From positions 1-49,590 of the forward strand of contig JAFAHQ010000367.1 of assembly GCA_019237135.1 (NCBI GenBank): 49,590 bases of DNA, given 5' to 3'. This document shows, piece after piece, positions 1 through 49,590 of the stretch. Under the pieces are notes generated by a model. That model was given only the letters and a program-made list of their open reading frames with translations. It was not told where the DNA came from and searched no databases. This stretch comes from Alphaproteobacteria bacterium. Its GTDB lineage: Bacteria > Pseudomonadota > Alphaproteobacteria > ATCC43930 > CGMCC-115725. Position 1 is the stretch's first letter, and the number at the start of each line of letters is the position of its first letter. The position numbers and the translations under genes are program-made.

Positions 1-1884
1 CCAGGGTCCGAGATCCTCGACCGTAGCGCTCGCGGTGGAGATCAGGTTGGCTGAGTTCGGGATATAGCTGCCGGGATGGCCGGGCTCGGTATCGGCGGTG
101 CCGGGGTCGCCATCGGCGTAGCGCGCGTGCGTAGCCGCGAAATCGCCGTCGAGACGGAGCCAGGGAAGCGGCTTGTAGGAAGCACTCAGTTCGATGCCCT
201 TGCGTTGGCTCGGCCTGCCCGGCGTGGTCTCGGCCTCGTCGCCGTCAAACGTCGCCTCGCTGGCGAGATTGAGCACGAAGAGCGCGCCCTCGAGCTTGAG
301 GTTCGGCAATGGCTCCGATCGCACTCCAACTTCGTACCCGGTCGCTTTGGTCAGTAGCGGCGTCTTGACCTGCGGCACGATGGTGGGGTTGCCCTGCTGG
401 AAGTTGATCTCGGTCTGCAATGCATTGACGGTGGTCAGTGCGCCGCGCAAATCGTTGCTGTGAAAGCCCTGACCGACACTCAGGTAGTATTCGGTCTGGT
501 TCCACGGACCGAAGATCAGATTGCCCTTTGGGCTGGTGATGGCCTGGACGATCGTGCCGGAATTGGCCTGGAGCGTGCTTTCGTCTGAGCCGTAATAGAG
601 ATCCTCGCGCAAACCGGTGACCGTGCGAAACTTGTCCAGCCATTGGATTCGATTTTCGATAAAGAGGCCGCCGCTCGATTCGATCACATGGTCGTCACGC
701 ACCGTGAACCGCACCACCCGGCCGGTGGTCTCTGCCAAATCGATGTGAATGTCGTCTGTACGGGTCTGAAAGCCGACAGTGTTCTGCGCGTCGTAACCAA
801 AGACGTTGCCGGGGATCATATAGCTGACATTTCCGCCATAGATCTTGCGCCGGTCTTGCTGCACAAACTGGTCGCCGATGGGAGGGGGGAAAGTCACGAA
901 ACCGTCGAAATTGTTAAACAGTTGCAGTTGGTAACCGATCAGATAGGCATTTGCTTTGAGCTGACCGGTGTCGGTCGTTGCAGTATATTTGGTGGAAAAG
1001 CTGTAGCGCTCCGAGCTGCCGCCGTCGGTCGGGTCGAGCGGGCAGTAGAGGCAGATCAGTCCCTCAGTGACGGCACGCTGTGGGATTTGATTTGTCGCAT
1101 GGAAGGCATCGTTCATGTACATGCCGGTGAACGAGAACCCGTTATCCGCATTCCCCTGGCTATAATTGGCGATGAGGTTTCCTTTGTTGTAATTGTCCGG
1201 GATCTCCCACGGCCCGTCGGCGTGAACGTATTCGGCCGCAACCAGAAGGTTGCCGTCTGCCACCGGACGCGAGGCGGCGCCGAGCCCGCGGGCGTAACCG
1301 AACATTCCGGCGCTAAGCAAGGCGAGGTCGTGCGGCAGGGTGTCGACATAATTGATCTGGACGGCTCCAGCCGTGTCGAAGTCGCCGAGACTGGGGAAAT
1401 AGGGCCCCTTGCTGTATTGCAAGGTGCTGATCAGCTCGGGGATCATGAAATTGAGATCGGCATAGCCTTGGCCATGCGCGTGGGTACGCATGTTGACCGG
1501 CATGTCGTCGAGCGAGATGTCGATATCGGTGCCGTGATCGAGGTTGAAGCCGCGCAGGAAATACTGGTTGGCCTTGCCCTCGCCGCTGTGCTGCGTGACG
1601 ATCAGCCCCGGCACGACCTCGAGCGTTTCGCCCACCCGATAGACGGGCTGCTGCTGGATCTGCTCACCGGTGACAACCCCTTGCGAGGCGGTGTCCGGCG
1701 CGAAGAACGCTCTATCCGCCTGCGCAGACACGCTCATTTCGGGCAATGTGATTGTGGCGCCGCCGGGGGAGTTATCCCCGGCGGCAGTGCCGGGATCTTC
1801 GGCTAGTGCCGCGCTTGCAAATCCGAGCGAGACGATGAGCCCGGCGGTAAAGCCGCGCCAGGATTTGGTTCTGGTGCGCTGCAT
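1..1884 (-). CDS. TonB-dependent outer-membrane receptor (N-terminus and plug in window; C-terminus runs off the left edge)
   Basis: Manual translation from the ATG at 1884-1882 gives MQRTRTKSWRGFTAGLIVSLGFASAALA (signal peptide), then TLPEMSVSA (TonB-box-like), then GEGKANQYFLRGFNLDHGTDI and PVNMRTHAHGQGYADLNFMIPE (plug signature). No ORF terminating inside the window is listed for this frame, so I infer it is open to base 1 (spot-checked at both ends only). The + ORF 643..1806 is its antisense shadow. Confidence 0.85.
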   Translation of the reverse strand, partial: MQRTRTKSWRGFTAGLIVSLGFASAALAEDPGTAAGDNSPGGATITLPEMSVSAQADRAFFAPDTASQGVVTGEQIQQQPVYRVGETLEVVPGLIVTQHSGEGKANQYFLRGFNLDHGTDIDISLDDMPVNMRTHAHGQGYADLNFMIPELISTLQYSKGPYFPSLGDFDTAGAVQINYVDTLPHDLALLSAGMFGYARGLGAASRPVADGNLLVAAEYVHADGPWEIPDNYNKGNLIANYSQGNADNGFSFTGMYMNDAFHATNQIPQRAVTEGLICLYCPLDPTDGGSSERYSFSTKYTATTDTGQLKANAYLIGYQLQLFNNFDGFVTFPPPIGDQFVQQDRRKIYGGNVSYMIPGNVFGYDAQNTVGFQTRTDDIHIDLAETTGRVVRFTVRDDHVIESSGGLFIENRIQWLDKFRTVTGLREDLYYGSDESTLQANSGTIVQAITSPKGNLIFGPWNQTEYYLSVGQGFHSNDLRGALTTVNALQTEINFQQGNPTIVPQVKTPLLTKATGYEVGVRSEPLPNLKLEGALFVLNLASEATFDGDEAETTPGRPSQRKGIELSASYKPLPWLRLDGDFAATHARYADGDPGTADTEPGHPGSYIPNSANLISTASATVEDLGPW

Positions 1885-2054
1885 GCCACGGTCGTATTAG
1901 ACGTAGAGGAGTAGCGCGAGATCGCGCAGGCAATCAACTCCTGCCAGGCGGCTACGGGATCGGTTGATCGGCGAGATAGCGTTGGACGACACGCGGCGGC
2001 ATTCGAGCGCATTGCTGCGGATCCCCAGCCCGAATATTCAGCCGGCTTGCCCGC

Positions 2055-3176
2055 TCATAGGAATATGCTGACATTGAGGCTGCGCTCGATCAGCCATACC
2101 GAAGCGACCGTCACGATGCTCAATGAGCCGGCCCCGAGCACGAGGCGCGGATAGAGCCACGAGCGGCGCGACAGATAAGCGACGGGCAAGAACGTCGCGA
2201 CGATCGCCAGTTGCCCAGCCTCGACACCCAGATTGAAGCTGACCAGCGATACCGCCAGCGCCGGCTTCGGCAGCGCCAGATCCGTTAAGACATTGGCAAA
2301 GCCCAATCCGTGCACCAAACCGAAGACGAAAGCCACGATCCATAGTCGCTTCTCGATCAGCGGGTAAAGGTTGTTCAAGGCGGCGACGACCACCGAAGCG
2401 GCGATTGTCGACTCGATGAGCCGCGACGGCAGGGTGATGAACCCGAGCACTGCAAGGCTCAGGGTAATCGAATGCGCGATCGTGAACGCGGTGACGATGC
2501 TGATGACGTCGAGCAAAGCCTTGCGGAAGGTCGTTACGGCTTGCCATCTCCCGCCACGGTGCTCGAGCACTGCGGGGAGCAGTAGGGCGCAGAGGAACAG
2601 GATGTGATCGAAGCCGGTCCAGATATGCGAGACCCCGGTCTCGAAAAAGTCGCGAAATTGGCTCCCGAGCCCAACCGACTGCCCTTCCGACTGCCAAGTC
2701 GCGCGGTCGGGGCTGAAAACCGCCGTGTGGGTGCGGCCCTGCTCCTCCAACCGCAGCAAACCGCGGTGCTGCGGGTCGAGATCGAAGAACAGGGTGTATT
2801 TGATGGTCAAAACCCGCGGAGTGGCCGGGCAGTCGACGGAAAACCGCATGACCTCGTAGGCGCCGTCGCTGTGGTTGTCGGCCAAATGTTCGGTGACCCT
2901 CATCGGGCAGCCGACGTCATCAGCGGCGATCGCCAGGCGAGCCAGTGCGTAGGCGGCGATTTCGGTGTGCTTCGCCTTGACCTCTCCCCAGGTGATCTCG
3001 CCGTTACCATCGGTATCGAGCCCAATGGCGTAATCGAGATCGCGCAGCGCGATGTCCCACTGTCCGGTCAGGTGATGGCCCTCCAGCGAAAGCATCAGGT
3101 AGCTGTCGCTCGGCTTGTGGGCATAAGCCGGCGCAACCGATAACGACAGCAGCAAGATCAGGACGAAGCGCCGCAT
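2055..3176 (-). CDS. HupE/UreJ-family (type 2) membrane protein with ~190-aa N-terminal periplasmic domain
   Basis: ORF 2055..3302. Preferred start is the internal ATG at 3176 (MRRFVLILLLSLSVAPAYA signal peptide). The core GVSHIWTGFDHILFLCALLLP plus multiple TM helices are typical of the HupE_UreJ_2 family. Confidence 0.85.
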   Translation of the reverse strand: MRRFVLILLLSLSVAPAYAHKPSDSYLMLSLEGHHLTGQWDIALRDLDYAIGLDTDGNGEITWGEVKAKHTEIAAYALARLAIAADDVGCPMRVTEHLADNHSDGAYEVMRFSVDCPATPRVLTIKYTLFFDLDPQHRGLLRLEEQGRTHTAVFSPDRATWQSEGQSVGLGSQFRDFFETGVSHIWTGFDHILFLCALLLPAVLEHRGGRWQAVTTFRKALLDVISIVTAFTIAHSITLSLAVLGFITLPSRLIESTIAASVVVAALNNLYPLIEKRLWIVAFVFGLVHGLGFANVLTDLALPKPALAVSLVSFNLGVEAGQLAIVATFLPVAYLSRRSWLYPRLVLGAGSLSIVTVASVWLIERSLNVSIFL

Positions 3177-3332
3177 CGATCGGCCTTGCAGCGCAGCCTT
3201 TGTGGATCGGTTCCTGCTGCGACGGCAAATCGCAGCAGGTATTCCGCTCTCTGATGACATTGGTTCTGCATCAGCGCCTAAGAGGGCAGTCCCGCGCGCC
3301 ACCCTGCGCGGGCTGCACTTCCGGCCTCCGGG

Positions 3333-4925
3333 TCACGGTGCCGGCGGCGGCGGCACTGGCGCTACGCAGGGATTACTGCCCTGACCGGCGCTGCACTTGC
3401 CGTCGTACGGTGTGGGGAGGAACGGAAAATTCCGGGCGATGCCGTTCGCCGTAATGTCGACGTCGACCACGCCCGGGGCGCCGGCGAGGAAATTGACGCC
3501 ATCGCCGATGTGGTTGGCGATATAGTTGTTGCCACCGACCACGCGGACCGTAATGTCGGTGACATCATCATTGGGCCGGCGTCCGTTCGGATAGCCCGCC
3601 TTGTCCGTGGTCAGCGCGGCGCCCAGCCGGCTCTGCATTTCGGGTGCGGTAGGCGGCACGCTCAGGTCGAGCCGCAGCAGTTCGGCGCATGGCTGGCCGC
3701 AATTCGAGCCGCTCAGGGCTTGGCCTGGGTATTTGAGCAGAAGGCCGATCAGGTCGGTGCGGTTGTTTGCTGGTGAACCATTGATCGGAACGATGGGCAC
3801 ATGAAACACCAGGTTCAGCTCCGTGGCGACCACCGGATCCTGATAAAACGCCTGGAAATTGGCCTCGTCTTCCGGCTTCGAGGCGTTCCATTCGTCCTTG
3901 AACGGCGTGGTGATGATCAACTCGTTCACCAGCGGGTTTGCCATCCGCGACACCTGGACGAATGGCCCGTCCTCGTCCGCCGGCTCACCGGGTTGGCCCA
4001 GCACTTTCACCTTCTGCCGGGAGGTGTTGGCGTATACCCCGATTACCGGATTGTTGGTGGTCGCGGCCGGTTTACCGTCGCTGGTAACGCGCGTGATCGG
4101 GACCTCGATGGCGATGGTGCTGATGTTGAATCCGCCGAAACGGTTCACGCCGAACGGGTTGACATTGTCACTGTCTTCTCCCGGCCCAGTAAGCGCAGGC
4201 AGGTAGCGGCGCAGGTTCAAGGTGTCGAACACCGCGCCCAGATCGATATAGAAGGTCTCGGCGCGCTGGCCGGCGAACACGCGGATGCCAGTCGCGGCAT
4301 CACTGTAGATGCCTTGTGCGGCCAAGGCAGGATAGTCGGGCATCGTGGCGGGTCCGACGTTCGACGGAACCGCAACCAACGTGCGGCCGCTGAACAATTC
4401 GGTCCGCTGCCCGTGGCGGACCTCGGTCACGGTATAGGTCTGACGCCGGGTCAAGCCTTCCGATCCGGCACCATCGAGCGCGGTGATGCCTTGCAGCGGA
4501 AGTGTAGGCGTAATGTGCGGGTTGCCGAGATACGGCAGCGGTGAAGTCAAATCGCCAGCGGCGACGACCGGCCGGTTCTCGGTCTTGAAGCGGAACTCAT
4601 AGACGACGTCGTCGGCCCTGCCATCCCGGTCGTTGTCGATGTGGACGGCGTACAGCACGTCGTCGCCGAAGTTGAAGTAATTGGGCCCGTCGCTCGGGTC
4701 CTGCCCCGGGTTCACGTTCAATATGAACGTAACCCGCCGATCGGCTGGGGCCCGCGCCAGGTTTGCCTCGTCATAGCTGACAAAAGCGTAAACGTCGGTG
4801 TTGTCGGCACTTGGGTCCAAAGCGATCAGAGGCGCTTCGCGGTGGCTTGCCGCCTCTGCGGGAATATCCCATGCGAGGGCGAATGTCGCCAGCAATGGGA
4901 TGAATAGTTTCAACAAGTGTTTCAT
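3333..4925 (-). CDS. DUF4331 domain-containing secreted protein
   Basis: Signal peptide MKHLLKLFIPLLATFALAWDIPAEA is followed by the family hallmark SHREAPLIALDPSADNTDVYAF. Confidence 0.85.
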   Translation of the reverse strand: MKHLLKLFIPLLATFALAWDIPAEAASHREAPLIALDPSADNTDVYAFVSYDEANLARAPADRRVTFILNVNPGQDPSDGPNYFNFGDDVLYAVHIDNDRDGRADDVVYEFRFKTENRPVVAAGDLTSPLPYLGNPHITPTLPLQGITALDGAGSEGLTRRQTYTVTEVRHGQRTELFSGRTLVAVPSNVGPATMPDYPALAAQGIYSDAATGIRVFAGQRAETFYIDLGAVFDTLNLRRYLPALTGPGEDSDNVNPFGVNRFGGFNISTIAIEVPITRVTSDGKPAATTNNPVIGVYANTSRQKVKVLGQPGEPADEDGPFVQVSRMANPLVNELIITTPFKDEWNASKPEDEANFQAFYQDPVVATELNLVFHVPIVPINGSPANNRTDLIGLLLKYPGQALSGSNCGQPCAELLRLDLSVPPTAPEMQSRLGAALTTDKAGYPNGRRPNDDVTDITVRVVGGNNYIANHIGDGVNFLAGAPGVVDVDITANGIARNFPFLPTPYDGKCSAGQGSNPCVAPVPPPPAP

Positions 4926-4968
4926 GTCTCAGTCTCCTTCTGCAAAATGAGGGTTCTCGACGCGCCAT

Positions 4969-6255
4969 TCAGCCTCGTCGCGCGATGATCCGTTGGAGCT
5001 CGATATCCTCCAACCGGGAATTGCTTAGCCATTCCCGCACGGCGTCGACGGCAGCAGCGTCGCGGGCGGCCAGGGCAGCTTCGAGCAGGATGCGGACATC
5101 CGCCGGCTCCTTCTGCACCTGCCAATTTTCCTGTGCGAGCGTCAGCGCCGCCTGCGGTGCGTTCAGCAGATGCAAGGTGAACCGGCCCTCTTCCCGGAGG
5201 TGCACCCGATCCCCACGAAGGCGGCTGGCCGCGAAGCGGTCGCGCAGCTGCTCCATTTGTGCGGGCAGTTCTTTCGAATGCTGAGCCTGCAACGCCAGCG
5301 CGTAACGGAGCAGCAGGGGGTCTGCGCGGGTCTTGTCCCGAAGCAGGTCGAGGACCTCCGGCGACCGATCGCTGTCCAATAAGAAATCTGCGTAGGCGCC
5401 GAGAACGTAGTAGTCCGCGGCATCGAGAGCGAGCGCTGCGCGAAAATGCGCTTCCGCCTCCTGCGCCATGCCGGCGCGCGATGCCATTTCGGCCAGGCTG
5501 ATCAGCAGCCAGCTTTGAACGCTCGGCTTAGCGCGAGGGTACCTAGCGAGCGCTAGACTAAGTTGCTGATAGCTCTCGCGCAGCTGACCGGTCACTCCGT
5601 TCACATTCGCCAGGCAGGCGGCCCACACCAGTTCTTCGGTCAGCTCTTGCAGCGCGCGGCATTCTTCCCTCGCCTCGTCATAGGCGCCCTGTACCTGCAG
5701 CACCGTCGCGCGGATTAGCCGAGCCTGGAGATTGCGTGGATTGGTGTTCAGCACCGTCGCTAAATCCGCCAAAGCGGCATCGAACTGGTGCACGCGCTGA
5801 CGCAAAGTGGCGCGCAAGACCAGCACTTCCTGAGGTGCTTGCTCAAAGTCCCACCACGGGGCCAGCGCAGCTTGAGCATAGCCAGCGTAACGTGGATCAC
5901 CCGTGACGCGGCCGACCTCGAGGTAGCCCTGTGCGACAAGAAGCGCCAGCGGCAAGTTATCCGGGCTGCGGGTCAGTTGATTATTCAGTGCGCGCAGCCT
6001 GCTCAGGACAGGGTCGTTCGGCGCGAACGGCAAGCGCTCGAGGACCTGGCTGTCGGATTCAGGGACGAACGGCGCAGCAACCGCCCGTCCTGACGTGACG
6101 GCGATGACGATGACGCAGATCAGCGAGGCGATGCCACGCCATCTCTGGGAAAGCATATCGAGGAGATCAAGTGCTGATTCTGACGAGGATCCGAACGGTC
6201 CGCGCGATCGCTGGGTTAGCGAAGCCCGAGTGAAGGCGGCATTGGAACGCTTCAT
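4969..6255 (-). CDS. Tetratricopeptide-repeat protein, N-terminally anchored or secreted
   Basis: ORF 4969..6303. Start is uncertain (ATG at 6255 gives MKRSNAAF; a later Met precedes the hydrophobic IASLICVIVIAVTSG). Helical repeat-rich sequence with TPR-like A/L/Y periodicity. Confidence 0.7.
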   Translation of the reverse strand: MKRSNAAFTRASLTQRSRGPFGSSSESALDLLDMLSQRWRGIASLICVIVIAVTSGRAVAAPFVPESDSQVLERLPFAPNDPVLSRLRALNNQLTRSPDNLPLALLVAQGYLEVGRVTGDPRYAGYAQAALAPWWDFEQAPQEVLVLRATLRQRVHQFDAALADLATVLNTNPRNLQARLIRATVLQVQGAYDEAREECRALQELTEELVWAACLANVNGVTGQLRESYQQLSLALARYPRAKPSVQSWLLISLAEMASRAGMAQEAEAHFRAALALDAADYYVLGAYADFLLDSDRSPEVLDLLRDKTRADPLLLRYALALQAQHSKELPAQMEQLRDRFAASRLRGDRVHLREEGRFTLHLLNAPQAALTLAQENWQVQKEPADVRILLEAALAARDAAAVDAVREWLSNSRLEDIELQRIIARRG

Positions 6256-6401
6256 CGATAGTCTCCCCCGTTTGCAGCGGCCCGGGCCGCCGCTCCTCCC
6301 CATTACGGCTGAGATGTCCCGGCGGATGCCGCCGATTAAAATCTTTTCGGTGGCTGCCGTTCACAAAGCCGTGATGTCGAGAGCCGAGCCAGCATGTCCG
6401 G

Positions 6402-6977
6402 TCACGAAGTCGGTAAAGCGCGAAGGACGTCGATTACGCTGGCGCAGCCAGCGCGTTCCAATGCAACAGAATAAGGCCGCCGGAAAGCGGAGCGGATTAT
6501 CTCATGGTGACTGCCGGCGTGAGCAATCGTGTAATCGCCAGGCCGATAATCCTGGCCATCGACGTTCACGACGCCCTCGAGCACGAAACACTCCTCCGAC
6601 TCCGGATGATCGTGCTCGGGATAGGCACTGCCGGGCTCCATCCGCATCAGGCCCGTGCGCTCGCCGGTCACCGGATCGACGTGGAGCATCTTTAACTTGG
6701 TCCCCGGTGCGACTTCGAGCCACACGCCTTCCGATTGCCGGCGAGAGATGGATGGCGCCCCTCCGCCGATGCGTTGCTGGACGGCGGCCCAGACGGATGC
6801 GGGGGGCGTCACCGGAGCCACCCGATCTGCAAGCGGCGTCAGGCGGCGGAACCAGGCATCGACGGAGCGGCGAAAGTCGGGCTCGTCACGCATGCGGCGC
6901 GTGACCGCTGCCCGTTCGTCGGCTTCGAGCGCTCCGAGCACAAATTCGCCGGCCAATTCCTCGGACGCGTCAGCCAC
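6402..6977 (-). CDS. Soluble anti-sigma factor: RskA-like sigma-binding N-terminus fused to a ChrR-type cupin domain
   Basis: GTG start overlaps the sigma gene stop by 8 nt. The N-terminus ELAGEFVLGALEADERAAV...WFRRLTPL is paralogous to the RskA-like protein at 8591..9295. The C-terminus carries cupin motifs PGSAYPEHDHPESEECFVLEG and GDYTIAHAGSHHE. No TM segment and no HxxxCxxC zinc motif. Confidence 0.7.
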   Translation of the reverse strand: MADASEELAGEFVLGALEADERAAVTRRMRDEPDFRRSVDAWFRRLTPLADRVAPVTPPASVWAAVQQRIGGGAPSISRRQSEGVWLEVAPGTKLKMLHVDPVTGERTGLMRMEPGSAYPEHDHPESEECFVLEGVVNVDGQDYRPGDYTIAHAGSHHEIIRSAFRRPYSVALERAGCASVIDVLRALPTS

Positions 6978-7515
6978 TCACGTCACCCGGATCCAGGCAT
7001 TCCTTCAGCTTAGCGAGCCCTCTGCGGATTGTCGATTTCATCGTACCGAGCGGGACACCAAAGCTTTTCGCCAGTTCGGCGTGCGACAGCCCGAAGTAAA
7101 AGGCCATCAGAATCGCCTTGGACTGCATGGCATCGAGACGCTGCAAGCACCGTTCGATATCGACCCCGACAATGTCGTGAGGGGGAACAAGCCCCTCGAT
7201 CTCCTCGAGGTCGGGAGCAGTTGGACGCCGGCTGGCGTTGGACCTCAACACATCAATGCAGATATGACGGACAATTCCCGACATCCAATGGATCGGCTGC
7301 CCCTTTTCGGGATTATATTGGCCGGACACGGCCCAAATCCGCACATAGGCTTCCTGCAGCGCTTCGCCTGCAGCATCGGCATCCCGCAACATCCGGCTGG
7401 CGATCGCCAAGAGCTTGCCGTTGGTCAGACGGTAGAGCTCTGCAAAGGCGATCTGATCTCCCAACGCGGTAGCGCGAAGCAGCTCCGACGGGAGGTCGGC
7501 AAGCTCTATCGACAT
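6970..7515 (-). CDS. ECF (sigma-70 family) RNA polymerase sigma factor
   Basis: ORF 6970..7587. Preferred ATG is at 7515 (MSIELADL). Region 2 (EALQEAYVRIW) and region 4 (FGVPLGTMKSTIRRGLAKLKECL) signatures are present. Confidence 0.85.
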   Translation of the reverse strand: MSIELADLPSELLRATALGDQIAFAELYRLTNGKLLAIASRMLRDADAAGEALQEAYVRIWAVSGQYNPEKGQPIHWMSGIVRHICIDVLRSNASRRPTAPDLEEIEGLVPPHDIVGVDIERCLQRLDAMQSKAILMAFYFGLSHAELAKSFGVPLGTMKSTIRRGLAKLKECLDPGDVSG

Positions 7516-7665
7516 CGCTCCATCCAGTGGTCCGCGCGCCGGCGCCGAATGGTCGATAAATGAGCCTGGATGAGCGGCCCTGGTCAAGGTCCCGCTCGCC
7601 GCTCGTCCGACAGCAAATCTGATCCTTGCCTATATCGTGTTCTTCTGAAAGGTACTCCACGAATG

Positions 7666-7880
7666 CCCGTCGACGCCCGCCAACCGCCGTCTCGCCGCGG
7701 TCCTCGCGAACGCTCGGTCGGAGCCGGGTCAACGCGACGCGGTGAGCGTTGCAATCTCCCCCCAGGAGCAGGTCCGTGGTGCGCTGGCGGCAAGCGCTCG
7801 GCGCTCTCGGTGGTTCAGGCGTCGCTGACGAGCGTCACCAGATACCCGAGATCGCGGGCGTCACGCACCCGCTCTCGACG
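7666..7880. repeat. Copy A of a duplicated segment (intergenic DNA plus isochorismatase 3' end), roughly 85-90% identical by eye to 10017..10263 with a ~32 bp internal deletion
   Basis: Hand alignment: cccgtcgacgcccgccaaccgccgtctcgcc...ggtgcgctggcggcaa (7666-7793) against 10017-10144, then gcgctcggcgct...cgctctcgacg against 10177-10263. Confidence 0.8.
7729..7880 (-). pseudogene. Decayed 3' fragment of an isochorismatase-family gene (paralogous to 10080..10724)
   Basis: Homology to the last ~180 nt of the intact gene starts at the equivalent stop codon (tca at 7729-7731). The ~32-nt deletion breaks the frame and the 5' two-thirds of the gene are absent. Confidence 0.65.
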
Positions 7881-7899
7881 GGCGAAACCCGAGGTTTGC

Positions 7900-8451
7900 C
7901 TAGGGCATCAGAACCTTGTCGATGACCATGATGACCCCGTTACTCTGGTATACATCGGGGACCGTGACCCGGGCGGTGTTGCCCTTTTGATCGGTGATCG
8001 TGAGGGTGTTGCCGCTTTCCGCCACGATCAGCAGCTCGCTTTCCGCGGTCTTCAGCGAAACTCTGCCGCCGGGCGTCGTCTTGATCGCGTGATCGAGCGA
8101 CATTGCATCATAGCGGCCGGGGACCACGTGATAGGTCAGGATCTGGGTGAGCTGGGCCTTGTTCTCGGGCTTCAGCAGCGTGTCGACGGTGCCCGCCGGC
8201 AATGCCGCAAAGGCTTCGTTGGTCGGCGCGAAAACCGTGAACGGGCCGGGACCCTCCAGCGTCGGCACGAGACCCGCAGCTTTGACCGCCGCCACCAGGG
8301 TGGTGTGGTCCTTCGAGTTGACGGCGTTCTGGATGATGTTCTTCGTGTCATACATCGGCGCGCCCCCGACCATCGGGTCCATCGCCGCCATGGCGCCGGC
8401 GCCGAGTGTCAGGGCGACCACGGCCGTCGCGCTCACCAGCCTGATATTCAT
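7900..8451 (-). CDS. Fasciclin (FAS1) domain secreted protein
   Basis: ORF 7900..8508. Preferred ATG is at 8451 (MNIRLVSATAVVALTLGAGAMA signal). The FAS1 signatures TLVAAVKAAGL, GPFTVFAPTNEAF, ILTYHVV and SNGVIMVIDKVL are present. Confidence 0.9.
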   Translation of the reverse strand: MNIRLVSATAVVALTLGAGAMAAMDPMVGGAPMYDTKNIIQNAVNSKDHTTLVAAVKAAGLVPTLEGPGPFTVFAPTNEAFAALPAGTVDTLLKPENKAQLTQILTYHVVPGRYDAMSLDHAIKTTPGGRVSLKTAESELLIVAESGNTLTITDQKGNTARVTVPDVYQSNGVIMVIDKVLMP

Positions 8452-8590
8452 GCCACGTTCCTCGCTGATATCTGCTCTGCGACTTCGGCAACGGGATGCT
8501 GCCGACACGTCGTCTCTCGCAATACGCAGCCGAGGCGGATCTGGATGCGGCCGTAGGTAAATTCTGGCGGGGCGCCGCCCTTGCGCCCGA

Positions 8591-9295
8591 TTACGGCAGT
8601 CTCAGCAGGACCTTGCCGCGAGACAGAACCGGGCCGGTCGGAAGCCCCGTCGGAGATCCGCCTTGCGGCTCGAGGCTGACCGCCAGCAGATCGCCCGGCG
8701 GCGGCAGCTGCGCGGCGCGGATTATTGCGGCGTTACCTGCTTCCGGCCGCAACAAACCGAGCGGGCGGGGCGCCCCACCGGCGATGCTCCACAGCTCGAA
8801 GGAGTGACGAGTGTCCTCGGCTTGCGGCCGGATCGCGGAGACTGAGACTTCGCCCGTTTGCGGTCCGGCGATCGCAATCCAATTCGGGTCGCCGCTCTGA
8901 TCGGCGAGCACCGCGACCACGGCCGGGATGGGTGGCCCCATGCGGGCCGGAAACGCCGCGATGTAGATGATCAGGGCCGCCGCGGCCGTGCAGGCGGCGA
9001 TCGACAGACCACGCCAGAATGCGAGCGAGCCAAACCAGCGATGCTCGAAGGCAGGTGGAGCAGCGTCGGCGGCGATCCGCGCCTCGACCGCACGCCAGAC
9101 ACGAGCCGGCGGCTCCTCGGCCGGGGTTGCCGTGTCGAGCGGCGTTAGCCGGTCGGCCCAAGCGCCGACCAACCGCGCCAGCGTGGGGTCATCGGCCATC
9201 AGCCGCTCGAAGCGCCGCCGCGACCGGCTCGGCATCGTGCCGAGGACATATTCGGCGGCGAGTTGGTCGCGTAATTCTGGGTCGTCGTACCTCAT
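8591..9295 (-). CDS. Anti-sigma-K factor RskA-like membrane protein
   Basis: ORF 8591..9370. Preferred ATG is at 9295 (MRYDDPELRDQLAAEYVLG), forming an ATGA overlap with the upstream sigma stop. One TM helix (LSIAACTAAAALIIYIAAF) and an extracytoplasmic RskA-type C-terminus (FELWSI...LAVSLEPQGGSP). Confidence 0.8.
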   Translation of the reverse strand: MRYDDPELRDQLAAEYVLGTMPSRSRRRFERLMADDPTLARLVGAWADRLTPLDTATPAEEPPARVWRAVEARIAADAAPPAFEHRWFGSLAFWRGLSIAACTAAAALIIYIAAFPARMGPPIPAVVAVLADQSGDPNWIAIAGPQTGEVSVSAIRPQAEDTRHSFELWSIAGGAPRPLGLLRPEAGNAAIIRAAQLPPPGDLLAVSLEPQGGSPTGLPTGPVLSRGKVLLRLP

Positions 9296-9915
9296 GGGTC
9301 CAGACACCGCTTCAGACGTTCGAGTCCGCGGCGGACCCAGCTCTTGACCGTTCCGAGCGGCACGGCGCAATCGGCTGAGATCTCCTCGCGCGTGAAACCG
9401 TAGAGATATGCGAGCAAGATAGCCCTGCGCGGCTGCTCGTCGAGCTCTGCAAGACAGCGCTGCAACGCGGCCATCTCGGCACCGCGATCGGTACTACCGC
9501 TGGCCGCGAAACTCAGCAGCATCTCATCGGAGGCGCTGTGGCTATTCGGCCGACTGGCACGTCGACGAACGTGATCGATCGCGCAATGGCGCACGATCGT
9601 GGTGAGCCACCCCGTGGCCGAGCCTCTTGCCGCATCATAATCGCCAGCCCGCTGCCATATGGCGACGAAGCTCTCCTGCAAAACCTCTTCCGCCTCCTCT
9701 CTCTGGCCGACGATTCGTATCGCGACGCCAAATAGTTTCGCTGCGGTTCGCGCGTAGAGCGCCGCGAAAGCAGCCTTGTCTCCCCGCGATGTTCCGCGGA
9801 TGAGTTGCTGAAGCTGCAAAGGCGAATCCGAGCCTGACCCTTCTTCGAGACGTTTCACGATGTTCACGGAGCGGGTTGAAGGTGTCCCTATGCGCCGCAC
9901 GGTCGAGCAATGCAA
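9292..9915 (-). CDS. ECF sigma factor (SigK-like, paralog of 6970..7515)
   Basis: Region 2 (EEVLQESFVAIWQRAGDYD) and region 4 (AVPLGTVKSWVRRGLERLKRCLDP) signatures. Exact start is uncertain. Confidence 0.85.
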   Translation of the reverse strand: MHCSTVRRIGTPSTRSVNIVKRLEEGSGSDSPLQLQQLIRGTSRGDKAAFAALYARTAAKLFGVAIRIVGQREEAEEVLQESFVAIWQRAGDYDAARGSATGWLTTIVRHCAIDHVRRRASRPNSHSASDEMLLSFAASGSTDRGAEMAALQRCLAELDEQPRRAILLAYLYGFTREEISADCAVPLGTVKSWVRRGLERLKRCLDP

Positions 9916-10016
9916 CCGGCGAAGGTCAGTCGCTTATTCCCAGCGTAGCCAACCCTGCTTGGTTCGCCGGCACACTTAATGCCGCCACGTCGTCGTGGCC
10001 GGGCTTGTCCATCGCG

Positions 10017-10263
10017 CCCGTCGATGCCCGTCAACCGCCGTCTCGCCCCAATCCTCGCGAACGATCGATCGGAGCCAGGTCAACGCGACGCGGAGAGCGT
10101 GGCAATCTCCGCGAGGAGCAGGTCTGTGGTGCGCTGGCGGCAATAGCCGCGGATGCCGATCAGCGACTGCTCGTGGCGCTCGGCGCTGGTGGTGGTGCAG
10201 GCGTCGGTGACGAGGGTGACAAGGTAGCCGAGGTCACAGGCGTCGCGCACTGCGCTCTCGACG
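10017..10263. repeat. Copy B (parental) of the duplicated segment; covers the intergenic DNA and the 3' end of the intact isochorismatase gene
   Basis: See the alignment under 7666..7880. Confidence 0.8.
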
Positions 10264-10724
10264 CACTGGTCGGTCATCATTCCGGCGACGATCAGCGAGC
10301 GCACCCCGAGATTGCGCAAGACGAAATCGATATTGGTCGATATGAAGACGCTGCTCGACGTCTTACGAAAGACCATTTCGTCCTCTGACGGTGCGATTTC
10401 AGCGAGGATCTGCGCGTCCCACGAGCCGCGCGGCACGTCGATCCCCGAGATCTTGTAGTCGAGGCTGCGGTCGCGGCCGTCCAAGGTCATGTTCTCGACT
10501 GCCGCGTAGACGACCTCGATACGCGCGCGGCGGCAGGCCGACTGCAGAAGCTGCAGATTAGGCAGCACGGCTTCGCGTAGGCTGCCGAACAGATAACGGC
10601 GCTGCTGCGCGTCGAGCTTGTGAGAGCCGGCACCGTCGGGATGCGCGCAGTAATTCTGGACATCGACGATCAGCAATGCCGCATGGATTGGGTCAACCGG
10701 TACTTCACGGCTCAGTGTGGTCAT
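10080..10724 (-). CDS. Isochorismatase-family cysteine hydrolase
   Basis: The motifs ALLIVDVQNYC, FRKTSSSVF and LIVAGMMTDQCVESAVRDA carry the catalytic D/K/C triad context. 4-nt overlap with the upstream gene. Confidence 0.85.
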   Translation of the reverse strand: MTTLSREVPVDPIHAALLIVDVQNYCAHPDGAGSHKLDAQQRRYLFGSLREAVLPNLQLLQSACRRARIEVVYAAVENMTLDGRDRSLDYKISGIDVPRGSWDAQILAEIAPSEDEMVFRKTSSSVFISTNIDFVLRNLGVRSLIVAGMMTDQCVESAVRDACDLGYLVTLVTDACTTTSAERHEQSLIGIRGYCRQRTTDLLLAEIATLSASR

Positions 10725-11503
10725 CGGCGCAAAAACTCCGCGTATGCGGCCGGCAACAGGCGCGCCAGACGCTCGGCCCAGTCTCGCTGACCCGACGGTT
10801 CGGCGATCTGGTCCTGGCGGATCTCGATCTCGACATGTGGCAAGCCGCGCCGCTCGCCATGCACCGGGACCGTGTAGTCGGTCAGGTCGCTCACCGCATA
10901 AGGCGCGTTGTCGCCGACCACGAGACCGTCCTCGGCGCTCAGTAATTCAAAGAGAGGACGGGCGAGCCGGGTGTCCCGATTGTAGAGCACTGCGACATGC
11001 CAGGGACGAGCCACGCCTTTGAAGACCGGCGTGAAGCTGTGCAATGCCACCAAAACCGAGGCGCGACCCGCTGCAGCACGCCTGTCGAGCGCGGCGGCGA
11101 TGGTGCAGTGATAAGGACAAAATATAGCGTCGATTCGCGCGGTGCGTGCCACTTGGGTCAGGCCCAGATTGCCGGGGATTTCAGTCATCTCGCTAATTTC
11201 CGGGATCGAGCTCGGCACCTCGGGGTCGCGATTGCAGTCGATCACCAGACGCGAATACGTCTGTAGGACCACGGCTGCGTCCAACAGACGCGACAGCTGC
11301 CGCCCGACGGCGCCAATCCCGATGTCCCAGGCGATGTGGCGCTGGGTCTCGTGCTCCGGCAATCCGAGCCTGTCGAGCCGGCGGGGAATGGCTCGGCCGG
11401 CATGGTCGCAGGCCAGAAAAAAAGCCGACCGCCCGGCCTCGTTGTCGAAGCTCACCGGGTCGGGTTCGTCGGCGTCTAGCAATGTCTCGGCTATCGCGCT
11501 CAA
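10721..11503 (-). CDS. N-formylglutamate amidohydrolase (FGase) family protein
   Basis: The motifs FLACDHAGRAIP, YSRLVIDCNRD and LVALHSFTP are typical of PF05013-type proteins. 4-nt overlaps on both sides. Confidence 0.8.
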   Translation of the reverse strand: MSAIAETLLDADEPDPVSFDNEAGRSAFFLACDHAGRAIPRRLDRLGLPEHETQRHIAWDIGIGAVGRQLSRLLDAAVVLQTYSRLVIDCNRDPEVPSSIPEISEMTEIPGNLGLTQVARTARIDAIFCPYHCTIAAALDRRAAAGRASVLVALHSFTPVFKGVARPWHVAVLYNRDTRLARPLFELLSAEDGLVVGDNAPYAVSDLTDYTVPVHGERRGLPHVEIEIRQDQIAEPSGQRDWAERLARLLPAAYAEFLRR

Positions 11504-12774
11504 TAGACCTCGGCGTAGCGGGCGCAGAGCTCGGCGGGCGAAAGCTCCGCGACCTTCTCTGCCTCGACGCGCTTGAAGCGCAGATAGGCGTCGAAATGAG
11601 TCGGACCGAACCAGCCGGCGACCGTCTCACTGGCCGCGAGCCGGTCGAGCGCGTCCGGAAGCGATCGCGGAAGCGACGGTGGGGCGCCACTTGTGGCCGG
11701 CAGCGGCAACGCCCGGCGAATCCCGTCAGCCCCCGCAAAAATCACGGCGCCCAATGCAAGATACGGGCTCGCCGCAGCATCGGTGGGGCGGAATTCGACA
11801 TGGAATTGGCGCGCCACCTCGTTCGCCGTCGCGGCAGCGAAGACCGGGCAGATCCGAAGGCTGGCGCCGCGGTCCTGGCGAACCAGATCGATCAGGGTCG
11901 GCGCCCATGCATTGGGCACCAGACGCAGGTAAGAGACCGGTGAGGGTGCGGTAATCGAGCAGGTCGCCGGCATGTGGTGCAAGACGCCTGCGAAGAAATG
12001 CTGCGCCGGCTTGCTGAGATCCATCGGCTCGCCGGGAGAATGGGTCGCGGGCCGTCCCGCGGCATCGACCAAACTCATGTGAATGTGAACGCCATTGCCG
12101 ACGAGATCGGGATCGGGCTTCGGTGAAAAAATCACTCGGTGCCCCAGCCGATGCGCGACGGCACGCGCCATCTCGCGGGTGATCACCGCGTGATCGGCCG
12201 CGGTCAAGGCCGGCTCCGGCATCACGGTCACCTCGAACTGGCGCGGCCCGTACTCGGCAAGAAAGGTATCAGGAACCACCCCGGCCGCCCGCAACGCGGC
12301 GACAAAGCTCTCGCCGAAACAGCCCTGGCGACGGAAGGCGCCGAGCGCGTAGGCGTCGCCCGGACGGTCGGAGGTGCCGGTGTAAAGGAACTCCTGCTCG
12401 AACGCTGCAATCACGCGAAGGTGTGCCACCTCTTCGAGTTGCCAGATCGCGCGACGCAGGAAATCGCGCGGACAGCATTCCCAGGCACTGCCGTCGGTAT
12501 TGCAGATGTCCCCGAGAAAGAAGTGCTCGATCGCCGAGCCGTCGGCAAAATCGACCCGCACTTCGGCGGCGGGATCAGGCACGATCATGAAATCTCCGGC
12601 GGTCCCGAACGGCGTGTCCCAGATCGGCCCGAACGGCGACATCATCAAATTGCTGCCGGTCCACCCCACCCCCTTCTTCAGGCGCAGCGGCAGCTCGCGC
12701 GCCGGGAACCCCTTGCCTCGCGCAAGGCCGGAGATGTCGCAGGTCACTACGAAAATCAGCTCTTCGCGTATCAT
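11500..12774 (-). CDS. Glutamine-synthetase-family (gamma-glutamyl ligase-like) protein
   Basis: GS catalytic-domain features are present: AAFEQEF, FLAEYGPRQFEV, GNGVHIHMSL and SYLRLVPNAWAP. Confidence 0.8.
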   Translation of the reverse strand: MIREELIFVVTCDISGLARGKGFPARELPLRLKKGVGWTGSNLMMSPFGPIWDTPFGTAGDFMIVPDPAAEVRVDFADGSAIEHFFLGDICNTDGSAWECCPRDFLRRAIWQLEEVAHLRVIAAFEQEFLYTGTSDRPGDAYALGAFRRQGCFGESFVAALRAAGVVPDTFLAEYGPRQFEVTVMPEPALTAADHAVITREMARAVAHRLGHRVIFSPKPDPDLVGNGVHIHMSLVDAAGRPATHSPGEPMDLSKPAQHFFAGVLHHMPATCSITAPSPVSYLRLVPNAWAPTLIDLVRQDRGASLRICPVFAAATANEVARQFHVEFRPTDAAASPYLALGAVIFAGADGIRRALPLPATSGAPPSLPRSLPDALDRLAASETVAGWFGPTHFDAYLRFKRVEAEKVAELSPAELCARYAEVY

Positions 12775-12859
12775 GCCGCGGCCAACCCGATTCCTCGCCG
12801 CACCGATCGATGTCGGCTAGGATCGCATAATTGCGCAATCTCGACCATGGAGGAGAACC

Positions 12860-13705
12860 ATGCCGATCGCGACCGTCCGCGGCGTCGACATCAATTACCA
12901 GGTGCTTGGTGAGCGGGGTCCATGGGTGGCGCTCCAACCCGGCGGGCGGCGCGGCCTGGTAGGTGTCAAATCGCTCGCGGAGAAGATCGCCGAGGCCGGC
13001 AATCGCGTGTTGGTCTACGACCGGCGCAATTGCGGCGCGTCCGGCATTTCGTTTGACGGCGGGAATTCCGAAAACGAAGTGTGGGCCGCCGACCTCCACG
13101 AGCTCCTACTGCAACTCGACGCGCTTCCCGCGTTCATCGGCGGCAGCTCGTCGGGCTGCCGGTTGGCGCTGTTGGCAGCGCTACGTCATCCCGCCGATGT
13201 GCGCGGTCTCCTGCTGTGGCGCGTCACCGGCGGCGCCTTTGCCGCCGGGCGCCTAGTCCAGAACTATTATACGCAGTTCATCGAAGCGGCAGAACGGGGC
13301 GGCATGGAAGCGGTCTGCCGCACCGAACACTTCGCCGAGCTGATCGCGGGCAACCCCGCCAACCGCGGCCGGCTAATGTCGATGGGTGTGGAACGCTTCA
13401 TCGGGATCATGAATATCTGGCGTCGGGCCTTCAACGAGGGAGCCGATCATCCAATCATTGGCATCAGCCCGGCCGAGCTGCGCTCATTGACCATGCCCAC
13501 CTGCATCATCCCTGGCAACGATCGAACTCATCCGCGCGAGCCCGGCCAAATCGCCCATCGCTTGATGCCCAATGCCGAGTATCACGAGGTGCTGACCGAA
13601 GACCGGCCCGACCTCGATGTCGCCTTGGAAGATTGGAACGCCAAGGAAGGCCTCCTGGCGGCGATTTTCATCGATTTTCTGCGCCGCGCGCTACGCCGCG
13701 CATAG
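12860..13705 (+). CDS. Alpha/beta-fold hydrolase
   Basis: Nucleophile elbow GGSSSGC (GxSxG), the N-terminal pattern VNYQVLGERGPWVAL, and a C-terminal His region. Confidence 0.8.
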   Translation: MPIATVRGVDINYQVLGERGPWVALQPGGRRGLVGVKSLAEKIAEAGNRVLVYDRRNCGASGISFDGGNSENEVWAADLHELLLQLDALPAFIGGSSSGCRLALLAALRHPADVRGLLLWRVTGGAFAAGRLVQNYYTQFIEAAERGGMEAVCRTEHFAELIAGNPANRGRLMSMGVERFIGIMNIWRRAFNEGADHPIIGISPAELRSLTMPTCIIPGNDRTHPREPGQIAHRLMPNAEYHEVLTEDRPDLDVALEDWNAKEGLLAAIFIDFLRRALRRA

Positions 13706-13715
13706 AGGCGGTCTG

Positions 13716-13745
13716 AGGCGGGCCTCGTTGAACCAAAACCCGCCT
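13716..13745. terminator. Candidate bidirectional hairpin between convergent genes
   Basis: aggcggg (13716-22) pairs with cccgcct (13739-45) around a 16-nt loop. There is no strong T-run. Confidence 0.3.
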
Positions 13746-13761
13746 TCTGGTCGTCGGGTTG

Positions 13762-14469
13762 CTAGAATGCCGGGAAAACGGGGGCAGGCACGATGTGCTC
13801 TTGCACTTGGCGCACCCCGGGGATGTTCTCGGCAGCGACGCGCACCGCCTGCCTTTCCTCTTCGGAGCGGTCGTCGGAGAACCAGAGATGCACGACGCGG
13901 TCCCTGACGATGATGTCCGCTCCCCACATGTGAACCCATTCTTGTCCCGTCAATTCGGTGATCAGCTTTTGACGAATCGTGTGGTCGTCGCTGTCGGCTT
14001 CGATCGCCGGTTCGCTCTTCGTCATCGCCAAGGCGCGCACTAGGTTCGCCCGGCTGACGATGCCGACGAGCTTGCCGTCGCGAAGGACCGGAACGCGCTT
14101 GATCCGCTTTGTCTCGAGCAAAGTCGCGATGTCGGCGAGTTCGGCCGTGTCGCTGACCGAGATGACGTCGGGAGTCATGATCTCGCGCACGATGCGGCCG
14201 TGCGCTTTGACATAGTCGCGAGCCGCCTCTTGATCAGCGGCGAAGGTGTCGAGCCAGCGCGAGCGCCGGCGCTGGATCCGCCGCTCGGTCCCGGTTTCGG
14301 CACGATGGAGCAGGTCGCCTTCGGTGACGACACCAATCAGGCGGTTGTCTTTGTCGACGACCGGGACCCCGCTGATGCCGCGTTCGGAAAGGAGCGTCGC
14401 CAGCTCCTGCACTGAGGTGTCAGGCTCGACTGTGATTACGTTGGTCGTCATGACGTCCATGGCGCGCAT
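13762..14469 (-). CDS. CBS-pair plus BON domain protein
   Basis: Two CBS motifs (VMTTNVITVEPDTSV...GISGVPVVD and IMTPDVISV...RVPVLRDGKLVGIVS) and a C-terminal BON-like segment (VVHLWFSD...AENIPGVRQV). Confidence 0.8.
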   Translation of the reverse strand: MRAMDVMTTNVITVEPDTSVQELATLLSERGISGVPVVDKDNRLIGVVTEGDLLHRAETGTERRIQRRRSRWLDTFAADQEAARDYVKAHGRIVREIMTPDVISVSDTAELADIATLLETKRIKRVPVLRDGKLVGIVSRANLVRALAMTKSEPAIEADSDDHTIRQKLITELTGQEWVHMWGADIIVRDRVVHLWFSDDRSEEERQAVRVAAENIPGVRQVQEHIVPAPVFPAF

Positions 14470-14579
14470 CAGACCGCCTCCCTAGTGATCTATTCGCAAG
14501 ATAATCTATCACGTCCCGCGCTATCTTGACACAGATCAACCGCGGGTCGCCCTGCGGGCGAACCTCATCTAGCACGCGC

Positions 14580-14966
14580 TCAGCCGATCACAGCGACACC
14601 CTGAACTTCGACCAGCAGTTCCGGGCGTGCGAGCCCGGCCACGGTGATTAGAGCGCTCGCTGGGAAATTGTCGCCGAAGATCTCCTTGCGCAGCTGTGTA
14701 AAGCGGTCGCCGAGCCGCGCATCGGTAATAAAGACGGTCATCGTCACCATATCGCCGAGCGCACCGCCGGCCTCGCTGAGCGTTTTCCCCAATCGTGAGA
14801 ACACCTCGTACACCTGCCCGTCAAAATCTCCGGCGAGCGATTTGCCTGACGCATCCTCGGCGGCGACCTGCCCGGCCAGCCAAACAATCTTTCCGCCCTC
14901 GCTGGCGACCGCCTGCGAATAGGCCCGCGCCTGTGCCGCCTGTCGCTTCAAATAAGTTTTCGCCAT
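14580..14966 (-). CDS. RidA/YjgF-family protein
   Basis: ORF 14580..15008. Preferred ATG is at 14966 (MAKTYLKR), preceded by GGAGG. The motifs MTVFITD and ARPELLVEVQGVAV are present. Confidence 0.85.
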   Translation of the reverse strand: MAKTYLKRQAAQARAYSQAVASEGGKIVWLAGQVAAEDASGKSLAGDFDGQVYEVFSRLGKTLSEAGGALGDMVTMTVFITDARLGDRFTQLRKEIFGDNFPASALITVAGLARPELLVEVQGVAVIG

Positions 14967-15107
14967 TTTCTGCCTCCAAGCAGGGTGTGAGCTGCGATCG
15001 TCGTCCACGAATACGCGTCAGCGCGCGATTTTGCACGATCGGATAAACATGGCACACTGCCCATTTGGAGCAAACTTACTCGCCGGAACAGGACCAAAGG
15101 GGATCCC

Positions 15108-15575
15108 GTGTTTCTGCTTGACGTGTTCAGGAAGCAGGCGAAAGGCCGCACACCATACGAGTGGTTTGAACAAATTATTTTGAGTATCATGGTCTCCATT
15201 ATTTCTTTGGTCATCGTTTATTCTCTTATATTGACGACGATTACCTTAGTCCAGGATTTGGTATCTGGTATCGGGTTCATGGAAACTGGTGCGTTAAAGG
15301 ACACCTTCGGGTTGGTTCTCACTGTCATAATACTAGTGGAGTTTAATCACTCGATCGTCTTGGCGATTAGGCAAAGGTCGGGTGCGATTCAAGTTCGTAT
15401 CGTTGTCCTTATTACAATCATCGTGCTCGCTCGGAAGCTCGTTCTGCTGGATTACGCGGCTGCGAGCATGGAGACCCTCTTGGGCCTCGGCGCTCTGGCG
15501 CTTTCCTTGGGAGGTCTATATTGGCTGATTTCCGATGGAGAGCGCAGGCGGGCCCCCGACTCGATCGTTCAATGA
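15108..15575 (+). CDS. PsiE-family (phosphate-starvation-inducible E-like) membrane protein
   Basis: GTG start. Four hydrophobic helices and VIILVEFNHSIV...IVLARKLVLLD resemble PF06146. The 5' two-thirds of the gene is markedly AT-richer than its surroundings. Confidence 0.65.
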   Translation: MFLLDVFRKQAKGRTPYEWFEQIILSIMVSIISLVIVYSLILTTITLVQDLVSGIGFMETGALKDTFGLVLTVIILVEFNHSIVLAIRQRSGAIQVRIVVLITIIVLARKLVLLDYAAASMETLLGLGALALSLGGLYWLISDGERRRAPDSIVQ

Positions 15576-15609
15576 TCGGGGGCTTGTCACGGGAGATGAG
15601 GCGATTGCT

Positions 15610-15966
15610 ATGATCGAAAGCATCAGCGCCGTCACGCTCGCCACACACGACATGCGGCTTGCTGTCCGGTTTTACCGTATGCTCGGGTTCGAACTGCTGT
15701 ATGGCGGTGACGACGCAGCATTCAGCAGTTTTCGCGCCGGCAGCAATTTTATCAACCTGATCGCCCAGCCGTCTGAGCGCCAGTGGTCCTGGTGGGGCCG
15801 ACTGATATTCTACGTATCGGACGTCGACGCGCTCTATTCCCGTCTCGTGGGCGCCGGCTGCTCTCCAGACGCCGCGCCGCGCGACGCCGAGTGGGGCGAG
15901 CGCTTCTTCCACCTGACCGATCCCGATGGTCACGAACTGAGTTTTGCTCGACCGCTGCGGTCCTGA
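15610..15966 (+). CDS. VOC/glyoxalase-family protein
   Basis: ORF 15535..15966. Preferred ATG is at 15610 (MIESISAVTLATHDM). FYRMLGFEL and HLTDPDGHELSF are typical VOC motifs. Confidence 0.8.
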   Translation: MIESISAVTLATHDMRLAVRFYRMLGFELLYGGDDAAFSSFRAGSNFINLIAQPSERQWSWWGRLIFYVSDVDALYSRLVGAGCSPDAAPRDAEWGERFFHLTDPDGHELSFARPLRS

Positions 15967-16026
15967 TCGGTTCACTGGATCTTAACTCCCGGCGTGGGAG
16001 GATTTCCCTCGATCGGTTAGAGGGTG

Positions 16027-16194
16027 GTGATCGTGCTCGCGTTCCAAGGCCATCGTCATTCCGCTGCGCCGCTGGAGGCGGAGAGCATTACCGAACGTCC
16101 CCTTTCAGCGCGGGCGGCGATGGTGTGCATCGTCGCGTTGTCGGTGCTCGGCTGGACCGCGCTTTTGCTGCCGCTGTGGGTGATCGCCCAATAA
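16027..16194 (+). CDS. Hypothetical 55-aa protein with C-terminal TM helix (below the ORF-track length cut-off)
   Basis: Manual translation from GTG 16027 gives VIVLAFQGHRHSAAPLEAESITERPLSARAAMVCIVALSVLGWTALLLPLWVIAQ*, preceded by gagggtgg. No homology recognised. Confidence 0.25.
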   Translation: MIVLAFQGHRHSAAPLEAESITERPLSARAAMVCIVALSVLGWTALLLPLWVIAQ

Positions 16195-16270
16195 TACGTA
16201 CAGCGTTTCGCCGCGGCACGCGCCGCCATAGCAGGGAGTGCTCTCGTCCGGAGTGAGGGACGCCTCACAT

Positions 16271-17482
16271 CTACGCGTGCGCCGCGCGCAGATTGTCCCG
16301 CCGCCTAGCGGCAATATCGGCTTTTTCGAAGTCAACCTGGGTAAAGCCGTAGAGGCGAGCGCCGCCGTACAGGATCTTGCCGGCGATTTCGGGGGTGATG
16401 CTCGAATTGTTCAGCACCCGCGTCGACACCTCGGGAAAACTCGAGTCGAAATGCGGGAAATCGGTCGACACGCAGATATTGTCGGCCCCGCCGAGAAGCT
16501 CGGCGACCGACCCCACCTCTTGCTCTCCGCTTTCGATCGCCGAGAAGCAGTTGCGTTGCCAGTACTCGAATGGTGAGAGCTTGAGATAGGGCGCGTCGGC
16601 GTCATGGTGCTGCCGAAGATCCCACTCAATGCGCCCTAACAGTCCGGGGACCCACCAGCTCTGCGCCTCGAGGAATGCCACCTTTAGTCTCGGATAAAAC
16701 TCGAAGATCCCACCCAACATCAGCGCGATCAGAGCGAGTTGCATCTCGGTCGAATGGCTGGCCACGTGGCGCATGAAGCGGTTCTCGCCAAAACGAGGCT
16801 CGATCGTCGAATAGTACGATCCGGTTCCCTCGTGAAAGCACAGCGGGACGTCGAGGTCTTGAAGCAGGCTGTAGAGCGGGTCCCAATAGGTGGAGTGCCA
16901 ATAGCGGCCGTTGACGTAATTGGGCCGCACAAAAGCTCCAACAGCGCCGTAGTCGCGAACGCAGCGATCAAGCTCCTGGCAGGCGAGGTTGACATCGTGG
17001 ATCGGGAGCATCGCCGCCATCTTCAGCTGGTCGGGGCTGTGCTGACAGAAATCGTGCAGCCAGTCGTTGTAAGCCCGGGAGATCGCGCCGGATAGTTGTG
17101 GATCCATATTGTCGCGAGCGAGGAATGACAGCCCCACCGTCGGGAACAGCACGGCAATGTCGATCCCCTCCATCTCCATGCCCATGATTTGGGCCTCGGC
17201 GTCGTACCCGCGCTCGACGGCAAACATGACGTTCGTGTTGGCGCGGGCGGAGACGAGGGGTCCCCGTATCCGGTTGTATTGAGAGATGTTGCCGTCGTTG
17301 CTGATCGGTAAGCCGTCGAAAAACCACAACGGTCGGCGGCGCATTCCGGTGCTGCCGGAATTGGTCGGGCGCGACGACGATGTGACACGCGGTTTGAATG
17401 CCGGGTCGAGATATTTATCGAAGAGATCGATCGGCTCCATAATGTGCATGTCGCAATCGACGAACCGGTAGCCGTCTTTCAT
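16271..17482 (-). CDS. Amidohydrolase-2 (ACMSD-like metal-dependent hydrolase/decarboxylase) family protein
   Basis: ORF 16271..17596. Preferred ATG is at 17482 (MKDGYRFVDCDMHIMEP). DCDMH, CFHEG and VSTDFPHFD are metal-ligand motifs. Confidence 0.8.
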   Translation of the reverse strand: MKDGYRFVDCDMHIMEPIDLFDKYLDPAFKPRVTSSSRPTNSGSTGMRRRPLWFFDGLPISNDGNISQYNRIRGPLVSARANTNVMFAVERGYDAEAQIMGMEMEGIDIAVLFPTVGLSFLARDNMDPQLSGAISRAYNDWLHDFCQHSPDQLKMAAMLPIHDVNLACQELDRCVRDYGAVGAFVRPNYVNGRYWHSTYWDPLYSLLQDLDVPLCFHEGTGSYYSTIEPRFGENRFMRHVASHSTEMQLALIALMLGGIFEFYPRLKVAFLEAQSWWVPGLLGRIEWDLRQHHDADAPYLKLSPFEYWQRNCFSAIESGEQEVGSVAELLGGADNICVSTDFPHFDSSFPEVSTRVLNNSSITPEIAGKILYGGARLYGFTQVDFEKADIAARRRDNLRAAHA

Positions 17483-17936
17483 CTCGTTGTCCCTTTCGCG
17501 CTGGTCAGCAACTCGGCCGCAGTGGGGCGTCGCCCAGCCGGACCATGCGGACCGAGATTTGCAGTTTAGCCTCGATCCCGCCGAGTTTGCACGCATCGCG
17601 GCAGCCGGACTCGCGCGAAGACCTCGACCATCGACAAAGCAGCCGATACAGTCCGTGACACAAGAATGGCCGGAACCAAAGTTCCGGCCAAGTTTGAACA
17701 GGGAGGCTTCACGTCTGGGAGACGTGAGGGTCCGCAGACCCTCTTTCCGGGCACAAGTCCCGGAAACTTACGTCAGCAGGAAACGCCGACAGAAACTCGC
17801 TGCGTCAGAACGCATGTTTAACATGGAGCATTCGGCGCGCGACCACCACCCGGAATTTCTTCTGGCTCGTCTGCAAAAACTGCAACGCTCAGGCAAGTTG
17901 CCCCCTCGGGCTTAATTTTGAACGGCTTTACAGAGG

Positions 17937-18830
17937 TCAGCTGAGCCGAGTTTCCGCTACCTTACGCAGTAGGAAATCACGGAAAACGCTGATGCGCTTG
18001 GAGGAACGCAGTTCTTCCGGGTAGACAAAATAGGCCTCAACCGGCGGGCCGGTCAGTTCAGGCAGGACCCGCACGAGCTCGGTAAATTCGTTGGCCATGA
18101 AATCGGGCAGTGCGCTGATTCCGAGCCCGCTGACCACGGCGCGAAGTATCCCGTAGAAATTGTTCACCGTCAGAATCGGCTTGCGCTCCCCCCCGGCCTT
18201 GGTCCCAATGTCGAGCAGCCAGTTAATGTTCTGCACCGGCGGGCGAGCATCGTCGCCGTAGACGATCAGCCGGTGCTTGTCCAGGTCCTCGGGCCTTTGC
18301 GGCGTGCCATGCTTCTTGATGTAATCCGGAGCGGCATAAATATGAACCTGGACACTGACGAGGTGACGCTGGATCAGATCCGGCTGGCGCGGCGGTGCCA
18401 TGCGAATCGCCACATCGGCTTCGCGCATCGACAGGTCGAGTTCGGCATCATCGACGACTAGGCTGACCTGGATTTCGGGGTAAAGGTCGAGGAATTCCCG
18501 GATGCGCGGTGTCAGCCAAGTCGAACCGAAGGCCACCGTCGTCTGGATCTTGAGCGGTCCTTTGGGCCGGTCCTTCGATTCGGAGATCAGGCCTTCCGCC
18601 ATCGATAGCTTGGCGAATACGTCGCGCGCCGTTCGGAACAGCAGCTCACCCTGCTCGGTCAGGATCAGGCCGCGAGCATGGCGGTGAAACAACGGGACGC
18701 TCAGGCTTTCCTCGAGCGCGCTGATCTGCCGGCTGACCGCAGACTGGCTAAGATTCAGCGACTCGCCGGCATGCGTGAAGCTGCCCGCCTCGGCCACCGC
18801 GTGGAAAACCCGCAACTTGTCCCAATCCAT
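17937..18830 (-). CDS. LysR-family transcriptional regulator
   Basis: N-terminal wHTH (LRVFHAVAEAGSFTHAGESLNLSQSAVSRQISALEE) plus a LysR substrate-binding domain. Confidence 0.9.
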   Translation of the reverse strand: MDWDKLRVFHAVAEAGSFTHAGESLNLSQSAVSRQISALEESLSVPLFHRHARGLILTEQGELLFRTARDVFAKLSMAEGLISESKDRPKGPLKIQTTVAFGSTWLTPRIREFLDLYPEIQVSLVVDDAELDLSMREADVAIRMAPPRQPDLIQRHLVSVQVHIYAAPDYIKKHGTPQRPEDLDKHRLIVYGDDARPPVQNINWLLDIGTKAGGERKPILTVNNFYGILRAVVSGLGISALPDFMANEFTELVRVLPELTGPPVEAYFVYPEELRSSKRISVFRDFLLRKVAETRLS

Positions 18831-18875
18831 CCCTGCGTCCCCTAGAGCGCCGCGAAAGGACTCAGCGCTCGCTTA

Positions 18876-19856
18876 CTATTTGGCAGCGCGAACGCTGACC
18901 GCTTCTTCCTGCACGCCCAGAAACTTCTCCGCCTCGAGTGCAGCCATGCATCCCATCCCGGCAGCGGTGACCGCTTGGCGAAAGATCTTGTCTCTGACGT
19001 CGCCCGCAGCAAAGACTCCCGGGATCGCCGTTTCGGTCGAATCCGGGCGGGCCAGCACATAACCCTCCGGGTCGAGTGGAAGCTGGCCGACGACGAACCC
19101 GGTCACCGGCGTGTGCCCGATCGCGATGAAAACGCCATCGCAAGGTTGTCTGGTGAGGGCGCCGGTACGCAGGTTGCGCAAGCGGATCCCAGTGACGGCC
19201 GGTGGTTCAGGCACGCCCAGGATCTCTTCGACCACGCTGTCCCAGACAATCTCGATCTTGGGGTTACGGAACAACCGATCTTGCAGGATTTTCTCCGCCC
19301 GCAACACCTCCCGGCGATGCACGAGGGTCACCCGCCGCGCATGGTTGGTCAGATAGATTGCCTCCTCGACCGCGGTATTTCCGCCTCCGACTACGACCAC
19401 GTCCTTGCCGCGGAAGAAAAATCCGTCGCATGTCGCACAGGCCGAAACCCCAAAGCCGCGGAAGACCTCCTCGCTTGGCAAGCCGAGCCAACGAGCCTGG
19501 GCGCCGGTCGCTATGATCACGGTATCGCCCGTATAGAGATCACCCGAATCGCCGGTGGCGACGAATGGTCGGCGCGCGAGATCGATCGCGACGATTAGGT
19601 CGAGGATCATTCGTGTACCGACGTGTTCAGCCTGTTGCCGCATCTGTTCCATCAGCCACGGACCCTGGATGATATCGGCGAAGCCGGGGTAGTTCTCGAC
19701 GTCGGTGGTGATGGTCATCTGGCCACCCGGTTGCAGCCCGGTGACGAGGATGGGGTGCAAATTGCCGCGCGCTGCATAGATCGCTGCGGTATAGCCGGCC
19801 GGTCCCGCGCCGATGATCAGGACCTTACTGTGATGACGCTCGGGCATTCCGGGCAC
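18876..19856 (-). CDS. trxB: Thioredoxin-disulfide reductase
   Basis: The motifs GAGPAGYTAAIYAAR, redox CATCDG, GGGNTAVEEA and GVFAAGDV are present. Confidence 0.95.
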   Translation of the reverse strand: MPGMPERHHSKVLIIGAGPAGYTAAIYAARGNLHPILVTGLQPGGQMTITTDVENYPGFADIIQGPWLMEQMRQQAEHVGTRMILDLIVAIDLARRPFVATGDSGDLYTGDTVIIATGAQARWLGLPSEEVFRGFGVSACATCDGFFFRGKDVVVVGGGNTAVEEAIYLTNHARRVTLVHRREVLRAEKILQDRLFRNPKIEIVWDSVVEEILGVPEPPAVTGIRLRNLRTGALTRQPCDGVFIAIGHTPVTGFVVGQLPLDPEGYVLARPDSTETAIPGVFAAGDVRDKIFRQAVTAAGMGCMAALEAEKFLGVQEEAVSVRAAK

Positions 19857-19917
19857 CCCGATTGATCGATTGGCAAATTATATCATTCTTCTGCGGTGCC
19901 GCGGGAAGCAGCGGGGG

Positions 19918-21858
19918 CTAAAAGCCGAACATGTGGTCGAGGCTGAACGATCCGTTGTGGCCGACCAGCCCGTGATAGCCAAAGAGCCGGCAGGTCGCGT
20001 CGCGAATCATCACATGAGCGCCGGCTCCTGCTCGGGTTCGCGCCGCCGCGTCAAAAACATCTCGATAGTACCAGAGCCGCGAACCCGAGCAGGGGATCGC
20101 CAAACTTGTCCGAGCTACCTCGCGTCCGGTGCCATCGTGGAGAGTGATCTCAGTGGCGCTCGCTGCCCGCCACGGGCGTGATGCGGGATAGATCAGCTGG
20201 CACAATGTGTCGTAGGCGGGCTCGCCGAGCCTTAGAAATAGGCGGGTCGACAATCCCGGGGGACGCCCGCTGTAGGATTGCGGCTCGTCGCGATAAGTCA
20301 AAATCGTGTTGAAGACATGGGCCCCAAAGCTGGTTTCAGCAGCATGACCGCTGCGCCGGTGGCGATAGCGGAACAGCGCGTGAAGCCATCCGTCCGCGGT
20401 GCCCCCTGCGGAAAAGTCGTAAATCAACTCGACATGGCCATAGCCTTCGTGCAGAGCCTCGATCCCGGCAACCTCGTCCAGGTCGAGAGCCGCTTCGTGC
20501 GCCCGCGGCACTCGTCCGAAAGAATGACGCAGAACTTCGTTTCCCTCCGGATCATAGACTAGCGCTGCAATCGGCAGCTCGGCTTGACCGACGGCCATCG
20601 GTGTCGGCAGTACTAAGCTCTGCCATTTATTCAGCGGCATGACCGGGGCGGGCAACAGATAACCCTTGCCAAGGGTGACCGCGAGCTTCGGAAGATCGAG
20701 GTCGGCGGCTAAGTCGGCGCGTTCTACATTGACATGCGCGATCCGCCGACGGCTGCGATCGAGAATTTCATAGCGAGGCCGCACCATATTCTTCCCCGCA
20801 CGCAACTCGACCTGCCTCGGCCAGGTCAGACCCGGCAGGATTTTGCTGATGTCGACCGCGCGGGTTGCAAATGGCGCAATCGGCTCGGAGATCGACGCCA
20901 GGTGCTCCTCGCCCATCGGGTTGAGACGAATGTCGTAAGGGGGAATCTGGATGGGGTGACTGTTCTGAAGCCAGAGCACGACGCGCTCGCCCGGGCCCGG
21001 CGCCGGAAGGCCGGCATAGCGGTCTGCGGGCCACGCGTTCGCGTCATGTGTGGAGGAGAGCGAGCAATCGGTACTGGCAAGATCGCCGTTGGTGATCTCT
21101 GAGCTGGCATCGCCAAATATGTCGAGGGCGTATTTGACGACGTCGTGCCCGGCCGCTCCGACGATGTGGAGAAACAGCTGACCGCAGAATTCGGTGAGGC
21201 CGAATCGGTCGCGGATCTCGCGGCTGTCGAGGACGATCGTGCTCCCGGCCGATCCACAGTTTTCACACCACTCGGCGAGGATTTGACCATCGCCGGCGAA
21301 CAGCGTCACCCAGCAAGTAACAGTTCCCGCGCCGTAACTCGACCAGTAGTTTGCGGTCACGAGCCGGGTATGCAATCCATCTGCCTCACGGAAGAAAGCA
21401 AAATTGGTGGCGAAATTGAGTGGGTCGAGATAAGCGCTTGGCTTGGTCAGGCGCTCGTGAGGAATTCGCATTGCGTCGAGGCTGAACGCCTGTGCGCCGT
21501 TGGGCAAATAGGGTTGGAGCTGCGCGATTGTGCGCTCGGCATCGAACGCAGCGACGAACACCGACCGGGCGCACGAGCCCGCGAGTTCAGTCACCGGCTT
21601 CGTTGCATGGCCTAAGACGGTGGCTCCGATCCGAGGCACTTGTTGGACGTAGGCGCCGGCAATTTCGACCCTGTCGAGGCAGAAGATCTCGTTGAAGGCC
21701 TCGGCGGCACCGCTCGGATCGTAGACAGCAACCGGAGCGTTGCGCGTCAGCATGGCGACCAGAGTCTTCCCCGGTTGCGCGGCGCTCGGATGGGTCAGGG
21801 CCTTGTAGAGTGTATTCCCCCCGCGGGCGTTGTCGAAGGTCTCGATGCGCAGCGGCAT
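19918..21858 (-). CDS. Hypothetical 646-aa cytoplasmic protein with an N-terminal Rossmann-like segment and repeated ~100-aa modules
   Basis: Long ORF with composition and codon use that look native. No signal peptide or TM segment. No family recognised. Confidence 0.75.
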   Translation of the reverse strand: MPLRIETFDNARGGNTLYKALTHPSAAQPGKTLVAMLTRNAPVAVYDPSGAAEAFNEIFCLDRVEIAGAYVQQVPRIGATVLGHATKPVTELAGSCARSVFVAAFDAERTIAQLQPYLPNGAQAFSLDAMRIPHERLTKPSAYLDPLNFATNFAFFREADGLHTRLVTANYWSSYGAGTVTCWVTLFAGDGQILAEWCENCGSAGSTIVLDSREIRDRFGLTEFCGQLFLHIVGAAGHDVVKYALDIFGDASSEITNGDLASTDCSLSSTHDANAWPADRYAGLPAPGPGERVVLWLQNSHPIQIPPYDIRLNPMGEEHLASISEPIAPFATRAVDISKILPGLTWPRQVELRAGKNMVRPRYEILDRSRRRIAHVNVERADLAADLDLPKLAVTLGKGYLLPAPVMPLNKWQSLVLPTPMAVGQAELPIAALVYDPEGNEVLRHSFGRVPRAHEAALDLDEVAGIEALHEGYGHVELIYDFSAGGTADGWLHALFRYRHRRSGHAAETSFGAHVFNTILTYRDEPQSYSGRPPGLSTRLFLRLGEPAYDTLCQLIYPASRPWRAASATEITLHDGTGREVARTSLAIPCSGSRLWYYRDVFDAAARTRAGAGAHVMIRDATCRLFGYHGLVGHNGSFSLDHMFGF

Positions 21859-21942
21859 GGCGGCGAGCCGATTTCGAAAGCAGCGGGCGGCATCCGCTCC
21901 GATACTACACCCTTCGCGGAGGGCGCAAGCCGCTACCGGAAT

Positions 21943-23424
21943 TTACCGTGAACCGGCGCGATCCCGCCCGATGGACGCTCCGCCGAGGCGTCGGCATGGC
22001 CAGGGTGGCGCGTCCCCCGAAGCGCTGAGACCATGGCGCGCTGCTGCCAGATCGATCCCGGCCTTGGTGAAAAGGTGCGCCGCGTAGCGAGTGGTCAGCA
22101 CGGCGATCAACGCGCCGGCGAGGCTGTCCCCAAGGTAATGAGCGCCAACCACAACACGGCTCATACACACAATCACCGCGACGAGGATATAGAAGAGAAG
22201 ATGCTGCGGCCAAAACAACCAGAGGCCCGTCATCAGCGCGACGATTGTAGCGCTATGCCCCGAAGGAAACGACCAGTGGTCGGGCCGCCAACTGAGCCAA
22301 GTAAAACCATAGACATCGGACTGGAAGAGCAGTTTTGGCCTGGGTCGTCCAAAGAGCACCTTTAACACATCGACGACGATGCCCGAGCCGGCGATCGAAA
22401 CAAATAAGAATGCCGGAACTCCTGACAGCGCGCGCAACGGCAGCGCAAACTGCTGCAGTCGAGGCAGTACGCCGCCCCAGTGCAGCGCAACGAAGGCAAG
22501 GCCGAAGATGGTCAAATAGCCATAAGTCAAACCGAGACGCCCGGTGACGTCGAACAGCGAGCGCAGGTCCTGGTCTCGGGCATCGAAAAACAATGCGAGC
22601 GGCCGGTCGGCAGTACGAATCGAGATCACCACGAGGAGCGTCAGTGCGGCCACAGAAAACAGGAGGCGACTAACGGGCGACCCACGAGCGCGGTGTGCGA
22701 TGTCCCATGCGGCGACCGCAATACGAAGGATCAATCGATAGAATCGCAGGAGCGCGGGAGCTGCGAGACCGTCGCAATCGACGATCCACCAGTATAGCAG
22801 CGCCGTCGAGCCATAGACGAGCAAGCCGGCGTAGACGACATCCGACAAAAAGTGAGCGCCTTGCGCGATCCGGCCCAGCCCGACGAGCGCTCCGAAACCG
22901 AGAGCAGCCACTACGCCGCGCCGCCGAGAGTCGCCCGGTGGAAGCAAGAAAGCCAAGGAAACCAGCGAGAAGGCCAGAGCGGCGTGGCCAGAAACGAAAG
23001 CACAGTTGCGATCGCATTCGACTGCGGGCAGCGGTGCCGGCGTGAAGCGATGGGCCCCGCCAAACGCTTCGATCTGAGCGGGCCGCGCGCGTCCCCAATG
23101 ATCCTTTAGCAGGGTGTTTGCGAGGAGTCCGGGACCGGCAGCTGTCGACGCAACGAGAAAGATCAGCGCCTTGCGGTCCAGCCGCCACAGCGGCTTGCCG
23201 AGAAGGAGCAGCCAGCATACGCCGATCGCGGCGAGGATTACCGTGCCCCAGGCGATCCAAGGGATCGCATGAAAGAGCAACAAGATCGGAGGCCAATTTG
23301 CCAGCACAAAGCCGCGCTCGGGGTCGTAGAACAGCCCACTGGTCGCCAGGTCGACTTCGGGTGCAAACAAGAAGATTGCCAGCGTGAAGGCTACCACCCC
23401 GAGATAGACTACAAATGCCTTCAT
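21943..23424 (-). CDS. Membrane protein with two tandem PAP2 (lipid phosphate phosphatase) domains
   Basis: ORF 21943..23469. Preferred ATG is at 23424 (MKAFVVYLG). Domain 1 has KDHWGRARP / FVSGH / GRIAQGAHFLSD. Domain 2 has KVLFGRPRP / PSGHS / SRVVVGAHYLGD. Confidence 0.8.
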   Translation of the reverse strand: MKAFVVYLGVVAFTLAIFLFAPEVDLATSGLFYDPERGFVLANWPPILLLFHAIPWIAWGTVILAAIGVCWLLLLGKPLWRLDRKALIFLVASTAAGPGLLANTLLKDHWGRARPAQIEAFGGAHRFTPAPLPAVECDRNCAFVSGHAALAFSLVSLAFLLPPGDSRRRGVVAALGFGALVGLGRIAQGAHFLSDVVYAGLLVYGSTALLYWWIVDCDGLAAPALLRFYRLILRIAVAAWDIAHRARGSPVSRLLFSVAALTLLVVISIRTADRPLALFFDARDQDLRSLFDVTGRLGLTYGYLTIFGLAFVALHWGGVLPRLQQFALPLRALSGVPAFLFVSIAGSGIVVDVLKVLFGRPRPKLLFQSDVYGFTWLSWRPDHWSFPSGHSATIVALMTGLWLFWPQHLLFYILVAVIVCMSRVVVGAHYLGDSLAGALIAVLTTRYAAHLFTKAGIDLAAARHGLSASGDAPPWPCRRLGGASIGRDRAGSR

Positions 23425-23990
23425 ACCCGCTTGCGCCGTCCGAAAACGAGTGCTCGCGGTACGGCGCACGCGGGCGCCGTGTCACGCGGGACCGAATAGG
23501 ACCAGGGCTCGATGCGGCCAGAGGACCGCGTGGTGATACCGCCCGCCCGCATCGCCTCGTGAAAGTGGGCGAACTTGGCGTTGCCACCTGCGAGTTCAAA
23601 AACATACACCGGTTTGCGCGTCGCAGCCGCTTCGCTGATCATCGAGATGGAATGGGCGGTTACCAGCATCGCAGCGGCGAGGGCGAGACAGGCGCATTGC
23701 AGCTCGCTGTCGAAAAGCCTTCGAGCCGCTTTCGCGGCAACGCCCGCCTACCCGCTCCGGTCTGCGGCGATGGGGTCATCAGCACTGAACTGCCGACGAT
23801 GCGCAGGGTGCCGGCGAACGCTGGCATCGCCGCCTTTCCGTCATGCACGACCCAAGCGATTGGTAACGGCCAGTTGGGACCTCATGCGTCTGTCTGCGCA
23901 AGGCAGGCCATCCCTTCCGTTAACGCAAACCGCACGCGTAGAGCAAGGATGCCCTGGACGATACGATGACTTCTTAGCCCAAGTTGGTCC
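23421..23990 (-). pseudogene. Truncated, frameshifted ELM1/DUF1022-family gene remnant
   Basis: The C-terminal frame (23421..23747) reads ...CLALAAAMLVTAHSISMISEAAATRKPVYVFEL... (the family VT.DS.SM.SEA..TGKPV motif). An upstream piece, SSVLMTPSPQT (resembling sl.vT.SRRTp), lies in a different frame (ORF 23660..23848). An in-frame stop is at 23748-50. Only ~590 nt are available before greA, against ~1 kb for a full-length gene. Confidence 0.5.
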
Positions 23991-24014
23991 TTACCACATA
24001 ACAGCGAATCGCCA

Positions 24015-24488
24015 TCAGCCGAAGGCGACGGTGACGACCTCATAGGATTTGGCGCCGCGCGGGGTGGCGACCTCGACGCTTTCTCCGGTTCGTTTACCGA
24101 TCAGCGCGCGTGCTAGTGGTGATGTCACCGACAGCCGACCCTGACTGATATCGGCTTCGTCCTCGCCGACGATTTGAAAGGTCTGCTCCTCGTCGGTCTC
24201 CTCATCCGCAAGCGTGACCCGAGCCCCGAATTTGATCGCCGAACCCGACAGCTTGGAAACGTCAATGACTTCCGCACGGGCGATCTTGTCCTCGATTTCG
24301 GCCAGCCGGCCTTCGATGAAGCTCTGCCGGTCGCGCGCGGAGTGATATTCGGCATTCTCGGCCAAATCGCCGTGATCTCGAGCCTCTGCGATGGCGCGGA
24401 TTATCGCAGGCCGGTCGACAGTCTTCAGGCGCTTCAGCTCCTCCCGGAGCCGATTGTAGCCATCGGCCGTCATGGGAATCTTGTTCAT
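24015..24488 (-). CDS. greA: Transcription elongation factor GreA
   Basis: [22 protein letters not shown]...[16 protein letters not shown]...[10 protein letters not shown] match GreA. Confidence 0.95.
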
Positions 24489-24545
24489 CGAAAAGGGGTT
24501 CGCATCCTGCTAACGAAAACCACGGCAAGGGCTGCCGCGGAACAA

Positions 24546-27789
<3,244 letters not shown>

Positions 27790-27797
<8 letters not shown>

Positions 27798-28950
27798 TCT
27801 CGCCCATCAGCCGGACAAAGCGCTCGAACAGGTAATGGCTGTCTTGCGGACCAGGGCTTGCCTCCGGGTGATATTGCACGGAGAACACCGGCTTGCCGAT
27901 CATCCGCAGGCCCTCGTTGCTGTTGTCGAAGAGCGAGAAATGCGTCGGTTCGACATCCTTCGGCAAGCTTTCCGGGTCAACGACAAACCCATGGTTTTGG
28001 CTGGTGATCTCTATTTTGCCGGTCTGCAGATCCTTGACCGGGTGATTCGCTCCGCGGTGACCGCGCGCCATCTTGCGGGTTCTGCCGCCGAGCGCCAATG
28101 CCAGCACCTGGTGACCGAGACAGATGCCGAAGACGGGTTTACCCGAATCCAACAGGTCACGCAGCACAGGTACCGCGTAGGTGCCGGTCGCCGCTGGGTC
28201 ACCGGGGCCGTTCGACAAGAAAATGCCGTCGGGCCGGTGGCCCATGATGTCCGCTGTCGATGCAGTGGCCGGAACTACGATGACTCGGCAGCCGTGCGCG
28301 GCGAGCATACGCAGGATGTTGCGCTTGACACCGTAGTCAATCGCTACAACGCAGTAGCGGAAGTTCTGTTGCAGACCGTAGCCGCGATTTCGATCCCATA
28401 CGGTTTGATCCCACTCGTAGGTTTGGCGGCAGGTCACTTCTTTGGCGAGATCCATGCCTTCGAGACCCGGCCAGGCGCGAGCCCGGGCTCGCAGCGAAGG
28501 AATGTCGAGCCGTCCCTCGGGATCGTGGGCGATGACGCCATTGGGCGGTCCGAAATCGCGGATGTGCATTGTCAGCCGCCGGGTATCGACCCCCGCGATG
28601 CCGATGAGCCCATGGCCTTTGAGCCACCTGTCGAGTGATTGGGTTGCGCGATAGTTCGCCGGCTCGCTAATCGGTGCTCTCAGCACCAGCCCGCGCGCCG
28701 CAACGGTAGTGGCTTCCATGTCCTCCTGATTCGCGCCGACATTGCCGATGTGGGGAAAGGTGAAGGCGATAATCTGTCCGGCGTAGGAAGGATCGGTCAG
28801 GATTTCCTGATAACCTGTGACGGCGGTATTGAAGCAGACTTCGCCGGCCCCATTCCCGATCGCGCCAAGCCCGCGGCCCCAAAAAACGGTGCCGTCGGCG
28901 AGGACGAGCGCAGCGTTGCAGTCGGGCGGTCGCGGCGTCGAGTCGCGCAT
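27790..28950 (-). CDS. carA: Carbamoyl-phosphate synthase small (glutaminase) subunit
   Basis: The motifs [24 protein letters not shown] and [10 protein letters not shown] are present. 8-nt overlap with carB. Confidence 0.95.
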
Positions 28951-29166
28951 CGGCGAGGAGTCCTGCTGGCATATCCCGGAACGCGATTGGCGCGACCCGG
29001 AAGCGAACGGCGAAGCGGTAGCGAGAGATACCCTTCCAGCCGCCCGGCGTCAATCATCTCCTGGTCCGAACTTATCGCTGTTTCAATTAGTTAGGAGAAG
29101 ATATGCGGAATTGCTGCAGAACCTTAAACGCGATAGCATTAAGACTTTCGTTGGGGGAGCGCGCCG

Positions 29167-29622
29167 ATGCTGCGTCAAGCCTTCACCGACCGGCTCAATC
29201 AGGCGATGAAGGCGCGAGAGATGCGCACGGTCTCAACCATTCGCCTGATATTGGCTGGCCTCAAGGATCGCGACATCGCCGCTCGAGGCCGCGCCAACGC
29301 CGAGGGTCTCTCCGATGCCGAGATCCGGCGGATGCTGCAGGCGATGACCAAGCAACGCCGCCAATCGATTGCGCTTTTCGAGCAAGGCAAACGTAACGAT
29401 CTGGCTCAGCGGGAGTCCGAGGAGATCGCGGTGATCGAGAGCTTTCTCCCTCATCAGCTCGATCAGGCCGATATTGAGGCGGCGGTAATAGCCGTGATCA
29501 GAGACATCGGGGCAGTCGGCATGAAAGACATGGGCCGGGTCATGGGGGCACTGCGCGAACGCCACGAGAGCGTCATCGATTTCGCCCGGGCCGGGGCAAT
29601 CGCAAAGCGACTCTTGAGTTAG
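29167..29622 (+). CDS. GatB/YqeY domain protein
   Basis: MLRQAFTDRLNQAMKAREMRTVSTIRLILAGLKDRDI...ESFLP match this family. Confidence 0.85.
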   Translation: MLRQAFTDRLNQAMKAREMRTVSTIRLILAGLKDRDIAARGRANAEGLSDAEIRRMLQAMTKQRRQSIALFEQGKRNDLAQRESEEIAVIESFLPHQLDQADIEAAVIAVIRDIGAVGMKDMGRVMGALRERHESVIDFARAGAIAKRLLS

Positions 29623-29641
29623 CTTTCGGCATAGTAGCGGG

Positions 29642-31450
29642 ATGGCCTTTCCGCCAGGCTTTCTCGACGAGCTGCGCAGCCGGATTTCGCTTTCCGGCTT
29701 GATCGGACGCAGCGTGAAGCTGGTCCGGCGTAGCCGCGAATATGCCGGGCTGTGCCCCTTCCATCACGAAAAGACGCCCTCCTTCTACGTTGTCGAAGAC
29801 AAAGCTTTTTTTCACTGCTTTGGCTGTGGCGCGCATGGCGATGCGATCGGGTTCGTGATGCGCCACGACAACCTCGACTTCATCGAGGCGATCGAGAAGC
29901 TGGCGGGCGAGGCCGGGCTCGCCGTCCCGCGGCCGACTCCGCAAGAACGCGAGCGCGCCCAACAGCAAAAAACCTTGCTCGGGGCGTTGGAGGCTGCTGC
30001 CGCCTTTTACGAAGCTCGTCTGGGGTCGCCCGCGGGCGCTCGTGCGCGAAGTTATCTCGATGAACGTGGTCTCGATACCGAGACGATCCGGCGCTTTCGC
30101 CTGGGTTGGGCGCCGGACGACCGACAGGCGCTCCGCCGCAGCCTTTCAGGCGATTTTCCCGAATCGCTGCTGATCGAGGCTGGGCTCCTGCGTCGACCCT
30201 CGAGCGTCGCCGCGGGCGAGCCGATCGACTATTTCCGCAGCAGAATAATGTTTCCGATCGGCGATAAGACCGGCCGGGTGATCGCCTTTGGCGGCCGCAT
30301 GATCGGTGATGGACAACCCAAATATCTAAATTCACCTGAATCCGCGGTCTTCGAGAAAGGGCACGTGCTGTACGGCTGGGCGGCGGCGCGGGCAGGCCTC
30401 TCGCGCGAGGCGCCATCGGCTGGGCCTGGGCTCATAGTCGCCGAAGGCTACATGGATGTGATCGCTTTACATCGCGCGGGTTACCGGACCGCGGTGGCGC
30501 CGCTCGGGACGGCATTGACGGATTTCCAGCTGCATGATCTTTGGCGCTTGGGGCCCGAACCGATCCTGTGCTTTGATGGCGACGAGCCGGGACAGCAAGC
30601 TGCCGCCCGGGTGCTGCGCCGGGCGCTGCCGTTGCTGCGCCCCGGATGTAGCCTGCGCTTCGCGACCCTGCCGTCTGGCGAAGATCCCGATTCAATCATT
30701 CGAACATCGGGGCGGGCCGGTCTCGACCAAATTCTCGCAGCGGCACGGCCCTTGGCGGACATGCTTTGGGAATCTGAGGTGCGCGGAACACCGCGTGATA
30801 CGCCGGAGCGGCTAGCCGGGATCCAAAACCGTCTGCTCGAGCACGTGCGGGCTATATCAGACCCGATGGTTCGCTCCGAGTTCACCATACTGTTCAGACA
30901 ACGCTGCGATCCTTGGCAGGCGCGACGCAAAAGCCTGCGCAAATCGCCCTCGAGCACGGCTGTCCACGACGGCCCGCCGCCGCCGCCGCGTCAGCCGCAG
31001 CACCTGCAGCGCGAGATATTGTTCCGCATTCTCCTTCATTTCCCCGGCTTGATTGTCGAGGTCGCCGAGGAGTTCGCCTCTCTCGACCTCCCCGAGGCCG
31101 ATTTCGTCCAGCTTCGGCATGAGATTTTAGCGCTCCAAGCCTTGCGCCCGGGGCTTGACGCTGGAACACTGCAACAACACCTTGTGCAAAGCGGGTTTGC
31201 GGCGACCGTGGACGCGCTTCTATCGCCTTCTGTCGATACTGGCTTTGTGGTCCGATGCCCCGATCCGGCTTCCGCGCGCAAGGAATGGACGCATGTGATC
31301 AGAATGCTGGGAGGCAGGGAGCGGTCGGTCATGGCTGAGGCCGGCAACGTCCTCGAAAGTGAGGTGTCGGCCGAGAAGTGGGAGCGGTTTCAAGCCGCCA
31401 GGGAGCAGGCGTTGAAGCAAGGTCTGATCGCCAGTGAAGACCATATTTGA
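29642..31450 (+). CDS. dnaG: DNA primase
   Basis: Zinc ribbon [13 protein letters not shown]...[11 protein letters not shown] and TOPRIM ([23 protein letters not shown]). Confidence 0.93.
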
Positions 31451-31551
31451 CCCGCCCGGACCGACCAACGTCGAGAGAATCACGGCGAAGGATTGTCTTG
31501 TCACGTCCGGTCGCGGCCGGACGGAACGCGCGCTTATTTAGGGATGGTGGA

Positions 31552-33537
31552 ATGGCGAGCAAAGCGGCGAACACGGCTGAAGCAACCGAAACGCGCGAGG
31601 AGGCAGCGGATGCTCCGCTACTCGACACTCTTGCCGCTGCAATCAAGAAGATTCTGGCCCGCGGCAAGGAGCGTGGATATTTGACCTATGATGAGTTAAA
31701 CGCCGCGCTGCCGCATGACCAGGTGTCCTCAGAGCAGATCGAGGACACGATGACGATGCTGTCGGAGCTCGGAGTCAATCTGATCGAGAGCGAAGAGAGC
31801 GAAGAGCCCGCGGCCGCCGAGGCCGACGAAGCCGACAGCGAGGTCCGTGGCAACCTCGATGATGATGATATCGGACGCACCGATGATCCCGTTCGTATGT
31901 ATCTGCGGGAGATGGGTTCGGTCGAGCTGCTATCCCGAGAAGGGGAGATTGCGATCGCCAAGCGGATCGAGGCCGGCCGGGAGATGATGATCGGCGGCAT
32001 CTGTGAGAATCCGCTGACAACCCGCGCGATCATCGGTTGGCGCGACGCTCTCAACGAAGGAAGGATGCTGCTACGCGACATAATTGATCTCGACGCGACA
32101 TATGGGAGCGGTGGGTTCGAGCAGGTGCCGGCGGAGGCGGTTGTCATCGCGCCATCCGAGGCTGCTCCTGAGCCGAACGGCGAAGCCGGGAACGGCGAAG
32201 AACCGCTGGCCGAACTTGTGGGGCTCGAGAGTGAGCTCGCCGTTGAGGAGGCTGAGGGCGAGGAAAGTTCAGTCTCTCTTGCCGCGATGGAAGCGCAGCT
32301 GAAGCCGAGCGCGCTCGCGACTTTCGACGCGATCGCGGACACCTACAAGAAGCTGCGTAAGCTCCAGGACCAGCGGATCAACGCCTTGCAGAAAGGCGAA
32401 ATGCTGCCGCGGGCGACCGAACGCCGCTACGAGAAACTCAAGGCGGCTATTATCGATGATGTCAAGCGGGTGCGCTTAAACAACACGCGCATCGAGGACC
32501 TCGTCGAGCAGCTCTACGATGTCAATCGCCGGCTCGTCGCTGATGAAGGAAGACTGCTTAGGCTGGCTGAGAGTGTTGGGATCAAACGCCCGGAATTTCT
32601 GCAGCACTATATCGGCAACGAGCTTGGCGCCAATTGGCTCGATCGCGTCGGAACTGTGTGCGGTCGCGGATGGGCAAAATTGGTGGAAAAGCACTGTGCC
32701 GACGTGGAAAAGCTGCGCGCTGCTGTTGCGCAGATTGCCGCCGAGGCGAAGCTACCGATCGCGGAGTTTCGCCGGGTCGTGCAAACCGTCCAACGCGGCG
32801 AGCGCGAGTCAAGTCGAGCAAAGAAAGAAATGGTTGAGGCCAATCTGCGCCTTGTGATCTCGATCGCCAAGAAATACACCAACCGCGGCTTGCAGTTCTT
32901 GGACTTGATTCAAGAGGGCAATATCGGCTTGATGAAGGCGGTTGATAAATTCGAATACCGCCGCGGCTATAAATTCTCGACCTATGCCACCTGGTGGATC
33001 CGTCAGGCGATCACCCGCTCGATCGCCGATCAGGCGCGCACAATCCGTATCCCCGTGCATATGATCGAGACGATCAACAAGCTAGTGCGCACCTCACGGC
33101 AGATGCTGCACGAGATCGGCCGCGAACCGACCCCGGAGGAGCTTGCCGAAAAACTTGCGATGCCGCTAGAGAAGGTTCGCAAGGTGTTAAAGATAGCCAA
33201 GGAGCCAATCAGCCTCGAGACGCCAATCGGCGACGAGGAGGATTCGCATCTCGGCGACTTCATCGAAGACAAGAACGCGGTGTTGCCGCTCGATGCGGCG
33301 ATCCAGGCTAATCTGCGCGAGACGACGACGCGCGTCTTGGCTTCGTTGACAGCGCGCGAGGAGCGCGTCTTGCGCATGCGCTTCGGCATCGGCATGAATA
33401 CCGACCACACGCTCGAGGAGGTCGGCCAGCAATTCTCGGTGACCCGTGAGCGCATCCGACAGATCGAGGCAAAGGCGTTGAGGAAGCTAAAGCACCCCAG
33501 TCGCTCGCGCAAATTGCGCAGCTTCCTCGACACCTGA
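31552..33537 (+). CDS. rpoD: Primary sigma factor RpoD (sigma-70)
   Basis: ORF 31447..33537. Preferred ATG is at 31552 ([10 protein letters not shown]), preceded by ggtgg. Acidic region 1, [27 protein letters not shown], and the region 4 motif [26 protein letters not shown]. Confidence 0.95.
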
Positions 33538-33560
33538 GCTCGCCGGCCGGGTGGTCCCGA

Positions 33561-33637
33561 GGGCCCGTAGTTCAGCTGGTTAGAACACGCCGCTCATAAC
33601 GGTGTAGTCGCAGGTTCGAATCCTGCCGGGCCTACCA
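33561..33637 (+). tRNA. tRNA with CAT anticodon (elongator Met or lysidine-type Ile2; not initiator), CCA encoded
   Basis: Hand-folded cloverleaf: acceptor GGGCCCG/CGGGCCT (G1-U72 wobble), D arm GTTC-AGCTGGTTA-GAAC, anticodon arm CGCCG-CTCATAA-CGGTG, T arm GCAGG-TTCGAAT-CCTGC, then A-CCA. It lacks the initiator features (1:72 mismatch, three G-C pairs in the anticodon stem). Confidence 0.9.
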
Positions 33638-36600
33638 TTACGACACCTGCGCGATCTCGCGCACCCGCGTCGAGCGCGCGGCGGCGAGGTGGTCTTTTGC
33701 CAGCACGGTATAGACCGCGGGCAGTACGAACAAAGTAAACAGAGTGCCGACCGACATGCCGGCGACGACGACGACACCGATCGAGAAGCGGCTCGCGGCA
33801 CCGGCGCCGGTCGCGATCAACAACGGTACGAGCCCCACAACCATCGCCGCCGTCGTCATCAGAATCGGGCGCAGGCGGACCCGAGCGGCCTGCTCGATCG
33901 CGCGCCTCCGGTCGAGGCTCTCGCGAACCTGCAGCACATTGGCGAACTCGACCATTAAAATGCCGTGCTTGCTGATCAGTCCGATCAAAGTGACGAGCCC
34001 GACCTGAGTGTAGATGTTCATCGTCGCCAAGCCGAAGAACAGCGGCATCAGCGCCCCGCAGATCGACATCGGCACACTGACGAGAATCACTAATGGGTCG
34101 CGCAGGCTCTCGAACTGCGCCGCCAGCACCAGAAAGATCACAATCAGAGCAAAAACGAAGGTAATCGTCAGCTGATTGCCCTCGCGCACGTATTGGCGCG
34201 TATCGGAAAGAAAGTCGTGACTAAAGCCGGCGGGCAGGTCCTTAGTTTGCTGCTCGAGAAAATCGACCGCCTGGCCCATCGTCACCCCAGGCATCGGCAC
34301 GGCCTGGAAGGTGGCAGAGTTCAGCTGGTTGTATTGGGTCAGCGCGTTGGGCTGGGTGCTGGTCGTCAATGCGACGAGATTGGACAGCGGCACCGGCTGA
34401 CCTGCCGCCGAAGTCACGTAATAGTGCGTCAACGTCTCGGGTGTCAGCCGGTCCGCGCGCGGCACCTGTGGGATCACCTCATAGGACCGGCCACCAAGAT
34501 TGAAGCGATTGATGTAGTTCTCGCCGACCAGCACCGCCAATGTGTTGCCGATCGATTGCATCGTGACGCCGAGCTGGTTCGCCTTCGAGCGATCGATCTT
34601 GACTCCGATCATCGGCTGATTGAAGTCGAGATCGCTGTCGATGACCATGAACAGGCCGCTCTTGCGCGCTGCAGCCTTGATCTTGGCCATGGCCTGGTAG
34701 ATCTCTTGAAATCCGCCAGTGGTGTAGAGCACCATCTGCACTGGCAAGCCGCCGATCGTCGCCGGCAGCGGCGGCAGTGAAAAGACAAACGCGCTCTCCC
34801 CTTCGACTTCCGCTACCTTCCTTTGCATTAGAGGTTTCAACTGCTGCGCGGAACGACTGCGCTCGCCCCACGGCTTTAGGATCGCGCCGGCGATGCCCTG
34901 GTTCGGACCGAACCGGCCGTTGACGACAAAACGCAGATCGGTCTCCGGGAAAGATGCGAAGGCTTTGTCGAGCTTGTCGCCATAGGCGTCCGCATAATCG
35001 AGATTGGCGTATTGCGGCGCCTTGGTCAGCGAGAAGAGGACACCCTGATCCTCCTCCGGCGCGAGCTCGGCTTTGGTATTCATGTACATGAAAGCGAGGC
35101 TGGCAAAGACCGCAGCGGCAAAAAGCGCGGTCACCGGACGGTAGTCGAGCGAGCGCTCCAGTTTACGCCCGTACCATTCGGCAAGGCGCGAAAAACCCCG
35201 GTCGATCACCCGGGCGAAGCGCCCTTGGGACATCTCTTGTGTCAACAGCACGGAGCACATCATCGGCGACAACGTCACCGCGACGATGCCCGAGATAATG
35301 ACCGCGCCGGCCAAGGTAAAAGCGAATTCGCGGAACAGCGCGCCGGTCACCCCGCCAAGAAACCCGATTGGAGCATAGACCGCGGCAAGCGTGAGGGTCA
35401 TCGAAATGACGGGGCTCGCGATCTCCCGGGCTCCGATCAAGGCCGCCTGCGCCGGGGTGCGGCCCTGCTCTATGTGGCGATAGACATTCTCCAGCACGAC
35501 AATGGCGTCGTCGACGACGAGCCCGATCGCCAGCACCATCGCCAGTAGGGTCAGCAGATTCACGCTAAAGCCGAGTGCCGCCATGATCGTCCCGGCGCCG
35601 ATCAGTGACAGCGGGATCGTCACGATCGGGATCAACACCGATCGGAAGCTGCCGAGAAACAGAAAGATGACGACTATCACGATGGCAACGGCCTGGGCCA
35701 AGGTCGACTTGACCTCGTTGATCGAGGCCTGGATAAACTTGGTCGAATCGTAAGCGACCTCCATCTTGACCGAAGGTGGCAGGTTGCGCTGGATCTCGGG
35801 CAGCAATGCGCGAACGCCGGCGACCAGCGACAGAGGATTGCCGGTCGGGGTCGCCTGCACGCCGATGAATACGGCGTGTTGCCCGTTCATCGCGACGCTC
35901 GAGGTCCAGCTTTGGGCGGCGAGATCGACGCTGGCGATGTCCTCCATTCGCACCAGAGCGCCGTCCTTTGACTTCACCACCATTTTTTTGAACTGCGCGA
36001 CATCGGCGAGCCCTGTGTCGACGTCGACGTTGGCGACAGTGAAAAAGCCCTTCGCCTGGCCCGGTGCAGACTGATAGTTGTTGGCGCGGATCGCTGCGGC
36101 GATGTCGTCGGCGGAAATTCCGTGCGCCGCCATTCGCGCGGGGTCGAGCCAGAGCCGCATGGCGAAGGTTTGACCGCCGAGGATGTCGGCCGAGGCGACC
36201 CCGTCAACAGTGGCGAGCAGCGGCTGCACGACCCGGGTCAAATAGTCCGAAATCGCCGCACTCGAGAGTTCCGAGCTGGCAAAGCCGATATACATGACCG
36301 CGGTCGTTTGGCCGGTTGCCTTGGTGATAATCGGGTCCTGTGCATCCTTGGGGAGCTGGTACTTGACCTGCTGGACCTTGGCCATGACATCGGTCAATGC
36401 CTGACTAGGGTCGTAGTTGAGCCGGATATAGGCAGTGACTGTGCTCGTCCCCTGTACCGAGGTAGCGGTCAGATAGTCGATGCCTTCGGCTGTCGCCACG
36501 GCCTGTGATATCGGCGTCGTCATAAAGCCCTGAATGACGTCGGGCGCGGCGCCGGGGTAGATTGTCGTAACCGTGATCGTCGTATTCGACAATTTGGGGT

Positions 36601-36709
36601 ATTGCCGGATCGGCAGCGAGGTCATCGCCCTGAGCCCGATCAGCAGGATCAGCAGGCTTACCACCAGGGAGAGCACAGGCCGGCGGATAAAGATGTCGGT
36701 GAAGGACAT
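33638..36709 (-). CDS. RND-family efflux transporter permease (AcrB/MdtB-like)
   Basis: 1023 aa starting MSFTDIFIRRPVLSLVVSLLILLIGL, with AIGLVVDDAIVVLENV and 12-TM architecture. The stop codon (33638-40) directly abuts the tRNA CCA end. Confidence 0.93.
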   Translation of the reverse strand: MSFTDIFIRRPVLSLVVSLLILLIGLRAMTSLPIRQYPKLSNTTITVTTIYPGAAPDVIQGFMTTPISQAVATAEGIDYLTATSVQGTSTVTAYIRLNYDPSQALTDVMAKVQQVKYQLPKDAQDPIITKATGQTTAVMYIGFASSELSSAAISDYLTRVVQPLLATVDGVASADILGGQTFAMRLWLDPARMAAHGISADDIAAAIRANNYQSAPGQAKGFFTVANVDVDTGLADVAQFKKMVVKSKDGALVRMEDIASVDLAAQSWTSSVAMNGQHAVFIGVQATPTGNPLSLVAGVRALLPEIQRNLPPSVKMEVAYDSTKFIQASINEVKSTLAQAVAIVIVVIFLFLGSFRSVLIPIVTIPLSLIGAGTIMAALGFSVNLLTLLAMVLAIGLVVDDAIVVLENVYRHIEQGRTPAQAALIGAREIASPVISMTLTLAAVYAPIGFLGGVTGALFREFAFTLAGAVIISGIVAVTLSPMMCSVLLTQEMSQGRFARVIDRGFSRLAEWYGRKLERSLDYRPVTALFAAAVFASLAFMYMNTKAELAPEEDQGVLFSLTKAPQYANLDYADAYGDKLDKAFASFPETDLRFVVNGRFGPNQGIAGAILKPWGERSRSAQQLKPLMQRKVAEVEGESAFVFSLPPLPATIGGLPVQMVLYTTGGFQEIYQAMAKIKAAARKSGLFMVIDSDLDFNQPMIGVKIDRSKANQLGVTMQSIGNTLAVLVGENYINRFNLGGRSYEVIPQVPRADRLTPETLTHYYVTSAAGQPVPLSNLVALTTSTQPNALTQYNQLNSATFQAVPMPGVTMGQAVDFLEQQTKDLPAGFSHDFLSDTRQYVREGNQLTITFVFALIVIFLVLAAQFESLRDPLVILVSVPMSICGALMPLFFGLATMNIYTQVGLVTLIGLISKHGILMVEFANVLQVRESLDRRRAIEQAARVRLRPILMTTAAMVVGLVPLLIATGAGAASRFSIGVVVVAGMSVGTLFTLFVLPAVYTVLAKDHLAAARSTRVREIAQVS

Positions 36710-36754
36710 GCTCAGAGCCCGTTTATCGAACGTCTAGGCGTTTCGGCCGAACAC

Positions 36755-36824
36755 GCCCCTCACCCCGGCCCTCTCCCCGCGAGCGGGGAGAGGGAGGGAC
36801 CCGCGCAGCGGGAGGATGAGGGGC
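36755..36824. repeat. REP-like nested palindromic element between the MFP and RND genes
   Basis: Outer arms gcccctca (36755-62) and tgaggggc (36817-24). Inner 12-bp stem ccctctccccgc (36769-80) and gcggggagaggg (36783-94). A second inner stem is cccgc-gca-gcggg (36800-12). Confidence 0.6.
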
Positions 36825-36874
36825 GGTAGGCGAAGGTAGGCTGGTGTTTTTGCCGTCCAACGTTCGTCAGACCT

Positions 36875-38104
36875 TTAGTTTGGCGTCGGATGGGCCGGTG
36901 GCTGGGGCGCGGGGGAGCCGGTGACGGCGACCTGGACGCCGTCCTGGAGCTTGATCTGGCCCGCGGCCGCGACGCGCAGCCCCGGCTTCAGCCCATTGAG
37001 GATCGCTACCTTGCCGTCCCATCGCGCGCCGGTCTTGACCGGAGTCCGGACCGCTTTGAGGATCGGATTGCCCTTGGCGTCCTTACCGTCTTCTTGAATC
37101 ACATAGACGCTGTCGCCATAGAGCGTGTAGTCGACCGCGGTCTCGGGGAGAACCACCATATCGGGCTGCGGCGGCAACACGACCGCGGCGTTGACGAACA
37201 TGCCGGGCAGCAAGGAGTTGTCTGGATTTCGCATCGTCGCCTGGACCGTCATCGTCCGCGTATCGGCGCTGACCTGCGGCTCGATCGTCGTGATTTCAGC
37301 CGTGTAAACTCGGCCGGGAAAGGCGTCTGCGGTGACATTGACCTGCTGGCCGACCGAGATTTGCGCCCGGATCTGCGACGGCAGGGTGAAATTCACATAG
37401 AGCATCGACAGATCGGTCAGAGTAACGATCCGCGCGCCGGGCGTCAGGTATTGCCCGACCTCGATCTGGCGCGTGCCGAGCTGACCGGAGAACGGAGCGC
37501 GGATCAGCTTTTGCTCGATCAACGCTTCGGTCTTGATGATTTGGGCCCGAGCCTGGTCGAGCTGGCTCTGTTTCTGATCGACGGTTTCCCGCGCTTCGTA
37601 TTGGTGCTTGGCAAGCTCGCTGGAGCGCTGAAGCGTAGTTTCCGCCCAGTGCGCCTGCGCCTGGTAATTGGCGAGGTCACCGCGATCGGGTGCGTCGTTG
37701 AGCTGGACGAGCGGGTCGCCGGCCTTCACCGTGGCACCCGGCTCAAAGAAGATCTTTGTGACGCGTCCGCCCACCTCGGGGTTGATCGTCACCTGATGTA
37801 TGGCGGAGACCGAGCCGATGCCGGTGGCAAAGCGCGGCACCGTCTCGGTCTCGACCTCGACCGCGCTGATTTGCGCCGGGGGCGGTCTGTTATTGGCGAA
37901 AAAGGTCGCCATCGCCTGCTGGCGGAAACGGTTGAAACCGTAAAGTCCGCCGAGCACAAGCGTCAGCAAGAGCGCCATGATAAGGAACCAGCGGACCGTT
38001 TTCGGCCGCCGCGTCGTGGCGCGGCCGGCGTCTCTTCGCTCGCGCAGTGGCTGGTCCGGGTTCAGCGCTTCCGCAGGCATGCCAGCCGTCAATTCGCCAT
38101 CCAT
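36875..38104 (-). CDS. RND efflux periplasmic adaptor (membrane fusion protein)
   Basis: ORF 36875..38320. Preferred ATG is at 38104 (MDGELTAG), preceded by AGGAG. TM anchor WFLIMALLLTLVLGGLYGF, then coiled-coil and barrel-sandwich motifs (IRAPFSGQLG). Confidence 0.9.
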   Translation of the reverse strand: MDGELTAGMPAEALNPDQPLRERRDAGRATTRRPKTVRWFLIMALLLTLVLGGLYGFNRFRQQAMATFFANNRPPPAQISAVEVETETVPRFATGIGSVSAIHQVTINPEVGGRVTKIFFEPGATVKAGDPLVQLNDAPDRGDLANYQAQAHWAETTLQRSSELAKHQYEARETVDQKQSQLDQARAQIIKTEALIEQKLIRAPFSGQLGTRQIEVGQYLTPGARIVTLTDLSMLYVNFTLPSQIRAQISVGQQVNVTADAFPGRVYTAEITTIEPQVSADTRTMTVQATMRNPDNSLLPGMFVNAAVVLPPQPDMVVLPETAVDYTLYGDSVYVIQEDGKDAKGNPILKAVRTPVKTGARWDGKVAILNGLKPGLRVAAAGQIKLQDGVQVAVTGSPAPQPPAHPTPN

Positions 38105-38118
38105 AGGCGTTTCTCCTG

Positions 38119-38835
38119 CTAGGCGGGTGCGAGCTCGATCGGGCTGCGTGCGCAATCGGTGAGTGTCGCGGCGATCGCCGTGTCCCTCATCCCGATGCCG
38201 CGCAGAATGAACCGGCTCGCCTCTTCGACCAGCGCCGCCGGCGTTCCTTGATAGGGTACCGAGGCGCGGCCGGGCAGAAGCACAAACGCGACCATCGCAG
38301 CAACGTGCTGGCCAAACCAAAAACGGTTCGCGGAGGCGATCGATCCGGGTTTCAGGTCTCCCGCCGCCGTGGCCGCCTCGATCGAGGCGGCAAAAAGCGG
38401 GTGCACCCGATCGAAAATCCTGTCGAACAGCTCGCGGGCATACTCCCCGTCCTCGAGAAAGCTGTGCAGGACGAGGCGCAGCCGGGTGTCGAGCTCTGCC
38501 CGATCGACCCCGGCGCCGAGCAGAAAATAGCGGACCATGAAATGGATCATGTGAACGAGCGTTGCGGTCGAGGGCTCGAGTATCGCCAGTCGCTCGAGCG
38601 CCGGATCCCCTTCGCAGCCGAGACGCAGGATCTCTTCGTAAAGGTGTTTCTTGCTCGGGAAATGCCGGAACAGCAGGGCTTCAGAGATTCCCGCCGCCTC
38701 GGCGAGCTCCTTTGTCGTCGTGCCGGCGAAGCCCTTGCGGGCAAAGAGCGGGACCGCTGCCGCGACGATCGCCTTTCGCCTCTCGTCACCATCCAATCGG
38801 GTCACAGCCATGGCGCCCCGCAAGTAAGCACTCAC
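38119..38835 (-). CDS. TetR/AcrR-family transcriptional regulator
   Basis: HTH RKAIVAAAVPLFARKGFAGTTTKELAEAAGISEALLFRHFPSK. The start may be the ATG at 38811. Confidence 0.85.
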   Translation of the reverse strand: MSAYLRGAMAVTRLDGDERRKAIVAAAVPLFARKGFAGTTTKELAEAAGISEALLFRHFPSKKHLYEEILRLGCEGDPALERLAILEPSTATLVHMIHFMVRYFLLGAGVDRAELDTRLRLVLHSFLEDGEYARELFDRIFDRVHPLFAASIEAATAAGDLKPGSIASANRFWFGQHVAAMVAFVLLPGRASVPYQGTPAALVEEASRFILRGIGMRDTAIAATLTDCARSPIELAPA

Positions 38836-38874
38836 TCACCAAGTGTCAACCAGAGAGTTTGTGACGTCTATGAG

Positions 38875-38919
38875 CTACCGGCCCTGACTTCCCAGATATG
38901 ATAGCCGCCAAATCGTTCC
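38875..38919 (-). pseudogene. Orphaned alternative 3' end of the PQQ-type dehydrogenase gene (encodes GTIWRLSYLGSQGR*)
   Basis: Manual translation of the minus strand. Compare the live C-terminus GTIWRVSYRGP* at 41115..41150. Confidence 0.6.
38895..38919. repeat. Left 25-bp direct repeat (att-like)
   Basis: gatatgataGccgccaaatcgttcc against gatatgataCccgccaaatcgttcc at 41126..41150 (24/25 identical, checked base by base). Confidence 0.85.
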
Positions 38920-38939
38920 CCATACCCGCCCCCGGGCTG

Positions 38940-39209
38940 ATGACCTTCAGCAGGAGTTCACACGCGGCGAGAGATGCTCGCCCGACATTTGAATTTCCGC
39001 ATCGGATCATGGGCGGTATTCCGACGATCCGGGGCACCCGGATTACGGCACAATAAATCCTCGGCCGCCTCGAAAGCGGCGACAGCGTTGAGAGCGTGCT
39101 CGAGGATTATCCCTATCTCGATCGATGCGGTGGAAGCGGCCGCCCTCTATGCCAAGGCAAACCCGCCGCGGGGACGCCGGGCGGCAAGTTGTGGCGCCGC
39201 GCTTCCTGA
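38940..39209 (+). pseudogene. DUF433-family (antitoxin-like) gene disrupted by an in-frame TAA and a frameshift
   Basis: From ATG 38940: ...PHRIMGGIPTIRGTRITAQ then TAA at 39054-56, then ILGRLESGDSVESVLEDYPYL. The homologous continuation IDAVEAAALYAKANPP is in another frame from about 39120. Confidence 0.6.
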
Positions 39210-39820
39210 TCGACGAGAACCTTTCGCCGCTGCTCGCCCGTCATCTCCGCACGGCGCATGGTGTGGATGCGCTGCACGTCCAGGAGCTCGGCCTGCGTGG
39301 CGCCTCGGACGCGGATATCCTCGCCCGCGCGATCGCCGACGACCGGATCATTGTGACCAGCAATGCCGAAGATTTCCGTAGGCTCGGCGCGCGGACGCCG
39401 GCGCATCCGGGACTGGCGGTCATGCTCGACGCGGTCGGCCGGGCTCAGAAGCTGACCCTCGGGGTCGAACTCGCGAACGCCATTGACAGCGCCGGAACGG
39501 CGCATGGCCGCCTGTTCGAGATCGACCGCACGGGCCGCCCACCGCCTGGCGCCAGCATGCGACTAGGCCTTTTCCAGCTTCGAATGATGATCGATTTCGA
39601 TGATCTTCGGCGCCTCGACTGGTCAGCGCACGAGATAGCTCCCCGGAGTGAGAATCTCGATGCCGCGGAAGGGATGAAGGGCGAGAAGGTCGGCGTCGCC
39701 GGTGATGATCAATTGCGCCGTGCCGTTGACGGCAAGCTCAAGAAACTTGTCGTCCTTTGGATCACGGCAGACTTGTATGACGCGTGTGATCGGGATTCTG
39801 TCGGCAATGCGGTTGAATAG
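39191..39820 (+). CDS. DUF5615-family (PIN/Mut7-C-like) protein with a ~90-aa non-homologous C-terminal read-through
   Basis: From GTG 39191: APRFLIDENLSPLLARHLRTAHGVDALHVQELGLRGASDADILARAIADDRIIVTSNAEDF...HPGLAVM matches the family. After ...GRLFEIDRTG the ORF runs antisense into the PIN gene (39623-39820). Confidence 0.5.
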   Translation: MAPRFLIDENLSPLLARHLRTAHGVDALHVQELGLRGASDADILARAIADDRIIVTSNAEDFRRLGARTPAHPGLAVMLDAVGRAQKLTLGVELANAIDSAGTAHGRLFEIDRTGRPPPGASMRLGLFQLRMMIDFDDLRRLDWSAHEIAPRSENLDAAEGMKGEKVGVAGDDQLRRAVDGKLKKLVVLWITADLYDACDRDSVGNAVE

Positions 39821-40039
39821 ACGCAAGAACTCCTGGCGTTCCCGGATTGTGACATAGGGGTCGAACTTCGGACGGCCGAGAACGTCGGCCAGCTCCATAA
39901 TGGTGGAGTCGGAGGCGAGGAGCTGGCCGTCGGCAACAGCCTTGCGAACAGCCTGCCCCGGGATCGACCGCGGGAGAAGCAACCTGCTGACGAGCGCGTT
40001 TGTATCGACGACAACGCGCGCCCTAGCTCTCGTCGACAA
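39623..40039 (-). CDS. PIN-domain toxin (TIGR00305-type putative toxin-antitoxin system toxin)
   Basis: The motifs VVVDTNALVSRLL, CRDPKDDKFLELAV and LIITGDADLL are present. 17-nt overlap with the upstream antitoxin. Confidence 0.85.
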   Translation of the reverse strand: MSTRARARVVVDTNALVSRLLLPRSIPGQAVRKAVADGQLLASDSTIMELADVLGRPKFDPYVTIRERQEFLRLFNRIADRIPITRVIQVCRDPKDDKFLELAVNGTAQLIITGDADLLALHPFRGIEILTPGSYLVR

Positions 40040-40274
40040 GGATTTCGGCCAGCTTTTCCTCGGTCATCCCTCGCGCGGCCGCACGCTCGCCGATGCGGTC
40101 ACAGAAGCGCTGAAACTCGTCTGTGTTGAGCGCGCGTAGCCGATCGTATTCCTGCGGCGAGAGGAGTACGGCAGCGTCCCGGTTCTGTCGGCGGATCATG
40201 ACTGGCTCGCGCTGCGCGGCATCGAGAAGCGCGGCGAGGCGCTGCTTGGCTTCGGTGGCAGATACAGAGCGCAT
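40023..40274 (-). CDS. Phd/YefM-family type II antitoxin
   Basis: MRSVSATEAKQRLAALLDAAQREPVMIRRQNRDAAVLLSPQEYDRL matches the family. Confidence 0.85.
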   Translation of the reverse strand: MRSVSATEAKQRLAALLDAAQREPVMIRRQNRDAAVLLSPQEYDRLRALNTDEFQRFCDRIGERAAARGMTEEKLAEILVDES

Positions 40275-40807
40275 GACAATCCTTCTTTGTCTAATCTAGA
40301 TAAACTAGACAATTTAGCAAGTATGGCCGATCTTGACGCGGCGGCATGATGAGCCGGCGGATCTTGCCGGCGCGCACTGCCATCTCCCCGGACGGCCGGC
40401 CCTTGCGGGCCCTTCCGGGGATCGCCGATAATCTCGATGTGCCAGTTCATCAGCTGCGAAGGCAGCGCACACAACCGCCCGAGCCCGCCCGGTTTACCGC
40501 GGCGGACGAGGAGGTCATGGCGATTCAAGGTGTCGATCAGCATCTTGGTGGCGCGCAGATCCGCCCCGGTCGATTTGTTGACCAGCCGAGTGGCGACCGC
40601 CTCGCGCTTGGTGATCTCGCGCCGCTCGCCGTCGATGGTCACGACCACCTTCTCGTTGAGCGCCTCGACCAGCAATGCCGGTAGGTTCTTCGGGCGCGGG
40701 CCGCGCGGGTTGCCAGACGGGCCTTTCTTGAATCGGGTATGCACCGGCGGCTTGTCGCGGCCGACCTCGTAATCGTGCTTGTTCTCGGACATCTTGTTCC
40801 CGGACAT
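40196..40807 (-). CDS. DUF5681-family protein (N-terminal ~95 aa homologous; C-terminal tail probably not genuine)
   Basis: DYEVGRDKPPVHTRFKKGPSGNPRGPRPKNLPALLVEALNEKVVVTIDGERREITKREAVATRLVNKSTGADLRATKMLID matches the family. The S/P/R/A-rich tail reads across the phd promoter and start codon. Confidence 0.5.
   Translation of the reverse strand: MSGNKMSENKHDYEVGRDKPPVHTRFKKGPSGNPRGPRPKNLPALLVEALNEKVVVTIDGERREITKREAVATRLVNKSTGADLRATKMLIDTLNRHDLLVRRGKPGGLGRLCALPSQLMNWHIEIIGDPRKGPQGPAVRGDGSARRQDPPAHHAAASRSAILAKLSSLSRLDKEGLSCALYLPPKPSSASPRFSMPRSASQS
40287..40320 (-). promoter_or_regulatory. Candidate sigma-70 promoter and palindromic operator of the phd-PIN operon
   Basis: Minus strand reads TTGCTA (40320-15), 16 nt, TAGATT (40298-93), then AGGA and ATG. 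The inverted repeat ttgtcta (40287-93) / tagacaa (40306-12) encloses the palindrome tctaga. Confidence 0.45.
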
Positions 40808-41089
40808 GGGGGGCTCCCGCCATCCTGTTCACCCAGCGCGGCGTGGGCGACCCCGCCGCCCGCTTGCCATCGCGAAGTTCCACACCATATAAGAACCGCG
40901 CAATTGTTAATTAGTGAATTAGTATGTTAGCAATGACCGGGTGATACCAGACGGCGATCCGAGGATTTTTAGGCTTCCCTGCCGGTTCCCTGCCAAGCCT
41001 TCGATTTTTGCCGAGCGCCGTGCCCAAGTCTATGATGACACGCGGTTTTTCGGCGTATGGGGAGCTACGGAAAAATTTTTACCCGAGTT

Positions 41090-41108
41090 TTCCCTGTGCG
41101 GCAGGGAA
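41090..41108 (-). terminator. Hairpin just downstream of the dehydrogenase stop
   Basis: ttccctg (41090-96), tgcgg, cagggaa (41102-08). On the minus strand a T-run (aaaaattttt region) follows about 12 nt later. Confidence 0.35.
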
Positions 41109-41114
41109 CGGAGG

Positions 41115-42413
41115 TCATGGTCCGCGATATGATACCCGCCAAATCGTTCCGTTGCCGTCCTCGCTGACCAGCAGCGCACCGTCATGTGCGACGGCGACAC
41201 CGACCGGTCGGCCCCAGACTCGGCTGTCGTTGACCACGAAGCCGGTCAGAAAATCCTCGTATTCACCGGTGGGCCGCCCGTCCTTCAGTAAGATACGCAC
41301 CACTTTGTAACCGGTCCGCTTCGCCCGGTTCCACGAGCCGTGGAGAGCGGTGAACGCATCGCCGCGATATTCGGCGGGAAATTGCGCGCCGTCATAAAAC
41401 GCTATTCCGAGTGGCGCCGAATGCGGCTGCAGCAGCACATCGGGCTCGGTCACGCGACCACGCAGATCGGGCCGTTCGCTCGAATGACGCGGGTCTTCGT
41501 TCCCGCCGATATAGAACCACGGCCAACCGTAAAAGGCGCCTTCATGAACGCGAGTCACGTAATCGGGCGGGAGGTCGTCGCCGAGACCATCCCGCTCGTT
41601 GGTCGAGCACCACAGCTCGCCAGTCGCGGGCTGCACCGCCATCCCGACGCAGTTGCGGAGGCCGGCCGCAAAAATCCGCTCCTCTTTGCCTTCCGGGGTA
41701 AAGACGAGCACATCGGCGCGCTCCTCCTCCGAATCCCATAGCGCGCCAATTGAACGCTCCGCATCGTTGCTGCGCGAGCCGATCGAGACGAACATGCGAG
41801 CCCCGTCTTCCGAGAAGACGACGTCACGTGTCCAATGGCCGCCCCGCGGCAATCCCGCGACGATAGTCTCCGGGGGACCGGCGGGCTGCAGATCGCCCCT
41901 CCGAAAAGGAAAGCGGACTACCGCGTCCGTTTTCGCGATATAGACATATCGCGGGTTTGCCCCGGGCGGCCAGAAAGCGATGCCGAAGGGCCGGTCGAGA
42001 CCGTCGGCGAAGGTGCGGACCTCGGGTGCTCCTGTGACGTCCGTGGCGCGCAACACTCGGATCCGGCCCGCCCGGCTTTCCGCGACGAAAATGTCGCCAC
42101 TCGGCGAGACCCGAACTAGGCGAGGGTTATCGAGGCCGCTGGCGAACAGGTCGACGGCAAAACCTGGCGGCGCCTTTGGCCATGCGCCGCCGGGACGAGC
42201 CACGATGCCGGGATGGCGATTGGCGCTCGGCGTCGCGTAAGGGAGCGGCATGTCTGCTGGGGCGATTTTGCGCCGGACCCCGGGGGTGTCGTTGCGCCAG
42301 TCGCCATACGCTGCGGTGCCGGTCAGGACGGGAGAGGATTGCTCCAAAGCGGCGGCGGCGGTTGAGAGCAAGCCCGCCATCACAACGCCTATCGGTTTTG
42401 ATAATATCGCCAT
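41115..42413 (-). CDS. PQQ-dependent sugar (glucose/sorbosone) dehydrogenase-family periplasmic protein
   Basis: ORF 41115..42461. Preferred ATG is at 42413 (MAILSKPIGVVMAGLLSTAAAA). The motifs GFAVDLFASGLDNPRLVRVSPSGDIFVAE, NERDGLGDDLPPDY and LLVSEDGNGTIWRV are present. Confidence 0.85.
   Translation of the reverse strand: MAILSKPIGVVMAGLLSTAAAALEQSSPVLTGTAAYGDWRNDTPGVRRKIAPADMPLPYATPSANRHPGIVARPGGAWPKAPPGFAVDLFASGLDNPRLVRVSPSGDIFVAESRAGRIRVLRATDVTGAPEVRTFADGLDRPFGIAFWPPGANPRYVYIAKTDAVVRFPFRRGDLQPAGPPETIVAGLPRGGHWTRDVVFSEDGARMFVSIGSRSNDAERSIGALWDSEEERADVLVFTPEGKEERIFAAGLRNCVGMAVQPATGELWCSTNERDGLGDDLPPDYVTRVHEGAFYGWPWFYIGGNEDPRHSSERPDLRGRVTEPDVLLQPHSAPLGIAFYDGAQFPAEYRGDAFTALHGSWNRAKRTGYKVVRILLKDGRPTGEYEDFLTGFVVNDSRVWGRPVGVAVAHDGALLVSEDGNGTIWRVSYRGP
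41126..41150. repeat. Right 25-bp direct repeat (att-like), inside the dehydrogenase 3' end
   Basis: See 38895..38919. Confidence 0.85.
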
Positions 42414-42475
42414 CGAGCGTTCCTGAAGAGCGGCGAACCCGATGATCATGCCGCGCAACACCTAAAGGATCTCGA

Positions 42476-44158
42476 ATGCCGGCCTACCAGTACGTCTATG
42501 TGATGAAGGGGCTGGGCAAGAGCTATCCCGGCGGGCGCGAAGTGCTGAAGGATATCTGGCTGTCCTTTTTGCCGGGCGCCAAGATCGGGGTTCTGGGCCC
42601 GAACGGGGCGGGCAAGTCGACCTTGCTGCGCATTATGGCGGGCGAAGAGCAGGACTTCTCCGGCGAAGCCTGGGCGGCCGAGGGGGCGCGGGTCGGCTAT
42701 CTGCCGCAAGAGCCTGGGCTCGATGCGGCGAAAGACGTCTTTGGCAATGTCATCGAGGGCTTGGCCGAGACCAAGGCATTGCTCGACCGGTTCGAGGCGG
42801 TGAGCGCGCGTTTTGCAGAAGATCTCTCGCCGGCCGAGATGGATGCGCTGATCGCCGAGCAGGGCGAGCTGCAGGAGAAGATCGACCAAGCCGGGGCTTG
42901 GGAGCTCGACCGCACCATCGAGATCGCGATGGACGCTCTACGCTGCCCCCCGGGGGACGCGGCGGTGGCTACGCTCTCCGGCGGCGAGCGTCGCCGGGTG
43001 GCGCTGTGCCGCCTGCTGCTGCAACGGCCGGACCTGCTGCTGCTCGACGAGCCGACGAACCATCTCGACGCGGAGTCGGTCGGCTGGCTGCAGCGCTTTC
43101 TCGAAGATTATCCGGGCACCGTGGTGACCGTCACCCATGACCGGTATTTTCTCGACGAGGTGGCCGGGTGGATTCTCGAGCTCGACCGCGGTCGGGGTAT
43201 CCCGTTCGAGGGCAATTACTCAGGCTGGCTCGAGCAAAAGCAGCAGCGGCTCGAACAGGAGGGCCGGCAGGAAGCGGCTCGCCGGCGAACCCTCGAACGC
43301 GAGCTCGAATGGGTGCGGCAGAGCCCGCGGGCTCGGCAAGCGAAGAGCAAGGCGCGGCTTTCCGCCTATGAAGCGCTGGTGGCACAAAGCCGGGAAAAGG
43401 CGCCCGAGACGGCGCAAATCGTTCTGCCCTCGGGACCGCGGCTCGGTGATCTGGTGATCACAGCCGAAGGGGTCGGCAAAGGCTTTGGCGACCGACTGTT
43501 GATCGAACAGCTTGATTTCCGCCTGCCGCCTGGAGGGATCATCGGGGTGATCGGTCCAAACGGCGCGGGCAAAACGACGCTCTTTCGCCTGGTCACCGGT
43601 CGGGAGGTGCCCGACAGCGGCCGGTTCCGGATCGGCGAGACCGTCAAGCTCGGTTATGTCGATCAGTCCCGCGATGCTCTGGTTGCGACCAACACGGTGT
43701 GGGAGGAGATCTCGGGTAGACAGGACGAGATCGATCTCGGGCGCCGCAAGATGGCGAGCCGTGCTTATTGTGCGCTGTTCAACTTCCGCGGCGCCGACCA
43801 GCAGAAACAGGTGGGTCAGCTGTCGGGCGGTGAACGCAACCGCGTGCATCTGGCCAAGATGCTCAAGGCAGGCGCCAATGTGCTGCTGCTCGATGAGCCG
43901 ACTAATGACCTCGATGTCGATACATTGCGCGCACTCGAGGAGGCGCTGCTCGACTTCCCCGGCTGCGCGGTAATCATCACCCACGACCGGTGGTTTCTCG
44001 ACCGCGTTGCCACTCACATCCTCGCTTTCGAGGGCGATAGCCAAATCACCTGGTTCGAAGGCAACTACGCCGATTACGAGGCAGACCGCCGCCGGCGCCT
44101 CGGCGCCGAGGCGGATCAGCCACATCGCATTCGCTACAAGCCGTTAGTGCGTGCCTGA
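42476..44158 (+). CDS. ettA: Energy-dependent translational throttle ABC-F protein EttA
   Basis: [51 protein letters not shown], two ABC cassettes, and the [16 protein letters not shown] and [15 protein letters not shown] signatures. Confidence 0.93.
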
Positions 44159-44203
44159 GCCCGCCGCCGGGGCCTACCCCAATGCCACCTATCCAGCCGG
44201 TTT

Positions 44204-44812
44204 TTACCGGCCAGAGGCACTTCCGGTCTTCTCGCGCAACATGGCAATGAGGCCCTGGACCTGCCCGCCATTGCGCTGGATCACGGACGCGAATTCGGAG
44301 CGTTGCGTCACCGCCATGCTGATGCCGTCGACGGCGACATCTCTGATCTTGTAGGTGCCGTGTTGGTCGGCCAGATGCCATTCGACCTTGACCGGCGGGG
44401 CACCGGACGGGCGGATGATTTCGCTCGCGACGATTGCTCCTTCGGGATCTGCGCGGCTGCCGGTCACCTTGAGGGTCTCGCCGGTATAGGCGGACAGCTG
44501 GGAACTATAGACGATGGCGATATAGTCTTCGAACAGCCTGGTAAATTCGTCCTGCTGTTCGGGGGTCGCGGTCTTCCAATACCGCCCCAGAACAAAGCGG
44601 GCGATACCGGGCACGTCAAAATCCTCGCGGAACAACTCGTGAAATCGGGCCACGCGCTGCGCTGGGGTGGCGTTCTTGCCGAGCACTTCGAGCGCACGGT
44701 TGCCGAGATTGTTGATGACCGCGGCAGGATCCGCGGCAGCCGTAAGGATAGCGGGCCCGAGTGCTCCCACGAACAATACGAAAGCGGTCAGGACGATACG
44801 TCGCATCTTCAC
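44204..44812 (-). CDS. mlaC: MlaC/Ttg2D-family periplasmic phospholipid-binding protein
   Basis: Signal peptide plus FDVPGIARFVLGRYWKTATPEQQDEF..F..Y. 4-nt overlap with mlaA. Confidence 0.85.
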   Translation of the reverse strand: MKMRRIVLTAFVLFVGALGPAILTAAADPAAVINNLGNRALEVLGKNATPAQRVARFHELFREDFDVPGIARFVLGRYWKTATPEQQDEFTRLFEDYIAIVYSSQLSAYTGETLKVTGSRADPEGAIVASEIIRPSGAPPVKVEWHLADQHGTYKIRDVAVDGISMAVTQRSEFASVIQRNGGQVQGLIAMLREKTGSASGR

Positions 44813-45669
44813 CTAGCTACCTCTGAGATTGTTTGCGCTTCGGAGGCCATGGCGGCCTGCGGCGGCTTCACGGACGGAACCGGGCCGTCGTTTCGACTAA
44901 ACGAGGCGGGCGGCGGAAGATTCTGCTCTTTCTCGTGACGGATCAACGCCGCTCGTCTCTGCCGATAGAGCGAGCGGATTGTGGCGTAATAGTCAAGCGA
45001 AGTGCGTTCGATGTCTGCCAGGGTCTCGATGTAGCGCGAGCGCTGATCGATGCCGCTGACCCCGCCTCGCACAAATGGAATCCAATAGAGGGTGTATGGA
45101 TTGCCGGTGACGAGCCTGTTGAACGGATCGCCGAACCCCTCACCAACCTGACCGATCAGATCACGCGGATCGGACGGACCGAGGACCGGTACGACAAGGT
45201 AGGGACCCTCGGGGATGCCCCAAACGCCAAACGTCAGCCCGAGATCCTGTTCGTAATAGGGAAGCTGACCCCATCGTCCGGCGACGTCGATCAGGCCGCC
45301 CACGCCGAGGGTCGAGTTGAGGGTAAAGCGCGCAAACGTCTGTCCGGCGTGGTCGAAATCGCCTTGCAGCGCGTTGTTTGCGAAAATGATCGGCTCACGC
45401 AGATTGCGAAGAAAGTCGCGCAGCGAATCGCGCACCGCGTCAGGCAACACCGTGCGGTAGGCCTTGGCGACCGGCACCAGCACGTTGCGGTCGACAACCT
45501 GATTGAAGTCGAAGATCGCGCGGTTGGCATCTTCGAACGGGTCGTTGAAATCCTCTGCCTCGGTGGCCTCGGGCTGCGCGTTGTTCGGCGGTGTGGCGCA
45601 TCCCGAGAGGATAACGGTCGAGAGGAGAGCCAGGTTTGAGAAGACGAGGCATAGCGGGCGAAGGTTCAT
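44809..45669 (-). CDS. mlaA: MlaA/VacJ-family outer-membrane lipoprotein
   Basis: ORF 44809..45684. Preferred ATG is at 45669. Lipobox LSGC, DPFEDANRAIFDFNQVVDRNVLVPVAKAY, and TLGVGGLIDVA. Confidence 0.88.
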   Translation of the reverse strand: MNLRPLCLVFSNLALLSTVILSGCATPPNNAQPEATEAEDFNDPFEDANRAIFDFNQVVDRNVLVPVAKAYRTVLPDAVRDSLRDFLRNLREPIIFANNALQGDFDHAGQTFARFTLNSTLGVGGLIDVAGRWGQLPYYEQDLGLTFGVWGIPEGPYLVVPVLGPSDPRDLIGQVGEGFGDPFNRLVTGNPYTLYWIPFVRGGVSGIDQRSRYIETLADIERTSLDYYATIRSLYRQRRAALIRHEKEQNLPPPASFSRNDGPVPSVKPPQAAMASEAQTISEVAR

Positions 45670-45807
45670 CGATCGGTCTCGCATCAGGCTGTCGTCTTCG
45701 CGTCAGGCGAGATAATTGCGGGAATTTCACCGCAGCGGCAAGTGGCGCCTGATAGGGCCGGGTGTCACAGCCCTATTCCATCATACGCATCGCTGTGCAC
45801 AATCTCC

Positions 45808-45836
45808 TTGCCGATATAAAGATATGTGTATATCTT
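45808..45836 (+). promoter_or_regulatory. Candidate promoter with perfect 7-4-7 palindromic (ArsR-type) operator
   Basis: TTGCCG (45808-13), 17 nt, TATCTT (45831-36). The palindrome aagatat-gtgt-atatctt (45819-36) covers the spacer and -10, 32 nt upstream of the ATG at 45868. Confidence 0.4.
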
Positions 45837-45867
45837 GCTGCCGCTAATTTGGAAAAAGTCCGGTCTC

Positions 45868-47822
<1,955 letters not shown>

Positions 47823-47836
47823 TCACGCCCAGCCGA

Positions 47837-49590
47837 TGGCACATTTCCTCGATTATCTCGCCGATCGCGTCGTCCTCTGCGACGGGGCGATGGGCACCCG
47901 GGTCCAGGCGCGCAACCTCGATGTCGAGCGCGACTATCTGGGTCACGAGAACTGCACCGAGATTGTCTGCGAGAGCCGTCCGGACTTCGTCCGCGCGATT
48001 CACCGGGGCTATCTGGAAGCCGGCTGCGACGCAGTCCAGACCAACAGCTTTGGCGGCTCGCCGATCACCTTGGGCGAGTTCGGGCTCGCCGAGCGCGCCT
48101 TCGCGCTCAACCGACTTGCCGCCGAGCTGGCGCACGAGGCGGTCGCCGAGTTCGCCCATGACGGCCGCACCCGTTTTGTGCTCGGCTCGGTCGGGCCGGG
48201 CACCCGCCTGCCGTCGCTCGGCCACATCGCCTATCAGCCGCTCGAGGATGCGCTGACGATCCAATGCGCCGGGCTGATCGAGGGCGGGGTCGATGCGATC
48301 ATCATCGAAACCTGTCAGGATCCGCTGCAGATCAAGGCGGCGGTCAACGGCGCCAAACGAGCGCGTGAGGACGCCCGAAAAGACACTCCGATCCTCGTGC
48401 AGGTGACGATCGAGACCACCGGAACCTTGTTGGTCGGGGCCGACATCGCGGCGGCGGCGACGATTATCCACGCGCTCGATGTGCCGATGATCGGCCTCAA
48501 CTGCGCAACCGGACCGCGCGAGATGGCCGAGCACGTAAAGTGGCTCGGCGAGAATTGGCCCGGGCTGATCTCGGTTCAGCCGAATGCCGGGTTGCCCGAG
48601 CTCGTCGACGGCCATACCCATTACCCGCTTGGGCCCAAGGAGCTCGCGCAATGGCTCGAGCGCTTTGTGCTCGAAGACGGGGTCAACATGATCGGCGGCT
48701 GCTGCGGCACCGAGGCCGCGCATATCGCCGCTCTCGACGCGATGCTGCGGCGGATCGGCCGCGATCGTCTGCGGCCCCTGCCGCGTCGACGCAACCCGGT
48801 CTGGACACCTGCCGTCGCCTCGCTCTACGGCCAGGTCTTGCTGCGTCAGGAAAACGCGTACATCTCGATCGGCGAGCGCTGCAACGCCAACGGCTCGCGC
48901 CAATTCCGCAGGCTGCAGGAGCAGGGCGACTGGGACGGCTGCGTCGAGATGGGGCGCGAGCAGGTCAAGGAGGGCTCGCATACGCTCGACCTGTGCACCG
49001 CCTTTGTCGGGCGCGACGAGGTCGCCGACATGACCGAGGCAGTGACCCGGCTGCGCGGTGCGGTCAACGCACCGCTCGTCATCGACTCGACCGAGTATCC
49101 GGTGCTCGAAGCGGCGCTGAAGCTCTACGGCGGCAAGCCGATCATCAACTCGATCAATTTCGAGGATGGCGAGGCGGCGGCCGAAAAGCGTCTCCAGCTC
49201 GCGCGCCGCTTCGGCGCCGCTGTCATCGCGCTGACGATCGACGAGACCGGCATGGCGAAGGAGGTCGAACACAAGCTCGCCGTCGCCCGGCGGCTCCACG
49301 ACTTCGCCTGCGGCAAGCACGGCCTGCCGCCTTCGGACCTGCTGTTCGATCCGCTGACCTTCACGATCTGCACCGGCAACGAGGATGACCGCAGGCTCGG
49401 CCTCAACACCCTGGAGGCGATCGAGCGGATTTCGCGGGTGATGCCCGAATGCCAGATCATCCTCGGCCTGTCGAACATCTCGTTCGGGCTGAACCCGCCG
49501 GCGCGGCATGTGCTGAACTCGGTCTTTCTCGACCACGCGCTCACGCGCGGGCTGACCGGTGCCATCGTCCATTTCTCGCGGATCATGCCG
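47837..49590 (+). CDS. metH: Cobalamin-dependent methionine synthase (N-terminal Hcy- and pterin-binding domains; runs off the right edge)
   Basis: Manual translation from ATG 47837 gives MAHFLDYLADRVVLCDGAMGTRVQ...AVQTNSFGG and, later, GERCNANGSRQFRRL. It is absent from the ORF track because it is open-ended. The 662-aa minus ORF 47584..49572 is its antisense shadow. Confidence 0.93.

Follow-up and report, generated by a model that had tools for sequence, protein, structure and literature searches.

HupE/UreJ-2 permeases of the Ang-1/Ang-2 "anglerase" type combine a signal peptide, a mature protein starting with His1, a periplasmic beta-sandwich and a C-terminal PF13795 channel with conserved His residues, and their published, proposed role is to capture Cu or Ni and feed it into the permease. 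RbAng-1a binds Cu2+ with a Kd of 74 nM and Ni2+ with a Kd of 220 nM (Franco Cairo et al., Nat Commun 2025). Among ECF sigma factors, SigK-RskA of M. tuberculosis (ECF19) and the proteobacterial ECF18 group (RpoP, RpoT, and LitS) have sigma4 Cys residues, a GCATCC...CGTA promoter (published ECF18 consensus, xGCATCC/xxCGTATx) and fasciclin genes in their neighbourhood, and 96.6% of ECF18 members are accompanied by a one-TM RskA. In RpoE-ChrR of Rhodobacter sphaeroides (ECF11), the anti-sigma is soluble, with an HxxxCxxC zinc anti-sigma domain and a C-terminal cupin, and the promoter is GTGATC-CGTA. The stimuli of characterised ECF18/19 members and of ChrR are redox, light, solvents or dicarboxylates. 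FecI-FecR-FecA joins an ECF sigma to a TonB-dependent receptor in a metal-uptake locus. A full-text literature search for DUF4331 found no paper, and the view that DUF4331 and its TPR partner lack an assigned function stands; the supplement of the ECF re-classification paper lists co-occurrence of ECF18/ECF214 with DUF4331, without interpretation. The Ang-1 paper contains DUF4331 as a count of 2, in the source data only, and discusses none of DUF4331, the TPR-like protein, the TonB receptor and the ECF sigma pair that share an operon with the permease here.

The window analysed is a stretch of 49,590 nucleotides of alphaproteobacterial DNA. As the original prediction had claimed, it carries six co-directional minus-strand genes, with open reading frames and Pfam domains in agreement at every position:

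1-1884, minus strand: TonB-dependent receptor, cut by the window edge, with its frame open to the edge (Plug, 7.7e-14; barrel, 7.3e-14)
2055-3176, minus strand: HupE_UreJ_2 permease (PF13795, 7.7e-49)
3333-4925, minus strand: DUF4331 protein, secreted (PF14224, 2e-107)
4969-6255, minus strand: TPR-like protein, membrane-anchored or secreted (six TPR models, sub-threshold)
6303-6328, minus strand: ECF18-type promoter (GCATCC at -35, N16, CGTAAT at -10)
6402-6977, minus strand: soluble anti-sigma (Cupin_7, 2.1e-20; NCBIfam N-terminal anti-sigma match)
6970-7515, minus strand: ECF sigma of the SigK-like clade, ECF18/19 (Sigma70_r2, 1.2e-9; r4_2, 1.1e-13; NCBIfam)

The six-gene cluster is a conserved operon. 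The sigma and anti-sigma genes overlap by 8 nt, as stated in the original prediction, and no coding-strand terminators were found in the intergenic regions between the operon genes. Near-identical six-gene clusters lie on two other contigs (L081 and L082), and of the 16 informative metagenome loci with the cupin anti-sigma, 14 have TPR/DUF4331 genes downstream and the sigma directly upstream; the arrangement is therefore not due to chance. At L101, the downstream genes are of the Tat-protein/DUF4331 type. A single ECF18-type promoter, GCATCC-N16-CGTAAT, lies ∼40 nt upstream of the TPR ATG (6255) and agrees with the published ECF18 consensus. The motif is kept upstream of TPR or DUF4331 genes at L001, L003-L007, L012, L016 and L081-L104 (conservation of the 6303-6328 promoter is also listed for L081-L088, L090, L096, L097, L104 and L016), and it precedes DUF4331 operons of other Proteobacteria too; in relaxed form it occurs at 30 of 80 loci across phyla, against ∼5 expected. 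Rather than pointing to exclusion from the sigma regulon, the downstream genes have the promoter type of this sigma directly upstream, here and in other genomes. A co-regulated, envelope-spanning cluster for transition-metal acquisition is well supported, and we consider that this ECF-sigma-controlled operon probably serves to capture a transition metal in the envelope, Cu(II) or Ni(II) being the likeliest, and to import it.

Which parts of the cluster are general was apparent from a survey of DUF4331 neighbourhoods. The TPR partner is found at 35 of 81 DUF4331 loci, adjoining DUF4331 on the same strand, and a permease at 33 of the 81, every one of them NicO (22) or HupE_UreJ_2 (12), some matching more than one family. 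This core synteny spans Proteobacteria, Actinomycetota, Chloroflexota, Acidobacteriota and Cyanobacteria. Three components make up the conserved core: DUF4331, its TPR partner and a permease of the HupE/UreJ_2 or NicO type. Two others that were included in the co-occurrence originally proposed, the TonB-dependent receptor and the cupin anti-sigma, are lineage-specific additions to it; at most DUF4331 loci, either the anti-sigma is a membrane protein of the RskA type or no regulator adjoins. A second operon type combines a signal-less DUF4331 with a small Tat-signal protein, a ∼110-amino-acid protein (frequently His-rich) and a NicO permease (E = 5e-102). Counting against metal capture, genes for Ni- or Cu-dependent enzymes do not recur near DUF4331 loci, and searches for a metal-responsive repressor or riboswitch found none.

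The receptor has 628 amino acids within the window and 721 at full length in L081/L082, where it ends the operon. It resembles solved receptors only distantly (BtuB plug, 9e-7). Domain search gave Plug and barrel only, with no STN signalling domain, in line with the predicted absence of an N-terminal signalling extension. The locus thus differs from FecI-FecR-FecA in having no STN and no FecR-type transmembrane anti-sigma (its anti-sigma is soluble), in its sigma clade and in placing the receptor last in the regulated operon, and the inference that signalling is not FecIRA style holds. Co-transcription of the receptor here, in L081/L082 and in the acidobacterial locus L034 argues for uptake as the direction of transport.

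The DUF4331 signal peptide ends in ...AEA and is followed by ASHREAP, giving a predicted mature N-terminus of Ala-Ser-His. Among 150 diverse DUF4331 representatives chosen at 50% identity, [A/S]-S-His follows the cleavage site or Met1 in 134 (119 + 15), the other 16 being mostly fragments or close variants of the motif. In a set of 87 genomic copies, [A/S]-S-H is preceded by a signal peptide ending in A (49), G (5) or F (1) in 55, and another 28 begin M-S-S-H. H28 is the sole invariant ligand of the His/Cys/Met type in the family. The mature N-terminus is probably an X-X-His (ATCUN-type) Cu(II)/Ni(II) site, judging by this conservation; both the [A/S]-S-His statistics and the ATCUN reading would be new here. 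The cleavage site is itself predicted, and cleavage one or two residues later would leave Ser-His or His1 rather than X-X-His. Serum albumin and histatins likewise have X-X-His with a non-proline residue at position 2, and the N-terminal-His copper proteins CopC, YcnI and LPMOs were grouped with them for comparison; unlike in the ATCUN proteins, the candidate site in DUF4331 is on a secreted bacterial protein of ∼500 amino acids with a novel fold. Few bacterial envelope ATCUN examples are documented in the literature. The AF2 model (pTM, 0.79) has low pLDDT in the N-terminal segment and no fold match in the PDB, which leaves no related structure from which to argue for a binding pocket. The partner protein has an N-terminal hydrophobic helix and nearly invariant H172 and W394, and the weak TPR label reflects six models with E values of 6e-6 to 4e-3, all below Pfam gathering scores.

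Very tight ATCUN binding would also suit sequestration, and the same genes could form a response to metal stress, in which metal excess or oxidative damage activates the sigma, DUF4331 buffers periplasmic Cu/Ni and the permease serves to redistribute or export that metal. Ni/Co resistance in C. metallidurans has been linked to the ECF18 member RpoP, the NCBIfam ChrR model is described as a cadmium/peroxide/UV-responsive anti-sigma, and the NicO family includes exporters such as RcnA. However, a TonB-dependent receptor, an importer, is co-transcribed; HupE/UreJ and NiCoT-type NicO proteins with the HX5(6)DH signature are uptake permeases, and uptake is what the anglerase study proposes; and genes for efflux pumps, P-type ATPases or multicopper oxidases do not recur near DUF4331 loci. 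We regard such a buffering role as unlikely.

The permease is an inner-membrane protein that starts with a periplasmic beta-sandwich domain whose predicted mature N-terminus is His20 (AYA|HKPSDSY). The predicted cleavage site, AxA|H, is invariant, as are A19-H20, H184-x6-H191, H235 and H289. Foldseek matches the AF2 model (pLDDT, 80) best to the Cu-bound Ang-1 domain from a HupE/UreJ-2 protein (PDB 9GCE; E = 6e-6; TM, 0.60). By this model the protein is a divergent anglerase-type permease of the kind characterised in 2025, although its N-domain is only ∼14% identical to Ang-1, a likeness that sequence search does not detect, and its invariant residues include additional His, Asp and Cys. The original prediction of an uncharacterised Ni/Co-type system therefore keeps its metal acquisition, but the kind of permease is known, and its Ang-1 relative binds Cu2+ better than Ni2+, so that the metal is Cu or Ni rather than specifically Ni/Co. 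Zinc or cobalt in place of Cu or Ni seems very unlikely. The next Foldseek matches of the N-domain are ZrgA and PA4063, both Zur-regulated Zn proteins, and HupE and NiCoT members reportedly transport Co in some organisms; against this, the amine-imidazole sites of X-X-His and His1 favour Cu(II)/Ni(II), Zn2+ and Co2+ destabilised RbAng-1a, and the upstream DNA showed no B12-box or cobalamin riboswitch.

The best solved relative of the sigma is M. tuberculosis SigK (4NQW, 9e-20). It is classed as SigK-like (ECF18/19), and both sigma4 Cys residues, the redox-sensitive pair, align; DUF4331-adjacent sigmas in other phyla mostly lack the pair. Unlike ECF18 members with RskA, it is paired with a soluble cupin anti-sigma, and it is predicted to control an operon for metal uptake. 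No stretch of the anti-sigma is hydrophobic (highest Kyte-Doolittle mean over 19 residues, 1.06, versus 2.24 for the neighbouring RskA), and all four of its cupin ligands, H122, H124, E128 and H158, are in place and do not vary among homologues; the original prediction was right on both counts. The ligand spacing, H-x-H-x3-E...H, is identical to that of ChrR (141/143/147/177), and ChrR structures give weak matches. In contrast to ChrR, the N-terminal domain is RskA-like without a Zn finger, the score with the NCBIfam ChrR model is 24.7 bits (cutoff, 124.5), the sigma lies outside ECF11 and the promoter differs from GTGATC-CGTA. Relative to L081/L082, the window anti-sigma gene has a 1-nt insertion (+1 frameshift) near 6486 that changes the last ∼20 residues, which may affect regulation in this organism.

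Sensing of a metal in the cytoplasm by the cupin, the regulatory logic first proposed, is one among several possible inputs, because the sigma has a SigK-like Cys pair and the stimuli known for ChrR cupins are singlet oxygen and peroxide. The Cys pair and the shared ligand spacing, ChrR being a singlet-oxygen sensor, could also belong to a SigK/ChrR-type regulon for envelope redox or photo-oxidative stress, in which DUF4331, TPR and fasciclin proteins act on envelope components and the main role of the permease-like protein is something other than metal import. The M. tuberculosis SigK regulon likewise includes fasciclin genes (mpt70/83), which recur at the loci studied here; weak DsbD_2 matches occur for ten permease neighbours; and the ECF18 member LitS is light responsive. 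This seems quite unlikely, since the permeases keep His residues and not the Cys pair required for DsbD/CcdA electron transfer, the permease N-domain matches Cu- and Zn-binding domains, the alternative operon type has His-rich partners and bona fide NicO proteins, and an invariant N-terminal X-S-His is hard to account for without a metal.

For metal capture and import we envisage the following. (i) The soluble anti-sigma, with its zinc-free anti-sigma domain and ChrR-type cupin, would hold the SigK-like sigma until a signal, at a guess metal loss from the cupin under limitation, releases it to transcribe the TPR-DUF4331-HupE/UreJ_2-TonB receptor genes from the GCATCC-N16-CGTAAT promoter. (ii) The receptor would carry the metal, free or chelated, across the outer membrane, and secreted DUF4331 may then bind it at its flexible N-terminal X-X-His site, the membrane-anchored TPR-like protein probably keeping DUF4331 near the permease. 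(iii) The metal would then pass to His1 of the anglerase-like domain, through the His-lined HupE/UreJ_2 channel and into the cytoplasm.

A second regulatory module, with a canonical RskA, lies next to the operon:

7665-7868, no strand: direct repeat, left copy, ∼205 nt (right copy, 10016-10250)
7900-8451, minus strand: fasciclin-domain protein, secreted (Fasciclin, 4e-34)
8522-8547, minus strand: second ECF18-type promoter (CATCC-N16-CGTAT), upstream of the fasciclin gene
8591-9295, minus strand: RskA-type transmembrane anti-sigma (RskA_C, 3.6e-18; one TM helix)
9292-9915, minus strand: second SigK-like ECF sigma, ∼40% identical to the first, with both sigma4 Cys and an uncertain start codon

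The repeat is a duplication of the 3' end of an isochorismatase gene and downstream DNA, and it brackets the inserted module, which is absent at this site in L081/L082. A fasciclin gene adjoins 14 of 22 cupin-anti-sigma loci and is also found at L021, L074 and L077. At L021, L092, L093 and L100, as here, an ECF18-type promoter lies upstream of the fasciclin gene.

The six genes in positions 1 to 7587 lie co-directionally on the minus strand, as originally described, and their Pfam domains agree with that description except for a weak TPR label.

Genes of the cluster
6970-7515, minus strand: sigma factor (Pfam Sigma70_r2 and r4_2 domains only)
6402-6977, minus strand: anti-sigma factor (Cupin_7, the ChrR cupin, 2.1e-20)
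4969-6255, minus strand: "TPR" protein
3333-4925, minus strand: DUF4331 protein (PF14224, 2e-107)
2055-3176, minus strand: permease (HupE_UreJ_2, 7.7e-49)
1-1884, minus strand: TonB receptor (Plug and TonB barrel only)

The window is a complete contig (49,590 bp) of an uncultured bacterium; nearest to it are MAGs from soil that carry the label Alphaproteobacteria or Acetobacteraceae. The sigma and anti-sigma reading frames share 8 nt, and no terminator-like sites were found on the coding strand in the intergenic gaps of the cluster. The six-gene cluster is an operon, with the adjacent sigma factor as its driver. The product of 4969-6255 matched six Pfam TPR models, every one below its gathering score, and "TPR" is therefore a weak label; the product is clearly of the helical-repeat kind, with a membrane helix at its N terminus. 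The gap between the DUF4331 and permease genes (3180-3330) contains a GC-rich inverted repeat (CCCGCGC...GCGCGGG) immediately after the DUF4331 stop codon, partly kept in L082, one of two comparison loci (L081 and L082) with near-identical six-gene clusters. This hairpin could be an mRNA stabilizer or an attenuator fixing the carrier-to-permease ratio.

Several lines of evidence place the downstream genes in the sigma regulon. First, the window contains GCATCC-N16-CGTAAT at 6303-6328, ∼40 nt 5′ of the TPR ATG; its sole other match to the promoter motif is CATCC-N16-CGTAT (8522-8547), 5′ of the fasciclin gene that belongs to a second sigma module. The published ECF18 promoter has a −35 element of xGCATCC and a −10 element of xxCGTATx (PMC13492112), the supplement to the ECF re-classification gives it as TGCATCTT-Xn-CGTA, and the target-promoter feature of ECF18/ECF19, TGCATC(C/T)...CGTA, is present at both window positions. 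Second, the sequence block around the motif at 6303-6328 is nearly identical in L081 and L082 and is still recognizable in locus L016, ahead of another first gene. Third, the strict motif lies 110 to 250 nt 5′ of DUF4331 in L001, L003 to L007, L012, and L016, mostly without a sigma gene in the vicinity, and 5′ of TPR in twelve more loci. A relaxed motif occurred in 30 of 80 loci (the best 80 of at least 597), compared to ∼5 expected from the background rate. Because an ECF18-type promoter precedes the TPR or DUF4331 genes here and across other loci, the exclusion of the downstream genes from the sigma regulon, raised originally as the contrary case, was not found. An autoregulatory promoter 5′ of the window sigma gene was considered and rejected: just a degenerate CATCC...CATTC element is present, it is not kept in L082, and no autoregulation is therefore claimed. 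Locus L007 has a good motif 5′ of its own sigma gene.

When one genome per species was scanned, at least 597 DUF4331 loci were obtained, the best 80 of which were examined. Partner families were defined by ORF calling and transitive clustering with GC3-based ORF choice; single-query tblastn and phmmer searches from the window proteins recovered too few of the divergent TPR and permease partners. Within the best 80 loci, ORF clustering gave two operon types. Type A has the order DUF4331-TPR-permease or, as in the window, TPR-DUF4331-permease, and is found in Proteobacteria, Actinomycetota, Chloroflexota, Acidobacteriota, and one cyanobacterium, with the TPR partner in 35 of 81 loci and the permease in 33 of 81 (best of at least 597). 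Type B has four genes, encoding a ∼90-amino-acid twin-arginine protein (RR motif in 13/14; the exception, L073, has RLSFL only), a signal-less DUF4331 protein starting M-S-S-H, a ∼110-amino-acid protein, and a NicO permease (E of 5e-102 in L016). All DUF4331-adjacent permeases among the best 80 loci were NicO (22/33) or HupE_UreJ_2 (12/33), and they share (nearly) invariant histidines at H184, H191, and H235 (window numbering). SigK-like ECF sigma genes adjoin 24 of 81 DUF4331 loci (best of at least 597), usually with a membrane RskA-type anti-sigma factor. The cupin anti-sigma factor is lineage specific; the sigma gene is directly upstream in 22/22 metagenome loci holding it, and TPR/DUF4331 genes are downstream in 14 of the 16 with downstream sequence, with type B genes instead in L101. 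Pfam annotation of 139 flanking ORFs, the first half of the set, revealed no recurrent family beyond the core and no recurrent Ni- or Cu-enzyme genes. The synteny on which the original prediction relied is thus conserved across phyla for the DUF4331/TPR/permease core, while the TonB receptor and cupin anti-sigma factor are lineage limited.

The Tat-signal partner is encoded at type B loci L016 (9707-11404), L024, L027, L028, L036, L040, L053, L055, L057, L064, L071, and L073 to L075. Its gene precedes that of the signal-less DUF4331 protein, which often overlaps its stop codon. This arrangement suggests that signal-less DUF4331 is exported with a small escort subunit as a Tat "hitchhiker." The ∼110-amino-acid protein, encoded between DUF4331 and NicO, belongs to no Pfam family, and many copies contain long His-rich inserts, e.g., HGHGHGHGHGHGHGEHGHG, reminiscent of Ni/Zn metallochaperones.

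Copies of the ∼110-amino-acid protein
L040, 13381-13830
L052, 11466-11876
L074, 11374-11838
L075, 11314-11679
L036, 10733-11053

In L016 (6626-8610), an orthologue of the window sigma factor (67% identical) is cut to 135 amino acids by a DDE transposase gene (PF13701, 8e-24); its cupin anti-sigma gene, promoter, and downstream type B DUF4331-NicO operon are all intact. In metagenome contig L086 (8468-13100), the DUF4331, permease, and receptor genes are apparently broken into short ORFs, reflecting either decay of the cluster or poor assembly. In two Vicinamibacterales loci only (L031, 12881-13408; L039, 12890-13411), a glyoxalase/VOC-family gene takes the place of the permease after DUF4331-TPR. 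Glyoxalase I is Ni dependent in many bacteria.

The DUF4331 protein matches PF14224 over its full length (score, 360 bits; cutoff, 27; profile positions 2 to 421 of 421). At 50% identity the family comprises 8,655 clusters at an E value of ≤1e-3 and 5,666 at ≤1e-10. A sequence profile search against the PDB found no solved relatives, and a Foldseek search with the AF2 model (pLDDT, 71.7; pTM, 0.79; N-terminal segment of low pLDDT) found no fold relatives at an E value of ≤0.001 (TM, ∼0.1). Full-text literature searches found no mention of DUF4331/PF14224 or PF13795/HupE_UreJ_2. The N terminus is the most striking part of the protein: H28, the histidine of the [A/S]-S-H motif, is the sole invariant soft-metal ligand in the family. 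The other invariant residues, arranged in Ca-site-like clusters, are mostly Asp, Asn, and Arg. Among 55 signal-bearing genomic copies, A (49), G (5), or F (1) precedes [A/S]-S-H-[R/K]-E-A-P, and A, V, S, G, I, T, or L stands two residues further upstream, which is the −1/−3 pattern of signal peptidase. Another 28 genomic copies start M-S-S-H. In 150 representatives at 50% identity, 119 are signal bearing with [A/S]-S-H and a predicted cleavage site, all 119 with A, G, or S before the motif, 15 start M-X-X-H, and the remaining 16 are mostly fragments or close variants (M-T-S-H or G|A-S-H). X-S-His would thus be exposed in both forms, by signal peptidase in the signal-bearing one and by methionine aminopeptidase in the M-S-S-H one. 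An amino-terminal X-X-His (ATCUN) arrangement, with a free alpha-amine, any residue other than Pro at position 2, and His at position 3 of the mature chain, binds Cu(II) and Ni(II); the DUF4331 sequence fits this arrangement if cleaved as predicted. An alternative cleavage, xS|H, also fits the −3/−1 rule and would give a mature N terminus of His1. The signal-less M-S-S-H forms, and a variable −1 residue compared to the invariant S-S, argue for X-X-His rather than His1 as the mature DUF4331 N terminus.

The permease carries its PF13795 transmembrane domain at residues 219 to 380 of the long ORF. Its signal peptide is predicted to end AYA|H20, A19 and H20 do not vary among 10 diverse and 51 closer homologues, and AxA|H also occurs in most DUF4331-adjacent permeases that have an N-terminal domain. 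In the AF2 model (pLDDT, 80), residues 24 to 165 form an all-beta sandwich (pLDDT, ∼85 to 95), followed by a helical channel. Foldseek matched this model to 9GCE, the structure of Ang-1, the Cu-bound "anglerase" domain of a HupE/UreJ-2 protein (E value, 6e-6; probability, 1.00; TM for the target, 0.60), and then to the Zn proteins ZrgA and PA4063. RbAng-1a uses a mono-histidine brace at His1 to bind Cu2+ (Kd, 74 nM) and Ni2+ (Kd, 220 nM), and "anglerase" domains are proposed to fish metal ions into the permease (PMC12537917). The discussion in that study covers neither DUF4331 nor TPR partners nor ECF regulation; its source data contain a single DUF4331 entry, with a count of 2. The window permease shares with Ang-type permeases the C-terminal PF13795 domain, the predicted post-signal His, and a noncytoplasmic beta-sandwich of Ang-1 fold. 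It is a member of the recently described Ang-type HupE/UreJ-2 kind and may bind Cu2+/Ni2+ at His1. It differs from the Ang-1 subfamily in having no detectable sequence relationship to RbAng-1a: a profile search of PDB sequences did not retrieve 9GCE, and identity in the structural alignment is 14%. The window N-terminal domain thus represents a distinct Ang-like subfamily.

As originally noted, the TonB receptor has no N-terminal signalling extension (STN domain); it consists of Plug and barrel only, and the plug follows the signal peptide after ∼35 residues. The anti-sigma factor has no transmembrane segment, also as proposed. FecIRA-type surface signalling is therefore rejected, in line with the earlier view. 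Within clusters, the receptor is confined to the close relatives of the window (L081, L082, and L086) and, independently, acidobacterial locus L034; in L084, no receptor gene follows that of the permease. Solved relatives gave just a BtuB plug match for its substrate (9e-7), with no OprC/NosA- or ZnuD-like match.

The sigma factor matches the NCBIfam SigK subfamily at 6e-34, under the curated cutoff, and its best solved relative is Mycobacterium tuberculosis SigK (4NQW, 9e-20). Both sigma4 cysteines (C133 and C183 of SigK) align in it (ierC and lkeC), and the second window sigma factor also has both. The anti-sigma N terminus matches an RskA-like sigma-binding model, with no Cys in the first 129 residues. 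In contrast to ECF18/ECF19, the window anti-sigma factor (6402-6977) has Cupin_7 and lacks a TM helix and RskA_C, whereas the second pair (8591-9915) does have a one-TM RskA-like anti-sigma factor at +1. Unlike ChrR, the partner of ECF11, it lacks the zinc-binding H...HxxxCxxC domain, but it shares the C-terminal cupin with an H-x-H-x3-E...H site. The cupin ligands H122, H124, E128, and H158 are all invariant, and their spacing is exactly that of the ChrR ligands (residues 141, 143, 147, and 177). Matches to ChrR models fall below their cutoffs (TIGR02451, 24.7 bits against 124.5; NF051881, 31.2 against 300). The ECF re-classification supplement lists a soluble ChrR-like anti-sigma factor for subgroup ECF19s19 only, DUF4331 at +2 of ECF18s13 and in ECF214s1, and fasciclin in several ECF18 subgroups, and ties the ECF18 member RpoP to Ni/Co resistance. 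Control of the same operon type lies with a periplasm-facing RskA in some lineages and with a cytoplasmic cupin in others; this would be compatible with a signal present on both sides of the membrane, e.g., metal availability. The cytoplasmic metal sensing suggested originally is one of several candidate inputs. Relative to L081 and L082, the window anti-sigma gene has a 1-nt insertion at ∼6486 (GCTTTCCGG versus AC-TTCGGG), which shifts the frame of the last ∼20 codons from ...SGGLILLHWNALAAPA to ...FRRPYSVALERAGCASVIDVLRALPTS and alters the last cupin strands. The insertion may reflect a sequencing error, or it may be genuine and weaken the anti-sigma factor.

A search of Rfam over positions 1 to 12000 returned no credible riboswitch (single match, Ocean-VII, 23 bits against 53.5), and a B12-box regular expression had no match 5′ of any DUF4331 operon.

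Evidence bearing on the metal
NicO/HupE families and His-rich partner proteins: point to Ni/Co
X-X-His and His1 sites, Ang-1 biochemistry: point to Cu(II) over Ni(II)
Zn and Co destabilized Ang-1: against Zn/Co
No B12 element: against Co

On these grounds, Ni and Cu rank about equally, ahead of Zn and Co. The original link of the permease to Ni/Co therefore requires revision, as the Ang-1 biochemistry and the X-X-His and His1 sites indicate Cu or Ni instead. The core interpretation, an envelope-spanning system that acquires metal under ECF control, has good support; "uncharacterized" no longer applies to the permease, which is of a known kind. Three elements are new: the pairing of DUF4331 with TPR, the X-S-His found almost universally at the DUF4331 N terminus, and a conserved connection with SigK-type promoters.

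We put forward a broader interpretation tentatively, and consider it doubtful as a whole. DUF4331 proteins may be extracytoplasmic metallochaperones of a cross-phylum family (>5,600 clusters at 50% identity), whose obligatory N-terminal X-X-His would bind Cu(II)/Ni(II) and, with the TPR partner, deliver it to His1-"anglerase"/NicO permeases, signal-less forms being carried across the membrane by the Tat partner. As the operons are conserved ECF18/19 targets with RskA or cupin anti-sigma factors, the SigK/RskA input would then be Cu/Ni availability.

The core interpretation itself has wider implications: (i) DUF4331 and its TPR partner, abundant in soil bacteria of at least six phyla, would become Cu/Ni uptake components with a testable role; (ii) a soluble carrier acting upstream and a regulator of its own would be added to the "anglerase" model proposed for metal capture in 2025; (iii) searches for N-terminal-histidine metalloproteins should widen from His1 to His3; (iv) DUF4331 operons provide a concrete regulon and candidate signal for SigK-type sigma factors, including that of M. 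tuberculosis; and (v) the soluble cupin anti-sigma factor represents a ChrR-like sensor domain on another sigma family.

Elsewhere in the window, a 646-amino-acid ORF (19918-21858) has a good coding signature and no Pfam family at an E value of ≤1e-5. Direct repeats of ∼205 nt (7665-7868 and 10016-10250; 81 to 91% identical), comprising the 3′ end of an isochorismatase gene and downstream DNA, flank the 2.35-kb second module (SigK-like sigma factor, RskA, and fasciclin). The module is missing at that position in L081 and L082 and looks like an insertion or a duplication-mediated acquisition.

Follow-up and report, generated by a model that had tools for sequence, protein, structure and literature searches.

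Genomic organization of the locus

The analyzed DNA (the window) is a 49,590-nt stretch of a contig from an alphaproteobacterial metagenome bin that is 77% complete and split into 423 contigs. It carries two ECF sigma/anti-sigma pairs (Table 1). Switch A consists of sigma-2, an RskA-type anti-sigma and a fasciclin gene, and switch B consists of sigma-1 and a soluble cupin anti-sigma. The five ORFs of the two switches, fasciclin gene included, are all on the minus strand, and the two pairs lie where a sequence-only reading had placed them. Sigma-2 and the RskA-type gene are joined by an ATGA overlap between the sigma-2 stop and the ATG at 9295; an alternative TTG start at 9370 is probably too long. 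The probable start of sigma-1 is the ATG at 7515, and the fasciclin gene likely begins at the ATG at 8451. The TPR protein starts with MKRS at 6255, where both the start codon and the ribosome-binding site are conserved in the alignment. The N-terminus of the fasciclin protein resembles a signal peptide.

Table 1. Features of the two switches and the adjoining genes, in window coordinates.
Feature	Position	Strand	Evidence
Sigma-2, SigK-like ECF sigma factor, 207 aa	9292-9915	-	Pfam Sigma70_r2 and r4_2
RskA-type membrane anti-sigma, 234 aa from ATG at 9295	8591-9295	-	Pfam RskA_C, 66.6 bits
Predicted ECF promoter GCATCC-N16-CGTATT, upstream of fasciclin gene	8523-8547	-	Pattern match
Secreted fasciclin (FAS1) protein gene	7900-8508	-	Pfam Fasciclin, 117.9 bits
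Degenerate repeat copy A': 3' end of isochorismatase-family gene plus 64 nt	7665-7868	.	Direct repeat of 10016-10250
Repeat copy A: 3' end of intact isochorismatase-family gene plus 64 nt downstream	10016-10250	.	
Intact isochorismatase-family gene	10080-10724		Pfam Isochorismatase, 123.6 bits
Sigma-1, SigK-like ECF sigma factor, 205 aa	6970-7587	-	Pfam
Soluble cupin anti-sigma, 191 aa	6402-6977	-	Pfam Cupin_7, 72.9 bits
Predicted ECF promoter GCATCC-N16-CGTAAT, upstream of TPR-DUF4331 operon	6304-6328	-	Pattern match
TPR protein gene	4969-6255	-	Weak TPR Pfam matches
Secreted DUF4331 protein, 530 aa	3333-4925	-	Pfam DUF4331, 360.5 bits
HupE/UreJ-2 permease	2055-3302	-	Pfam HupE_UreJ_2, 165.8 bits at residues 219-380
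TonB-dependent receptor, cut by window edge	1-1884	-	Pfam Plug and TonB_dep_Rec_b-barrel

Sigma factors

Sigma-1 and sigma-2 share 40% identity over 171 aa (E 3e-41), at the lower end of the 40-45% estimated by eye in the sequence-only reading. That reading had both proteins ending in CLDP, which holds for sigma-2; sigma-1 runs five residues longer. The best solved-structure match of each is Mycobacterium tuberculosis SigK (4NQW_A; E 7.4e-25 for sigma-2 and 6e-20 for sigma-1), with both SigK cysteines aligned in each case, and neither reaches the NCBIfam SigK cut-off. Sequence comparison thus supports the two as paralogues within one SigK (ECF18/19-like) clade. In the genus tree, sigma-2 falls within a clade of RskA-linked sigma factors (SH-aLRT 96) and sigma-1 within a clade of cupin-linked ones (SH-aLRT 100); monophyly of the cupin-linked sigma factors is not rejected on the sigma tree (p-AU 0.48), and the sensor domain may have been exchanged once or several times. 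Judged from these phylogenies, the RskA-linked and cupin-linked sigma factors represent old, separate lineages that coexist in the genus.

Anti-sigma factors

The N-terminal domains of the two anti-sigma factors are significantly similar (43% identity over 69 aa, E 4e-13), and the sensor parts that follow are unrelated, both as previously proposed. The RskA-type protein has a zinc-free sigma-binding domain, a single transmembrane helix (residues 97-115 by hydropathy, KD 2.24) and an extracytoplasmic RskA_C domain, and it scores 105.4 bits against NCBIfam NF052375 (cut-off 100). The cupin protein has no transmembrane segment (hydropathy maximum 1.06). Its first 75 residues or so form an RskA-like, zinc-free, four-helix sigma-binding domain, matched by NF052375 at residues 8-76 (E 4.8e-14), and ChrR family models match just the cupin part. 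When the 80-aa N-terminal domain was compared with 1.84 billion representatives, 2217 matches were found; among the best 148, 85 carry RskA_C and six carry a cupin. An RskA-like sigma-binding domain common to both anti-sigma factors is therefore supported at the sequence level.

ChrR, which controls SigE (ECF11) in Rhodobacter sphaeroides (PDB 2Q1Z/2Z2S; PMC6852236), is the obvious comparison for the cupin protein. Both are soluble and two-domain, with a four-helix sigma-binding part and a cupin-like part. The cupin-type family profile aligns to full-length ChrR (2Z2S/2Q1Z, 4e-8), and the AlphaFold model of the intact orthologue in the closest relative, L001 (pLDDT 78), shows four helices and a cupin, with full-length ChrR 2Q1Z as best fold match (1.4e-10). 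The conserved cupin ligands His122, His124, Glu128 and His158 correspond to ChrR H141, H143, E147 and H177, of which E147 and H177 are required for the singlet-oxygen response (PMC6852236). Homologues are labelled "anti-sigma factor ChrR" by JGI. The protein could accordingly be read as a typical ChrR (ECF11-type) protein that responds to singlet oxygen or organic peroxide, has no connection with metal status and has lost its zinc motif. We consider this quite unlikely. The HxxxCxxC motif is absent, as had been noticed from the sequence, and all four N-terminal zinc ligands of ChrR (H6, H31, C35 and C38; PMC6852236) are missing, their aligned positions being occupied by D3, R28, E32 and F35. 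With ChrR family models the protein stays well short of the cut-offs (24.7 against 124.5 and 31.2 against 300), the partner sigma is SigK-like with the SigK cysteine pair, and the conserved neighbors are DUF4331, TPR, HupE and TonB receptor genes, a putative metal-uptake module, rather than oxidative-stress genes or a photo-oxidative stress regulon. A literature search found no experiments on proteins of the cupin-type family.

In this assembly the cupin gene carries a frameshift, and switch B may therefore be impaired. Compared with L001, L002 and L003, the window has one T more at about 6484-6486, which shifts the ORF after about residue 164, so that its last 27 residues are the product of a +1 frameshift relative to every homologue. 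All of the 40-plus homologues end in SGGLxLLHWNA, an ending that can be read in the +1 frame of the window, and the shifted tail is modelled at pLDDT 37-43. Loss of the last cupin strands could leave the anti-sigma unstable or locked on, like the truncated ChrR85, with the newly adjacent RskA switch having taken over control; ChrR without its cupin still inhibits sigma but does not respond to the signal (PMC6852236). We regard breakage of this kind as somewhat doubtful: the extra T could stem from faulty assembly or binning of a fragmented metagenome, and all four metal ligands precede the point where the frame shifts. A broken switch B would also be compatible with the explanation preferred below.

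Origin of the adjacent switches

The sequence-only reading implied that one pair had arisen by local duplication and domain swapping. A recent duplication followed by sensor replacement in one copy would fit two pairs lying 2.3 kb apart in the same orientation, with about 205 nt of DNA upstream of both sigma genes duplicated at 81-91% identity. These direct repeats flank the cassette block (repeat families D1, D2 and D4 between copies A and A'), and in a three-way alignment with L001, copy A' carries a 32-bp deletion and a 1-nt insertion. What is duplicated, however, comes from the 3' end of the upstream isochorismatase-family gene and not from the sigma genes, which encode proteins only 40% identical and placed in separate, well-supported clades. 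The sigma-binding domain of the cupin protein is closer to RskA proteins elsewhere (54-57% identity) than to that of its neighbor (43%). L001 is collinear with the window except at 7596-10070, and the cassette region of about 2.5 kb is absent there. Local duplication is hardly credible on this evidence.

The fasciclin-rskA-sigma block at 7893-9922 has 80.8% DNA identity to L129, and by such comparisons the sigma-RskA-fasciclin unit is a conserved cassette of about 2 kb that also occurs elsewhere in the genus. The two switches are adjacent because this switch-A cassette (about 2-2.5 kb), which the L001 site lacks, lies upstream of switch B. They are also co-located in L002 and in the gammaproteobacterial locus L032; in L003, the counterpart of switch A beside switch B is only an RskA_C remnant.

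Switch A resembles the mpt83-sigK-rskA cassette of M. tuberculosis (ECF18/ECF19, PDB 4NQW; PMC7509140). The two have in common a SigK-like sigma with two cysteines, a zinc-free domain, one transmembrane helix and RskA_C, together with an adjacent FAS1 gene, here behind a conserved predicted ECF-type promoter, as counterpart of mycobacterial MPT83/MPT70. Sigma-1 is SigK-like as well and keeps the cysteines. The window differs in its proteobacterial host, in sigma factors that score below the NCBIfam SigK cut-off, and in the DUF4331 gene that usually follows the cassette in this genus.

DUF4331 module

The envelope module behind switch B (TPR, DUF4331, HupE/UreJ-2 and TonB receptor) is widespread and uncharacterised. 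With its sigma-cupin pair, its spread is given as five phyla: the pair occurs with DUF4331, TPR and HupE genes, with or without the TonB receptor, in Alpha- and Gammaproteobacteria, Nitrospirota and Verrucomicrobiota, and at the Planctomycetota locus L040 the DUF4331 match is weak (23% identity). The TPR gene is a syntenic partner of DUF4331 at many loci. Our literature search found no paper that mentions the DUF4331 family and no experiment on it. The module probably captures trace metal.

About 190-200 aa at the N-terminus of the permease form an extra-membrane domain. For Anglerase-HupE/UreJ-2 proteins, which have the same architecture, the proposed role of the extra-membrane domain is capture of transition-metal ions and their delivery to the permease (Franco Cairo et al., Nat Commun 2025, PMC12537917). 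That study mentions neither sigma factors nor DUF4331, and no solved structure matches the window's N-terminal domain in sequence. This comparison concerns the regulon and not the two switches.

Among the sampled genomes of the genus, about nine have DUF4331 genes following an RskA-type pair, and in about five they follow a cupin-type pair. The order sigma-RskA(-fasciclin)-DUF4331 was found at nine loci of the genus and three of other Pseudomonadota, and the order sigma-cupin-DUF4331 at L121, L123 and L125.

Predicted promoters

Both predicted target promoters in the window share GCATCC-N16-CGTA. The fasciclin motif recurs between rskA and the fasciclin gene in L091, L096, L097, L102, L103 and L108, and within the divergent sigma/fasciclin intergenic region in L112. 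The TPR-DUF4331 promoter sits inside a strongly conserved leader of about 110 nt (6266-6375), which is also conserved in L001, L002 (two copies) and L003, and the motif is also found ahead of DUF4331, TPR or sigma genes in L004, L032, L034, L038, L049, L074 and L086. Across the genome, CATCC-N16-CGTA shows no enrichment (17 matches, about chance level); the weight of the motif rests on its position and conservation. A pattern search of the window found no such motif ahead of sigma-1 or sigma-2, which leaves autoregulation without support at this locus.

As a rule, paralogous ECF pairs are insulated from one another, and in most cases anti-sigma factors show specificity for their own ECF group (PMC7826278). 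The two switches might likewise be insulated and adjacent by accident, the cassette having landed beside an unrelated operon, with each sigma using its own promoter and each anti-sigma binding its own sigma. Discrimination between the promoters would then depend on the spacer and on the bases next to the -10 element (CGTAAT versus CGTATT). Pairs just 40-43% identical, separate sigma clades that coexist in the genus, and a short motif at chance frequency all agree with insulation. We nevertheless think it unlikely: the -35 and -10 cores are identical at both targets and at the targets of both lineages in other genomes, sigma factors of both lineages occur directly upstream of DUF4331 genes, and the switches are co-located in at least two independent arrangements (window/L002/L003 and L032). 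The sequence-only reading raised cross-binding of each anti-sigma to either sigma and did not take promoter overlap into account. Given the separate sigma clades, the DUF4331 genes behind both types of pair and the common motif, the promoters are a likelier point of regulatory overlap than anti-sigma binding.

Proposed regulatory model

We favor the explanation, at a probability of about 0.7, that the locus holds two separate SigK-clade switches from old paralogous lineages, with alternative sensors and OR-type control through shared promoters. In this reading, switch A is the proteobacterial form of the mpt83-sigK-rskA cassette, its RskA_C domain reading a signal outside the cytoplasm. Switch B, with an RskA-like domain joined to a ChrR-like cupin, heads the TPR, DUF4331, HupE/UreJ-2 permease and TonB-dependent receptor genes; the signal for its soluble anti-sigma, in which the His-His-Glu-His metal site is complete, would be a cytoplasmic one. 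Each sigma-binding domain may clamp its sigma in the way seen in the 4NQW and 2Q1Z structures, between regions 2 and 4. RskA would free its sigma through regulated proteolysis, and the cupin protein upon changed metal occupancy or oxidation.

In this lineage, insertion of the cassette of about 2 kb has placed switch A immediately upstream of switch B. Both sigma factors can probably fire both promoters, which would give the fasciclin and DUF4331 genes an OR-type input from two compartments. DUF4331 modules occur behind either kind of switch, and the two sensors are therefore natural alternatives for a single type of regulon.

The Two Sigma/Anti-Sigma Pairs

ECF sigma/anti-sigma pairs, from which bacterial envelope signalling is mainly built, are also favoured as orthogonal parts for synthetic circuits. 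Two such pairs lie in the window: switch A consists of sigma-2, an RskA-type anti-sigma, and a fasciclin gene, and switch B consists of sigma-1 and a cupin anti-sigma. A sequence-only reading had described them as paralogous pairs with a shared sigma-binding module and swapped sensors, and alignment bears this out. Sequence identity is 40% between the sigmas (171 residues aligned, E 3e-41) and 43% between the anti-sigma N-termini (69 residues aligned, E 4e-13); the N-terminal similarity is significant. Outside the N-termini the anti-sigma proteins do not align, and Pfam assigns their unrelated C-termini to Cupin_7 ("ChrR cupin-like") and RskA_C. Hydropathy gives one transmembrane helix in the RskA protein and none in the cupin protein, in agreement with the membrane and cytoplasmic sensors first proposed.

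Table. Coordinates of the switch genes, flanking repeats, and predicted promoters in the window.
Feature	Coordinates	Strand	Remark
sigma-2	9915-9292	minus	first in transcription order
RskA-type anti-sigma, 234 aa	9295-8591	minus	ATG overlaps sigma-2 stop as ATGA
fasciclin gene	8508/8451-7900	minus	Pfam Fasciclin match
sigma-1	7587/7515-6970	minus	
cupin anti-sigma, 191 aa	6977-6402	minus	8-nt overlap with sigma-1
direct repeat beside sigma-1	7665-7868		
direct repeat, second copy	10016-10250		
predicted promoter ahead of TPR gene	6304-6328		GCATCC-N16-CGTAAT
predicted promoter ahead of fasciclin gene	8523-8547		GCATCC-N16-CGTATT

The top solved-structure match of both sigmas is Mycobacterium tuberculosis SigK (4NQW_A; 6e-20 for sigma-1 and 7.4e-25 for sigma-2), followed by Rhodobacter sphaeroides RpoE, the partner of ChrR. 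The SigK cysteines (C133 and C183) are retained, in ...ERCLQRL / LKECLD and ...QRCLAEL / LKRCLD of the two sigmas, and this cysteine pair is regarded as a mark of ECF18/ECF19 (PMC7826278, PMC7509140). SigK-like NCBIfam models score highest for both sigmas, yet under their equivalog cut-offs (117.3 and 145 bits for the SigK subfamily model NF007228, cut-off 226 bits). Both are named SigK-clade factors here, and not SigK orthologues.

The pair in switch A is of an already known kind. Its anti-sigma scores 66.6 bits with Pfam RskA_C (cut-off 29.4) and 105.4 bits over its full length with NF052375 (cut-off 100), and it has a single transmembrane segment at residues 97-115. The mpt83-sigK-rskA cassette is known from actinobacteria and Yersinia (PMC7509140), and the window likewise has a SigK-like sigma, rskA directly after it, and a fasciclin (mpt83-like) gene. 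At least nine genomes of the genus keep the sigma-rskA-fasciclin cassette. In seven other genus genomes the block of these three genes (7893-9922) recurs at 72-81% DNA identity, and two further loci match it in part (fasciclin gene only in L124; fasciclin and rskA, 80%, in L133).

The Cupin Anti-Sigma Factor

The cupin anti-sigma shares with ChrR a two-domain architecture and the His-His-Glu-His cupin ligands. It scores 72.9 bits with Cupin_7 (cut-off 27), and its family profile is collinear with full-length ChrR (4e-8). Residues H122, H124, E128, and H158 align to ChrR H141/H143/E147/H177 and are invariant in 39 homologues; the zinc and cupin ligands of ChrR are listed in PMC6852236. For the intact orthologue in the closest relative, L001, AlphaFold predicts four helices joined by a linker to a cupin barrel (pLDDT 78), and the best PDB fold match of this model is ChrR in complex with SigE. 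The protein differs from ChrR in three respects: it has no zinc site, its family scores are below cut-off, and its partner sigma is SigK-like. The absence of the HxxxCxxC motif, noted from the sequence at the outset, holds in a profile alignment to 2Z2S_B, where D3, R28, E32, and F35 stand at ChrR H6, H31, C35, and C38, and none of its close homologues has the motif. The ChrR models TIGR02451 and NF051881 match the cupin part only, at 24.7 and 31.2 bits against cut-offs of 124.5 and 300.

The N-terminal domain is of another kind. Positions 1-68 of NF052375, a full-length RskA-type model, match residues 8-76 of the cupin protein (E 4.8e-14). When the first 80 residues were searched with HMMER against 1.84 billion representative proteins, 2217 hits were obtained; among the best 148, 85 carry RskA_C and six a cupin, the remainder being fragments. 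Several RskA proteins elsewhere are 54-57% identical to this domain, compared to 43% for the neighbouring RskA. By manual count, helix 1 (EELAGEFVLGAL) is identical to the AS19-1 consensus (HTLAGAYALDAL) at six of 12 positions, with one additional Tyr/Phe match, and helix 2 (EADERAAVTRRM) is identical to its consensus (LDDERAAFERHL) at six of 12, both consensus sequences as quoted in PMC7406223. M. tuberculosis RskA itself (4NQW_B) matches the domain weakly (E 0.12), and in Pfam neither anti-sigma N-terminus matched a domain model at a threshold as loose as E 10. Because of the collinear profile, the kept cupin ligands, and the fold match, we classify the cupin anti-sigma as ChrR-like in architecture; its sigma-binding domain is of the RskA kind, and by its missing zinc site, family scores, and partner sigma it falls outside ChrR proper.

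Homologues are already loosely labelled "ChrR" in databases. Our literature search found no published work combining RskA, cupin, and ECF, and nothing useful on Cupin_7 (PF12973) beyond a ChrR review. A zinc-free hybrid anti-sigma of this RskA-like/ChrR-like type is not described in the papers that could be searched.

Related genes show further variation. In two sphingomonad loci the first pair is followed, just downstream, by another gene that encodes a zinc-free sigma-binding domain and cupin and comes without a sigma gene (L026, 6566-7075; L031, 7160-7687), and the L031 copy has GCATCC-N17-CGTA ahead of it and a fasciclin gene after it. A cultivable sphingomonad, Sphingomonas caeni LB-2, likewise carries a pair of the cupin type. 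In sigma-linked cupin proteins of Gamma- and Betaproteobacteria (L013, L014, L021, L029, L032, L038, L049, and L074), only about 50-60 residues precede the cupin. The sigma-binding-domain model does not detect this stretch, so the sigma-binding segment there is either greatly shortened or highly diverged.

The cupin gene of the window carries a frameshift. DNA alignment with three orthologues places one extra T at about 6484-6486, and the frame shifts after residue ~164. Cupin homologues are about 180 aa long and all end in ...IIRSxSGGLxLLHWNA..., and the normal C-terminus (SGGLILLHWNALAAPA) is legible in the +1 frame of the window. The four metal ligands are kept in the frameshifted protein and the final barrel strands are replaced; its AlphaFold model still draws a strand there at low confidence. 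The extra T is possibly an assembly error, because the genome is a 77%-complete bin in 423 contigs.

Two Probable Front Ends for DUF4331 Modules

Downstream, the cupin gene is followed by a TPR gene and by genes that encode a secreted DUF4331 protein, a HupE/UreJ-2 permease, and a TonB-dependent receptor. ECF sigma-cupin pairs recur with DUF4331/TPR/HupE genes, with or without the TonB receptor, in Alpha- and Gammaproteobacteria, Nitrospirota, and Verrucomicrobiota; in a Planctomycetota locus (L040) the pair is beside a weak DUF4331 match only. According to a recent proposal, HupE/UreJ-2 permeases that carry added metal-binding domains capture transition metals and bring them into the cell (PMC12537917). 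In the HupE/UreJ-2 protein of the window (2055-3302), the permease core is preceded by an N-terminal domain some 190-200 residues long, which has no sequence match among solved structures, including the published anglerase. No mention of DUF4331 was found in our literature search.

DUF4331 (PF14224) is present in 21 of 61 genus genomes. Inspection of 20 genus DUF4331 neighbourhoods found a sigma-RskA pair directly upstream of DUF4331 in nine, usually with the fasciclin gene, and a sigma-cupin pair in three, in addition to the window and G020, a genome of the same genus. Sigma-RskA pairs are also next to DUF4331-TPR-HupE genes in three unrelated Pseudomonadota. From this shared gene context, switches A and B appear to be alternative front ends for one kind of regulon, the DUF4331 modules, an arrangement of which we found no description in searchable papers. 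As a separate observation, only four of 201 genomes sampled across the phylum have DUF4331, compared to the 21 of 61 in the genus. The window and G020 have DUF4331 Pfam scores of about 355-360 bits and most other genomes about 470-485, hinting at two score classes, and intermediate and fragmentary scores also occur.

In the genus sigma tree, an RskA-linked clade (16 rows, SH-aLRT 96) separates from a cupin-linked clade (six rows, SH-aLRT 100). The sigmas could have been recent duplicates of each other, an origin that these separate supported clades contradict. Two old sigma lineages coexist in the genus, both tied to DUF4331 genes. The exchange of sensors is harder to count. A tree of the anti-sigma N-terminal domains with C-terminal type mapped on, a check proposed with the sequence-only reading, forces at least two sensor changes and is poorly resolved (80 columns). 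The sigma tree needs four to five changes, of which well-supported branches force only one, and an AU test on it did not reject monophyly.

Predicted Promoters

Conservation is unusually high upstream of the TPR gene, where one copy in L002 (Stellaceae) is 95% identical to the window versus ~81% for the flanking genes. The promoter core found there and ahead of the fasciclin gene recurs in the rskA-fasciclin interval of six genus loci and, in L112, in a divergent sigma/fasciclin intergenic region. It also precedes DUF4331, TPR, or cupin-linked sigma genes in L001, L003, L004, L032, L034, L038, L049, L074, and L086. The motif of the window resembles the mycobacterial SigK promoter consensus, CCATCC-N16-CCGAAT. 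Genome-wide, the bare motif has 17 matches, approximately the chance frequency, so the promoter argument is built on placement and conservation, and such a search does not define a regulon.

Neither sigma gene in the window has the motif upstream; a near-miss, TCATCC-N16-CATTCG at ~7546-7572, is not conserved in L001. A scan of 6150-10150 for sigma-70 promoters and terminators returned nothing informative. Cross-talk was first suggested in the form of each anti-sigma binding either sigma. Overlap at promoters seems likelier than such cross-binding, because the targets of both sigma lineages share the -35 and -10 cores. Two other intergenic-looking GCATCC-N16-CGTA sites occur in the genome, one at C4:19413(-), which ends CGTATTGCG like the fasciclin promoter, and one at C42:4289(+), ahead of a 401-aa membrane protein; these may be extra regulon members.

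Origin of the Tandem Arrangement

The closest relative, L001, shares ~88% DNA identity with the window and is collinear with it to either side of 7596-10070, a segment that it lacks; in L001 an isochorismatase-family gene abuts sigma-1. In the window, the switch A cassette lies between two direct repeats, roughly 205 nt long and 81-91% identical. Both are made up of the isochorismatase-family gene's 3' end and a further 64 nt; the copy beside sigma-1 is degenerate, a dead fragment from which 32 bp are deleted. This layout would fit either single-crossover integration or a template switch. No further copies of the repeat were found in the genome or related loci.

The association of the two switches recurs and its arrangement is fluid, since three other loci are each arranged differently. 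In L002 a related RskA cassette separates the cupin gene from the TPR gene and is bracketed by two copies of the TPR leader/promoter (837-942 and 4568-4673); this cassette carries extra cytochrome b561-like and molybdopterin oxidoreductase (MsrPQ/YedYZ-like) genes. L003 has an RskA_C remnant (4319-4702) about 700 nt upstream of its sigma-1 orthologue, with neither a sigma-binding domain nor a sigma gene, and the sequence before the remnant looks, by eye, like the C-terminal end of a gene for an RND efflux pump. In gammaproteobacterial L032 both pairs are adjacent in yet another order.

Proposed Mechanism and Significance

The sequence data directly show the domain make-up, the missing zinc site, the conserved metal site of the cupin, the synteny, the inserted cassette, and the motif common to both targets. 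By analogy with the SigK-RskA (4NQW) and ChrR-SigE (2Q1Z) complexes and the ChrR literature, each anti-sigma N-terminal domain would sequester its sigma, and the C-terminal domain would be dispensable for inhibition and required for sigma release. Genomic context suggests that the cupin may read cytoplasmic metal status for the uptake module and that RskA_C may read an envelope cue. We give about one chance in five to a fuller reading, in which a single regulon is under a two-compartment OR gate made up of the two switches. The cupin would report intracellular trace-metal occupancy (nickel, copper, or cobalt class) and RskA the envelope cue, and both sigmas would fire the same GCATCC-N16-CGTA promoters to express an undescribed DUF4331/TPR/HupE-UreJ-2/TonB-receptor metal capture system and the fasciclin protein, with sensor types interchangeable across bacteria. 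If the OR-gate reading is true, the zinc-free ChrR-like protein would be the first metal-sensing cupin anti-sigma.

Here nature has combined one sigma-binding module with a cytoplasmic and an extracytoplasmic sensor that are unrelated to each other and serve the same kind of target operon, and the tandem switches in the window are a convenient natural test bed. They offer a system for asking how specificity between close paralogues is maintained or relaxed, what a ChrR-type cupin senses when untied from singlet oxygen, and how a very widespread, unstudied DUF4331 envelope module is turned on.

Follow-up and report, generated by a model that had tools for sequence, protein, structure and literature searches.

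The window analysed here is a stretch of 49,590 nucleotides of alphaproteobacterial DNA in which a dehydrogenase gene (GSDH) and a TetR-family regulator gene flank an interval of phage-like remnants and toxin-antitoxin genes. It was compared with about 180 related loci, given below as L and a number. The features of the locus, in the direction of the dehydrogenase gene, are:

41115-42461, minus strand: live GSDH gene (glucose/sorbosone dehydrogenase, PQQ-type beta-propeller; Pfam GSDH, E=7.8e-21)
41115-41303, minus strand: element-derived terminal block, the last 62 codons of the gene plus the stop, ending ...GTIWRVSYRGP-stop
41126-41150, minus strand: right copy of a 25-mer, inside the live gene, codons GTIWRVSY
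40808-41114, minus strand: non-coding element arm directly after the stop codon, with a hairpin, an A5T5 run and an AT-rich stretch
40526-40792, minus strand: truncated DUF5681 gene, first 89 codons (Pfam DUF5681, E=1.3e-19; phrog_26239)
40469-40523, plus strand: inverted 55-bp DUF5681 piece (codons ~99-116), a rearrangement scar
40336-40450, minus strand: scraps of a large terminase (TerL) N-terminus (blastn to L081 TerL 12353-12407; tblastn)
40023-40274, minus strand: Phd/YefM-type antitoxin gene (Pfam PhdYeFM_antitox, E=3e-14; 96% amino acid identity in L103)
39623-40039, minus strand: PIN_3-domain toxin gene (Pfam PIN_3, E=6.7e-18; also in L087 and L103)
39197-39565, plus strand: DUF5615 (PIN-like/Mut7-C-like) gene, apparently intact (Pfam DUF5615, E=7e-20)
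38990-39196, plus strand: DUF433 pseudogene, the DUF5615 partner (weak Pfam DUF433 match)
38875-38919, minus strand: relic of the displaced GSDH 3' end, comprising the left 25-mer (38895-38919) and a tail ...LGSQGR-stop (38875-38894)
38119-38835, minus strand: TetR-family regulator gene (Pfam TetR_N), in the conserved right flank TetR - MFP - RND - tRNA-Met

The likely start of the dehydrogenase gene is the ATG at 42413, which gives 432 amino acids (the window's own protein, P0001), and the order MlaA/VacJ - MlaC - ABC-F - GSDH is kept in L001, L081, L083, L085, L136 and L161. The TetR flank is represented by 80 syntenic loci, and the tRNA-Met gene of the window (33561-33637) is not involved in the insertion.

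The starting point was a 24/25 direct repeat. The sequence GATATGATA[G/C]CCGCCAAATCGTTCC is present exactly at 38895-38919 and 41126-41150 on the plus strand, and a search of the window on both strands with up to 3 mismatches found no third copy, as first noted by eye. Ungapped similarity widens to 27/30 nt (38890-38919 / 41121-41150). On the minus strand the right copy reads GTIWRVSY of the intact gene at 41115-42461, with terminus RGP-stop, and the left copy reads GTIWRLSYLGSQGR followed by a stop at 38875-38877, 39 nt before the TetR GTG start (38835); the coding context first described for both copies, with an orphan frame ~40 bp upstream of TetR, was correct. The right copy is identical in L081, L082, L083 and L175, and the live genes of L081, L083 and L175 match that of the window perfectly over the 25-mer and ~45 nt around it. 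The left-repeat side of the locus is not an assembly artefact, because L087, an independently assembled metagenome contig, matches it at 99.6% identity over 3.1 kb (PIN, DUF5615, left repeat, TetR and the MFP gene).

Between the repeats, the arm carries a hairpin (TTCCCTG-N5-CAGGGAA, 41090-41108) and two direct TTCCCTGCC motifs (40975-40983 and 40986-40994), and it is conserved at ~88% in L081, 80% in L175 and 75% in L136; it gave no Rfam match and no terminator-pattern match, and the folding z-score of the hairpin is -1.2. DUF5681 is the phage gene preceding the large terminase, and the piece in the window is 90% identical in amino acids to the full-length gene of L081. The open reading frame labelled DUF5681 in the window joins together the DUF5681 N-terminus (40526-40792), the inverted 55-bp piece (40469-40523; blastn to L081 11893-11947, 94.5%, opposite orientation, and also tblastn) and terminase scraps (MNWHIEII at 40427-40450; MAVRAGKIRRLI at about 40348-40383). 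The antitoxin and PIN genes overlap by 17 nt on the same strand with the antitoxin upstream, and the pair has the features of a putative type II toxin-antitoxin module. An intact DUF433/DUF5615 module was considered and rejected, DUF433 having an in-frame TAA (39054-39056) and a frameshift near 39120, with DUF5615 alone intact. Among relatives, L089, L090, L091 and L103 have a truncated DUF5615 copy directly adjoining the relic, and L095 retains a scrap of the gene.

The related loci show that the insert is of phage origin. In L081 and L082 (GSDH 88% identical in amino acids) the dehydrogenase gene is followed by a full DUF5681 gene (196 aa) and TerL (545 aa), and the L081 TerL matches phrog_38 'terminase large subunit' (E=3e-115); L081 and L175 have the two genes at full length, and the window retains them as scraps. 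The window and L081 are collinear in a single 86% HSP that starts at 49590, passes the stop codon and ends at 40524, and L095 connects the DUF5681-TerL element to the relic tail and TetR. The rest differs by relative: YhaV/PrlF in L081 and L095, other content in L089, L094 and L103. The kinds of cargo between the gene ends comprise Phd/PIN, DUF433/DUF5615, YhaV/PrlF, a DUF1156 + SNF2/PLD helicase pair, M78-Macro and AAA/AdSS-like + DUF7002. We regard DUF5681 and the terminase as the element's own genes and the toxin-antitoxin cassettes as its variable cargo; the domain content (DUF433/DUF5615, Phd/PIN, DUF5681) is as first described, but the inserted unit was a phage-derived element rather than a toxin-antitoxin islet. 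Erosion of the element is lineage-specific. One locus, L136, has the arm with a GC-codon gene end and no relic, a 424-nt Ku-like fragment separating the arm from the stop, and can be explained either by a diverged element that integrated independently or by a replacement at a later time.

The last 62 codons of the live gene (41118-41303) belong to the element, as a replacement 3' end. In L175-L180 this terminal block occurs alone (P0122), with the other 386 codons absent, before DUF5681-TerL and beside unrelated genes, and the homology of L175 to the window begins at 41303 (codon 387). These loci and L094 join the block to other DNA on its left (NicO and others), but the arm, DUF5681 and TerL still come after it, and the element still finishes at the relic tail and TetR. 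Third-position identity rises at ~codon 387 in three element-bearing pairs (0.67 to 0.81, 0.65 to 0.77 and 0.74 to 0.94; Fisher p = 0.018, 0.031 and 0.0002), and the rise is absent in pairs with element-free outgroups (Fisher p 0.13-0.6). Unbiased change-points are located at codons 392-404, with a permutation test significant in one of the three pairs (p = 0.002; the others 0.08 and 0.14). The boundaries coincide, the L175 block starting at codon 387 (window 41303) and the longest relic at codon ~392. The block travelling with DUF5681-TerL in L175-L180 agrees with the original prediction that the element supplied the present C-terminus, and the comparison with relatives agrees with the entry of foreign DNA into the 3' region of the gene; the junction, however, had been placed in the last ~15 codons and is located instead at window position 41303, ~62 codons upstream of the stop.

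At the other end, the left copy is the eroded stump of a displaced 3' end of GSDH, as the longer relics in relatives bear out. Homologous relics of variable length lie at the same place upstream of TetR in L089, L090, L091, L098, L099, L103, L104 and L105, and the relic tail alone survives in L088, L094, L095, L100 and L106. By DNA alignment the relic measures 41-114 nt in L103, L098, L090, L089 and L104 and 25 nt in the window; the longest, in L104, reaches about 56 codons by tblastn. Relatives share the tail TAT CGG GGA AGT CAG GGN CGG TAG, the ancestral relic tail was ...RVSYRGSQGR-stop and the relic of the window has departed from the ancestral state at two positions (GTA>CTA and CGG>CTG). 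In every lineage the relic tail, with its extra SQG, and the sequence downstream differ from the live copy, and a search of 120 full-length and 120 short homologues gave no live gene with the relic-type tail ...RGSQGR-stop. The relic is taken as the lineage's native end from its position; no empty site was observed within the clade.

The 24/25 repeat is the remnant of a ~190-bp duplication, trimmed by later deletion. L103 shares the TerL-scrap/Phd/PIN block with the window at 92%, together with the 3' part of DUF5615, and has a relic of 31 codons. Because this locus has the window's islet rearrangements yet keeps a longer relic, the 25-nt edge in the window is a secondary deletion endpoint and not an att core; the attL/attR duplication originally proposed for the 25-mer is replaced by a duplicated block of ~190 bp (62 codons), relatives' relics being longer than the 25-mer.

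The only element-free locus with GSDH beside TetR, L161, has 255 nt between the two genes, no relic and a live gene ending ...RVSYRGW-stop; it is distant from the window (73%/81%) and its tail YRGW-stop is not of the relic type. An empty site with a live gene ending ...LSYLGSQGR beside TetR, as had been predicted, was not found. A relative free of the islet, with an RVSYRGP-like end and no 25-mer upstream of TetR, had been named as evidence against an insertion, and L161 comes near to this in form; we consider such an end unsuitable as a yardstick, since a replacement end brought in by the element should resemble the family consensus.

A domain search of the islet ORFs tested found no match to a recombinase family, consistent with the lack of integrase, excisionase and transposase noted at the outset. 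A large serine recombinase near DUF5681-TerL occurs only in L171 and L172, which are distant viral contigs, and the viral contig collection yielded no intact phage or attP with a GSDH fragment. For the original junction we infer site-specific recombination by an integrase, which would be a tyrosine recombinase, from the architecture only, because no integrase or excisionase was found in the islet ORFs tested or in any related version examined. With no recombinase left, the insert would therefore be a stranded remnant and not a functional integrative element. Relatives with dehydrogenases of 85-88% protein identity have the junction in common and the content of the insert decays differently in each lineage; of the two fates first envisaged, the stranded remnant is supported and mobilisation in trans is not. 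A small integrase-less element mobilised in trans, considered in its own right, was not borne out, the 25-mer occurring just twice in the window and the islet content differing where junctions are shared. A transposon insertion with a target-site duplication (2-14 bp) was likewise rejected, the repeat being 25 nt and originally ~190, with no transposase domain; no inverted repeat pair was found at the islet ends.

Taken together, we consider it probable that the locus is a decayed phage integration in the GSDH 3' region with the architecture of e14 and phage 21 in icd. The comparison with relatives establishes the relic, the phage descent of the insert, the tie between the 62-codon block and the element, and erosion that differs by lineage. 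A temperate phage or phage-derived integrative element would have integrated ~62 codons before the stop, its attachment region carrying its own 62 codons (tail ...SYRGP-stop), the hairpin-containing arm, DUF5681 and the large terminase. Crossover at or near the 5' edge of the ~190-bp homology block would have left the gene intact, ending in element-derived sequence, and shifted the host's native last 62 codons (tail ...SYRGSQGR-stop) to the opposite end of the element, immediately ahead of TetR. Decay in place then took its own course in each lineage. What the window retains after deletions and one small inversion would be 89 DUF5681 codons, terminase scraps, the Phd/PIN cassette and the DUF433(pseudo)/DUF5615 cassette, and a further deletion would have shortened the relic to the tail and the 8 codons before it.

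We think it unlikely that the junction arose without an integrase, by RecA-dependent (Campbell-type) entry of circular or linear foreign DNA with a GSDH 3' fragment or by homology-facilitated illegitimate recombination from a relative, the relic being the recipient's 3' end. The 190-bp block would be sufficient for RecA, no recombinase was found in the islet ORFs or related versions, and mosaic identity along TetR-MFP-RND indicates frequent homologous exchange at the locus. However, integrases usually make such architecture, and the 5' edge of the block, which matches the longest relic within 15 nt, recurs as the breakpoint where the flank was independently exchanged (L175/L094); this shared edge suggests that crossover favoured one site and was not random homologous exchange.

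It is improbable that the GSDH block, arm, DUF5681 and TerL form the core of an integrase-less, satellite-like family that uses the recombinase of a helper phage, targets the GSDH 3' end (and secondary sites) and carries toxin-antitoxin and defence cargo. This reading keeps a small probability because TerL and DUF5681 are under purifying selection (dN/dS 0.14-0.17, in lineages with no other adjoining phage structural genes), because ~71 nt at the junction are perfectly conserved and because similar DUF5681-TerL pairs occur in several unrelated host contexts.

The original prediction, a toxin-antitoxin islet without integrase that inserted site-specifically in the last ~15 codons, with the 25-mer as attL/attR core and perhaps mobilised in trans, we now hold to be very improbable. 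A clean repeat, unique in the window, does bracket the islet, and it is perfectly conserved with its surroundings in four live genes, but relatives' relics outrun the 25-mer, including that of L103 with the window's own rearrangements. The toxin-antitoxin content also varies while junctions are shared, the insert holds remnants of phage packaging genes and the start of the element-linked block is 62 codons upstream of the stop. It is scarcely credible that the 3' end of GSDH and the DNA after it were duplicated locally in tandem and then diverged, with no insertion into the gene: five codons of the 25-mer end in A or T in both live copy and relic, and element-free outgroups lack them, but the tails and downstream sequences of live copy and relic are unlike in every lineage, the 62-codon block moves with phage genes, an element-free locus exists (L161) and no second copy of the arm was seen after a relic. 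A chance or dispersed repeat unrelated to insertion deserves practically no credence, with 0 copies expected (100 shuffles) and two present, both in homologous coding context.

The closest known counterpart of the decayed phage integration is e14 in E. coli icd, where a 163-bp pseudo-icd' (icdC) is set apart and the icd 3' end is supplied by the element (PMC6379469, PMC13626634). As with e14 and phage 21 in E. coli K-12 icd, the integration site would fall within the 3' coding part of an enzyme gene of housekeeping type. The element brings a replacement for that end, of 163-165 bp in icd and about 190 bp here, so that the target gene stays intact with a slightly changed C-terminus. The displaced native 3' fragment likewise forms a direct-repeat pseudogene at the far end (relic 38875-38919, on the gene's strand), and the element is defective with accessory genes. 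Thus the locus combines an intact gene with an element-derived end, a displaced 3' fragment in direct orientation and phage DNA between them; an integrase beside the att site was not found. In contrast, e14 keeps integrase and excisionase and still excises, whereas here no recombinase was found, and 2.2 kb of the element and 45 nt of the relic are left. The target (GSDH), the phage type (DUF5681 + Terminase_6C) and the host, uncultured soil Alphaproteobacteria (nearest genome a Stellaceae MAG, 74%), also differ.

Two broader classes are similar in part. In grounded or cryptic prophage hotspots with toxin-antitoxin and defence genes, as here, each relative has different cargo between the gene ends, and the cargo in this interval is assigned, putatively, to defence by domain content. 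In islands at tRNA-gene 3' ends (attL/attR), the island lies between direct repeats from the target 3' end, and element sequence makes the target gene whole again; here the target is protein-coding and the original repeat was about 190 bp and has diverged. The repeat in this alphaproteobacterial lineage is therefore real but ordinary, an arrangement that is already well known.

A 25-mer, GATATGATA[G/C]CCGCCAAATCGTTCC, occurs at 38895-38919 and at 41126-41150, as the original prediction had it, and no third copy is found in the window at ≤3 mismatches on both strands (chance expectation, none); ungapped similarity between the two copies reaches 27/30 nt. The right copy, read on the minus strand, forms the GTIWRVSY codons of a glucose/sorbosone dehydrogenase (GSDH) gene that is intact (432/448 codons) and ends RGP-stop, and the nearest GSDH relatives, P0002 (88%) and P0003 (85%), also end ...RVSYRGP-stop. 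The left copy translates as GTIWRLSYLGSQGR-stop on the minus strand (stop codon 38875-38877), in a reading frame 39 nt ahead of the TetR open reading frame (ORF). The gene calls made earlier for this region are confirmed by Pfam (GSDH, TetR, PIN_3, Phd/YefM, DUF5681, DUF5615 and a DUF433 fragment). The left half of this arrangement recurs, 99.6% identical, in L087, an independent metagenome contig, hence the structure is not an assembly artefact. The GC content of the 2.2-kb interval between GSDH and TetR (the islet) is unremarkable, except in the AT-richer arm (40850-41150, GC 0.53). Within 38990-39565, DUF433 is a pseudogene (in-frame stop 39054-39056, frameshift near 39120), and the intact DUF5615 (PIN-like) gene adjoining it would be a putative toxin without a partner.

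Features of the window
41115-42461, minus strand: GSDH gene
41115-41303, minus strand: end of the GSDH gene (62-codon block)
40808-41114: non-coding arm after the GSDH stop codon
40469-40523: inverted DUF5681 piece, 55 bp (first fragment past 40524)
40427-40450: MNWHIEII, one of the terminase scraps (second fragment)
Past 40524: Phd/PIN cassette (third fragment)
38875-38919, minus strand: relic (left 25-mer and tail)
38119-38835, minus strand: TetR gene, the right flank

The inserted unit is the stump of a phage-derived element with DUF5681 and terminase scraps, and not the toxin-antitoxin islet initially proposed. In the related loci L081 and L082, a full-length DUF5681 gene comes after GSDH, and after that a 545-aa large terminase (TerL) that matches phrog_38 (E=3e-115). 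L081 aligns with the window as a single 86% HSP from the right end of the window through GSDH to 40524, crossing the GSDH stop codon and the 306-nt arm and running into DUF5681; past 40524, only three fragments are left in the window relative to L081. L095, which overlaps L081, has the order TerL, YhaV/PrlF, DUF5615 scrap, relic tail, TetR. The element has therefore been decaying differently in each lineage.

Toxin-antitoxin cassettes and other cargo vary across relatives. The GSDH-TetR gap holds defence-like cargo that differs from one relative to another: DUF1156 and an SNF2/PLD helicase in L089 (163-6505), a DEAD helicase and a 1093-aa protein of unknown function in L088 (1-5603), DUF4238 and a TPR protein in L103 (1172-5944), and M78-Macro, AAA/adenylosuccinate-synthetase (AdSS)-like and DUF7002 genes in L094 (1-3493), the last set being the cargo of L094/L175. 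Separately, 50 bp of the RND-MFP intergenic region (36755-36804) is 96% identical to L081 12061-12110, where it is inserted in the DUF5681 3' end and translated as ...NPLPASGEREGPA...; this stretch resembles an intergenic repeat of the dispersed, REP-like kind.

The displaced gene end was surveyed in 80 related metagenome loci anchored on the TetR gene. In the clade with TetR 90-93% identical, a decaying GSDH 3' fragment lies just upstream of the TetR promoter, and these homologous relics bear out the prediction of a displaced end. They have in common the tail TAT CGG GGA AGT CAG GGN CGG TAG (Y-R-G-S-Q-G-R-stop), then CTCATAGACC, and their upstream reach varies between lineages.

Extent of the relic in related loci
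Window, L087: 25 nt and tail
L103, L098, L090, L089, L104: 41-114 nt (DNA alignment)
L104/L105: ~56 codons, starting at codon ~392 (tblastn)
L088, L094, L095, L100, L106: tail alone

In the window relic, the one mismatch of the 25-mer and the Leu of 'YLGSQGR' are both derived changes. A rearranged block (terminase scrap, Phd, PIN) is common to L103 and the window at 92%, and L103 also has the 3' part of DUF5615 as in the window, yet its relic is 31 codons long. Hence, the 25-nt edge in the window is a secondary deletion endpoint and not the boundary of an att core. The relic beside TetR is the displaced end of the host GSDH, its native status resting on its position by the conserved right flank. 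No live gene with a ...RGSQGR-stop tail is present among the 240 homologues compared, and the reconstructed relic peptide, used as a query, matched only short C-terminal GSDH ORFs, P0122 among them, none of which ends ...RGSQGR. P0077/L084, with a tail (...SYLGGRPAL...) similar to the orphan tail, was considered as an empty site and rejected for its unrelated context. Many free-standing short (41-82 aa) C-terminal GSDH ORFs are found among P0121-P0240, some on 0.1-1.7 Mb contigs of other Alphaproteobacteria; each may be either a frameshifted gene or one more displaced 3' end, and in the latter case insertions would have hit GSDH repeatedly.

P0122 is a 79-aa ORF in which 17 unrelated residues precede the final 62 codons of GSDH, and its tail is of the live type (YRGP-stop). 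On its contigs (L175-L180) the left flank differs (guanylate cyclase, NicO, beta-lactamase-fold gene, BNR), and the 62-codon block is followed by the same arm, DUF5681 and TerL. L175 11306-16240 is 100% identical to L094 1-4935 and belongs to the same lineage, so the ~10-kb L175/L094 element still ends at the relic tail and TetR. Homology of L175 to the live gene of the window begins at 41303, codon 387, ≤15 nt from the start of the longest relic. Identity at third codon positions was compared between the three genomes with the element beside a full gene (window, L081, L083).

Third-codon-position identity before codon 387 and from codon 387 onward
Window and L081: 0.67 before, 0.81 onward; Fisher p 0.018
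Window and L083: 0.65 before, 0.77 onward; Fisher p 0.031
L081 and L083: 0.74 before, 0.94 onward; Fisher p 0.0002

This rise is absent in pairs with L136 or the element-free outgroups L161, L001 and L085 (p = 0.13-0.6), and the unbiased change-points of the three clade pairs lie between codons 392 and 404. The L175 block and the third-position rise at 387 therefore indicate that the last 62 codons of the live GSDH (41118-41303) share the history of the element. That the element supplied the C-terminus, as first suggested, is upheld by the movement of the 62-codon block with arm-DUF5681-TerL in L175-L180, whereas how large the duplication was and where it lay needed revision: the duplicated block was ~190 bp, from about codon 387, and not the 25-mer. 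The breakpoint of the flank swap in L175-L180/L094 is the exact 5' edge of the 62-codon block, with the right flank kept, and suggests a rearrangement that ran through the former attachment site or joined two copies of the element.

At the junction, the window, L081 and L083 are 100% identical over ~71 nt (41095-41165) that take in the last ~16 GSDH codons, the stop and ~20 nt at the start of the arm; the background identity is 80-89%, and L175 is also identical over the aligned part. The cause could be a constraint on the DNA itself, as at a former att site or a site of protein binding, or just that this peptide motif is the most conserved one. Two direct copies of the motif TTCCCTGCC lie within 40975-40994, and a TTCCCTG/CAGGGAA hairpin directly follows the GSDH stop (41090-41108); the repeats and hairpin are kept in L081 and L136. 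As to an RNA or terminator role, the hairpin has no Rfam or terminator-pattern match and its folding energy is ordinary. These arm sequences may once have bound a phage protein that has since been lost.

In E. coli, e14 and phage 21 integrate within the 3' coding region of icd and supply a near-identical replacement end, and a 163-bp pseudo-icd' (icdC) remains at the other end (PMC6379469, PMC13626634). The window structure works like e14/icd and has the same architecture except for the integrase: the gene is chimeric but intact, its displaced pseudo-end persists as a direct repeat, and phage DNA lies between the two. Unlike e14/icd, the element encodes no integrase, and hence it is a remnant and not a functional member of the e14 type. 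By analogy with e14/icd, an integrase would have made the junction in one old integration, by a crossover close to or at the 5' boundary of the ~190-bp homology block, and the recombinase and most phage genes would have been lost afterwards. No recombinase is present in the window islet or in any related version examined, in keeping with the earlier view of a stranded element; mobilization in trans, raised as an option, was not borne out. Upstream of the relic in L088, L089, L094, L100 and L103, the search for an integrase yielded helicases, DUF1156, DUF4238, M78 and AdSS-like genes and no recombinase. The viral contig collection yielded no intact relative with an attP; TerL and GSDH C-terminus queries there matched seven short remnants of DUF5681-TerL and a single distant GSDH (L174, cut by the contig end, beside tail/baseplate genes); there is no GSDH fragment in the remnants and no arm homology in any match. 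DUF5681-TerL pairs of similar kind stand beside host genes on viral contigs L167-L170 and L173. Two distant phage contigs, L171 (615-2387) and L172 (1-1512), have the order large serine recombinase, ORF, ParB/N6-methylase, DUF5681, TerL, which places the packaging module near the recombinase end in intact relatives.

The same picture could come from Campbell-type insertion by RecA or from homology-facilitated illegitimate recombination; however, the independent flank swap in L175/L094 used the same boundary, which suggests a preferred crossover site, and we therefore consider this origin unlikely. A satellite-like element family built on GSDH'-arm-DUF5681-TerL is hinted at by the perfectly conserved ~71-nt junction and by purifying selection on TerL and DUF5681 in the L081 and L175 lineages (L081 12204-13841 vs L175 8923-10563; both full-length, dN/dS 0.14 and 0.17, dS 0.16 and 0.36), in which no portal, capsid or tail genes follow, and seems very improbable to us.

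Several loci are more awkward to place beside a single phage integration followed by decay. L161, the only element-free locus with TetR directly after GSDH, is distant from the window (73%/81%), ends ...RVSYRGW-stop and has no relic. In L136 the arm of the element and a DUF5681 fragment are present (75% to the window), the gene end is YRGR-stop with GC-rich codons, and the locus has no relic; it represents either an independent integration of a diverged element relative or a later replacement of the region. A clean 424-nt insert with a Ku-like C-terminus (L136 5693-6116) lies exactly between its GSDH stop and arm. In L124, L128, L132, L137, L141, L145, L153, L160 and L166, GSDH is absent and ABC-F abuts TetR with no recognisable relic. 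The top match to GSDH in the genome collection is just 74%; synteny stops at the stop codon and tails vary. The right flank (33638-38835) is itself mosaic in identity against L136/L144 and L089/L103: the window RND pump is 96% (aa) to L136/L144 with TetR only 81-82%, TetR is 92-93% to L089/L090/L103 with the L103 RND only 86%, and MFP gene identity spans 49-73%. The breakpoints of homologous exchange appear to lie within the TetR-MFP-RND operon.

The GSDH scar opens no new mechanism. It is a comparative example, from uncultured soil Alphaproteobacteria, of the lasting scar that phage integration leaves in the 3' end of a protein gene: an intact chimeric gene, a shrinking pseudo-3'-end and a gap with turnover of toxin-antitoxin and defence-like genes. 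A short direct repeat around such an "islet" need not be an att core and can be the last bit of a longer duplication. The GSDH gene can join the list of protein-coding phage attachment targets, and C-terminal variation of such enzymes may be of phage origin.
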